Notes under the pieces: generated by a model
The model's database searches: none
What the model was told of the DNA's origin: nothing
The model's input: the letters and a program-made list of their open reading frames with translations, nothing else
Program-made: the position numbers and the translations under genes
Source of the DNA: Rotaria socialis
Taxonomy: Eukaryota
Direction: 5' to 3'
Length of the DNA stretch: 64,000 nucleotides
Assembly: GCA_905331295.1 (NCBI GenBank)
Contig: CAJNYD010000006.1
Coordinates: forward strand, 1-64,000
Shown here: in pieces, positions 1-64,000 of the stretch
Numbering within the stretch: the stretch's first letter is position 1
Layout of the letters: every line of letters starts with the position of its first letter

Positions 1-455
1 TTTGGGAAACCTCTAAACTACTGGCTATTTGAAACATATCTAGGTAATTTGGTTTCTGGATATAGTTTTTATACATTTTAAGACCTTTTTCAGGCAATGT
101 TTCGTTAGAAAACTGGGATTTGGTTCAAAACTAATATCAGATTCGGAATCAGCGTTAAAAACTGAGTAGATTTATATATTTTGTGGATAATTCTGAGAAT
201 TGTTTTTTTGAAAAATCCCAGCATTCGTCCCCCCCCTCAGGGATGGTCTGGTCAAAATTGACAGTTTTTTCGATAACTCAGCCATTTCTTGACGGATCCT
301 TCTCATCTTCGAACTCGACCGAGATATTGATGAGAAAATTCTGTGCACAAAATTTCAGCTCAATCGGATGTAATTGTGAATAGTTATCGTGCACACGGCC
401 GGCCGGACACACTGACCGATTTTAGAGTGTACTCACTTTTTGAGTACACAATAAA
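1..455 (+). mobile_element. 3' part of a Helentron/HINE (DINE-1-like) non-autonomous element; left boundary outside the window or uncertain
   Basis: Perfect subterminal hairpin GTGTACTCA-ctttt-TGAGTACAC at 427-449, preceded by a CGGCCGGCCGGACACAC tract; this layout is typical of HINE 3' ends. Confidence 0.45.
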
Positions 456-697
456 AGTTAACCTTCGATTTCAAACCAACTTAAAATGTCCCACTCTAAG
501 ATTCTCGTACTCTACTAAAATTTTCATATAAGAATTCAAGAATATCCTGTAAGATACGATTGAATTAATATATAGGTATGATTTTGATTCGTAGCTCATA
601 CTGACATCAGCGTCTACACCATGAAAACAGTTATTGTGTGAATGCTGATTTTTCCATGAAAAAAAAATCGAAATAAAACGATCTCACTGTTGTTTAT

Positions 698-850
698 ACG
701 TTAATGCGTTAATTTCTAATAAATTAACGGTTAAGTAAAAACCGTTAACGTTAAAATTAACGTTAACGTATTCGTTAATATTAACGGTTAATGCTTTTAG
801 TTAATTAACGCCGTTAATTAACTCGAATTAAATTAAATGGTCCACTCCTA
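698..850. mobile_element. One end of an AT-rich (TTAAC-repeat) hAT-like MITE
   Basis: Ends in AAATGGTCCACTCCTA, the exact reverse complement of the 16-bp terminus at 13049; interior is TTAAC/TTAAT repeats; followed by a CCCAC-rich tract. Confidence 0.6.
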
Positions 851-1112
851 CCCACGCATACACCCACACTCACATCTACACCCCACACCCCACACCCTTG
901 TGACGCGACGTATTATTGGCCATCGAACATCGTTTTTTTTATTTGCTTTTTCGGGGCGAATTTATCGTCGTTGGATATTTCAATATAACTGAAAAAATTA
1001 CCAGTCGTTTTCAGTGGTTGTCAACGAAGTATAAAAATACTATCATTGCCATATTTCTGTCTACTTTCTTTTAATTCATCATTTTTTGAAAGTCTGAGCG
1101 TATCCAAATTTG

Positions 1113-4100
1113 ATGGCAACGTCTTATGCAAACCCTGATTCTCAACAAAATGAATACAATGCAGCTGATGTCCATATCGATGATCATCATGAATTGATTC
1201 AACAGATTGATACAGAAATCAAAGATCTTACTAAACAGCAACAACTCGATAAAGAAAAAGAAAACAAATTGCAGAGATATATTAATGAATTGAAACAACA
1301 AGCCCAACAATGCGAAAATGAAATAAAAAAGTTTGAGGAAGAAGTAAAACGTATGACTGCTGAAATAGAACGACTGGAACAAGAATTAGATGCTATAAAA
1401 GATGAACAGCAACGTTTACAAAATGAAATTCAACTGAAAGAGCAAGAACGAGATCGTTTAGAACAAAAATTTCGAATAGAAAAACAACGTCTCGAGCAAT
1501 TGCAAGATCAACTTCAAAAATTAGAAGACGCAAAGCAAGTACTTGAAGAACAACGTGAACGTTTGGAAGAATTACGTCAACAAATAGAACGAGAACTAGA
1601 AGAGGTCAATCGCCAAGTACAACAAATAGAACATCAAATACAAGAACTGCAAGCTCGTATTGAACGCTTGCAAGAAGAAATCCGACAATTACAGCTTGAA
1701 ATTCAACGTATCGAAAGACAAATGCAAGATTTAGAAATTGAATTGGCAAGAATAGAGCAAAAACTCGAAGAAACCGAAAGAAAACTTCAAGAATGTCAAC
1801 AAAATATGGATGAAATTAATGAAAAAATTAATCAAATCGAAGATATGATTAAAAGGATTGAACAAGCCATAGAGATGAAACGTAATAGAAAACAAGAATT
1901 GGCGACATACAAACTCGACTTACAACAGAAACTAGTGGAAGCTATATCCAAGATGGTTCAAATCCAAATACAAGTCGCATTACTACAACAGCAAATTACC
2001 CAAGGAAAAGAACAAATTAATCAACTCAAGCGCACTTTAGAAACTTTAAAACACACTGTTCAAAAACTTGAAAATCAAATGAGATCATTGGAAAAAGAAT
2101 TTAAAATTTTAGAGTAAGTTATTTTATGGTGTTTCATTTTATTATACTTCCTCTAACAAGCTTGTCATGGATTTTCTAAGAGATAGAAAATATTTTTTGT
2201 GAAACACGATCTGAAAGGAGTGTTGAAGTATATAGGGTAGAAATTTGGACCCACGCCCGCTCCCCCCCCCCCGGGNNNNNNNNNNTCTCAATTCTCGGTA
2301 ACAGTCTGTGATGGTTTTCGAATTCTCTATCACGGTCTGTGATGGTTTCTAGAGAGTCCATACATCATAATACAGACCGTAATAGAGAAGCTCCACAGAC
2401 CACCAGTGACAGTAATAGACGAATTCCAGAAAAGAAGTTTCAACGTGTTTCACACTTTTAATCCCAAAGGGATTGTGCTAACAGCTTTTTCCAAATAGAT
2501 CATACGATTTTTGTCATGTCTTTTTTAGGAGCAAAATTAAAGAAAAAGAAAGCGAACTCAACTCATTGAAAAATGACTTAAAGAAGGTCGATGAACAACT
2601 TCAACGGGAGAAAAATGACTTGGCAAAAGTTGAAAATGAGAAAAAAACAACCGAAAATCGAATAAACACTCTGGATAGAGAAATTAAAGATTTGACTGGG
2701 CAACTAAACAAATTGACAAAGGAGCGAAGCGATTGCGAAGAACAACTAGAGAAGGAAAAGAATACACTGAATGAATATGAAAAAGAACTAAAAACCGAAG
2801 AAACGAAACAAAGTCAAGCTGAACAAGAAGTTAGAAATCAAGAACAAGTGGTACGCACAGCTGAAGCAAAGCTCAGACAATGTAAATTAGAAGAGCAGGC
2901 TGCTAAAGCTGCAGAGGCACAAGCTAAAATCGACGTACAAATGGCACAGACTGCATTAGCTGAAGCTGAAGCGGAACTATTAATTGCTGAGGCAGAATTA
3001 GCTGCAGCCACAGCTGCCAGTGTTGTTGTACCAGCAACTGTAGCTGCAGCAAAGGCTCATTTGGCGACATGCAAATCGAGAGTAACTAAAAATAAAACAA
3101 CTTTAACAACGTGTAAGACAACACTAAAAGCATGTACTGAAAAGCGTAGAATTGCAGAAAATAACCGAACTCAAGCAAATAGCGAACTCACAAATGCACG
3201 ACAAGCATTGCAGACTAAAAACGATCAACTCAAACAACAAAAAGACAAAGTTCAACAAACAAAACAGAAAATTGAACAGCAAAATAATACTATAGAAGTC
3301 ACTGGAAAAAAACTCGACGATTTACGAAAAGAATGTAAAAAGGTTGAAACGGAATTGAAAGCAAAAGAAAAAACGTTGGCAAACGAGAAGCAAAATCTTG
3401 AAAAGCAAAATCGTCAAATTGATAAATTAAAAACCGAAGTAAAAAAGTCGGAAGACCAAAAGACTACATTGACTAATAAACAGAATCAAGTAGAAAAGGA
3501 ATTGAAAGATTTTGGTCAGAAAGAAACAGAAAATGAACAAAAAAGAACACAAACAAAAAATGAACTAACTAACGCTCAAAATGAACAAAAAACAAAAACG
3601 GATGAATTAAAAACAAAACAAGAAAATCTGAAAAAACAAGAAACAGATTTACGTGAGAAAAATCAACAAATGATGAAAGCACAGAATGAAGCTCAAAATA
3701 TCGAAGAGAATATTAAGATGTGCAATAAATCAATTCAAGAATTAGAAGCCGACAAACGAGAAGAAGAGAAAAAAATGCGAAGAGCACAACAAGAAAAATC
3801 GAATGCAGAGAAGGAATTATCAAAACTAGAGAATCAATCAGAAAGCCTTGAACAGGAACAACGACGATGTGAATCGGAATTGAAGCGTTTAAACGATGAG
3901 CTACGAAGTAAACATCAAGTGCTAGATGGTAAAGAAGTTCAAATGTCAAATTATGAATCACAACTGGGACATCGAGAAAACAAATTATCATCGAAAAAAC
4001 AGGAACGGTTAGAAAAACAACAACAACTAGATAGTGTTAAAGCGCAATTAACTCAAAATCGACAACAAATAAACGGTATTGAAAGAAAAATGGTCAGTCT

Positions 4101-4545
4101 TAATCGAGAGATACAACAACAGGAGCTAGTTAAATCAGATGCTGAGCGCCGATTGCATGAATCTGAAAATGATATCCGCAGCAAACAAACTGAGCTTAAC
4201 CGCTGCCAAAAGAATTTAAATGATAAACAACGAACATATGACGGCATTAAAAGTAAATATGAAAAAAAATCACAACGTATTCAACAACAAACCGATCTGA
4301 AAGCTAGTATCGATGAAAACATCAACCGTGCTAATGCAGAGTTTGTAAATGTACGTCGGAATATTGGTGACCGAGCTTTGGATCTCAATAGTAAGAATCG
4401 ACAAATAAAAATAGCTAAAGAGAAAGTATCCAATAATTCGATGAATATAATCAAACAGAATCGTCCACATGTTGATGAAAATTTTGAGCGCGACTATTCG
4501 CCTGTACATATTAATCAACATCAGCACAATACAGCAACAGGTTAA
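1113..4545 (+). CDS. ~1005-aa long coiled-coil protein; exons 1113-2113 and 2529-4545
   Basis: Two E/Q/K-rich heptad ORFs join in frame through a GA|gtaagt donor (2114) and a ttttttag|G acceptor (2528); total 3018 nt. No globular domain recognised. Confidence 0.85.
2195..2490 (+). mobile_element. HINE/Helentron-like non-autonomous element inside the coiled-coil gene intron (contains an N gap)
   Basis: Subterminal inverted repeat GTGAAACACG...CGTGTTTCAC, then hairpin AATCCC-aaa-GGGATT, T-rich flanks. The 5' end recurs at 51219-51280 and the 3' end (reverse) at 54143-54312. Confidence 0.7.
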
Positions 4546-6352
4546 AACTCAAAGAAATACGCTAAGAAAATAATTCGATACTATTACTGTTTCTTATTCA
4601 CAGATAATCTAGATACATGTAGCTGCACACTCCGGTGTTGCTAGTTCTGTCTCTTTTGAACTTTTCTTCATTTTCTATGATTCTTTAAGTATATATAAAT
4701 CTTCATTGCTTTTGAATATATTTGCGGGCGTGTGCCAAGCTGCCATGGCATATATTGCGATCTTGCTTAAAGATCGAATTATATGGTAATAACTCTATAT
4801 GATTCTAATAAAATTCAACAAACAGCCAAGCGCCAACCGTCCAAGATAGATGTTTCAATATTGAGAGTGGTAGATAGTAGTGTGTCTAAATCAATGTGAA
4901 ACAGATCGATTTATACCTCTTAACGAAAAGACAAATTCAATCCACTAGTTTCAACTTTTACTTTTCAGCAATCGATCTAGTAAAAAATGCAGCAGCTTTT
5001 TAATGGAAATCGTGAACGTCCAAGTTGTTTTGACTCTACAGAATTGATGTATTATCAGAGCAGAAAACTTCATATTAAATATTCGTATAAGTAGAACGAA
5101 AGAAAAAATGAAATGGCTAGCGCTGGAAAATAAACGATTCTTCAATATCAATCAAGATAATGCACTGAAATACAGCTGGTCTAGCATGAATATCAAACTG
5201 CCCGTCTTTTTGTCGATGGTACTAACAACTGCGATCCGTGCATTGGCATATAATCGATGATGAGTTTGTGGGCGAAAGCAACACTCACACCCTCGAATTC
5301 CCATAGTATCTCCTCCGATAAATCATTTCATTCTACCATGATAAAGAAAAGGATATTATTCAAAACGCATCCAAGAATCAACTGTCAACATGGTTCCATC
5401 ATTCTCTGATTGTTTAAAGTTTATACATCATATTATTATATCTCAAATACTACAGAATTGAAATTCTTTTGACCTTTTGGAGTGTTGTCAGTACATAGAC
5501 TTGTTAAGAAATAGAAAAGATCAAGTTTATAAGAGATAATAAGAGGAGCACAACAATAAAATTATAAAAAAATGAGAATTGCCATAGTCCGAAAGTGAAT
5601 TGAAGATCTTACATAGTTACATTAATAAAACATCAGAATCTTTAGAAGAAAAAATGTTTTTTGCCAAAAGTTTCTTCTTATCGAGTCTAAACACGAACGA
5701 TAAAGTAAACGATGTAAGAAATTGATTAGTTATAACTGATAGCGAGAGAAAGTTATGTATGGTCTTACGTCACTTCTTTGTAATTAAATATTCTGTGTTA
5801 TTCTTTTGTATCAACAAGAAAGAAAAGAAAAGTCTAATTCAACACATTTTATGTTTCTTTGATATTACCTGCTTTAATGTTATAACTATGCCTTTGACTT
5901 CCAAAACAGTTCGTCACGATTATCCCAACCCACAAAATTTTTTTTTTTATGATTCCGGCCTAATCGTAGTCCTGATTCGGAGTTCGACATAAGAATGCAA
6001 CGAGGGCCATATTCTCGCCAAATACTCACTATCATTTTGAAACTAACTAACTGCTTTTGACTGTAATCTTGAGGGTGGTTGTTTCTCCAATCAACAGCCC
6101 ACACATCCTCAACATTAAAAATAAGTTGTGTATATATTTTTTTTATGACCACTAATTCAAGATGATGCTGCACTCCTTCTGTAAGAGCGGTCACAGTTGA
6201 TTAACATTGTTTTATTTATTTATACTGATTGGACAAAAAAACATTGTTCCGTTCATAAAAAGTCACTTACTCACGTGTGTTAAACTTATATAGATATATA
6301 GACAGCAGTATTATTCAATCATATAAAAGTTTAATCTTTATTTTTCTTTACG

Positions 6353-8700
6353 ATGCTACAAACTTGATCACATGTCGAATGAAGTGATCCTTTGTGTTTG
6401 GAATCATTTAACATCTGCAGACGTCACTTACAGTTTCTCGAATCTTAATACTAGCTTCAATTTGTTACTGATAGAATTTCATGGACTTTACAAAAAATTG
6501 GATTTACGCCATTGTTCATTATCAGAGTGTCGATTCTTTTGTCGCCAAGTAACGACCATGATAGAATGGCGTCTTGACTTAACTGTTCTTAAAATAGGTA
6601 ATCGTTATCGATACTCTCAAACGGATATGTTTGCAGACGAAATACGACAATCAATTGTTGCAATTCATTTTGCTAGGTCAGGAATAGCATGTAGTAATCC
6701 ATCGAAAGATATCTTCCATATCTTAATGATATATATCAAGTCTATAGAACCGATATTTCCTCAACTCGCTTCTCTCGTTGTTTTCCAATCATTATTAACT
6801 AGTGAAGAAGGTTTTGAACTTAAATATGAACATACAATTATGAATGCCTACGTTCCCCATTGTTCTCTCATCTCCATCACAATTAACGTTCCCAACTTAA
6901 CTACACTTCATGTACTTCTTCATTATCTTCCACAACTTGAATATGTAGGTAAGAAACAAAATTTTATACATCTTCATCTACTTTGAGATAAGTATAAAGA
7001 GCTAAATGTGCATTTTTTTTTATTTCAAGATGTATATATTACCGACGTTATTTATTCAATGAAAACTAATGATGAAGATCTACCAACAAAATTAGATTAT
7101 CCGAAAAAATTGCGCGTGCTTCATTTAAGATTGCGGGACCAAATTGCAATTGTCTTAAGCAATTATCCGATAAATTCGCTAAGACGTTAGTAGAGTTTTC
7201 TTTGTTTTTAACTCATTATTGTAATGGCGAACATGATATATGTTTCGATGATTATCGTCTTGCTACTCTTTGCAGTGGATTATCTCATTTGCGATCACTC
7301 CATTTTGGTATTCAACTGCAGTTCATAGAACCACCAAGCAGTCAAACATTGTCTGATTTCATTCAAGCTTTTAGTACACCTTTTTGGCTCAATGGACCTT
7401 TGAGGTGTACACGAGTGTGTGTAAATTATCATCAAGTATTTCGTCTTGTACAGATGTCCTCTCTTCCATATGTATTTTCTAACAATACTGTGTTTTGTAC
7501 AATCGATCTGATCGATCTACTATTCAATACTAGTGAAGCAGGGAAGATATATCGAATAATTTTCCTATAGCACTTAGATCTCTCTGGTCTGATATGGAAG
7601 CATTGTGCATCTCTTTATTTGAAAAGCAAAAAATACCAACTTCATTTATCCACGCACTTCAATGTCCCTCAAGTCATAGTAAGTTACTCATATTTTCAAG
7701 GTATGTTTGCATTTGTTTTGATTTTATAAATTACCTTTAAAATAAATTATACATATACATCAAATCAATGTAGACTTTTAGAGATATTGCAAAGATTTAT
7801 TTCACAATATCCCACAGTCGATGTTTAGAGCCCGTCAGGTTCAGAAGCTCTTAGAACAATAAATCTTTTGCCTTCGAGACACAAAAAAGAATCCATAACT
7901 TTCATGAGAGTCAGAAAAATAGCGTAGAATCTTGTTCCTTATAATTCTTTCAACGAGTTCCTAAAAGTTGGATAATCACAGTTTCATAAGATTTTTATAA
8001 TGAATGCACAAAGATCGCATTGATTGTTGGCTAACAAAATTTATAAAATTATTGGAAAAATTTTTCTCGTCTCATATCACTTACCATAAAGGGTGTCAAA
8101 TATGAACCATACATTGTTCGAAAGAGGAGGAAAAGTTCTATCTTTAGATAAAAATTTTCCTTCAACATCCTTTTTTCGAAGAGAAACATGGATAAGCATA
8201 AAGTGTCTTTATACTTTTCAGCAATGTCACATCCCTCAGTGAAAATGCTAAGTTTTCTGCCCGAGACATTGGCTTATGAACCATCGAGACAATCTATATC
8301 TCAATACTTTCTTTCGACAGATCGACCGTCTCTATATAGATTGTTTGCCCATTAGCAATATAAATCAAAAAGAAGAAATTATGGCTCCACTTCTTTCTTG
8401 CGTTATTGATAAACAAGATTTTCGCCAATTGCAATGTTTCCGTTTTATTGTGTGTAAAAATATCTCATCAGCATGGCGTAACATTCACAAATGGATCGAT
8501 TTTGTTTTTACACATACTAATCAGCATCAACTTGAATTTTTACGTTTTGATTTTATTGAAAAAGAACAAGAAGTGATTGATATGAAGACAGATGATGAAA
8601 TAATCTCAAGCACTGAACCTTCATGTATTGCTATATTCATCGATTTGTATCAGAGAACCATGTCGCATTTTGGATACACTATAAATAGAAATAACGTATA
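6353..8700 (+). pseudogene. Disrupted gene of the F-box-like N-terminus / degenerate LRR type
   Basis: N-terminal LDHMSNEVILCVWNHL...YSFSNLN resembles a divergent F-box; further coding-like pieces at 7030-7570 and 8276-8700 need frameshifts to join. Confidence 0.5.
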
Positions 8701-9530
8701 TGTAAACAATTTGTCATATTGAAGTTACATCGGGTGATACAGTTAGTTTTGTAATCTAAATACTAAATATTTATGAGTCTAATGAGGATGGTAATAATGC
8801 ACGACCAAAGCTAACTTATTTGTTGGCGACGGTTATTTTTACAACAAAATAACGAATGCATTTGTTTTGATTTATATTCTATCCAGATCAAGATAAATTT
8901 CGAAGTAGATTAGATTTCTGGAATCAGTGTACTCTAATTTTAATTCAAAGTTCAAATGATATTTAACATATAAAATATAGTTTTCAGGAGAAAAAAATCT
9001 TTGTTTCCTCATATCACAGATCAAATGAAGGGATTCTCAAACTCGACTTGGATTAATTTACCTCTCTATCATATTAATAACCCAAGTGGAGCAATCCCAG
9101 ACTTGGATTCTATCGGGAATTCAAATCAGTGCCTGTTTTTGTCGAAAACACCATGAAGTGATAGAACGTTTGAAGCGCTTTCAATGATATATAACTTGTT
9201 GCAAAGATTTACACTGAAATAGCATAAACTACTAAACAATCTTGCTATTCATTTTTCTCAACATCAATTTTTTCACTATCACAGAACATTTCCCGGATCC
9301 GTCTTTCAATATATAGCACTCATTTTTTATGCGAAAGATCATAATTTTCTCTACAAATTCTTCGGATATATTTCTTGAGGTGTGGATATGTATGGGACTT
9401 CGAATACCTTACCTGCCCACATCCTCACCCACACACCATCGCCCTTTGGAAGAATCATAACGGTAAATTGCGATAAGACGCATCTTCTATGTGATACAAT
9501 TAATAAAATTAAAAAGCGGAAGTCTCAAAA

Positions 9531-10308
9531 AGGTTTTATTTTTAAAATGTCTGGATGGCAATATGTAGCTCGATGTCAAGGATTTCGATCATGATAATCT
9601 GGATTGAATCGGCAAGGTTGTCGGTCAGCTCTAGCAACGGGTTGATTAACAGCTGAATGAGAAAATTCCTTACAGTGTTCAGGTCTATTCAAATGTCGGC
9701 AATTTAGACCATAGTAACATTCTTTTTTTTGTTCATCAACTTTATTCGAGCTCGGCATATTTCGAACATTTTGTATTGGTGGATCGATTGAACTTGCTAA
9801 ATGAAAAATGATACGAGAATAGATATTAATTTTGAAAAGTTTCTTCTGTACCTTGCGATTGTTCAGTTCCTCCTGGTTCGTTAATTTTTTCACCATGTGA
9901 ATATCTAGTGAGATGCACTTTCGATTTATTGTGACATCTTTCACTATGACATGGCATGAGGAAAAACGGCCAATCTACATGATGAAATTGTGATCGATGA
10001 ATAGGATCAGTTAAATTCGCACAATTCTTATCGGATGGACAATCAGGTACTTGATGAGGTTCATGTGTTAAATGTTGTTCTGGGTTTTGACAACGATCAG
10101 CAAATCGACATGGATGCCAATATTTTGCATTATGATCAGGTCCATTTTCAGAAGATTGAATAAGACAATGAATACTCGGGATGTGACAATGCCAATACCA
10201 TTTGGTATTGGTGGTACTGGTATTGGTATTGGTCGGTGTTGATGGGTATTGATATTGGTATTGGTATTGTTCACAAAGCTGTTCCGTTAATTTTCGTAGA
10301 GACAGCAT
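9531..10308 (-). pseudogene. Tandem PBZ-like (CCHH) zinc-finger array, disrupted
   Basis: Repeats such as KECYYGLNCRHLNRPEHCKEFSH and CPSDKNCANLTDPIHRSQFHH fit the PAR-binding zinc-finger spacing. Phase-1 intron at 9797-9851; the last finger has a TGA stop; a MITE sits at 10177-10281. Confidence 0.65.
10177..10281. mobile_element. Small MITE remnant (GGGATGTGACAAT terminus, ACCAAT/ATTGGT repeats)
   Basis: Internal inverted ACCAAT/ATTGGT arrays; related termini near 10608, 10728-10771 and 54661. Confidence 0.5.
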
Positions 10309-12019
10309 CTGTTTGAAAGATTCTCGCTTGTCTATTTTGAAAAGATGTACTCAATTTTTTCACAATTAGATCGTCGGAAGATTAACTATATTCTCCGTCC
10401 GGTCATAAATATTGATTTTTCATTAGCAATTTTGTTGTGGTATTAGAAGCAAGTGGCCAACTTCTCCAGAAGCGAGAATCACAGGTTTCTTCTTTTATTA
10501 GCTTTGTTAAACAACGAATAAAACTACGCTTCACAATTCTTTGCTCGAATTTGAAAACACATTTTTCTGGATGTGTCATAGTCAAAGTGAATTGAATTGT
10601 TGTCGATAGAGATGTAACAATACCATTCGGAGGCACAAAGATTTCCAATTTTCACAATGAAAATCAACCAACCTTTATGTGTTTCCAAATGATATTATCA
10701 AATCCCATGACTCAAGCGATTTGAAAATACCAATACCAATATCCCAATATTGTACTAGTATTGTCACCTCCATATTCCCGGTCATGGACCTACTAACGGA
10801 TTCGACGGAGAAAAAGACATTTTCTTAATCACCAATGAATAAGTATATGCTGCCAACAGAACACATGGATCGAATGCTTATGTTCGATTCCGTTAAAATC
10901 CAACACTGGAACCCATCGGATTTCGTCGGTTTAATCAAATCCATACTATATCCGATAAGATTCCCACACGAATTCGGCAGAATCCCACTATCGGAATCAT
11001 TCTCTCGGGAGTGCATTAAATCAGAATTAAATTTTCTATCAATCAAGTGTCTCCATCCAGTATTAACTTTCACAGCGATGATAAAGTTGTAACGGTTTTG
11101 AGTTACTAGTAGTTTATTCTTTCATATATGATGAAAGGATTACAACGAAAATGCGAGCAAAACGATAGGAGAAGAAGATTGACTCCAGAACGACCGATGA
11201 ACAACAGTTGAACAAGGATATTCATATGTGTACGCGAAAGAGAGAGAAAGAGAATAATGGCAACGAGAGGCACTGCTCCCAGGGATGAGTGTATAACAGA
11301 TGAATCCATCACAAAAGTCCTTCGCTCTGCATTTCCTTGACGGCGAGTCACGTTTCTTAATACAGTATTCCCTCTCGCAAGATATTGCAAAACAACTGAT
11401 ATGACATATACAAAAAGAATTGAACACAAAAAAAAAACGACGACTCATTTATATCCGGAAGCACCACTCGTAAAAGGTCTAGATAGCTTATCTCAACCCA
11501 AGTAAAAGCTGTAACATGTATTCCATTCGGCAACACCATAGCCAATCAATATCATCCATTCATCTACATACTATTTAAGCTGTTTTTTACTCGTATTATA
11601 GGTCATTTCAATCAGATCAATACCGGGGAACATTATCCAATACTTCAATGTATTTATAATCATTATCCCCATTAACTTAATTAATTTAATTAACATGCGA
11701 CACCATACACTAGCAGCATCCATAATTTTCAAAGATTTTTCGCTCCGAGCCGCGACGCCAACACCTACCACCCCCGTCACCCACCAGCCCTTTACCCGAC
11801 AACGCATTAAACATTCTTAGCATGAACCGACCACACCTTCACCCTACGACGCCGTACCCAACCAGGCCCAAACTGTAATCTCGGTTACCCTACACATACC
11901 ACGGTTACCACCGGTCCGCTATTGCCATACATTTCCGGTTACTTTCAGCAAAAAACTAAAAACCTCATCTGCTCTTTAGTAACCAAACTCTATTCTTGGA
12001 AAAAAAGCAAACAAACACG

Positions 12020-12417
12020 TTAGTGTAGATCACACAAGCATACATGATAAAGATAATAACGATGACGATCATCACGATCATAATCATAACGATCATAACG
12101 ACGATAATAATCATAATCATCATCATAACGAAGAAGATAATAATCACGATCACGATAATAATCACGATCATAAAGAAGATAATAATCACGATCATAAAGA
12201 AGACAGGTTGCACCATCACGCTTGATAAAAAGCTTGTAATCACCACCGCTCCAACGCTTCCAATCTTCATTTTTCCAATTGTTGAAATTGCGCACCCAAT
12301 TCCATTGGTCGTGATTGCCAGTAAACTGCCAATCACGACATTTGTGACATTTGGCGCAAGGACGACCTTTACAACGCAATTCGTTGCATGTGCCAGGTGC
12401 AGCAAATTCTCCGGGTA
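12020..12417 (-). CDS. Terminal exon: Cys/Trp-rich domain with an Arg-Asp-Tyr low-complexity insert
   Basis: Acceptor ttttcatttag, then (V)PGEFAAPGTCNELRCKGRPCAKCHKCRDW...RDGATC-(YDRDYY)n-HVCLCDLH*. Confidence 0.7.
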
Positions 12418-15081
12418 CTAAATGAAAATATCAGACAGTTATACAATCAGTCAGAGGTACAAGTTATGAGCTTAGAATAAGTTTTTTAGAAGGATGGCGA
12501 TAAACTAGAAATGATATGAGTCAATAAACGGTACATAGCTTCTATCAAACTTACGAGTCAGAGATGGAAAAACAGTTCATGCTTAAAAGAATCATGCAGA
12601 ACTGAAAAACCATATTCCCCAGTGACAATGATTTGAAGTAAAACAAACTAATTTCATAGAGATCCTGAGTAAGAGTGAAACTATCAAATCCCCACTACTG
12701 CAACAGCGATGACATCATCGTAGTGATCATCCTATGTACGCAATCTTTGTAGCAACTTATCACTGTTCGGCCGCCCGTCAAGACACAAATCCTGGCCACA
12801 TTTAATAGAACTATCTAAAATTCTTTGCAACTAGTAAGATTTACTTATCAGCAAACACGACGAAATTCACAAGTTTCTAACAATGGAGGTGTTCGAACTG
12901 TAAGTTGAATTTACCCGATTTTTTGCATCAATAGAAAGCCCTCACCGCTAAACTAACATCGTTAAAATATTAGCGTCTGTTGGCGTACCCTTATGGAGAT
13001 ATTCGATTTTTCAGTGAATTTTCTCTACAGGACCGGCGTTCCCAGCAATAGGAGTGGACCATTTTTTTTAACGTATGAAAACATTGACATAAATATTAAT
13101 GATTAATGAAAATATAATCCCTAATATTAACGAAAACATTACTATTCATACTAATGATGAACGTTTCCGTTAACCGTTAATACCATTCAAGAACATTGAC
13201 ATTAATATTAATGATTAATGAAAACATTAATTTTAAAATTAATGTTAATGTATTTCATTAATCATTAATATTAATGAATTAAGTTTTTCTCAGAAAACAT
13301 TAAGCATTAATATTAATGGTTAATGAGAAACATTAACATTAATATTAAATTAATGTTAATGGCTCACCCCTACCCAGCGATATCATATTCTCGAATTGGA
13401 ACCTGAAACTTTGTGCGCATGAAGGTTTCAATGAGACTAGATTACAGAAAAAAACATTAGAAGGTTTGGACAAACCCTCTTCGAGATATGAATCTCTCAA
13501 AATACAGACAATTTTCTATAGAACCTGTATGCTTGAGACATCTCTATTTCGAAGAGGGTTTGTCCAAACCTTCTGATTTTTTTTCTATAAGCTAGTCTAT
13601 TTGAGACCTTCATGAATACATAGTTTCAGATTCAAATTCGAAAATATGATATTGCTGGGAAAGCCGGTCCTGTAGAGAAAATTCACTGAAAAATCGAATA
13701 TCTCCGTAAGGGTACGCCAACAGTCGCTAATATTTTAACCATGTTAGTTTGGCGGTGAGGGCTTTCTATTGATGCAAAAATATCTGGTAAATTCAACTTA
13801 CAGTTCGAACACCTCCATTGTAAGTGCAAAAGACAGTACAATTAAAATGTCGTGAAAACTTTCGACACAATGAAGACATTTTGTACATACATAGCACTAG
13901 AGGACTTTCGAGAAATTGGAAAGCCTAAAAATTCATTTGATTGAAAGATTTTAAAGAATCCTTACAAAAAAATCAGAGAAAGAAAAGAGATTCGAATCGC
14001 ATGAGTATTTCTATAGTTGAATAAACATAGAAAATTCTAAGAATGACAGTGATGTTAGCAATCGAAATATTTTTGGCTTTAAGCATACTCGAAGGCTGCT
14101 AAGATTAAATTGGATTGGATTGAAGGGACGTGTGAAATCGAAAACCTCACGAAGTTTGAAGAGTCGATAAATGAAAGGAAAGGAAGAAATATATATGGAA
14201 TCCATGAGTGACAAAACATTCAAACAGTTCCATACAGTGTAAGATTTAAAGGGGAAAACATAAATTTGGCAGCTCTTTGTAATTATGTGTAAAGAATTTT
14301 GATTATGTGGATGAAGATGGAAAGAAGTATACTATCGATGGAAAAACTCTTTGAAATATGGGTATCATTTTTCAGTTTGAAATTGGCTGGCATGTATTGC
14401 TCTTATTAAAAGTCAGAATGCAGCATCTAAATCAGAGAAATGTTTAAAGTAATGAACGTACTGCTACAAAAAAACGATGAATTTGATGAAATACCTCCCA
14501 GGAATATGGAAATTTCAGAATGCCATATGTCTATTCACCATAGAAATCGTTTATGACTGACAGACGTGTGACACGGATGCATGGCGTTGAAGATACAAGG
14601 ACTTAGAAAGCTATTCTTTTCATTCACACCTCTTCCATTCTGCTATTTATTGGGCAAAGATTACAGTATTGATATTAGCTATGAATATGGAAACCAACTG
14701 TATAAATTTAGCCGCTTACACGACTGTAAAAAAAAGAAACGAAGAAGCAAGCAGGATAATTTTCGATCCTGACTTATTTTGCACTAACATTCTAGGAAGT
14801 TGAAGTATAGTTCATTTAAATTTTGATTAAGTAGCAAAGTGATTGTGAATTCTTCGCTACTTTTGGAGAGAAAATATCAAGAACTCAATTAATCTAGTCC
14901 GTAAGGTAAAATAAATTTGAACAGACTTTGTATTTGAAGGAATTACGCCGTATCGGAAACAAAATTCACCTTGCCTTTGAATTTTAGGCTATATGAACTA
15001 TAATTATGAGATTTTAAGTATCTCGTACCAGTAACGAATATAGTTCAGTTCATTCAGATAAAGTGGGGCAATGCGATTTAA

Positions 15082-15120
<39 letters not shown>

Positions 15121-18100
15121 ATGCGCTTTAAGCCCCCCCCCCCCCCCCTAAAAAAGTTCATTTTGGTTAAATATGCTGATCTTCTCATTTATAGCTGGTG
15201 AGATTGACCTAAGTGTGTAATATCGATTGCACGATAGTTTATTGATTTTCTGATAAGATTTCAGAAAACTACATAGGCTTTAGAGAAACCTCATATAGAA
15301 CAAAAACTGACTTGTACATTTTTTCTGGCTTTTCTTTTAGCCTTTTATATTGATCGAGCTTAGTATCATGTAGATACAAGTGTAACAGATGAATAAAAGA
15401 CTTCAGAAATCCAAGAATTGAACGAAACTACTATACATAGATTCATGATTAAACATAAACTTTAATTCATAAAATTACCAATCATGATGACTATAACATG
15501 CCTTGAAGTATTTAAGATACTATGAACATATTATTTCTACATGATGAATATCGATTTAGATGATTTTAATTGATACTTTGATCGAGTAATAGACCCATGG
15601 GTCAACAAAAACAATTCCTTTTGTAAATCGTTAAGCGCATTTATTTGATGCATTCTAATCGTTGATTTATTGGAAATGGTTCCTATAATATTTTTCGATC
15701 AACGTATAGAGTAAAAATCCTTATTTTCAGCGGTCGAACTTATTTTGCGTTTATCTGAAAGTGGGATTTTTGGTTTATATGCTTTCATGTCTTCCAGATT
15801 CCTGTGCCAATTTAAACACTAGTCAGCTGAGTGCAGCGCTATTGCTTAACAGAGTTCGATTTTCCAGTATAATCGTAGTTCCTTTTTAAAAGCTAAAAGA
15901 TCTGAAGAAAACTTACTAGTTTTTCAGAATTTTGCGGAAGAAGTTTTCCAAAACCCAAACTAGTAATAGATTGAAAAAGAGACCCCTGGTAAGTTGTACC
16001 CCACCGTTGGCTACATTTTAAAACTAACTCGAGCTTCCTAACATTTGAAATGGCTGAGAAAACTGAAACGCACGGGTCCTATATTTTTACCTATAATCGT
16101 TAGCTAACTCTTGAAGTCTCAATTATCGAGCTGAAATTTTTACTGCAAGATGTTATACTTGAAATACAGCTTCTCAAGAAATTTCATCGAGATCTAATGC
16201 AAATTAAAACTTTTGTGTGGATATGGGTGTGAGTGTGAACATGCGTAAAATGGGTCAAGCATACACCCGCGCCAACACCAAAATTTTGTTGGATTGTGTT
16301 ATTTCTTTTAGTTTAGTAATGTCTAGAATAGTCATTACCGAAGCATCTGTACTAAAAGACTATTATTCATGTTCCAATCGCTTTTTGGGTCAGTTTTAAT
16401 CAAATCCTGTAATATTCTATCATTTGGTAGCTTACTGAATCCATAGGCGAGAGTTATTGATAGTAATAGAAAAAATAGGCTTCTGTCAGGATGAGGCTGT
16501 CATTAGCAGTAAAATTTTGATAACGGGGTTGATTGATTGTGTGACCTTTCATATGTAGGTATAACGTATTAAAGTTCATTTTCACATTCATACGAAGACG
16601 TACACATCATAATCATGCTGGTCGAAAACAGTTCACGAATACGAAACTTTAGAAAGAATATGCACACGTGTCAGTATATATGAAAAACTAGTAGAAACAG
16701 AATTTAGCTTGATGTTACAGCGTGATCGGTAGTTTTCATGTGTACGATAAAACTACACAACAGTGGGATTATGCTATGGTAACTAAAGACGAGTAGGCGT
16801 TCGTCAACTCATGAAAATATACAAGTAGGTATATATCTTGTAACAATTGATTGTGAAATACAGGCAAACTTACCAGTAACATTAAGAGTAACAGTCATTT
16901 CTTCAGTTGACGTTTTGTTCTTTGCTATCATCATATACACACCTTGATGTTGCAGCTGTACATTAGCCACTACGAATTTGTATCGTGTTGTTTCCACATT
17001 TGTGAACTGCATTGCTTCCCCATCTTTCATTAGTCGAACTTCCGGTATTTCCTTTCCACTCACATCCACAGTGATCTCGAATGTTTCGCCACACTTTAAT
17101 TGAGCTTCATTCGATGTTGGTACAACTTGTTTCAATTTTACTGGTTCCAGTACTGTAACTACACATGAATTCGAATGCACTTCACCAACGTCGTTCTTCA
17201 AGACGATTCGATAGGCTCCTTCATTCTTTTCAATTGTTGCTCGTTTGATCACTAGTTGATATTCATTATTCGCTTCGTTTACTGATAAATTCTCTGATAC
17301 AATAGGTTGATCGTTGAAAAACCATTGAGCCGATGGTCGTGGTGATCCTTTGGCGACCACTTTCAATGTGACATCTTGTCCAGTCACAGTCTCTCGTTGT
17401 TGTGGCAACCGCGCGGTGATTGTTGGTGCAGCAAGAATCTCGAGTTTAACCCTTTCTTCTTCATTGCCATATTCATTCTCGAGACGACAAGTAATTGAAC
17501 CAGCATGCTGTTCGAGATCGACGTTTTCAATAACCAACATGGCTTCATTAGTTACAGGATTGAACTGCATCTGAACACCTTCTTCCGCTTTCAACTGTTT
17601 GCCATTGAGAAGCCAAATGATCTTTGGTGTTGGATATCCATCGATCTGTATCTTTAAACAGGCTTTTTCGTCTTGTTTTACTGTTAGTGCTGTCGGTTTG
17701 ACAACAAATATTGGTGGTTCTACAATAACGTATGTATGAAAGAACAAGAAAGATCAAGATGACGTACTCGAAACAGTGACTTTGCACTTATTGGATACGA
17801 GCGATTCACCAATATTGAAGATCTTGGCTGAATACTCTCCTTGATCTTCTGGTTCTACATGCGAGATTACCAGTGTGTATATATAATTATCATCATGGTC
17901 CTCTGTTGTTTTGTGAACACGATCATTGGGTTTGATTTCATTGTTTCCTTTCATCCACACAATGTCTGGTTTAGGTGTTCCACTCGCGACGATCTTGAGC
18001 GTCATAGTTTCCTCTTTTATAGCTTGCAATGAACCATCGAGATTAACTGTGATCATAGGTTTGATGATGATGGACAATGTGATTTTTGCTTCCGCTTTGC

Positions 18101-21100
18101 CCACAGAATTGGTTGCCATAGCAGTGTAGATACCTTGATCGGCAAGTTCAGCTTGATGAATCGATAACTCTGATGTTCCATCATCAATCTCAGTCACTTG
18201 AAAGCGATCATTTGTTGGAATGGGTTGATCGTTGAGAAACCATGTTACTTGAGGTTTCTCAATACCACTGAACTTCCATGAGATCTGAGTGTCTTCACCG
18301 AGGATACATGATTGATCTTTTTCTGAGTTCTGAGCTTCCACTTTGGGTAGAACTAAAATGAATGCATACACCTTGTCAGTAGGTAGCATATACATGTTTT
18401 GTCAACCTTCAATCTAAGATGCAATATTTAGAATAGCATTTCTATCTCATTAATAATCTTATTATTTCCAGAGTTTTCGCGTCAACTATGATCAATATTT
18501 TTATTTGCTCTAAACATTAAGAATTTCTGGAAGTCCGATAGTTATTAATACTCGAAATATTGGAAACTTTGATTAGAAAATGGAGAAACTGATAGTAATT
18601 GGTTTAACCCTGTTCACAAAAAGGCATGCTCAATGTTCATAAATATCGAACTCCTGACAACTAGTGATGTCGATTGTGTTCATTTTTTAACACAAGCTAC
18701 ACATCTAAAAGTTACCTAGAGTTTGCATGAATAGGCCGAGAAAAGATTGAAATTTTGAATTTTCTGTGAATTCCGAATCCTTTGATGTTATCCTTAATGA
18801 ATTTTGATGACAGATTCAGATAGAACAGAAAAGATGATTGTAGCCGGCATTGCAAATCCCCAAACAATCAACTCGTAAATATGATAACAATGTCATCTTA
18901 AATATCATGACATAACTTTGTTTCGTTGAATTGAACTCTAAACTCAACTTAATAGAACCATAATCGTTTCAAAAAACATNCTTTTGGTACCATGAGTTTT
19001 TTTCTTCCATAGGGAATTTTAAGTTATGCGATAACAAGTATTTTTACTCAATTTTCAGAAGAGCCTCACCTATGAGATACTGCAAAACATATGTTCATTA
19101 GACCGAAAATCGTCTCATACGAAAGAGTGCAAAATTCTGCATAGCCCCATGCAAAAAATCATCCTGAGTCAAGACTCTCATAGTAAACTTTGCCGGACTA
19201 GAGAGTGTCTTTTTTCGAAAATTTCCTATGGTGTATTACTTCATGTCTATATGACTCAGAAATAGAACCGTTCACTATCAGCTTGAACTACGCTAGCTAG
19301 ATCGATGTCATTTTTCAAGCTTTACATTATGGTGTAGTTTTTATATTGAAATTTTATTGGTCAAAAATATCAATAAGACTCATACTAAGCAGAGTAGAAG
19401 AAGCCACCTTGGAAAAAGTATAATGCTGAAATGATCAGTTTTTACCGCTGTATACATGCAAGATATACAAAATAGTTGCTTCGGTAATAATCAGATAGTA
19501 CAGGTGAAAAGCTGTATCGTGGAATACTTGAATCCAGAGCGTCTAGACGATGGATAACTCAAATTCGTGGTAGGATTATGTTCTCAATATGATGACCTTG
19601 TTCGAGCCATATTCGCATGTAGGCATTTGGGGTTCTGTGGAGGTGAAATAGAATCGACTGAATATGAACTTTCCGCGAGTATTCATTCACAAAAATGTTT
19701 AAGACTGCGTTCAGTGCTCTCTAAAAAAAACGTTTCCTAGAAAACCCAAACGAGTTCGGAAACCCGCTCGCAAATCTATAAAGGTTTCCGAGAACTTGAA
19801 GCGTTTTTAAAAATACCTTTTACATTTTCGAGCATACGCAGTGTCGAAAAAGTATACTGGAAAACCGAAGTCAGTTTCCGGGTTTTTTCAATTTGTTACA
19901 GATTTCAACAGTCTTAAAAATCTTCACAATGTTTTGCAAACAAGGCCCTGATCAAAGTTTGAAATATCACAGAAGACGATGTTCTGTGTTCAAATTTTCG
20001 TTGTTGATCTTCACTTACTCCCACTTTTTGACATTTTTAATTCAATAGAACTCCCATATTTTGTTTTTATAAGTTGCTTCATGACGGATCAGTTTTTCGA
20101 AATTTGAAGCTATTGAAACTTTTAAAATAATGTTATCCTATCTTTATATTCTTGAGCTAGTCTCAATTTTGCACATCTTAGGATCAATATTTTATTAACA
20201 TTTTAGAGATGAATAAATATTATTAATGAAAGATTAACTTGCTTCTAACTTTGTTTCGTTGAATTGAACTCTAAACTCAACTCAATAGAACCATAATCGT
20301 TTCAAAAAACATTATATAGAGTTGCTCTTAAAAAATTCTGGCTTCAGGTTATCATTATAGCTGCTGTATTACTACAAAATTACACGGTCAAATCTTAAGA
20401 AATCAGACATAAAAGTTATCCTTGAGCAACCAAGTTTCGCGATCACACAATATACGATGAACATGTAAAGATGGTGAGTTCGATTTTAAACGTAAAAACC
20501 TGATGAACTATTTTATTTTTATTGAGACGCAGCATTGCAGGTCGATTGTTGCCCTCGGTGGATCCTGCAGGAACCTGGGGAAAGCCAGCTTATCCCACAA
20601 AAAAAACACCGGAAATTGTTTGACCATGGAAACAGGAATCCAGCGGGAAACGTTTCTGATTTTCCCGAGTGAGTTCCGACCAAGTTACTGTGTTTTTTGA
20701 CAGCATTCGTCGAAAATCATGTGAAAAACTCGGAAAAATTTCTAGCGATTCTCGTGGCTTTCTGCAGGATAACGTGACTTTCGCTCACGTTTTGTAATCG
20801 TTTCTATAGGATGCTCCGTGCGGTACGACCTATCTGGATTATAGCGATGCGGCGGTTCTCGATACAGAATGAAAAAAATGAGATCTCAGAAACCTTTAAT
20901 CCATTTCCAACATTGGTATCCGAAGGAAATTTTTATTTGGTTCATTGGTTTTCGAGGTCTCGGAAACCGTGTCTCGAGAAGTCTTAAGGGGCTTCGGAGT
21001 TTTTTACTATCAGAAACCTATTTTGAGTTTCCTAGAAAACCTTTTTTTATTTACAGAGTACCCCGATGTTGATTCAACAGACGAAGAATCTTATAATTCA

Positions 21101-24100
21101 AGCACTAGTCAGAGTGACGACGATTAAGCGATACCATATTTCGTTTTTGTTCACCGATTGCGGTTCCTTTTATTTTTCTAAATACACTTCTTACTAACGA
21201 AATGGCAAGAACCTTTTACATTTTCGTTGATTGGCTCAGTTAACAAGATGGTAAAACAGTATTAGTGCCATCGTGCCTATCTAAACATATCTATCTTCTC
21301 TTACTTAAATAACCAGATTATGCGATGAGACTAGCGCATAACTGCAGCTCGCGAAGAAACATCAAAAGCTATGCCACATTAAACCACTGCTATCCGAGCC
21401 AAACTGCCTACATATTCAGCATAAACTTACATTTAGAATGCATGCCTGTCAATGATAATACCATACTATACCTACGCCTCAATTCGAAAAAACAACGATG
21501 AAAAAATCAGAACTATATCATCTTGTAGAGCTTGAAACATTACATCGATATAAGTATAAGAGGGTTCATTCGTAATCATGATTTGTCTATACCTTCTGTT
21601 CCATGTAAAGTCCAACATCTCAAAATTTTAGGGTTTTGCATAGTATGAGTCTTATGGATATTTTTGGTCAATAAAATTTCAATATAAAAATTACACAATC
21701 GTGTAAAGCTTGAAAAATGATATCGATCTAGCTAGCATAGTTCAAGCTGACAGTGAACGGTTCTTTTTCTGAGTCATATAGACATGAAGTAATACACCAT
21801 AGGAAATTTTCGAAAAAAGACACTCTCTAGTCCGACAAAGTTTACTATGAGAGCCTTGACTCAGGATGATTTTTTGCATGGGGCTAGGCAGGATTTTGCA
21901 CACTTTCGTATGAGACGATTTTCGGTCTAATGAACATATGTTTTGCAGTATCTCATAGGTGAGGCTCTTCTGAAAATTGAGTAAAACTACGTGTTATCAG
22001 AAAACTTAAAATTCCCTATGGAATAAAAAACCCCATGCTACCAAAAGATTCGCCGTAAAATGTTTTACAACATCCTATACTTTTTTCTTCGAATTGGGAC
22101 TGGGCCGATTTCCGTTCTTATTTGCCCCTCTCCTTAAGCTTATCTTTCTTTCTGAATGTATCGCAAGATACTGTTATTGAGTCGATTAGTGCTATGCTAT
22201 CGTCCTTACCTCGTATTTTCGTTAATAATATTTTGAAGCATTTTGGTATTATTTTGTTTTGAAGTTCCTGCAAACCTTTTAACCAACCATAGTCAGCAAC
22301 GTTATTTAATGCTAACTCATACAAATTGTCTGTATTTTTAATGTTACTCTCTTCCAATAATTGAAATAATTGTGGACGATAATACTCACGTAAGGCTTGA
22401 AATAATACTAATTCTTTTTTTTCTATTATTGTATTCAATAAATCCTTTGAAATATAATTAGAATATTTTTCTATTGATTTTAGACCGTGATTTGTTATTG
22501 TAAGCCATAGATCATTGAATAGATTTAACTCGGTTAAACATTGGTCATCAATCTCTTTGAATAAGAGTTGTAAGACAATTGACAAAATTGGACAATTTTT
22601 CATATATTTATTTCCATATTCAGCTGTACGATTCAAAATAAATTGATAATTTTGACTATCTTCATTTTGTTTTAGAAATAAAACAAACCATTCATTTGAA
22701 CTATATCGTATTTTCCATTGTTGTTCCAAATAATATTTTAGAGCTTTCATAAAGTCACTGTCCTTTTCATTTATTGCTGCTGTATAGATATCTGGTAAAA
22801 GATCATCTTCATATTTGAACAATGATTGCCGACCATTTTCCATCAAATCATGAACAATTTCGTCTTTGCTGTCATTATATTTTAATTGAAGTACTTGTAT
22901 TATTTCATTTTCAGCTAATTTTAACACATCATCATCTACGACATGGCCAAGGGTTTCTATCGAGAAGAGTAGAGACATTGAAAATTAGGAGATCCTGTCA
23001 TGTAAAGCTTCTAATTTGCACTCAGCGACGGGTCAATATATGCAAAATCAAAAATAATGAAAAGCGAGACTAAATTGCGGATATTCATTTAGCTAACATA
23101 AATGTTTTTAACTCAAAATTCATAGCATGGTGTGGGTGTAAACGAAGAGAAAACTATTTGTCACACTCAAAGTTAAGCGTGACTATTATTTTGTCCTTAC
23201 CATGGATCTTGTCCTTTCTCTATGTTTTATATTCACTTTGATGTCCTTAACTGTCATTATCTTTCGTTCACTCGGATGGTTGAGTATTTAAATGTGTGCT
23301 TTTTGTGTAATCTGTACGATCATGATACGAAGAAATGAAATACAGCAAAGTTCCATCAATGCAAGCACTTCTTCTATCAGAAATCATCACATTCATACAG
23401 ATTCTCGCGATGTTGTTTTTGAATGCTTTTTCAATGAAGTAAAATCAAGGGGGTAAGTGGTGGCACCTAGCACCGAAAAGTGCTAGACAGGCGCTGAGAT
23501 GCCAAGGTGCCAACACTTACCGCCTTGAGTAAAATGCACCACACTTTGTCACATCATTGATAGAATATTTGGACGATTATGACTTTTCTCATTTCAAAAA
23601 TCTATTTGTTTTATTGTTCCAGTAGTTTGTCATTAAATGAAGTCAAGGAATTTATCTGTTTCTTCATTGACAAATACGACCTGAATAAAATACTAGAGAA
23701 TGAAAGTAGTATGACTGATAAAGCAGACTAAGGTACTTCATGCTTTTTTTCCTTTGGTCGATGGCACACGTTCTATGGTTCTTTCTCGTACATATTCTCA
23801 TTCAGGAAATTTTAACACATCCATAGCAACCGAATATTACAAGACAATCTACCTAGCTCTTCGATTTTCTTGAATACTTAGTCCAGATCTATCTCACTCA
23901 ATCAAAGAAGATAACAAAAAGGAAAATAAATTACTTTGCTTTCTATTACATTCTTCGATGAGTACAATTAATTGAGAGCAAGGCGGTCGGTCATCAGGAT
24001 CATTCGCCCAACATTTTGTGATCACAGCAGAAAATTGTAGTGGTGTATCGTCGGGTATCTCTAAACGTTCACCACGACGCACACAATCAGAAATGATATC

Positions 24101-27100
24101 ATTTGGGTAGCCATCATAAGGTATTTCATTTGCAGCTAGCTCCCAATAAACGATTCCTAAGCTGTAAACATCACTTTTATCAGTATACTTTTTTAAACGC
24201 AGTATTTCAGGAGCAGTCCATTGCAATGTACAGGCTATCATATGATTATGTTTCGTCTGTCGTGTTGTTTCACTTCGTGTTTGAGCCAAACCAAAATCGC
24301 ATACCTTCACAATATAGTCTTGATAGGATCTCTCCAACAAAAAATTGAGCGACTTGATATCACGATGCAAGATGGGTCGTTGTAGTTTATGCAGATGGTT
24401 GATGGCGTTGGCTGCTTGCAAAGCGATGGATAATCGTTCAGACCAATCTAATACTAGTTTATCCTTGTGAAGAAGCTTGTACAGTGATCCGAGTGACATG
24501 TATTCCATCACCAATGCATACTTTCCAATTTCAGTACATGCGCCATAGAAAGTTACGATATGATGATAGCTAATACTATGCACCAATGAAAGTTCTTTGA
24601 AGAATTCCTTTTCGGCTTGTTTGTCCAAGTGTGTAAGATGCAACGTTTTGACAGCAACTATCCGGTTGTGACTTAACCATCGAGCACGATGAACTACCCC
24701 AAAGCCTCCACGACCAATTTCCTCTTCCCGCCCGAGGTCCTGAGAAGGTATGAATTCGAAATCTAGTAGCGGATCTAAATTGCAAAAACACTTTTCATGA
24801 CTTATTCATGCCAATAGCTGCACTCCTAGCGAATAAAAAATACTTTTTTTTATCATATAATGTCATTTGAGACTGGCAACACAATCAATCGGTCACTCTT
24901 TTAAAAGGAAGATTCAAATTTACAAAAATAATGAAAAACAGTTTCTATAATCGAAACTAGATTGCCGGTACATTACTAGATACGCTGTAAACTCTTAGAT
25001 AATTAACTGCGTAGTGTGATAGATTCCACCTTGCTAGCACAATGAATACTAAAATTGGACTAACTTATTAATTTTAAGCAAGAATTATAATTGAATAGTT
25101 GTGTTACACTTGCAATTCTGTTTAAAGATGATTAGAAGTTTTTAATATGATTTCCTCAAGACAACAAAAGTGAACTAGGTGAATAATGAAAACTTTCTCT
25201 ACATTTTTCGAGTATTTGAAAAAAATATCTCATTACTGCTTCATCATGATGATTTTGAAGTATTAAACGTTCTTCATCGAATCGTCAAAAAGAGATCAAA
25301 CTTCGTGACAAGTAGCGATCTTCGTTTCGCAGTTCATTGGAGTTCTGATTGTTAAGAAATGAGTCTATATTCTGAAGGCTTGTAGCGACTACATCTGTTC
25401 GTAGGCCATTTCAGTTCAAATTAAAATGCTAAACTATTAGGGCTCCCTAAAAACAAATCCATTTCAGAAGATCTCAGAACTGGTTGGAAGAAAATGGCAG
25501 AAATTTTCACCGATTTCAGATCTAAATGGTTTCTATTTATAATAAAAAAAAGCAAGTTTATTTTATTTTTGAAACGCTACAAGTATCACAATGTGAAAAA
25601 AACGGAATTCCATAACGTTTGATTATGCCTAAAACATAATATTTCCTGTATCATGCATATTTTGAATCTTTTTTTGGCAAAATTGTGGGAAATATTAAAC
25701 TGGGTGTGAATATGAATGCCACTCTCTCCTTCGTATATAACCAATCACATTCACACCCTTTAATTCTGACGATTCTTGTAAAAGTTTGCTTCATTTTCGA
25801 ATCAATTAGGACCGCGAAAAAAATCTTGCAACTCGTAGTTACCTAATGCCGAAGTCGCTATGACTGAATAGTTAAATTCTTTGGCATATACTATCAGATA
25901 CTGTGTTCGAAGCTCGATGCCGTCAGGTATATAATGATCTTGAATAAGTTACCAGCGGCTAGTTATCTCGGGTGACCCATACTATAGCTTACTGGCTGCA
26001 TTGTGGCAAAGACCAGTCCTTGTCGCTAGTATGTGGTTAGTCAGTATGTGCGGAGAGCACATCGAGCAGACGAAGTCTAAACCAGGCTAGTATTTTGTCC
26101 ATAGCTACAAGTAATAATAGTTGTAGGAAACGAATCCGGCCTTTGAAATTGTCTCCGGACAGCACCCTATACTACAAGGTAGTCAAACGGCAAGAGTATT
26201 ATTTTTCTTTTTCTTCTATCTTATATCGATAATATTGCAGAGCCTGATTTTAGGCAAAAAACAATCATTTTTAAAAAGTATCTCAATGTATAGATCTCAT
26301 GCGTTGTAGGTGCATCATCTTTTCGAATAATCTCTAAAATGTATGAACATATTAAACAAATCTAACGGATACAGTACTCTATGTGCATTTTTTTCGACTT
26401 ATAGGCAACAAGTATTTATTAAGAGTAAGTGTAACGAGTGATCGTTTTTCTCCAATCAGCAGCTATCGTAGCGAACTACAGAAGAGAAAAAGAGTGAATG
26501 AAGTACCAAATGAGCAATCATGCTGAAGTAAGTTTAATGCATGTATATCAATGATGAAAGAATTTAAATTGATGGGAAGATTGAATAAGTGGAGATGATA
26601 GGATAAAATGGCAAAGATAATAAAATTCAGAAAGATCTTTTCAGCTTAATGCTTATTATGGTCAAGGTCAGTATTGTTTTTGTGCTGTTTAAAAAATCGA
26701 ACTGATCTTCTTTGAATCTATATTACTCATTATGCAAAGATGTAGGTTAGTGAATCTGGGCATCGATATGAGCGAGTGCAATTCGTGCATTCTGGGAATG
26801 AATGTGTGAGCCTTTCTTTGATCGACACGTAGTTCCACCCACACTCACATCTCGCACCCATCAATTAGATTTCACTTTGGATTTTCTCTGCTATTTTAAG
26901 GACACAGCGTGATTTTTTCGGCCCGATCTTGGGATTAATGTAAGTCTTCTTCCATGCGAACCCAGCAATAGCGTGTTATGTTCTGAAAATAATCAATAAA
27001 CCTGCTTCTTCGAACGTGATTGAACAATAGAAAAACCCTCAATCTGTCAGATTCCAACATGAAGTTGAGTATGGTCTGGCGTATGTGTGGTTGCTAACAT

Positions 27101-27917
27101 TGGTAAGCTATCAGCCCTAATTATTATGCAGTGAGAAATCCAAACCGAACATCTCAGAGTTTTAGTATTGATACATGCCTATCTATGGAAGAATAGAATG
27201 AAAAGCCTCACTTGTAAAAGGTGGTGCAATGAGCTGATATGGCGGTTTTGTTTCTAGTAATTCTATTATATGCAAACCATTAGCTTCAGTCCGTTTTCCC
27301 AAGATCCGTAGATAAGTGCCAGGCATCAGAAGTATTTCTTTCTCTTCTTTGAAATAAGAATATGATTCGATGCAGCGGCCACTGATACATTCTATCTTAA
27401 AAAGAGTGCATTCTTCCGAGGTTTTTAGAAACTGGTCCGCCACATTCCTGCTTTCTGTGCATGAGCTGAATCCCCACCATATTTTATATTCTTTGTATTC
27501 ATTATTCATATTACCGCGAACAGCGCGCCAAAGTGTTTTCTTGATGGGTGGTAACTTGTACAGAGCGGTAAGAATAAGTTTGAGGTAGGAGAACCATGGT
27601 TTCAGTTCGTTTCGCCTCTCATCACGTAGCGCTCGATTGAGAAGCTTGTACAGGCTATCATGCGTGTCAGGCCATTGTATAGTGTAAATATGAATAGCGG
27701 CTGATTCATCAGTGGTGATACCATCTGGTGGCTCGTTGGAGTTTTGCAAAGCTATATCTACCATTCGATCAGTATTATGCAACAAATTTTTTATTGGCTC
27801 AATAGCTTCTTTGAGTGATACTAAATCTTTCTTCTCGTAGCCTTCGATTGGTATTAGCAGTTTACTGGGTTCTTCTCCAGCATCAATAAAACGATGGATT
27901 CTAAACCCATCACCCAT
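12020..27917 (-). CDS. Predicted ~1373-aa multidomain protein: ART, TKL kinase, unknown helical domain, 5x Ig I-set, Cys-rich/RDY tail. Exons 27917-27212, 24774-23935, 22956-22210, 18352-17768, 17719-16874, 12417-12020
   Basis: Every junction has a canonical GT donor or pyrimidine-AG acceptor in phase 1; the joined length is 4122 nt with no internal stop. Joining them into one transcript is an inference. Confidence 0.65.
12881..13820. mobile_element. Foldback (almost fully palindromic) MITE
   Basis: CAATGGAGGTGTTCGAACTGTAAG... and ...CTTACAGTTCGAACACCTCCATTG; the arms pair over ~300 bp once the nested insert is removed; right flank is TA. Confidence 0.85.
13049..13372. mobile_element. hAT-like MITE nested in the foldback element
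   Basis: TAGG...CCTA termini, 8-bp TSD CCCAGCAA/CCCAGCGA, AT-rich ATTAA-repeat interior; absent from the opposite arm of the host element. Confidence 0.85.
16874..18352 (-). CDS. Two internal exons encoding five titin-like Ig I-set domains
   Basis: Motifs GxPxPxxxW and DxGxYxxxAxN repeated; 48-nt intron at 17720-17767; all boundaries phase 1. Confidence 0.9.
18981..22047. mobile_element. Non-autonomous element with ~407-bp terminal inverted repeats (18981-19387 / 21641-22047) and nested repeat debris
   Basis: The two arms are near-identical reverse complements; no transposase ORF inside; the left end abuts an N, so the TSD cannot be assessed. Confidence 0.8.
22210..22956 (-). CDS. Internal exon, 249-codon helical domain of unknown function
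   Basis: Long open frame bounded by a ttctcgatag acceptor and a G|gtaagg donor, both phase 1; internal sequence repeat visible. Confidence 0.75.
23935..24774 (-). CDS. Internal exon encoding a complete tyrosine-kinase-like Ser/Thr kinase domain
   Basis: GRGGFG, VAVK, HRDIKSLN, DFG, WTAPE and DVYSLG all intact; phase-1 boundaries. Confidence 0.92.
27212..27917 (-). CDS. First coding exon: ARTC-type (R-S-E) mono-ADP-ribosyltransferase domain
   Basis: Motifs LWR, WWGFSSCT and EKEILL (ExE); no signal peptide; A|gtgagg phase-1 donor; acceptor 16 nt before the ATG. Confidence 0.9.
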
Positions 27918-29414
27918 ATTTGTAATCGAATAACTAGAATGAAAAACAAATCAAAGGTAACCACTGCGTATTTTTCTCTCTATCAACACTGCTTCCTTCA
28001 ACTCAATATTTATAAGAACATAATAGGGTAAACGATTGAGACGCTGGGCAAAGCGCTGACGAAAAAATCAAAGAAAAAGGATAAACCGAAACAAGAACTC
28101 TTTTATTAATATTCATCGTTAGTGCCTCTGTAGACCGGGTTGATAATGCCAAGAAAAAATATATCAGAAATGGATAGATCGAGTAAGATAACTCAAAAAA
28201 TAAGAGTCACACAGTCAAAAATAAAAGTATACGCACAGCGACATTTAACTTTAAAGAAGAATAGAAAGCATGACGATTGAGAGAGAGAGAGAGAGAGAGA
28301 GAGATTAAGGTAACGATAGATATAAGAATGGAAAAAAGCAGTAGTCACTCACTCATAGCTAGTCAATTTTCTCGTTTCGTCATTATTATACACGCTATTA
28401 ATAATACAGAAAATTCAGATTCATTTTACCTATGATGCAATAAATCAACAGAAACAAAGTGGTAAGATTATATTGTTTACGAATCGCCCTGCATACTATG
28501 ACGTAAAATGGGTCACTAATAATCATTTTAGTTTACTACAATTCGTAAACGGCATTAGCGTATAACTTTTTCTTTTCTTTCGAACTGTTGTATTAAACGA
28601 AAACTGAATAAAAGAATTTTCTGAATTGTGCTTGAGAACGAGACAAGTGACTACATGGTTGAAACTTAGTAACTACTATGTTCCTTATGGCTGAAAACTG
28701 TTTGATAATAATATTATATATCAGAAACATTAGATTCACCAGTAAAACACATTGAAACAGAATGCTTAACGTGTTCTATCATACTAAATGGATTATTTTC
28801 AGTGGAAGTCAGACCATCTATGCTTATCTCTGAAACTGCCATGAACCGCGGATTTGGTGGGCTTTTTGAAACGCATAAATGGTCTGACTACCGTTATATC
28901 CAAAAACCACTTCAACTCAACAGGAGCAGGTGTGTCGACCATAACCTGTACCTTGAAGGTTTCAGGTGTGGCGCCCTTCGAGAGGCAGTGTAGTGAACTC
29001 TCCCGAGCTCCATTTCCACAAAATGCCTCTGTAGTGTTGTTACATTATGTATGTGACATAAGTGAAAATTTGCCAGAATTTGTGGGTGTGGGTGTGGATG
29101 CATAAGTAGTTCTGATATTCAGTTACATCCCATATATGCCAAACTTGAAACTTGAATTCAATTGAAGATTTCAATTTTCAATTGAATTCAAGTTTGGAGT
29201 TTGACACTACTGCTACATCCGCACTCACGTCCTAGTATTAGATCGTCAAATCGCTCACTGTTCGCAGAAACGAACACAGTACGAGCAACCATATACTCAA
29301 ATATCTATTCAAATAAATCTGCTAGATATTGAGTCAACACATACAGTAGGAGTACATACTGCTGTTTACAATCTCATGGCCTAATTATTTTTATTTAGAA
29401 TATATTTCTAACAT

Positions 29415-29945
29415 GTTGCTACAGTTTTAATAGAAGCGGCGCAACATTTTTTACTTGGGAATTTGACTGTAGCCTACCTGTGAATAGTGTGCCGAAGACA
29501 AAAGAAAAACTGTTTGTGCTTGTTCTGCGCACGCTTTAGTTATCTGATAAGTGAAATGAATTGTTTTGTTGGCAGCTCCTTGTAGAAGATTCTTTTTTCC
29601 ATCTTTTTTCGATAGATTCACAGAGAGAAAAAGGAAGGAATATACTTTGAAATTTTTCGTAAGTACTCTTTCAGTAACAATAAAGAACAGAAAATTTGTG
29701 AGGCATCAACATCAAGGGGGGAACGGCGGACTTTTGGACTTGAAGTTACTTTCAGCTATTTGAAGTAGCTTACTTTGAATTACTTTTCAACTCCAAATTT
29801 TCCTGAAGCTACTTGAGGTTATTTTAAGCTACTTCTTCCTACTTTGGGCTACTCGAGTGATACTTTGAGCTACTTCAAGCCCATCGTGTCCCCCTTGGTC
29901 AACATACAGAAATAAATAGAAGAATTTCTGCTGTTCAGAAATAGT
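29415..29945. repeat. Diverged copy of 55543-55880 (non-coding; conserved minus-strand CAG|GTA donor)
   Basis: Co-linear similarity, e.g. ACCTG(T/C)GAATAGTGTGCCGAAGACAAAA and CGTAAGTACTC(T/C)TTCAGTAACAATAAA. Confidence 0.85.
29713..29897. mobile_element. hAT-like MITE with TTGAAGT/ACTTC repeats
   Basis: CAAGGGGG...CCCCCTTG termini, 8-bp TSD ATCAACAT/GTCAACAT; the empty site is visible in the paralogous copy near 55835. Confidence 0.88.
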
Positions 29946-30494
29946 GGTGCAATTACGAGTAACATAGTTCTGTTATCTTTTCTAACAGCTCACATTTTGA
30001 CTCCTAGTATGATTGTCTTAAAGAGCTTATTACATTTATTACCACTATTTCAACATGCAAAATCTGTTACAAAAGATTTATTAATAGCTCTGAGGTACGA
30101 ACCAAACCAATCAATCACAATATTGTACATATATTAAAGTTGACATCTGAATTTAATTTAAGTTTAAATGTTCATTTTGTAATTTTTTATTTCAAAAGTT
30201 CATGTTGAAGATTTCAATTCTCCAAGCCAGATAACACACATAACTTCTATCTCAATTTGGAGACGACCAGCACTGGAGCCTGTTGATTAAGACCCACAAG
30301 CTAACCCGAGCAGATCAAGATCTAGTTCCGGATTTGGTTATTTCTGTACCTGTTAACGCCTGTGTAGAACCTTTCTAGGCACCCCCATACCAGTCGCGAT
30401 GATATTTGTGTATGCATAATGGTTCCCCCTGTGCGAAGAGAAACTTATTCTGTCTTCGTTTTTATGACAAGTTAAGATGCTTACCATAAGTGTT

Positions 30495-30817
30495 CCCAGG
30501 TGGATAATCCGATGCTGAATCTGATCGGATCTTAAAAAACCTGACGAACCGATAAAGCCCCATGGGATTCCGGGTTGAGGAACTACTAACGGATCCATAG
30601 GGTTGGAATCCGGCGAATAGCCGACCAAATACAACAACCGAATTGGATAGAAATTACAGGAGTCGAAGTCCAACGATATTCCTAAAGAAACCTATCGGAT
30701 TTTGACTGGTTCCTGCAACAATCGATTGAATCCCAACACTAGGGATCCGTGAGTGCGTCCACAACCCGGATTTACCTAGAATCCGGTTGGATACAGCTAT
30801 CGGATTGTTCGTCCTGG
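30495..30817. mobile_element. MITE with CCAGG...CCTGG termini and ATCCG/CGGAT-rich interior
   Basis: Imperfect TIR CCAGGTGGATAATCCGAT / ATCGGATTGTTCGTCCTGG; a related degenerate piece lies at ~10777-11010. Confidence 0.6.
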
Positions 30818-31249
30818 ATTGAAGTATTGGTTAAATTCAAGCTTAATATAACTAGATATCCTTGAAATAAAAGTTTTTAGTATAATCTCTGTGCAGTCAC
30901 AGTGTAAAACATGTCGAAACTGCTTTTTCAATAGCTTCTAACAGGGTTTGTAGTTGGCTGTGGGAACGATGTAAATGTCTACTCGATGTGTACACTGCAA
31001 AAATTCGTTTTAGATAGTATTGCACAAAAAAGCTTTATATATAGAACACTGCAAAATATTATTGATACTGTGTTTGTTTTACGACAAGTTTATGAAGAAC
31101 TCCTGTTGTGAAAGTTGTGAAATATTTCCGATTTTATTTATGATCATACCGACGGCCATATGCATACAAATTACTAATAACCTATAAACAACGTAAGGGT
31201 ATGGTTGAGTGTAGATGCAACTTTCCTTCATTCACCCACACCCACACCC

Positions 31250-32887
31250 ATCAATATATTAGAATTCATTAATTTACCTTTATTTGATAAATTTTTATCA
31301 CCCTCAGTTTTGCAAACGCCCATAATATGTATGACTGGCCACGTAAAAATAATTCAAGCAAAACCGCTTCATACCGCGATTTTCCTACCACACCGTGGTA
31401 TTCGTATTAAATACCGCAGTGTTAGCAGGATACACCGCTGGCGGCGGAACTTATGCAAATCCTTCATGTGCTAAGCCCCTTTCTAGACACCATCCACAAC
31501 AGTATGATACGTGAATATGAGTTCAGAAGGAGTCATTATATTGGGCAACTATATCTAAACAGAAATTTTGTTTTCATTTGTTGATGTTCTTCATTCATAT
31601 TTTTAATACGGCTATCATAGATGCTGTTGGTTTTATGTGAAGCTATTTCAATAACAGATTGAAAATTTTTAACGCAAAAGAGAATATGGCGGCTGTTTAA
31701 TGATTGAAATTGATTTGCTGTTAGAGGTGGCTTGAATTCTAAGAGATTAATTTCACAGACATATTTAACTGATTCATGAAATTTATAAAAAAAACCTATC
31801 AGACATACCCTAATACGACTAATATTTTAGAGTCAATAATAACACAGTAACACAAAGAGAAAGTTCGAAAAATTCCTTCATTGTACCGCGGTGCATCAGA
31901 TACAATCAAAACCGCGGTTTCTTTCTTCCTGTACCGTTGTTTGCTAGTATATGTGCTAAGACAAAAATGATGTCGTGTGCTAAGATTATCGCTCAAGTTC
32001 AACGAAACAATCACCAGTACAACCTTGTGAACTATTAATGTGTGTGCTTTGTGGAAGACTTGAGAGGCAAGCAGCGGTGTCTGGGAGAACAGATCGCATA
32101 TGTAACATGTGTTATGACCCCGTCGCCATGTGTGCTCGAAAATCTTATAGTGGAGGATGAAAATGGAAGATTGTTATTAGGTTGCAATTGCTTTAAAACT
32201 TTGATAAATATTAACCGGCAAACACCACGTTCTCAGCGGTTTCATTTCACCGCGAAAGTCAGACCGTTTATTCGGTTTTTTGAAACCGGTGCTAACCGCC
32301 TAATTTTGAAAACCGCGGCTATAGACGTTTTGAAAAACCTAATAAAAGGTCTGACTTTCGCGGTTTGTTAATACCGTTATGAACCTCGCTCTGAAGCGGT
32401 TTTCAATGAAAATGTTTTTCGTGGGTGGTAGAATAGCTTTTTGTGTAATGTGTTTTAAAGAAGTCGATTGATTTGCTGAATTCACTTGAATAATTTAACT
32501 ATGAAAACAAGAATAAAAACCGACGATTGAAATCAAAATTGTATTGGAAATATTTGCTTTCATTTATTATCATCTGTATGCTTGTTTCTTTTGCCGAAAT
32601 GCATCTTCATCATGAATAGTTTTCTTAATGAACTTGTATCTGTATAGGATTCACCGCATCCTATAATTTGACATATACATTTTTTCTGTTTTTTGACTTA
32701 TTACAAAAAGATTCAAACTTTATTAAAATGTGTTGATTACTAATAAATAATATAAACATATCAAAACGTACGTTTGGTTCATGTCAATGACTATTCATAT
32801 TTTGATGAAAGTGTTATCCAGTTTATTTGCCAAACGGCTGGCATTTATTTTTCACCACTACACAACAGCAGAAATCATATCCTATTG
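31250..32887 (-). pseudogene. Heavily deleted genomic duplicate of the GLI-like gene, split by a TIR element
   Basis: 31250-31338 matches ~56974-57062; 32425-32887 matches pieces of 57060-57690 and 58700-58825, including intron sequence and the last zinc finger. Confidence 0.85.
31339..32424. mobile_element. ~1.09-kb non-autonomous TIR element inserted in the GLI relic
   Basis: CCACG(T/A)AAAA...TTTTTCGTGG termini, ACCGCGGT-rich subterminal repeats, short (C/G)TGG duplication; the flanks are contiguous in the intact gene. Confidence 0.75.
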
Positions 32888-33813
32888 ACAAGTTATAGCA
32901 TCTTCATACACTAGAATGTTGTTTTCAACAGTGTTTGAATATCAATAAAAAAATTTCTTTCATCTGCTCATTGGTTTATTTGTTAGCTGGAACATTCAAC
33001 ATTTTCAACTATATTGACGTGTTTTATTCAGTCACAAAACAGATGTATATCCCAAGGTTGAAAAGGTCAATAGTAACGCTCGACACGCCCTAGAAGAGAT
33101 ATATTAATACATAATGTAATTAAAAATATTTTCATGACTTTTAGCACGTTAAAGATTATAAAAACCAGTTGAGATTGTTTTCACCCCAGACAGATTTTCA
33201 TTGGTACAAAAATCATCTTTGTAATTCCTATATAGTTATTCAGAGTATGTTTAATAGTTTAGCTGAAGATCTATCAACACTTTTTAACTGATCATGATTA
33301 GAAGCCATTAAAACATGACCATGCAATGCAAGATTTTATGATTTCCAATTGATTTTCATAATCTAAAAATCTCAAAGTTTAGACCTTTATCCTTCATCGA
33401 GTATGCAAAATCTCATTTTGTTTTACTTTTGAGGGGTACCCGTTCTACGAACAACTGATTCTTGCGGACAAGAGAATTATAAAAATAGTGCATATGTTTC
33501 CGTCAGTGTCATGCCACTTTCTAAAACCCATACTATCAACGTTTTATATTGCATAAAGAATATGTTTCTTTTCCTTTGAAAAACAAAACATGAAAAGAAA
33601 GAATTCTTTAGATAGATGGAGTACTATACAGATGCAAAGGGAATTTGAATTTTTTATTCATCAAACTCGAATGAGTCATTTGAAAGATTCACAAATCAAA
33701 AGATTTCTGGATGGAACATAGGGAAAAAACCAAGTGAATGACATCATCAAGAATTTTTATATATGTATGTTCATGAGAAAGTTTAGAATTTTTAATACAA
33801 GATATTTTTCCTT

Positions 33814-36489
33814 ATGGCAACATCAGATAGAACACCTTATCAAATACTTGGAGTATCCGAAGATATTGACTATGTTAAACTACGAGGAGTCTACTGTGAA
33901 AAAATTCATGATCATCTAAAAAAGAAAATTTCTGCCATCAACTTTCGTCGTATTTGCCGTGCATATGAAACATTATCTGACTTTGAAAAACGGGACCTGT
34001 ACGATGCCGAGAAAGAATGGATTTTTGAACTACCAATCGACAAATATACATCACAACAATTGGCTGCTGAACCAGATCTAATACGTGATCTAAAACAGCG
34101 ACTGCGAAATGCTAATTTAACAAAATTAAACGCTCAAGATCCTGTGACAGGTCATACAACGCTTTACACTGCAGCTCGTGCTGGCAATTTAGAAGCCGTG
34201 AAATTTTTAACTGAACAAGGAGCAGAACCTGATCTGTCACAACGAACAAAAAGTACTGCATTGCATGTGGCTTCTTTTTACGGGCATGCTGATGTTGTTC
34301 GTTGTCTGTTGGAAAGCGGAGCAAACTTTGAAATAAAGAATGGAGGTAATAGTACAGCTGAAGACGAATCATATAATGCTAATGTAAAAAAAATGTTTAC
34401 TGAACTCAAACAGATCGCTTACGTTCGAGCGGCTGCCAATGAGCTCGATTGGTTTTATCAGAATGGGCTGACACAACATCAGGATACAGAATATTTTTCA
34501 CAACGTCAAACACTTTTACATTGTGCTAGTAAGAAAGGCTATCATGATTTGGTGCATTGGCTCGTAGAGCAACGTCAGGCTAATATCGATCTGGTTGATT
34601 TTAATGGGAATACGGCTTTACATCTTGCCGCATACGGTGGCCATCAAAAGATTATCCAATATCTTCTTAATTGCGGCTGTGATTCAACTGTTAAAAATCG
34701 ATGGGGCACAACAGCTGAAGAAGAAGGAGCCATGAAACATGGTAATAGCATTACTGATATTTTTAAAGAAATTCGTGAACGTGACATGTTTGAAATGGCC
34801 CGCACTGGTGTAGATTGGTGGTTTTATTATTATTTTGATGACAGTTTAAAAGATACCAATGATACTACTGGTATAAGTTTACTTTATTATGCATGTCGTT
34901 ATGGACATTTTTCTGTGGCTAAATGGTTATTAGAACATGGAGCTAATGTAAATATTCAGATGAAAACTAAACCCAAGAGTACTCCATTACATGGAGCAAA
35001 ATATCGTGGTCATTATTTAATTGTGGAGCTCCTACTTGAATATGGCGCAGATGTCAATATTAAAAATGATTTTGGAACAACGATTTTCGACGAAGAAATT
35101 TCAAACGACGTAGACAATATTTCATCAAATAAAATTCAAGAAATCTTATTACAATATCAAAGTAATTTAAAAAGTGACAAGTTGATTGATGTACACGTGT
35201 ATGAAAATGATGGTCAAGATGAGGAGCCAATCGTAAAAGTCAAACTAGGACTTAGATCAAAATATTCAGATCTATTAGCAGCTCTGTCGACCGTATCAGA
35301 TGATCAATATCCTTATTTTTCAATTGCTCGGCGTATGCTTTCGTTCAAGGAAAAAGAGGAAACAACTATTATATCAGCTGTAGGTGGTGCACGATATGGT
35401 TTTTCGAAATTTATTGATACACCAATTCGTCTTATTGGTCACAAAACGTTACCAGATGGACATACGAAGAATCAACCAATTCATCAGGAGCCTAAATTAT
35501 CTCTTCGAGAGTTTAACAAAAAACTCGACTCTCAAGGTAAAACTAGTACATTTTCATTAAAATCTCCTCTGAATGCCAAGAAAACTGTTCAAATTGGTAA
35601 CTTGACGTTTACTTTCGCTGAGGGTTCTATAAAAAGTGATATTGAATTCAAAGTAATAGCACTTGCTACACCCGATCCTGAAACGTTTGACATACCTGGA
35701 TGTATTTGTCTCTTTAAAACTGAAATTGATCAACCTAATTCTGAACTTAGTGAATTACCTCTTGTATCAATAGCCAATGGATTGGAAGCTCGTTTCTATA
35801 CTTTGGCGCAACCTTCAACATATTGGTTTAGTTCGCACACTCGTCAAACTCGTTTACCTATGCTTCAAGGCATTCATGCGTTCGTTCGTCACGTCGATAT
35901 CATTCCAAATGCACTTACCCTACCAGGAGATATGTTTATTGCAGCTGCACTCGATCAACCATTGATATCACGAACGAATCCTGTACCGTGCACATGTTTG
36001 GTTCTTCGGAAACAGGATTCTAATATGTTTCCTAACATAGCTTATCATGGAACGAATATCAAAGTTATCCAATTCATCGTTCACGACGGACTTGCCACAC
36101 CAGGCACGTTAACAGCTAATGGAAAACGTATCAATCCCCCATCAAACCATATTGCACGTGATGTAACCGCATTCCATGTCAAAGATTTTGCTGCTGCTAT
36201 TTTTCTAAGTCCAAGTGTGCATTATAGCTCGGATCCAGTTTATGCAATACCATTTTCTCACGGTGATCTACAAATGATACCTATACTAGAATGCAGTGTA
36301 AAGCGTAACAGCTATGATACTTATCCTTCTACTGTGCGACACTATATTGAACACCCAGGTGACAACATGGATGCCATTGAATGGCGAATAAAATATCCAG
36401 CTGATATCGAAATCAATGCGATATTATTTATTACCACGAATGAATCGATTAGTGCTTCGAAACTGGCACGAATTACTAAAACTAGTTGA
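33814..36489 (+). CDS. Intronless 891-aa protein: J-like domain, ankyrin repeats, beta-rich middle region, C-terminal PARP-like (H-Y-E, NEURL4-type) ADP-ribosyltransferase domain
   Basis: TPYQILGV...AYETLSD...RDLYD (J domain, HPD absent); TALHxAxxxG ankyrin motifs; AYHGT, IFLSPSVHYS and IEWR at the C terminus. Confidence 0.85.
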   Translation: MATSDRTPYQILGVSEDIDYVKLRGVYCEKIHDHLKKKISAINFRRICRAYETLSDFEKRDLYDAEKEWIFELPIDKYTSQQLAAEPDLIRDLKQRLRNANLTKLNAQDPVTGHTTLYTAARAGNLEAVKFLTEQGAEPDLSQRTKSTALHVASFYGHADVVRCLLESGANFEIKNGGNSTAEDESYNANVKKMFTELKQIAYVRAAANELDWFYQNGLTQHQDTEYFSQRQTLLHCASKKGYHDLVHWLVEQRQANIDLVDFNGNTALHLAAYGGHQKIIQYLLNCGCDSTVKNRWGTTAEEEGAMKHGNSITDIFKEIRERDMFEMARTGVDWWFYYYFDDSLKDTNDTTGISLLYYACRYGHFSVAKWLLEHGANVNIQMKTKPKSTPLHGAKYRGHYLIVELLLEYGADVNIKNDFGTTIFDEEISNDVDNISSNKIQEILLQYQSNLKSDKLIDVHVYENDGQDEEPIVKVKLGLRSKYSDLLAALSTVSDDQYPYFSIARRMLSFKEKEETTIISAVGGARYGFSKFIDTPIRLIGHKTLPDGHTKNQPIHQEPKLSLREFNKKLDSQGKTSTFSLKSPLNAKKTVQIGNLTFTFAEGSIKSDIEFKVIALATPDPETFDIPGCICLFKTEIDQPNSELSELPLVSIANGLEARFYTLAQPSTYWFSSHTRQTRLPMLQGIHAFVRHVDIIPNALTLPGDMFIAAALDQPLISRTNPVPCTCLVLRKQDSNMFPNIAYHGTNIKVIQFIVHDGLATPGTLTANGKRINPPSNHIARDVTAFHVKDFAAAIFLSPSVHYSSDPVYAIPFSHGDLQMIPILECSVKRNSYDTYPSTVRHYIEHPGDNMDAIEWRIKYPADIEINAILFITTNESISASKLARITKTS

Positions 36490-37224
36490 TTTTCTGAGTT
36501 CAGTTAAAATCTCACGACTCAACGAAGTTTTGATTTTGATTTCGTCGTACAAAGTTTTGTGTTTTTATGTAAAAAGTATTTTTGATAATAAATGAATGAA
36601 TGTAAAAATTGATTTTAGACACCTTACAATACCATCATTTATTCATCCTACGCGACGCAAACCCTAAGATCGCAATACGTCATAGTTATGTGACAAATCA
36701 CAAAGAAACCGTTATTTCCATTTCACAGGCATACTCCAGATAGTCTTAAGTACATAGAATAAATTGATCATGTTCATTCAAAACAAGCTGAAAAAAATAT
36801 TATTAACTTCCTTTTGTATAATGCACACAACAGAGAAAAACTTTATGTTATAATTACGAAAATCGTTGCAAGAAAATTGAGCAAGAACAAAAACACACAA
36901 TGCAAATTAGGTGGTATTGTATTGCTGTAAAAGAATATCAACAACATCAGTGATGCCAAGATAAGTATCGTTATTGAAGCCACTCATCGTGACTGAGTAA
37001 TTTACAGTTTCGTATCCAATTTGCTTAGAGATTTATCTCTGTAGAAATATGTTTCAAAAATTCTGGAATATTAGCAATAATTAGAACTCTCTTGTTTACT
37101 TTAACAATGTGAAAAAACACTTCCATAAAAAAAACGGTAATGTACACTTTTTATATTTGCGGCTTGTAGTAAATTACATATCAGTAAGCTTGAGAATTGA
37201 ATTATCATTTCATATGACTCGTTA

Positions 37225-38390
37225 TTATAACCATACTCTCAACGGAACCTTTTTCATCTCTGTCGCAAAATACTGTCTAGCATGAAGAGAAATTGAGTTA
37301 TTCTCGAGATTTAGCATAGTGAGTGTCTGTATTCAAGGATAGGGCATATATAAAATAGTTGAACGCGGTGTTAATCCTACTGTATTGTATTGTAATGCAT
37401 CCGCCAGATATCGTGCTCCTCTATCACTGATTTGATTATATCGAAGATCAAGTGTGACTAGTGCCTATATTGATTGACCAAATTGCTCAGAAAATAAATA
37501 ACATGAATTTTAATCTTACTCTATTATGTTTTAATGCAATTGATAGACTTTTTGTTCCTAAATTTTCGATTCGATTTCCCCAAAGATTTAAATTGGTAAG
37601 TGTCTGTATGAGATGATATGCATGTGTGAGAGATTTTATTCAAGTAGAAAATTAATCTTACTGCATTCTTAAGTAGTCCAGCAGCTAAATATTGTGTCCC
37701 TTCATCACCAATTTCGTTGTGTCCAAGATACAGCGTAGTGAGTGTCTACGTCGAATACTACAATCGTATATGAAATGAATCATAAGTGAATCCTACTGTA
37801 TTATGTTGCAATAGATTTGCCAAATATTTCGCCCCTTGCAAACCAATTTTGTTGTATCGAATATCTAGATGGGTAAGAGTCTGCATTCAATAATGAAAAC
37901 ACCCATTGAGATGTATGAATAGTAAACAAGACGTACTTTGTTGTGTAGTAACGCTTTAACTAAATATTGTGTTCCTATATCGCCAATACCGCTGTTTCCA
38001 AGTTTTAACTGGCTAATTGTCTGTATTAAAAAATAAACATATTAGTATGAGATCAATCAGACAGGAGATAATATCACGTTATTATTTTGTAAAAACTTGA
38101 CTAGATATTTCACTTTTTCAAGATCGATGTGGTTGCCGAGCAATTTTAGCGTTTCAATTTTCTATATTTAAATTATCAAATATCATTTATATGTTATACT
38201 CAATTTTTAAAAATGAATGTTAAGTAATATGTTTTACCTGATACCGAGAGTACATTCGCAGGATTACATCCAGTCGCATGCAAACATTTTGCATTGAAAA
38301 TAAAAGCGTAAACATGTCAAGTTTATCAAGAATACGATAGACAAGTTCTACCGGTAATGTTAACAATGAACGGAAATTTTTCTCTGCCAT
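37225..38390 (-). CDS. F-box plus RNI/NLRC3-like leucine-rich-repeat protein, 8 exons (not in the ORF track)
   Basis: Exon 1 (38390-38238) MAEKNFRSLLTLPVELVYRILDKL; six 84-nt phase-0 exons each encode one 28-aa LRR (e.g. TLTTLYLGHNEIGDEGTQYLAAGLLKNA); the last exon ends VPLRVWL*. Confidence 0.9.
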
Positions 38391-38841
38391 CGCTGAAAGT
38401 GTTTCAAAAGTAAACTTCTCTAAAACTATATACAGTTGGACATCGCTCTTTTCGCTGACGCTTCTTCCGACTTGCTTCTTTATTACATCACAATCTCTCT
38501 GTCTTGCGTAATGAATGACTGTATGAGAAAAGAAAGTGCTCTTTTCTCTTCTTGCGCATGTGACTACGCAGTATTAATAAACAAGTCAATTGAAAAGTGA
38601 AAACAACATGCATAAATAGAATGATTGATTTCTGGATAAACTATCCGATATATATATATATATATATATTTATTTATTTTTGAATAACGATTTCCTATTT
38701 TGCTTTTTTTCCTATTTATAATACATAATAAGGAAACATGAATTGAACATTTATTTTTAAATAAACGTGTACATTTTTTTCGTTTCATCTTTAAGAAAAA
38801 TCATTACATGTTGCATAAAAAAATATTTGCTTTATCGAAGC

Positions 38842-39323
38842 TCAATAGCATCCTCCAACCTAAAAGAAATTTTTCAAAATTAAAAATAGAAAATAAAGAG
38901 CTCCTTTCTTTACTTGTTCTTGATAAACTTCAATCGTATCATTATCTTCCATTTCAAGTTGTTTTGGTGTTTCATCATCATTGATACGTTTGCCATCAAA
39001 AAGAAATCTAAAACAAACTAACCCTTGAACTCAGCCATTAAATTATCAATTAAAATTTACCGTAATGTAGCTGCACTAACGCCTTATTGAAAAAGAGAAG
39101 AACAGTAGAGATGGCAATGAAAAAATAAAAATGCTTTTACCTTGCCGTTCAGCATAGGATTTTTTCAATTTACCAAGACTTGTTGTCATTTTAACTTTAA
39201 AATGAACTTCGCCTATAGAGAGAGAAAAAAATCAATAATAATCAAGGCGAGAAAATAAATACTATTGTCTTGTCCAACAACTCGAAGTTTAATATATTCC
39301 TCTGTTTTATTGTCAGTGGCCAT
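38842..39323 (-). CDS. SUMO: Small ubiquitin-like modifier, five short exons (not in the ORF track)
   Basis: [61 protein letters not shown], final exon VGGCY*. Confidence 0.95.
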
Positions 39324-39854
39324 TGTGTCAATTTAGATAATCAATGTAGAAGCTTCAATAGAAATCTGAAATTGAACATATTCTAATTCATTTTACAGGA
39401 AAACTGTTCAAAAGTATTTCAAAAAAGTATTAGCCATTGTAAACAATAGTCTTTTCACATTATATACCTGCTATTGGAAATGGAAACACTGACCAACACT
39501 ACCTATAATTTTATAATGACACGTCCATGTTTTATTACTCTTCGAAATGTCATCACTTCTCGAAAATTAGTATCGAACCTTATTTAAAATATGTTTAAGA
39601 AAGATAGACAATCGATCAGGTTCATTATTCTTAAACTAATGTTCAATCAATAGATGTCGCCATACAAAAACAAAAATTGATTTTTACTCACTTTCCTATT
39701 TTTCTCAATTAAAAAAAAATATTTTCTATGAAAACTTGAAAATTATGACCTATCAATAGAGGTCACACATAAAGGTATAACAATGGAATCAATATGGCAG
39801 TAGACTATAACAAATGTTTTCTATTTCTTTTCTTTCAATTCAGAACGATAGAAA

Positions 39855-42800
39855 ATGCAACGTTCAATGGACTCAGATTTTGAAGATGAAAACGGAATCT
39901 GTTATACATCGAAACGTCGAGCACATGCACTAGTTCAACACTATGATGACGATTCATTTCCATCATCATCTTGGACAAATCCAAATGAAAATGAAATTGA
40001 AGAAGATCAATGTAGTTCATCCATTGATTATTATCATCATGATCAAGAAGATATTGATGATGAAATATTTAATTTGCCAATTAGTTCAAATGATTTATCT
40101 GTCACACCAAAACAAGCATTACATTTAGCAACAATTTATGAATTTTTACGTCATTTCTCACCAATATTACGTCTGTCACCATTCTTATTCGAACATTTTT
40201 GTACATCTATTATTCAATCTATCAACATAAATAATATACTTTTCTCACAAATTCATATATGTTTACTTCGTCTATTAATTAAACAAGATGATGACGATGG
40301 AATAACATATGCATCGGAAACAGATATTAAAGGCATTATTGATTTATCATTTGTTACGATGGACTATATAACATGGCCCTATATATTACAATTATATATT
40401 ACATCTCATCCGCAATTAAAAATGTTTTCATCAATCGTCAAAGAATATCCATTCAATACAGATATTCAAGATAAAATTGACGTTCTCTCAGCTCTATGTG
40501 ATGTTGCATTAACAACGAAAACTATACGAAGAGAATTCGACGATACAAAACCGAAACAACACGATGACAATTGTAGGCAATGTCAAAAACGTGGTGATTT
40601 ACTCTGTTGTGATCGCTGTGAAGCAACGTATCATCTTGCTTGTCTAAATCCACCACTGACCAGTGTACCAGTTGTTGAGTGGTTTTGTCCTGTTTGTGTA
40701 CAAAATCAAGTACATGGTGTGAGCAATTGTATTCCCCCACGAGAAAATCGTCCGTTCTATTTACGTCATCGATGTATTGGTCATGACCGAGAACAACGAA
40801 GATACTGGTTTGTTTGTCGTCGTTTATTTGTGGAAGATGAAACCGGTGACGATGTACGATATTATTCTACATTGGATCAATTTGATGTTCTATTATCCTA
40901 TCTTGATGAAACAGGACCAGAGAAATTATTAGTTTATCGTTTACAAAAACGTTACAATGATATTGCACGTTGTATGCAAATAACAGCCGATCTTCTGTCT
41001 AGTGAGTTTTTAACCGTTCCTTCGAACATTAAATTTTTCTCTTCAAATATTTAGCATCACTTCCATTGGATGATTCAGCATCAATGATAAATATGAATCC
41101 AACAACTCTTGATTATCCATCGGTGTTAGACGATGAAGAACAGAAATCATTATCAATGTTTACAGATGGTTTGACAGCATGTTATTTTGATGAAACAAGA
41201 GAAACACAAATTAATTATGAAAATCTTCTCGATATGATTAAATCAAGAATAAAACCGAAAGAGAATATTTTAGTTATGCACGGTCAGATAGATGGAATTG
41301 TCGATAGTGATGAGAAAGATACAAAACTCATGGTTAAAAAACGAGAATTTTTTGTTCATTCAACGAATAACTATGGTTGTTCATCAGTAAGTTTCTATAT
41401 AGATCAGAAGATTTTAACGTTTCACCCGAGGAAGAAAATCTACTGGAAATCGATTCCTATGACGTTACTCTATTTTTATTATAGAAACTCAATGGACAAA
41501 ATCACTATACGAATGAATTACCCAATTCGCATGGTAATTAAATGAATTTTTCTTTTATTAATAAAAATCGAGTTCTCGTTCTTAGATTTAATCCCTGTCT
41601 CACGATATAATTCATCGAATAGGTCTATGATAGAAGAACGATTACGACGTGTACATAGTAAGTTTTATTTAATCAAAATTTCTCGTATAACTTTATGTAT
41701 TTTTTTAAGATATATATAATGAAACGCAGGTTGCACTTAAACGTTTAAATGAAAATGATATTGACGAAACCATCTGGCAACGCTATGAACAGTATCAAAC
41801 CACGAATAAATTTCCTTCGCATAATCGTCCGTATCAAACGAGTCATACTTCCTATCCACGTAGTAATTATTATCGTGATTATTATACCGGTAATAATTAT
41901 GAAGATGAAGATGGAATGTTACTTAACAATGAGTATGATGATTTTGGTGATGATTTTTTTCAACAAGAAGAAAATCTCGATGAATTCGATATGCCATTTA
42001 GAAAATATGGTAATAAAAAGTAATGTTCAAAGTAGCATCGCTTTATTTTTTGTTTTTTCCTAGAAAGTAATCGAGTTTATCGAGGTACGTCTCGTGGGCG
42101 TCCTCGTGGTCGAGGTCGACCACCATTATATGGAGGTCGAGCTGGCCGTGGTACTCATGGCCATCCACCACGTGGTGTTAATCATTTAACAACTGGTTCA
42201 TTTCAACCAAATCAACGTTTAATACAGCCGAAAATTGAATCTCCAAAATTAATTGAGCAATCACAACCGCAGCAACAACCCGCAAGAAACAAACGCAAAC
42301 CAGCTAAAATGAAATCAGTAACAGTCACCAATGACGATAAACCAAAACGACCAGGGAAAGTTCTCCGCAGTGGAAGAATATCAAGAAAACCTCGACGAGA
42401 TTCAGAAACAGATTTTGGCTCAGATAATTCCGACGATAGTGGAGCAAAAGATAAAGAAACTGGTTCGGATGATGATGAAGAATTTGATTTAACACAATTA
42501 GGTATAGAGAATTAAAATTGTTTCTTTTTTTATTTCAAAAATTATTTTTTTAGGCCTTGGTTTTGGTAACGCATCAATGTCAGCAACTAAAGGACGTGAT
42601 GGTTCATCTTCATCGAATGATTCATTAGCTGTAACAAATCTTCCATTGACGAATTTTGCTGCTTTTGCACAAAGTCAATTATTAGCAACAAATTTAGCGA
42701 ATGGACTATTGAATACCAATGAAGAATTCAGTAATGATTCAGATTTTAGTGTAGATAGCTTTGAAACTGATGAATCTGATGATATTCTAAGTCAAAAAAC

Positions 42801-45800
42801 AAAAGCAAACAGTGGAAATACCGATGATGAAGATCTCGATGATTTTACATACAGTCAAACAATGTTATCGCTTATTAAGAGTATGCAACCAATTCATGTT
42901 AAAATTGATCTTGATCTTGTACCACGCAATAGAAATATAAATAGTAATAAAGGTAAGCATCGATCGGACTCTGAAAACGTGAGCAGGCTTTTTGTGGTTA
43001 CTAAATTTGATGGTTCCTAATTTTTTTAGACAAAATTCTTCCATCCGAAGGTCATATTCGTTATGAAAATTGTTATCAAACAAATCCTCTCGCCACACGA
43101 AAACAAATGTTACTGAGTGAACGTGATCGACGTGCGCATTTATCACGTAAATTTAGTATAAATAATTCGCCATCATTTGCATGGTATTCTCCATCATCAT
43201 CTTTAACGTCGAATTATTCTTTAAAAAATCTCACCGATATTTTACGCATAACCTTAGTCTATTTTGAAAATACAATTCCGTTACCATTTATGCATTCCCA
43301 TTGGAAACGCTATCGTTACATATGGGCTAAGCAATTACTTGATTTAAGTCAACATATATCTTTATCGAAATTAATTTATCTTTTACTTCAATTTGAAACT
43401 TGTATTAAGCCAGTTTCATATTTCGATTTATTTACTGATCAAGTTGGTTACTTGAAATTTCGTCGTGAAACTGAAAAAGAACGTGATGAAGCTAAAAAAG
43501 AAGAAAAAGATGCATTTATACGACGAAAAATCGATGCTGATTCAATTATACAAACTGTACATTTTACACGACCATTGAAACATAGTGTTCATAAACAGCG
43601 TGGTGAAGAATATCGTTTAGCTGGCGGTCAAGGTTGGACATTTATTCGATCTACACGACGTACGATTATTGACAGTAAGAAAAAAACATTTGATGTCAAT
43701 TCGTTATTAACACGCCGTGAAAATATGTCAAATGCGATTGTAAATGAACGCAATAGAATATTTAATTTACTTGAAATAAAACTTAAAACTGATCTAATCG
43801 ATGATGCTAATATTGAAAATGAATTTAAAAATTTATTAACAACAGCTAAAAATGACGACGACGATTTTATCGATGATCTAACATTTATTAATTATAAAAT
43901 AATTGATTATAATGGTATTTCATATCGATATCCGATTATGTTAGAAGATACAAGTCGACCATTTCATCTAGCGACTGCAACAAATGACAAAAAGAATTTA
44001 TCGAACCCTTTTCAATTACCATTACCATGGACATATTCATTCAATGATGAAATTCCACCGAATATATTTATACTTCCACCCTATATACTTCGACGTCTTG
44101 CACGAGCATCTATGACATTGACAGATGCACCTGGATTTATTAATTCGCGATTGAGTGGCATTGGAACAAGATTCGGTTGGCCTTATCCATGTGGTAGACC
44201 TTCGGTTCGAACAGCATGGTGTTACAAAGTACAAACGAGCACGTCGTGTTTTGCACTGGCTCATCATATCAAATATTTATGGAATTGTATAAGGTTAGTT
44301 TGAATCTAGACTAATTGATTTTTGTTATCAACGGATCATATGAGTTTTTTTGACCTTCACAATGTTAGAGACAATCTACAGATAGATGTCAATGATTGGA
44401 TTTATAGAGATTTAATCGTCGTATTCTATAATTTGTCTTATTTTTTCATTGTAGATGGGACCTGATAACAGAAAAACTCTCAAATATCGACGAGTCTTCG
44501 ATCACAACTCAGGTTGATAATGATGGAATAACCACAACAATTCAAGTATTAGCTAAACGTGATTCCGGTCCATATAATTCCTATTGTGAATATTTTGTTC
44601 GCAAGACAATTCATTCACATATGAATGATTCATCAAATTTGAATATTCCAATATCGAAATCACGAAGTCGTGCTGTTCCACATCCATCATCTATTTTAAC
44701 ACCAAACCGTTTAATTCTCAGCGAACAATGGTTACCTGAGCGGCAACTTCAACCGAATCAAATTAAATATTATTATCAATGTTTACAAGACAAAACTTAT
44801 CAACGTCTACATAAGAAAACAAATGGTGATAGAAGAAAATCGAAAAAGAAAGCTTTAACAAACACAAATCCTGTACAACAACAACAACAACAACAACAAC
44901 CAGCTAAACCATTCATTGTCCGTATACCTCATTTACAACCGAAATCAACTTTAAACAATGAAAGTGGAAAAGTTGTTATTGTTAAAGCATCTGGAGATTC
45001 ATCACCATCGTCATCATCAACAACAACAACAACAACAACAGCAAATCTTTCGTTACAACAAAAATCATTTTCTGTTGTTAAATTAGCTGACGGACAAATA
45101 ATTCTTGTTCCAACAGCAACTGTTCAACAAAATGATAGTGGGATTTCAAAAATTATCAAAGCATCATTATCACCACCAAAACCTCAACCATCGCCAACAG
45201 CAGTTCCGATTAGTCCACAAGAACGCCGCTTACGTCCAATAGCACCAGCTCCTATAGCACCTATTCAAACATCAAATGAATTACTCAATAGTCTTATCAT
45301 TCAACAACAACAGCAACTTCTCTTGCAACAACAACAATCGGAGGCCATCATACCAATGGAACCAACAATAATTGAAGAAATTCCATTGGCAACTATTTCT
45401 GACACAATCACAATCGATACAAGTGCTGCTTTAGTCAAACCGAAAATTGAACCGATGCCCATTGTTACACAAAAAACAAAAAATCTTCGCAAAACAATAC
45501 CAATATCATCAACAAACGATGATAAAAAAATAAAAATCGATCCCGAAGAAGGCATTCGGTATGATTGAGTATTCAATTTCAAGACTAAAAATAGGGACTT
45601 CGTGGGAGACTGAGCTCTTCAGATATCACCAAAAAATATTTGGATTTGAATCTCGCGAAGATTGTACTAATCGTTTTTTTTTCTCTTTAGAATACGAATT
45701 TGTGAAGCTATTGTTCGGACACTCATAAGTAAAATTGAACGTGAACAAAATCAAGAACTAATGAAAAAACGTCTTAAGACTTCGCCAACAAAATTACCAG

Positions 45801-47429
45801 TAACGGATCATCGTCATATAGTTTTAACACGTTTATTAAATGAACGTGTTGATCATCTAAGAAAAGATTTCGTTACAGATCGTCTCCATCGTAAAACAGC
45901 ATTAGTTAAAGAGCAAGTTCAAACTCAACGTCTCAAACAACAACAATTAATACTTAAACAACAGCAACAGCAAGCGACAATAATTAAAAAAGAACCAATA
46001 ACTTCCGATGATGAGAAAAAAATGGTTGACAATCCAACAACACCTACCGTTAAAAAAGCAAGAAAAAGCACTGGAAATGAAACAAAAACTAAACGACAAG
46101 AAACACCAAAATCATCAGAACAAAAAATAAAAAAGTAAAACTAATGCAGAATCATAAATTTCACAAATGCTATTTTTATCTTTTAGAACACCAGGTAAAC
46201 GAACGCGTCCGCTTCCGCCGACCAAAACAACTACTAGCGATCAATCACCGGCACCTAAAAAAGCTCGCCGTTCAAATGTTGATCTATCATGTGAAAAACG
46301 TGAGTCATCAGACAACGATGAAAACCTTCTAAAAAATCGTAAACCCTTGTCGTCATCATCGTCAACAACAACGATAGCCAACGTCGCTAAAATGAAATCT
46401 ACTGAGAAACCTAAGAAAATCATAACAATAAAAAATTCGTCGAATAAAAAAGAAAAAACCGAAATCAATCTCTCAGATATTAATTGCAGTTGCCAACGAG
46501 TGGATATTCCGGAGAAATTTTTTATTCAATGTGAATTATGTTCACGATGGTTGCATGGTACTTGTGTGGATTTAACACCACGACTTGCTGAAAAACTCAA
46601 AGAATTTATATGCAAAGATTGTACATCTTCAACGCAAAAAGCTAAAGAACGTTTATATTGTGTTTGTCAAACGCCGTACGACGAATCAGAGTAAGCCGAA
46701 AACAAGAAGAGAAGAACAGTTTTTCCACAAACCAAAATTGATTTTATTTAGATTTTATATCGGTTGCGATGTTTGTGCTGATTGGTTGCATGGCTCCTGT
46801 GTTGGTATAACTCCAGAAGAAGCCGACAAATTCGAAGTTTATGTTTGTCCAAGATGCTCAACGGAGAAAAAACAAGAATTTCTTAATAAACCAATAAACA
46901 ATGAAAAACACAAGGATTTATTAACTCTGACCGATCAACTACTAGTAAATATTTAATTCGACAAATAGTTCACATGCTCCATTTTGGTTCTTTCAGGCAC
47001 ATAAAATGGCATGGCCTTTTCAGAAACCAGTCGATATCAAAGATGTACCCAATTATCATACAATTATTAAAGAACCTATGGGTAAGAGTGGTTATCTATG
47101 GAATTGAGTTTATATTCTCACAGACAGGCTTCAGTTTTTCCCAGTGAGAACATCAAATTTCGTCTGCAAGACCTACTTTTGAGATATTGTGATGATCTTA
47201 ATATCGAACGTAGATTTCTACTTTTTGTTTAGATTTAACAACATTAAAAAGCAAAGTAATGAATAGTAAATTTAAAACTATATGTGATTATATACGTGAT
47301 GTTAATAAAATCTTTAACAATTGCCGACAATTTAATCCAATGAATTCAACATTTTCTCAATGCGCTAATGTTGTGGATAATTATTTTCGCCAACTATTAG
47401 AAAATTTGATGATTAAAGGCGATAATTAA
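39855..47429 (+). CDS. BPTF: Nucleosome-remodelling factor subunit BPTF/NURF301, multi-exon
   Basis: DDT domain (IYEFLRHF...LRLSPF), [24 protein letters not shown], two C-terminal PHD fingers and a bromodomain ([12 protein letters not shown]...PNY..IIKEPM). Middle exon boundaries are not fully resolved. Confidence 0.92.
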
Positions 47430-47639
47430 TATAAAAAAAAAAGAGAATTTCTCATTTCTGTTTCTATTCTTTTTTTTCCGCGTTTTGCTTCTTGTTTGTT
47501 CTGAACTTTATTCTTATTTGATATAGTCCAATTATCTTCCCTAAACTATATATGCATACATATGTTGTTCTTCGCATTTTCAGCGAAATTTACATTAAAT
47601 GTTTCTGTCTTGTTATATTTTGTATATTGGATTATGACA

Positions 47640-47643
<4 letters not shown>

Positions 47644-47680
<37 letters not shown>

Positions 47681-47736
47681 GCTTGTTTCATCCTTCTACC
47701 TTATAAAAATAAATAAATATATATATATATATATAT
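47644..47736. repeat. Two (TA)n microsatellites
   Basis: Directly visible; others at ~38649-38668, ~55502-55527 and (GA)n at ~28279-28304. Confidence 0.9.
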
Positions 47737-48457
47737 AAACTGATAGTTATTATTCTCTAAATATCTTTATATACTTATTGATAAGTAAAACTAAATGGGA
47801 AAAAAACTGTTTTTCAATTTGATGCTACTTAACACAATTGGAAGTGAATTGTTTAGAATCGGTTAGGGTTTGACACCGAGAGTCAATCACTAAACATATC
47901 AAAATATCGATATCATATTGACTGATTGCAATTAAAGATAAATACTATTCAATGTCAAATAATATTGATATGACAAGATCTCTACCTGAGACGTGTATAA
48001 AATATCTTGGTCGATAGTTTTTTTCTCTATAGGCGACAAATCCTTTTATGATTTGAAGAAAAATATTGTCTAGAAGATTTCGTTTAACTTCTATTTAAGT
48101 GCCAAAAAAGGTAAATTCAATACTTTCACTGAGATATGTTTCCAATAGGATTTCATTGTATTATAGTAACAATCAACGTTGAAAAAAAAAGTTTTTTCTT
48201 CTGTAAGCAAATATCCGCTTGCTATTGCCATCTGTCGATCGAATTACTATTTAATTAAATTTTATTGGTTTCTTCGCTACACACCTGAAGATACGTTTCG
48301 CCTGTTTTGTCTTTTTTCGTCAGTTCGTTTTTTGCATCTGAATCTTGAGGGTTGAGCTCACAGTTAGAAAGGTATTCTTTCTAATTTGTTTTTTCGTCTT
48401 ATCAATTGAACCTTTCATTGCACATGTGATAATTGTTTTTCTAAATTGACAAATACA

Positions 48458-50352
48458 ATGTCTTCCACATTAAATTCTGACAGTACACATCTTCATCATC
48501 GCAACATTGACATTGACATGAATGCAAAACCGACACGACTATTAAAAGCTGATATCGCCACTGCTGCTGCGCCAACAACCGAAGACGATGAAATGGAACC
48601 GTTACCATCACAACCCAACGGTGCACGTATTATTGCTGAACAATCATACGTTCAAACTTCGATGCAGTATTTCGATCGGATATTAGTTGGTTTTAATGCA
48701 CGTTGGCGTAATTGGATCATACGTGGTATATTTTCACTTATTATGCTAGTTGGCTTCGCTAAATTAGTATCCATGGGACCGCTGGTTGTTTCATTAGTTA
48801 TACTTCTTATACAGATAAAATGTTTTCAAGAAATAATTAATATTGGTTACGTTGTTTATAAATCGCATAATTTACCATGGTTTCGAACATTATCATGGTA
48901 TTTCTTATTTACATCAAATTATTGGCTTTACGGCGAGAGTTTAATTCATCATTTTGGATTTCTAATGAATAGAAATAATTTTCTACAACCGCTTGTAACC
49001 TATCATCGCATGATTGCATTTCTTCTATATACAAGTGGCTTTGTCGGATTTGTATTAAGTTTAAAAAAAACTTATTATCTTAAACAATTTACTCTATTCG
49101 GATATACACACATAACTTTAATGATTTTGGTTACATCAAGTCATCAAATGATACAGAATATTTGCGAAGGTAGATCTGCGTGAAATTTAACTCGAGCATC
49201 TTCTTAGAATATCCGTATGAAAAGATCCAAATTTTAGAATCACGTTTTGAGTAAATTTGACGTGGCAAAATTGACTCACACTGAGAAACCCTTGAGAATA
49301 GTTTCCTTTTGTGAATATTTGATTTAGAAAAAGCTAAATATTATGATTGACGTCATCATGTTGACTACGGAATTACATGGTTACTATTTATAAACCTAAT
49401 ATAAAAACATTTTTTTTGGCAAATAATTGACGTCGCCTACGTGTCATATCGAGCCAATAGCTAGTTTGTTCTTTATCCTCTGCTGTTGTTCGACTTATAG
49501 AAAGTCTTTATTCGGAGTAAAAACAGAATTCTATCGAATATTTTCGAGATTGTTCAATTTTCAACAACTATCGTATTAAACTCATGAATTTGTCTAAAGA
49601 AAAAAGGTTATCTCGTGCCAGATTGTGCCTTCTTTTTTTCTACCTTAAAATTATTCAGGTATGATTTGGTTTATTTTTCCTGTATCATTAATTATATGTA
49701 ATGATATAATGGCCTACATGTTTGGCTTTTTCTATGGTCGAACACCTTTAACAAAATTATCTCCAAAGAAAACTTGGGAAGGTTTTATTGGCGGCGGTGT
49801 ATCGACATTAATCTTCGGTTTTATATTTGCTGGAGTATTAAGCAGTTATCAATTTTTCATATGTCCATTAGAATATGATGAAGAAATCATGGGCTTATCA
49901 ATGTCATGTATACCATTACACTTATTTCAAAAAACAACTTATTTAATGCCAAAACCATTTTCATTACTTAAGCGTACACTTGAGTTATATCCTTTTCAAT
50001 TACATTCATTAGTACTTTCATTATTTGCTTCAAGTATTGGACCGTTTGGAGGCTTTTTTGCAAGTGGATTTAAGCGAGCTTTTCGTATTAAAGATTTTGC
50101 TGCAACTATACCGGGACATGGAGGATTTGTGGTAAAATGAAATTTTCTTGTTAAAACATTCACTTGCTTTTTTTTCTTCTCGAATAGGATCGATTTGATT
50201 GCCAAATAATCATGGCATTATTTACTAATGTCTATATATCAACATTTGCTCATGTTGCATCACCGCATAGAATTTTACAACAAGTCTTAGCGTTAACACC
50301 AGAAAGTCGAGAAGAATTTCTCCGTTTACTTCGCAATCATGTCAAAGCATGA
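48458..50352 (+). CDS. Phosphatidate cytidylyltransferase (CDP-diacylglycerol synthase); exons 48458-49169, 49659-50131, 50188-50352
   Basis: [13 protein letters not shown] and [12 protein letters not shown]...[14 protein letters not shown] signature; multiple transmembrane segments. Confidence 0.95.
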
Positions 50353-50769
50353 AAACAAAAGCAAAAGCTGTCTTCAATATTGCCTATATTTTTATGCGAA
50401 CAGTGTAGTGAATCGTTTTGTTTTTGTTGTGTATATAAACACGATAATTGCTGCTTGTGTTGCATATATATGCTTTCTTTTGGGTTTTTGCCGATTCGCA
50501 TTGCATGAACAAAGAAACAAAACTGAAATAATTATTAGAACTGAATGCTTCCTTTTTAAATATTAATATGTGCCATAAAAACATTTTCATGATTAAATTA
50601 TATCTATTTCATTAATGTCGACAAATAGTCTAATCTATGTTGTAAATTTATTTTAAAGAGATCAACAAGAATGAAGTGAAAAAGCGAAGATCTTGAGGGT
50701 GTGGGTGTAGATGTTGGAGAGGAAATTTAAATTAAATAGCAATGTGACCACGTGCTCTCTACTGGCTAA

Positions 50770-51210
50770 AATGGAGAGAAAAATCAACAAAAAAAGATAA
50801 AAATCTAATATCTAGGTCTCACGAAGAGAGATTGTGTCCGACGAAATAAACATTTATACAGATAAAATCAAATTTTTATTCAATTGCTAGCGAAATATGA
50901 ATTTATTTTACGAAAAACGTGGTATCCATATTCAAAATCTCGATGAAAAATTTCGTTCGAAGTACTTTATCAGAAAAGAAATGCATGCAGATATAATTTT
51001 GGTTTTGCGCGATGGTTGGGATGATTCATAATTTAAATATTGGGCTCAGAAGCACTTCACACTTGTGAGAATCGGTAATGCAAATATTGTGTATAATCGT
51101 GGCACTGTTAGTCATTCGCTTGTAACGTGAGAAGAAATTTTTACGAAATTGAGTGAATGTCATAAACGTGCCAGTCATCATGGGAGAGATAAAACCTGAG
51201 AAGAAGTATG
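50770..51210 (+). mobile_element. Decayed Ginger/KRBA2-like integrase fragment
   Basis: Reading through stops gives FKYWAQKHF...EEIFTKLSECHKRASHHGRDKT*EE, the N-terminal half of an integrase H2C2 zinc-binding motif. Confidence 0.6.
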
Positions 51211-51218
51211 CGAATCTA

Positions 51219-51287
51219 GTTTTTGTTAAACACGACCTGAAAGGAGTGTTGAAGTGTTTAGGGTAGAAATTTGCACCCCCCCCCTCT
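51219..51287 (+). mobile_element. 5' end of the HINE-like family seen at 2195, running into an N gap
   Basis: TTTTTGTTAAACACGACCTGAAAGGAGTGTTGAAGT...AGGGTAGAAATTTG matches 2195-2250. Confidence 0.75.
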
Positions 51288-51596
51288 NNNNNNNNNNNNN
51301 NNNNNNNNNNNNNNNNNNNNNNNNNNNNNNNNNNNNNNNNNNNNNNNNNNNNNNNNNNNNNNNNNNNNNNNNNNNNNNNNNNNNNNNTTAAAACATCATC
51401 AACAGAATTATTGCTCAATACAATATGGAATTAGATGAGAATTGAAAGATAATGTGCCACTAATTACGGTACTATTTAATTCTGGTGATGATTGATGAAA
51501 GATAGATAGAAATATTCCATCATATAGTAATAACTGTATTATAGAACTCATAGAGGGATTTCCAAAGAAAAAACTAATTTATTAAAAGAGACATAC

Positions 51597-53759
51597 CTGC
51601 TTTTGGCGCACGTCCAGGTTTTGGCAATGCCTTGAATGGTGTTGTTGTACTCTTCGGCACAGCAGAAGCACTGCCTATCGAGTAACTTGGCTCTTGATAA
51701 TCTAAATGCAGAGAATACAGTCTCATCGTAATGTAAACGAGTTAATGTAAGTAGTAATAAAAGCCCAGCTTTTCTATTGGGCGTTGGTCCGCTTATGAGT
51801 TGATATAAACTCAGAGAACAATATCAGTTCACGCCAACTTCAAAAATCGATTTTAATGACATTCGAAAAGCAAATGAAGTTTCAAATCAAACATTCTCAT
51901 TTTTTTACGTAATTTTTTTTACTTTTTCTATCTTCTGGGCAGAACATAGCTATTAATCTGATGAGATCTAATTACACATATTGCTCTATATCATTATTTT
52001 TGTATGTCAAAAACAGTATATTCACTTAAAATATTGCCTGTCATTGCCATGACACGTGCTTCTAGGTCCTATGAAACAGCAATCTAATTACTTCATCGCA
52101 TCGCTTTTTAGGGAAAATAATCCTCAGGTATCTTGTTTCAATCAAAAGCATGATCGACACAATTACAAATAATTTCAATTGATAAGCCGGCTTCTTTGAT
52201 TCTGGGTCCCAGAGATGTGAAACGTTTAGGAATACGATTAATAGAGTAATTATTTCATAACTGATATTCCATAAAAAGTGTAACTAATGGACTATTTTCT
52301 AATTGATATGAACAACAAGCTTACTGCTCAAACTCTCGAGGTTGTGGGGTGCAGGTGAGACACTAGTTGTACCAAAACAGATATTGGTAGTGTTATCCTG
52401 AGTACATCTAACTTATTTTCAGTGGTTTCAGTCAACTTTTCAGCTATGAACCCCCACATCTATTCCCGGGCTTAGAAAGGACGAAGTTTTTTTTTTTATG
52501 TAAGTTCGTTATCTAGCTCGAAACCAAGTATATAATAAAAACGGAAGAATGGTAGTGTTAAAGTGAAGTTAGTCTTGTTTTCTATGTCATGTTAGAATCA
52601 TAGGTATAGATATCATTAGTCAGTTTTAAAAACGAGAATCCATCTCACACTGCATTTTCTAGCAGCGTTTTGGTCAACTGGCGTACTTTTATTTAATTCA
52701 TACCCATTCTATGCTTCTAAGCGAGCAGAACACATCTTGCGGTTACTTTCCTCGACGTAGCTATCTCAACTGATACACCTGCCTGTATTTTTTTAGCTGT
52801 GATTAAAATGAGATTCAATAATTTCAAATAAATCGATATGGATGCAACTGTATGAGAAAATACTTTACACGAATTATGCATAATAGGAACTTGCAGAGGG
52901 TGTTACTCTTCACTCTACTTCGATTTATCAATACAAGATGAATAGAACAGTACTCGCATTACGACACAGGAATAATAATCGATTCTGAAGCGTTATGAAA
53001 CTCACTGATTGGCTGCGTCGCTTTCTTCTGACGTGTTGCCAAATGAATGCCGCGTTGTCTCAAAGCGGATGTTGTGTACGGTATTTGCCTTTCGTTTGTA
53101 TCATTTGCTACTCCATTGGCTACGTCTATGAGCAGCAGCGTGATCTCTTCTTCTGGTCTAGTAATGTTTTGTAGTAAATGATAGGTAAACATCCCATTAC
53201 GCCCATTTTTCGCTGTATCAGCTGCAACTGTACCAGGAGCGCAAGCAAATGCGATCAAAGTACCAGCCTTCGCTGACATTGCCGCCAATCCAGTGGATGA
53301 CGCGTACGAAGCTTTACCCCTGGTCATATTGGGTAGCATATCAGTGCGGCAACAGTCAAGTAAATAGACAATCACAAAAGGATTCTTGTCAGACATAAGA
53401 TCTAGAAACCTTTGTGCATTGATGGCACGATATTTAAAGTCGCTTGGGCCTAGAATACGATCGTTATCACATGGAATTAGATAGTTTTGTTCATCACGTT
53501 GAACACCATGACCTGAGAAGAAGAAGAGAACGAGATCGCCTTGGTGAATGGATTCGAGAAAGTTCTCGATTTCTTTGTCCATCTCTTCGCAGTTGAGATC
53601 TGTTTTGGAGGTCACTAAGAAACCAATACTTTTGAGTGCTTTACTTAAATCATTCGCATCGTTAACGCAGTTATATAATGGTGATTGTTTGTATTTATTG
53701 TTTCCAATAACCAAAGCAATTCTTCTTCGCTCAAAACTATCCGAAACTGCAGCGCACAT
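51597..53759 (-). CDS. Caspase-family (Peptidase C14) protein with S/T/P-rich linker exons, 3' end missing; exons 53759-52963, 52407-52325, 51701-51597
   Basis: RIALVIGN, FFFSGHG and LDCCR catalytic dyad, GTLIAFACAPG..A.D; two small downstream exons join in frame and end on a phase-1 donor before the assembly gap. Confidence 0.85.
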
Positions 53760-54142
53760 TAATTATTTTGAATTTTCTTTATCTACAACTGACAAACAAC
53801 TAAAGCTTGATTACTTACGCATCCTATATATCAACAATAACAATATTTTATGTACTCAAACACCACTGTATCTTGAATGTTTCTTTCAAGTTAGATTCCT
53901 TCAGATCTCCCCTAATTTTCATGCGCTTTTCAGCAGAATACGAAAATTGCGTGTCTGAAAACTTTAAATATCTTGGCCCTGAGTATTTTAAGATAGAACA
54001 AATAAAATGTCCTAAAATGGAAAATCTCAACTCTACACACCTATTTTATCTTAAAAAAGAAGAGTCGATGTCCATAGGTGCTTACATCTCCACCCACCAA
54101 GCAAAAAGTCATATTATGAATTGAAGAAGAGAAGATTATAAA

Positions 54143-54312
54143 GAGAAAAAAACTGTTAGCGCAATCCCTGTGGGATTAAAATGTGAAACACGATGTGACT
54201 TCTTTTCTGGAGTTCGTCTATCACTGCCACTAATGGTCTGTGGAGCTTCTCTGTTATGGTCTGTATTATGATGTATGGAGTCTCTAGAAACCATCACAGA
54301 CTGTGACAGAGA
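54143..54312 (-). mobile_element. 3' fragment of the HINE-like family
   Basis: Reverse complement of ~2325-2491, with hairpin AATCCC-tgt-GGGATT and the GTGAAACACG subterminal repeat. Confidence 0.75.
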
Positions 54313-54321
54313 CCTCATAAG

Positions 54322-55179
54322 TAGTCATGCACCGAACCCGAGCTACCCGGGTTCGGTCGTACCCGGTATTCAGTACTACCCGGGTTTCATCCTTCCCAGA
54401 TTCGGCACTGGAATTCGAGGGTCTACTTATTCGTATCCTTCGAAGCATAGAAATGAATAACAAATAGTACCTATAGATCGATAATAATAAATGATTTTAT
54501 TTCAACGGTCTATGGTCTTTTCCTCAATCTATCATAGATAACCTTATTTATCAAGAAAGTATACAATTAAATGAGCTTTTACGAATATTTCTCTAGGACT
54601 CAGCTACAGGAAATTGTCGAATGGTTCTCATTATTGAAATGATCCTTCTGATAGTCTAAGTAGGGATGTGAGGATTCGAATACTACCAATACCAATACAA
54701 TTTAGTATTTTTGATAGCAATATTAGCACTATTAGTATCGATATTGTTAGTAGACCGATGGAAAAACTCATACATCGGCATTTCCGGAAAACTTAATAAG
54801 GAGAACCATTCGACGATTTCTTGTAGTTGAGTCCAAGATAAATATTAAGAGAGGCTCATTTGACTGTAACTGTTCCTGATAAATGAGATTAACTATGATA
54901 GGTTGAGCAAGGTAAAGAATCTTTGGCATGAATTCATCTTTTATCACCTACTATATATCCATAGGTGCTATTTATTATTCATTTCTATGCTTCGAAGGAT
55001 ATGAATAAGTAGACCAGCAAATCCCAGTACCGAATCTGGGTATAATGAAGCCCGAGTAGTACCGTGTACCCGGTATGACCGAACCCGGGTATAATGAAGC
55101 CCGAGTGGTACCGTGTACCCGGTATGACCGAACCCGGGTAGTACTGACCTGGTTTGTACTGGGGTTCGGCGCATGCCTA
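54322..55179. mobile_element. hAT-like MITE with long imperfect inverted arms and ACCCGGGT repeats
   Basis: TAGTCATGCACCGAACCC...GGGTTCGGCGCATGCCTA; arms 54322-54475 and 54960-55179; no matching TSD. Confidence 0.75.
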
Positions 55180-55931
55180 CCCACACCCACACCCTAGGGT
55201 ATCAGTGTGCGCTTTGCCAAAAAATGTGGGTGGGGATCTTAGCTTGTCAATCCGAGCATCATTCTAAGGAGGCGCGGTTTGATTTAGCAATGGATATTCT
55301 TCCTGCTTTGAGCGCCGTCATCCGAAAAACTATCATAACACAGTTAACCTTTAACTACGGTATCGTATGGCGTTCGATACGATTTCAGTTCGACCAGAGT
55401 CCTGAAAATCTCTGAATTCCTAGGAATTCGTAGGCACTCGTTCCGGAATATTCAACATCGCGGAATAGGTTGCATTCTCTTAGAATCTAATGACCTATTC
55501 TTATATATATATATATATATATATATAATAGAGGTGTAAAACGCTGCTATATTTTCAATTGAATTGATACGAAACGTTTTACTTGGAAATTTTACTCTTG
55601 TTTACCTGCGAATAGTGTGCCGAAGACAAAATAGAAGCTGATTGTGCTTATTCTGCGCACGTTTTGACTATCTGGTAAGTGAAGTGAATTTTTTTTGTTC
55701 ACAATTACTTCTAGATGGTTCTTTTTTCATTCTTTTTCGATAGATTCAGAGAGAGAAAAAGAAAGGGAAAAAAACCTTGAAATTTGTCGTAAGTACTCCT
55801 TCAGTAACAATAAAAAACAGAGCATAAGTGAGGCGTCAACATACAGAAATCAATAGAAGAATTTCTGCTGCTTAGAAATAGTTGGGTGTGGGGTGTAAGG
55901 TGTGATTTCAGAGAAGAGGTGCACCCACACC

Positions 55932-56085
55932 CAGGGGCGTAAGTCATGTCTCAGAGCAGGGGGGGGGCGTAAACAGCTCTTTTCCTATTACTTTTCGAAA
56001 GCAGGGGGCGTTACGGGGGGGGGGNNNNNNNNNNCCTGGGTGGCCTCCCCCCCCCCCCCCCCCCCCCCACCTATTTACGCTACTG
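55932..56085. mobile_element. Small hAT-like MITE inserted in a CCCACA repeat
   Basis: CAGGGGCGTAA...TTACGCTACTG termini and a perfect 8-bp TSD CCCACACC (55924-55931 / 56086-56093). Confidence 0.8.
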
Positions 56086-56200
56086 CCCACACCCACACCC
56101 TCAAGATCATTATTCCGACTATATCTGCATAGATCAAGACCATGAATTCAATTCATATTGATTAGCTAACTTTTTATTTTTAAAATGTGAACAAATCTGT

Positions 56201-58708
56201 TTAAACATCTTCATTATCTAAGTGTGGATTATATTCAAGTGTTTGAAGAAAATAGAGTAAATGTGCCATTTTAGGATTTGAATTTGATGTTGGTATTTGT
56301 TGAGTATCACCTGACAATGTACTAACACAAAAACTAGTCGATGGCGATAATTCATTGGTTAGTATTGAACTTAAATGACTTGTTGTTGAATTCATACGTG
56401 GTAATGTAAGAAGTTGTTCAGAACTTCCATGGGAACGACGCAGTGGACTCTAATACAAAAAATAAACAATAGCATATTTTTTTATAAGAAAGTAAAAACA
56501 AACAAGAGAAGTTTGAATAGATGGAATGGTTAATGCATTACTACTTCGTATTTCATATCTATTTAGAATAAAAAAGCAACATCGATTCTTTTTTTTATTG
56601 AAAAATGAATTTACTTGATATTATCGTTTGATATACAATCATACTCATAGGGCGATGCACTGGGATGTTGAGCGAAGGACATCTGTTTTTGTGATTCATT
56701 CGTAATAAAAAAAAGAAAAGAACGGAAAAACAAAATACATACCATACTTGAATGATTACTTGGAAGAAAAAGGGCACTATCAACATTCATTGAATCACTT
56801 CTCATACTACTATATGCAGTACTACCAGATTGAGCACTCATACGATGATGATGATGAATTGAACGAAATGCAACTTGATTTTGTTGACCTGTAGAAATAA
56901 AGCAATAGGGTGGTTCTAAAAACTAGCTTTGAGAATTTCAGGTAGAAAAATCATATAATTTCAAATATAAACTATCAATATATTAGAATTCATTAGTTTA
57001 CCTTTATTTGAAAAATTTTCATCACCCTCAGTTTCGCAAACGCCCGTAATATGTATTGCTGGTAGAATAGCCTTTTGTGTAATGTGTTTTAAAGAATTCA
57101 TGATGGGTGCTCGGTGAATGGGTAAAACAGTTGTAGTACCCATTGATAATTCTCCTAAATTATGTTCCAAAATCTAAACAAAAAGACGATTATAAAAATT
57201 TTAAAAAATAACATTTATCGTACATCAACATTTAATGAAACTCCATTATCGACAATCACATCTTCATCATCATCGTCATCATTATTATTTTCAATACGAA
57301 TATTCGATTGATTACTGAATCCACTTGAATAAGTTAACTACAAAAAGAAAACTGACGGTTAAAAATAAAAAAAAAGAACATTGACTAGCGTTTGAAATCA
57401 AAATTGTATTCGAAATATTCGTCTTTGTCTCGTCACATTGTTTTTCATTATTATCATCCGTACGTTTATGCTTCTTTTGTCGAAATGCATCTTCACCATG
57501 AATAGTTTTTACATGTTTTCTTAATGAACTTGGATCTGTATAGGATTTACCACATCCTACAATTTGACATACATATTCTTTCTAGAAAAACGAAATTTTC
57601 TTTCTGTTTTTAGACTTATTGAAAAAAAAAGATTCAAACTTTATTTAAATGTGTTCGTTTCATATGTTTAGTTCGATCGGACGGATTACTAAATGCTTTA
57701 GAACAATCTGCATATTCACATGGATATGGTTTTTCACCTATAAAGAAAAACAAAAATCTATTCGAAAATACAATTAAAATCAAGAACCTGTATGGGAGCG
57801 TTCATGTAAACGTAAATATTCTGCTCGTGTAAATGTTTTTGCACACCCCATATGTGAACATTGAAATGGTCGATCTTGTGTATGTGTTCGCAAATGAAGA
57901 AATAATGAATAAAGAGATTTAAATGGTATTCGACTGCGTGTACATGATTGCCATTGACATAACCATGTACGAGAATCAGTCCGATTAATATGAACAGATC
58001 GGATATGCTTGAGAAAAAAGAAACTATGGCGATCTTTTTTACTTATTAATATTTCGTACTTCTGTTAATTGAATTGGTGTTGAAAATAGCAGATCACAGC
58101 CGGACCATTGACATTGAATTTCATTCGGTTCGATTAATGGCGCGAGAACCTTGGTAAAATACATTTGCCTACAGTTAAAGATGTGAGTGCAAAAGAAAAA
58201 TATCATCATTACTCTAGGCGGAAGATAATCGGAACGTTGAACAGTTGAAATAAGATTTATTTCCATGGATTGTTGTTGCGATTGTATTAATATATTATCA
58301 GACATCGGAGAAAATGATAATGCACGTTTACCTTTACCATCGCTTGAGGAAAGTGATGGCGTTGATAATCGAGAATCTAAATAAATAAAGCGTTTAACAA
58401 CATTTGTTTTCTTGCAATTTTTTCATGATGGTACTTACGTTTCGTTGATGTTAGCGATGGTAACGTACATGATTTTGAACTTGAACTTTTTGAAGTGACT
58501 GATAACACGCCGGCATCATTTATTGAGCCAATTAAAGGTAATGCACCTTATTAGATATGCTTAATATAATCTTTCTTTGTCTTTTCTATTCTGAAAATGA
58601 CTTACCGAATGTGTGTTGAATGAATGTTCCAGTTTTCGTTACATTCGACCAATCGAGGGGTGTCATACTTGTAACTTTTAATAAATATTTCCGAATGTTC
58701 CTATTCAT
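56201..58708 (-). CDS. GLI: GLI/Cubitus interruptus-like five-finger C2H2 transcription factor, multi-exon (start 58708 or 58666)
   Basis: Fingers CQWSGC, CQWQSC, HLRTHT..RPFQC, GEKPYPC...[13 protein letters not shown] and [21 protein letters not shown]-type [11 protein letters not shown] and YDCIS motifs. Confidence 0.85.
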
Positions 58709-59400
58709 ATTTTGATGAACGTGCTATCTGGTTTGTTTACCGAACGACTGGCATCTATTTTTCACCACAATGAGATAAATGTGATAATGATGCTCATGCA
58801 CAATAGCACAAATCATGTCCTATTAACGCGAACATTTTTTGTTCGTTCCTGTTCGATGTTATAAAATTCTAATCAGTGTTGAAACACGTGTTCTGTTATC
58901 AAAATAATCAATTTGAAAAGTATAGTATTTCGCTGCTGAGTTTTACGGCAATGCTTTCATTGAGTGTCGTAAATGTCTTAAGGAAACATGAGCTGCAACA
59001 CACCTCTGAATATACAGTATGTCTCATTCATGATCAATTTTTATTTACTTGAAATTTGAGTCACTATGCATCAGAGAATTATTCACCTGTACGTCTATGC
59101 GTTCTGCCAATGACGTCATTAGCAGTAGATGCATCGCTAGCATAATCACCTATCTTCATAATCGCCACCCACTTTCTTTCTTCTCAAAGAATCTGAGAGT
59201 ATATTAACCAGCGTCATTCGTTCGAGAATTTATCAGACACAAATAGATTAACAGATTCCACATGGATCAACTACGAGATTTCAGTCCTAACGATATTCAA
59301 AATGGAATACTTGCGCAAATGTTTCGAAATGCTGGTATCAATGATGTTCATAGTTATATCGGTGAGGTTCATCAAATGAGCAATGACGAAAATTATATTC

Positions 59401-62400
59401 GGGTAAATCCGCCAGCTTTCTACCACTTTGTGGAAATATATTTTTTTCTCCATTTGAACGGTCTAGTTAGACGTATCATCGTCGAAAACGGTCAGGGATG
59501 ATAATTAAAAACTTTTTGGACACATAAAATAGGGTGATCCAAATCATTTCTTCGGAACAACTGCAGACATTTCATATTATAGATTGATTGTCAAAATATG
59601 TTTTATGTAACGGTCAAAAGGGTGTTCATTGCCGTTGCTATGACTCGCCTACGGTAGAATATACCATGAACTAGTTAATTCGAATGTCTTTCGCATTGCC
59701 AAAAGGCATTCAACATCATATTTCATATAGAAACTTTACAATTGTGAGGAAAAAGAAGGAAAATATCGATTAATATTTTTAAAAAGGTGCTCATGAACCT
59801 TATGCAGTACCATTCACCTCATGTTTCGATATGAGAACGTATTCTTGATGGGTCTAATCTACTTCGACTAGAAAACTCGATATATATATTACGACTTTAT
59901 TATGAAATATTAACTATTATATCAAATATAGTTCTCATTCTTTGATATGAATATCCCTGAAAAAATATTCGTACAAATATCACAGAAAAATCCTATCGAA
60001 AAGAGAATCTTTCACAGTTTTGAGAGCCAGAAGTTCTACGAAAACAAACTGTATTGTTGACCAAACCTTTGAAATCGTGCATGCTGCGAATACCATGAAT
60101 CGTTCCTTTTACAAAAACAGTAAGATTTAATAGTAAATAGTGAATAATTTCGAATTACCTTTTGATTTTAATTGTTCCTGTCTTGTATTGAGAACGTTTA
60201 CCTTATTTCTGTGAATTTCCACTTCTTCAAGAAAAAAAAGATCAATAGCAGGTTTTCGCCTTCCAGCAGCTGTAGCCGTTTCCAATTGATGTTTTTTAGA
60301 AAACTGGAAGAAATCGTAAGGGTTCGAGAGAAGAATATTTTTACTGAGGGTGATACGTCTTGCAGTTGATTTCAACACTGCTCCGATGCCATCACCGGGC
60401 CCCTTTCCATGACCAGTGGCGGTGAATACCCAATCAGCATCCATATTGAAATCGTCTTTATGGTAAGCCAAGTTCAGCATATTAGCATTGTTTTTGAAGT
60501 GAGAGCTTGCACCATCACTAAGATGAAAATGACAACTATTTTGTGTTGCGGTTCATAGTTGGATTTCAGGGATATGCAACCGGCTTCAAAATTTCAAAAC
60601 TAAAAACACTTCGATGACCTCGGCAAGCGTCAAAGAACTCACCGGTAATTACTAGACATCATGAATCTTCAAGATGATTGATGAACAACCAAATCCATTC
60701 TCTCCCCTCAATTGAACTACCAAACGAGAATTGTGATTGCTTCGTAGTTTAGTTTAACGTCTATCAAAATATGTTCTAATGTAGTATGAATAGCACCTTT
60801 CATTCGTCGAAATTCACAATGCAAGTCTCACACTATTACGTTATGCTTTCGTTTTGAATCAACTTTATTTACCTGACGTAGATGATTTTCTTAGCCAAAG
60901 GGATGTTTTTCTTTACATAATCAACAATGATTTGTTGAGCACAGTAAACAAATGCCACGTTATGTTCCATAGAGTTACTGATTATTGCCATATCAAAATG
61001 CTCTTTTCCAACAGTTAAATGTACCGTGAATAGAGATACTTGACTTTGAGAAAAGAAACCTTGTTGAACTTCACGTTGACGAATTAGCGTGTAGTTCATT
61101 GAGAAATCGATTTGAGCTACTACGAATGTAGTTTTTGTTGACTGCGCACGTAGATCAGAAATATAATCACGTTGCTTTCGATTGCAAAATGTATGTAACA
61201 TAAACAACGGCCATTGTTCTTCTATTTCAGCTAGGAGGGCTTCAATAGAACCGGTCATCCGTTGAAGATCAAATTTACTATTTCGTTGGTTATGTCCAAA
61301 GTGTCAAAGGGTAGAGACAGCGATGATGAACAAAGAATATGAAATGAATGAAGAGGATAATATGGATACCAGTAATGAAGAATCAAATGATGATAAATCG
61401 AGTCANGGTCATCCGTTGAAGATCAAATTTACTATTTAGTTTTTTCCAAAGAGTCCATGAATAGTTTTCATCAAGATCAACATTCATGTTTTCTGTAAGA
61501 ATGTCGATGATAGATTTCGTTGAGCATTGCTGACATTCACCAATAAAACAATCTTCCATATCATCTTGACACACCATTTGACTAGTAAGATCCTTTAGAT
61601 CGAATGTGTTCGATCTCATTGAAGAAGATTTGTTTTGTATGTTTTGACGATAATTATTCCACGCCTATAAACATTGTTTTATCGAAATTAATTAATTAAT
61701 GTAAGTAAATAGAAACTTAGATTAGGCTAAATGTCAGTGACGAACGTGTTGAAGATAGAAATAAATACGTACCTTGATTAATAGATTCATATTTTCATGT
61801 ATGATACAAATACATGTATCATGTGGTGATAGAATTTTTACATCACGAGGTCGTAACGAGTAAAATGTTGTACGAGCGGCCATGTTTGGAAAGCGTTCGT
61901 CAAATAATCGAAAGGCGTCTAATACACTCATTTCCATAAAACGAAGAGGTACTGTATTTCGATTAATTTGAATTGTATCTTTTGAATTTGGTGACGTGCG
62001 ACTAACACCTTCTTCACGGTAGAAATCGATGATAGTTGTAATGGTATCGTTTGAGATTGATGGATTGCCGCTGAAATATTGAGGAACAGCGAGAACACCT
62101 TCATTTTGTCGAAGTATAAGTGATTGACGAGCTTGGTGTTCAGTTGATTCAAACCTGATAACAAACAGTGTATTTATAAAGATTTTGTTAAAGAAATTGT
62201 ATTGAAGTGAAGCGCTCTATAACGAAATTCAACACTACTTACCATTTTCGAAGCTTCTCTCGGCCCCACGCTTCGGGAGCAATAGTTAGAAGACGAACTT
62301 GTTCAGAACAGTCGCTATCATTGAATAAACTTTTCAAACCGGTCAAAAGATCATTAGATTCTTGAACGAGAAGTCCATGTGGATCTGGATCGTTTTCTTG

Positions 62401-63707
62401 TACGGATTTCCCTTCAAGTACATCACATAAACTATGAAGATATTTATAAACTTGATCGATTTGAGAACGAATCGGGCGAGTTCTTGATCTAGTAAGAAAG
62501 AAACTTTTATAAAATTAAACAGCCTCTAAAACTTGCTTATCATGAATTGAATCCATTTCCAGTAATTTGAAAACCGCAGACAGCTGCCCTATCGCCTGTT
62601 CTTCACGATACGAAAGCTCCAGTAGCATATCATTGTCACTTTGCTCTTCATCAGAATCTTGCTGATCACTTTCGTTATCATTTTCTCCTTCATCATGACT
62701 CGATTTATCATCATTTGATTCTTCATTACTGGTATCCATATTATCCTCTTCATTCATTTCATATTCTTTGTTCATCATCGCTGTCTCTACCCTTTGACAC
62801 TTTGGACATAACCAACGAATATTCAACTCTTCAAAATCATAATGATCACGTAAGAAATTGAGGAGACGACAAGAGATACGACGTGAACCTGTTGCTTTGC
62901 TAGAAGAATCCGTATGCCTAGTTGGATGTTGACATAACTTTTGTCTTGGCATCTTTTAACTATTTTTATCCTGATGGATCAAAAGAAAATGAACTATGTT
63001 ATTCAAAAATACCCATCGACTATAATGTGTGAATCATCTAAAATATCTAATCGGTAGTTGACCATAAGTGACCATAGAGAGAAAATCACAAAGCAGATGT
63101 CATTCCGTGTCGAAATTTGTTTCTACTTAGAGATCAAATTGCAATAGCATATATTCTATGAAGCTAGATCTCCACCATTTGTTTGGCACTTTTTCATTAC
63201 GAATTTCTATCATCAAACTCATGTCCACATAATTATCTGATCAAAGTAGATTAGACCCATCAAGAATACGTTCTCATATCGAAACATGAGGTGAATGGTA
63301 CTGCATAAGGTTCATGAGCACCTTTTTAAAAATATTAATCGATATTTTCCTTCTTTTTCCTCACAATTGTAAAGTTTCTATATGAAATATGATGTTGAAT
63401 GCCTTTTGGCAATGCGAAAGACATTCGAATTAACTAGTTCATGGTATATTCTACCGTAGGCGAGTCATAGCAACGGCAATGAACACCCTTTTGACCGTTA
63501 CATAAAACATATTTTGACAATCAATCTATAATATGAAATGTCTGCAGTTGTTCCGAAGAAATGATTTGGATCACCCTATTTTATGTGTCCAAAAAGTTTT
63601 TAATTATCATCCCTGACCGTTTTCGACGATGATACGTCTAACTAGACCGTTCAAATGGAGAAAAAAATATATTTCCACAAAGTGGTAGAAAGCTGGCGGA
63701 TTTACCC
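59401..63707 (-). mobile_element. 4.3-kb DNA transposon with 464-bp TIRs (59401-59864 / 63244-63707), probably Sola2-like
   Basis: The arms read as exact reverse complements wherever compared; GGG...CCC termini; encloses a DDD transposase. Superfamily inferred from GRG termini, long TIRs and the DDD triad. Confidence 0.85.
59993..62952 (-). CDS. Intron-containing DDD transposase of the long-TIR element
   Basis: CICIIHEN and CFIGECQQC Cys motifs; QIDFSMNY, SDGASSHFKN and GHGKGPGDGIG carry the three acidic residues; the last exon ends RFSFR*. Confidence 0.8.
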
Positions 63708-64000
63708 TATATTGTTTGACAAAAATGAAAATAACATCCATGATGTTTTGCTTGAGGAAACTAAAAAAAGAACTGGTTAAAAGAAAAGTTCTCAAATAAT
63801 TACCTTTTCTCGAACTGCTTTTATTAAAGACTTTTCAAAGTCGAATGTTATTGTCATGGGATTAAAATTAAGCTGTAATCGAGTTGCATGAGTTTCTAAT
63901 TCGTCGAATAAGTGTTTGTAAATATTACTAGATTTACCTGTTAGTAATGCTATGGCACAAGGAAAACCTAATCAGAAAAAAGTATTTGTTAACGCCATGC

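What the first reader, a model, noticed from the sequence alone, without database searches (positions are those of the whole stretch)
12020..27917. Hidden 16-kb one-domain-per-exon gene: ART + kinase + unknown domain + Ig array + Cys/RDY tail
Seen: six ORFs that look like unrelated genes all carry canonical splice sites in phase 1 at the domain edges (27212|24774, 23935|22956, 22210|18352, 17768|17719, 16874|12417) and join into 4122 nt without a stop. Catalytic motifs of both enzymes are intact. Known: symmetric phase-1 exons are the substrate of exon shuffling, and R-S-E ARTs are toxin-like enzymes. Inference: an intracellular polymorphic effector or sensor assembled from cassettes, where any internal module can be skipped or swapped in frame. 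I do not recognise this architecture from characterised proteins.
Basis: partly seen in the sequence, partly recalled or inferred. Interest (0 to 1): 0.88.

Follow-up and report, generated by a model that had tools for sequence, protein, structure and literature searches.

The report
Mix-and-match rotifer ADP-ribosyltransferase gene
A bdelloid rotifer carries six in-frame exons that likely splice into one intracellular protein joining a toxin-like ADP-ribosylating enzyme, a kinase, an unnamed helical domain, antibody-like folds and a cysteine-rich tail; predicted genes of related rotifers hold the same blocks in other combinations, which points to a large, probably defensive, gene repertoire built by exon shuffling.

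Summary
Observation confirmed: six open exons, five GT-AG phase-1 introns, 4,122 nt; 9 of 10 sites are the best frame-blind splice site nearby. The window is Rotaria socialis. The blocks are mobile across bdelloids. A sister-species gene model keeps exons 3-4-5 and the start of exon 6 (81-93% identical, same junctions), duplicates exon 4, and carries a different ART clade and no kinase in front. The exon-3 domain also sits with VLIG/IRG-type GTPases, caspase-like, PARP, PARG and NYN domains, and ends at a phase-1 donor in all 8 other loci examined. The exon-6 tail also ends caspase-like and other ART proteins. R-S-ExE and kinase motifs are intact; no signal peptide or membrane span. Not shown: a single full-length transcript (public models split the locus), exon skipping, enzyme activity or an immune role; in Adineta this ART class is enriched among genes down-regulated by a fungal pathogen. 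Verdict: real exon-shuffled gene of an undescribed bdelloid repertoire; a new variant of a known mechanism.

The parts
27212..27917 (-). Exon 1: R-S-ExE (arginine-type, ARTC-like) ADP-ribosyltransferase, 235 aa, phase-1 donor; reads on to a stop 9 codons later if unspliced
23935..24774 (-). Exon 2: intronless TKL-type (CTR1/MLK-like) protein kinase, motifs intact, phase 1/1
22210..22956 (-). Exon 3: unnamed all-helical domain of about 240 aa, mobile among bdelloid proteins, phase 1/1
18981..22047 (.). Element with 411-nt terminal inverted arms (94%) filling most of intron 3; likely a non-autonomous DNA transposon
17768..18352 (-). Exon 4: two I-set Ig domains, phase 1/1; followed by a 48-nt intron
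16874..17719 (-). Exon 5: three I-set Ig domains, best solved match titin, phase 1/1
12849..13827 (.). Inverted-repeat element in intron 5; contigs of two DNA runs join across it, so a form without it exists (other allele or paralog)
12020..12417 (-). Exon 6: terminal Cys/His/Trp module (predicted metal-binding) with a variable Arg-Asp-Tyr insert, phase-1 acceptor, stop

Best explanation
The six exons likely form one gene of Rotaria socialis for a 1,373-residue cytoplasmic protein, assembled in evolution by shuffling phase-1 exon blocks that bdelloid rotifers reuse in many combinations, and it probably serves cell-internal defence or stress signalling. Shown: open frames, matching splice phase, intact motifs, reuse of the blocks in relatives' gene models and loci. 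Inferred history: an exon 3-4-5-6 block older than the split from R. magnacalcarata received a new front end, an ART of another clade plus a kinase; inverted-repeat elements lengthened introns 3 and 5, which may be why gene finders split the locus. Inferred working: the ART would transfer ADP-ribose from NAD+ to arginines of target proteins; the kinase would signal or set the ART's state; the helical exon-3 domain would act as adaptor or assembly module, as it stands in front of immune-type GTPases and other effector enzymes; the titin-like Ig run and the variable Cys tail would act as spacer and target- or trigger-binding parts. My odds: shuffled origin 0.85, one full-length transcript 0.65, defence role 0.5.
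For: Splice sites and phase. R. magnacalcarata models P0050/P0054: exon 3 81%, exon 4 89%, exon 5 93%, a second exon-4 copy 87-89%, P0050 then entering the exon-6 module; ART only 36% and no kinase. In a 48-row tree the window's ART lies in supported sets of 16 (97/88) and 20 rows (97/87) with LRR-, NHL- and ARH-bearing ARTs, while the R. magnacalcarata ART lies outside, with P0079 (100/100). Exon 3 is followed directly by an exon-4-type Ig in 19 of 31 long relatives, and by exon 4 then exon 5 in 9 of 31. Exon 3 ends at a phase-1 donor in 8 of 8 loci examined (8 of the 9 fetched; about 6 distinct); in L004 it splices in phase 1 towards an IIGP GTPase. Of 40 long exon-3 proteins, 9 carry a VLIG/URGCP GTPase, 2 NYN+RRM, 2 PARG, 2 other GTPases, 22 no other Pfam family. 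The exon-6 module ends 2 caspase-like and 2 ART-type proteins, 4 hits of 7 candidates. A second cassette gene in the window (caspase-like exon, phase-1 donor; 105-nt phase 1/1 linker exon) ends with the 9 letters that one contig of the guessed RNA run X10 carries in front of an exon-6 paralog at the claimed acceptor: a weak hint that this acceptor is used. ART R, S, E, E kept in 47, 46, 46, 46 of 48 rows; kinase motifs present; no hydrophobic span.
Against: Public R. socialis models do not give the full gene: four use an inner donor that cuts the ART at residue 134 and stop after exon 3, four give exon 1 as a stand-alone 244-aa gene, and none fetched joins exon 3 to exon 4 in this species. Four introns are 1.0-4.5 kb, against 49-196 nt in the control parse. 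Most architecture evidence rests on predicted gene models, which can be chimeric (P0008/P0009 look fused to an ordinary AGC kinase gene; my reading). In L007/L008 the best frame-blind acceptor of the next ORF is phase 2, and the IIGP domain of L004 is itself split by an intron, so the rule is not absolute. In Adineta the arginine-ART class is enriched among genes down-regulated by a fungal pathogen (19 of 431 and 8 of 366 at 24 h; PMC11258130 supplement rows), not among up-regulated ones in the rows returned.
Confidence: 0.55

Rival explanations
1. Two or three separate units: a stand-alone ART gene (or ART-kinase-helical gene) and an orphaned Ig-tail piece, left side by side after a shuffling event and cut apart by transposon insertions in introns 3 and 5.
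For: Public models split the locus this way; inverted-repeat elements fill introns 3 and 5; contig depth over exons 1 and 3 exceeds that over exons 4-5 in two DNA runs, a lead only.
Against: Exons 2, 4, 5 and 6 begin at strong phase-1 acceptors rather than at conserved starts; exon 3 to 4 to 5 to 6 is joined in the sister species' model and exon 3 to 4 in 19 of 31 relatives; all ten splice sites and frames are intact; no AATAAA/ATTAAA within 300 nt of the read-through stops of exons 1, 3, 4, 5, though none after exon 6 either, so this test is weak.
Confidence: 0.25
2. One gene, but a nearly neutral, young by-product of segmental duplication and repair in a genome where same-phase exons splice together by default; little expression, no selected function for this combination.
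For: No other ART-kinase fusion among 41 long ART relatives (word-limited search); six isolate differences in exon 1 are 3 silent and 3 changing, too few to show selection; hundreds of ART genes per genome.
Against: Catalytic residues of both enzymes are kept; the fetched R. socialis models of exons 1-3 from several contigs have open frames; the 3' block is 81-93% conserved across species.
Confidence: 0.12
3. One gene with a housekeeping or muscle role: a titin/obscurin-like Ig-kinase scaffold with an ART, not a defence protein.
For: Best solved match of exon 5 is titin (E=3.6e-32); no signal peptide; ART class is down- not up-regulated on infection in Adineta.
Against: The kinase is CTR1/MLK-like, not of the titin/MLCK kind (recalled classification); rapid turnover of the front end between sister species and reuse of exon 3 with VLIG, IIGP, caspase-like, NYN and PARP domains fit conflict genes better.
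Confidence: 0.08

Closest known systems
Class 1-1 (phase-1 symmetric) exon-shuffled modular proteins of animals (Patthy; recalled)
   Same: Domain blocks bounded by phase-1 introns, duplicated and recombined in frame.
   Different: Classical cases are mostly extracellular modules (recalled); here the blocks are cytoplasmic enzymes and unnamed domains of 130-280 aa, and turnover is seen between sister species.
Ectocarpus ROCO-LRR and NB-ARC-TPR candidate immune receptors (PMC3341825; abstract and passages read)
   Same: Candidate intracellular defence genes diversified by shuffling frame-neutral exons; function inferred, not shown.
   Different: There one repeat per small exon within a fixed architecture; here unlike whole domains are exchanged between gene families.
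R-S-E mono-ADP-ribosyltransferases: Vis, HopU1, XopAI and vertebrate ecto-ART2 (PF01129)
   Same: R, S and ExE motifs align; best profile match Vis E=9e-8.
   Different: No signal peptide or anchor, unlike vertebrate ecto-ARTs (recalled); N-terminal module of a long host protein; substrate unknown.
Bacterial polymorphic toxin systems and Crinkler-type eukaryotic effectors (AACRNL, PMC12957317, passages read; others recalled)
   Same: Toxin-like catalytic domain exchanged on a shared scaffold.
   Different: No secretion signal, no immunity gene, no Crinkler header found; exchange is at introns.
Bdelloid lineage-specific expansions of LRR, TPR, NHL and caspase-like genes (PMC3846280, PMC11258130; passages read)
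   Same: Same partner domains; defence role proposed by those authors for the repeat families.
   Different: The passages read do not describe the ART family, the phase-1 cassette layout or the exon-3 and exon-6 domains.

Membership tests
ARTC-type (R-S-E) mono-ADP-ribosyltransferase | Arg, Ser and ExE motifs in an ART fold family | tested here: met
   PF01129 48.7 bits over cut-off 22.3; R131, S152, E192, E194 kept in 46-47 of 48 rows; aligns to Vis
ARTC-type (R-S-E) mono-ADP-ribosyltransferase | NAD+-dependent transfer to arginine | not testable with these tools
   needs an enzyme assay
Vertebrate ecto-ARTs (ART1-5) | Signal peptide and membrane anchor or secretion | tested here: not met
   highest 19-residue hydropathy 0.79 in exon 1 and 1.27 in any exon
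TKL protein kinase | Gly loop, VAVK, alpha-C Glu, HRD, DFG, APE | tested here: met
Class 1-1 exon-shuffled modular gene | Phase-1 introns at module edges | tested here: met
   other loci
Class 1-1 exon-shuffled modular gene | Same modules in other combinations, with discordant histories | tested here: met
   (mostly predicted models; no formal one-clade test run)
Class 1-1 exon-shuffled modular gene | One spliced transcript over all exons | tested here: inconclusive
   only a 9-letter hint at a paralog's exon-6 acceptor
Polymorphic toxin system | Export signal and adjacent immunity gene | tested here: not met
   no hydrophobic signal; no such neighbour among the ORFs of the window
NLR / ROCO immune receptor | STAND NTPase or ROC-COR domain | tested here: not met
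   none in the six exons
Known adaptor fold (death fold, ankyrin, HEAT) for exon 3 | Structural match of the predicted model | tested here: inconclusive
Titin/obscurin-like muscle protein | Long Ig/FN3 array with MLCK-type kinase (recalled) | tested here: not met
   five Ig only, no FN3, kinase closest to CTR1/MLT

The most novel reading that the evidence does not exclude
Bdelloid rotifers run a genome-wide kit of phase-1 exon cassettes (arginine ARTs, caspase-like proteases, kinases, immune GTPases, nucleases, pore formers, plus unnamed adaptor and sensor modules) that is still being copied and recombined within species, giving an animal with little or no sex a recombination-independent source of new intracellular defence proteins; this locus is a recent product caught with its front end swapped.
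Probability: 0.35. Interest if true: 0.85.

Novelty: new variant of a known kind. Interest (0 to 1): 0.66.

Why it matters
How bdelloids keep up with parasites without regular sex is a long-standing question. A standard-phase cassette repertoire is a concrete, countable mechanism: modules, neighbours and intron phases can be tabulated from existing assemblies, and junctions tested by RT-PCR. It would also mean automated annotation misreports these genes, and it supplies two unnamed protein modules (exon 3, at least 118 clusters at 50% identity; exon 6) and several hundred unstudied intracellular arginine ARTs per genome.

Tried and rejected
No whole genome is held, so no genome-wide module table. 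No RNA holder listed for exons 1-3; the one guessed RNA run gave no contig across exons 1-5 or any of the five introns: no evidence either way. Contig depths suggest more near-identical copies of exon 1 than of its neighbours (exon-1 contig against the ankyrin-gene contig: 13.3/10.7, 64/51, 88/25, 173/42 in X1, X4, X5, X7), but the tool states depth is no copy number, so this is a lead only. Exon-3 model is confident and all-helical (pLDDT 87), but Foldseek found no match at E<=0.001 and VIA-align best Z was 5.1; atlas hits were weak and ankyrin-leaning: fold unassigned, not shown to be new. Exon-6 model was poor (pLDDT 43) and was not searched; atlas gave no usable hit. No relatives of exons 1, 3 or 6 in viral contigs. 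phmmer of exon 1 alone found no solved structure. The inner donor used by public models scores below the claimed donor and would remove the S and ExE motifs: rejected as the main form. Paper searches returned no description of this gene family or layout; the library lacks most subscription journals, and 4 of 16 supplements of PMC11258130 were not searched, one more was too large.

Full report
Observation. The exons are 706, 840, 747, 585, 846 and 398 nt (4,122 nt); all introns are phase 1 and no exon holds a stop before the last codon. A frame-blind scorer with hand-set generic weights ranks 9 of the 10 sites first within 60 nt either side. A rough parse of ordinary genes from the window and fetched loci (5 of 7 parsed, unvalidated) gave 5 phase-1, 4 phase-0 and 8 phase-2 introns of 49-196 nt, so five of five in phase 1 is unlikely by chance (about 0.002, my arithmetic). 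Pfam gives ART, protein kinase, two plus three I-set domains, and nothing at cut-off for exons 3 and 6.

Organism and public models. Exon 3 is 100% identical to a protein named as Rotaria socialis (P0001). Public models for this species split the locus: four cut the ART at residue 134 and end after exon 3, four give exon 1 as a 244-aa gene, others start in exon 2 or 3. Such models come from BRAKER, trained on RNA-seq for this species (PMC7943196, passages); whether RNA supported this locus is not known. The inner donor scores lower than the claimed one and would delete two of the three catalytic motifs. Introns 3 and 5 contain inverted-repeat elements; contigs of two DNA runs join across the intron-5 element.

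The blocks are shuffled. R. magnacalcarata models P0050 and P0054 keep exon 3 (81%), exon 4 (89%) and exon 5 (93%) in order with the same junctions, add a second exon-4 copy, and P0050 then enters the exon-6 module; their front end is an ART only 36% identical plus another domain, with no kinase. A 48-row tree of ART domains (rows with matches over 150 residues; midpoint root; no one-clade test) places the window's ART in supported sets of 16 and 20 rows with LRR-, NHL- and ARH-bearing ARTs and the R. magnacalcarata ART outside them. So the two halves of this gene have different histories (inference). Of 41 long ART relatives, 18 carry LRR, 7 NHL, 3 ADP-ribosylhydrolase, and single ones PfkB, MORN, LTD or AIG1 domains; only the window's own model has a kinase. 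Similarity among the closest ends at about residue 235, where the donor lies. Of 31 long exon-3 relatives, 29 are named bdelloid proteins; 19 continue into an exon-4-type Ig and 9 into exon 4 and 5; others carry ART+WWE, caspase-like, PARP, VLIG GTPase, septin-like GTPase or ZZ+CAP domains. The exhaustive search found 118 unnamed clusters; among 40 long ones given to Pfam, 9 have VLIG/URGCP GTPases, 2 NYN+RRM, 2 PARG, 2 other GTPases, 3 single other hits and 22 none. The exon-6 module ends two caspase-like and two ART-type proteins (4 hits of 7 candidates) and keeps a Cys/His frame around a variable insert.

Phase in other loci. Nine metagenome loci hold exon 3. In the 8 examined (about 6 distinct) the domain's frame ends at a consensus donor in phase 1, though weaker GT sites in other phases exist in some. 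The best frame-blind acceptor of the next ORF is phase 1 in L001, L002 and L004/L005, phase 2 in L007/L008, and uninformative in L009. Those next ORFs are a linker, a ubiquitin-like domain (weak), an IIGP GTPase and a MACPF domain. In L004 the GTPase is itself split by a phase-1 intron. Inside the window a second cassette gene has a caspase-like exon with a phase-1 donor and a 105-nt phase 1/1 linker exon; the linker's last bases equal the 9 loose letters that one contig of the guessed RNA run X10 carries at the exon-6 acceptor of a paralog, and caspase-linker-tail is the layout of P0076/P0078. This is one short contig end in a run whose RNA status is a guess: a weak hint.

What the protein would do. 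R131, S152, E192 and E194 are kept in 46-47 of 48 ART rows, kinase motifs are present and no exon has a hydrophobic span. A profile of the ART matches Vis (E=9e-8) and, more weakly, HopU1 and ART2; the ExE motif points to arginine as target (established knowledge of ARTC enzymes, recalled). The kinase is CTR1/MLT-like, the Ig run titin-like, exon 3 a confident all-helical domain. I infer a cytoplasmic protein in which effector enzymes ride on an adaptor and binding scaffold, used in cell-internal defence or stress signalling. The support is guilt by association with VLIG and IIGP GTPases, caspase-like, NYN, PARP and MACPF domains and the quick turnover. Against it, supplement rows of PMC11258130 (file 14, which I infer from file order to be the table for horizontally acquired candidates under infection) list 431 arginine-ART genes in A. 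vaga and 366 in A. ricciae, enriched among down-regulated genes (19 and 8 at 24 h); the main text has no mention of ADP-ribosylation.

Comparison and novelty. Phase-1 exon shuffling is a classical mechanism (recalled). Shuffled candidate immune genes are described in Ectocarpus (PMC3341825, abstract and passages), bdelloid LRR/TPR/NHL expansions in PMC3846280 (passages), toxin-derived eukaryotic ARTs in PMC3417536 and PMC12957317 (passages); PMC12220480 mentions ADP-ribosylation only as a GO term (passages). Searches showed no paper on this family or layout. It works like a polymorphic effector system but is not a member of one (no export signal, no immunity gene). I rate it a new variant of a known kind: interest 0.66; the bolder reading, an active genome-wide cassette kit, has probability 0.35 and would deserve 0.85.

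Noticed in passing
window 53759-53006 and 51701-51597 (-): Second cassette gene: caspase-like (Peptidase_C14) exon with phase-1 donor and a 105-nt phase 1/1 linker exon; its tail exon was not found and may lie in or past the N-gap 51288-51387.
   Followed up: partly
window 33796-36486 (+): Intronless 897-aa ORF: DnaJ-like start, about ten ankyrin repeats, and a C-terminal region with H-G-T and F-L-S-P motifs recalling PARP/NEURL4-type ARTs (no Pfam hit; resemblance recalled).
   Followed up: partly
window 26617-28268: Exon-1 block has 1.2 to 4 times the contig depth of the neighbouring ankyrin gene, differing between DNA runs; possible copy-number polymorphism, next to very high-depth repeats at 28540-29870.
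   Followed up: partly
window 10350-9579 (-): Two overlapping ORFs with repeated Cys/His motifs (zinc-finger-like) downstream of exon 6; no Pfam hit for the first; likely a frameshifted piece.
   Followed up: no
window 1098-4542 (+): Long coiled-coil ORFs (339 and 687 aa) split at a 10-N gap.
   Followed up: no
window 39852-47000 (+) and 48410-50137 (+): Ordinary short-intron genes, BPTF/NURF301-like and CDP-diacylglycerol synthase-like by motif (recalled); used as phase controls.
   Followed up: partly
L004 9881-12581; L007/L008 10061-12824; L009: Exon-3 domain in front of an IIGP GTPase with a tandem repeat; in L007-L009 the domain has an internal deletion, in L007/L008 also a stop, with a MACPF ORF downstream: birth and decay of cassettes.
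   Followed up: partly
P0096-P0098: ART fused to an ADP-ribosylhydrolase in three bdelloid models: writer and eraser in one protein.
   Followed up: no
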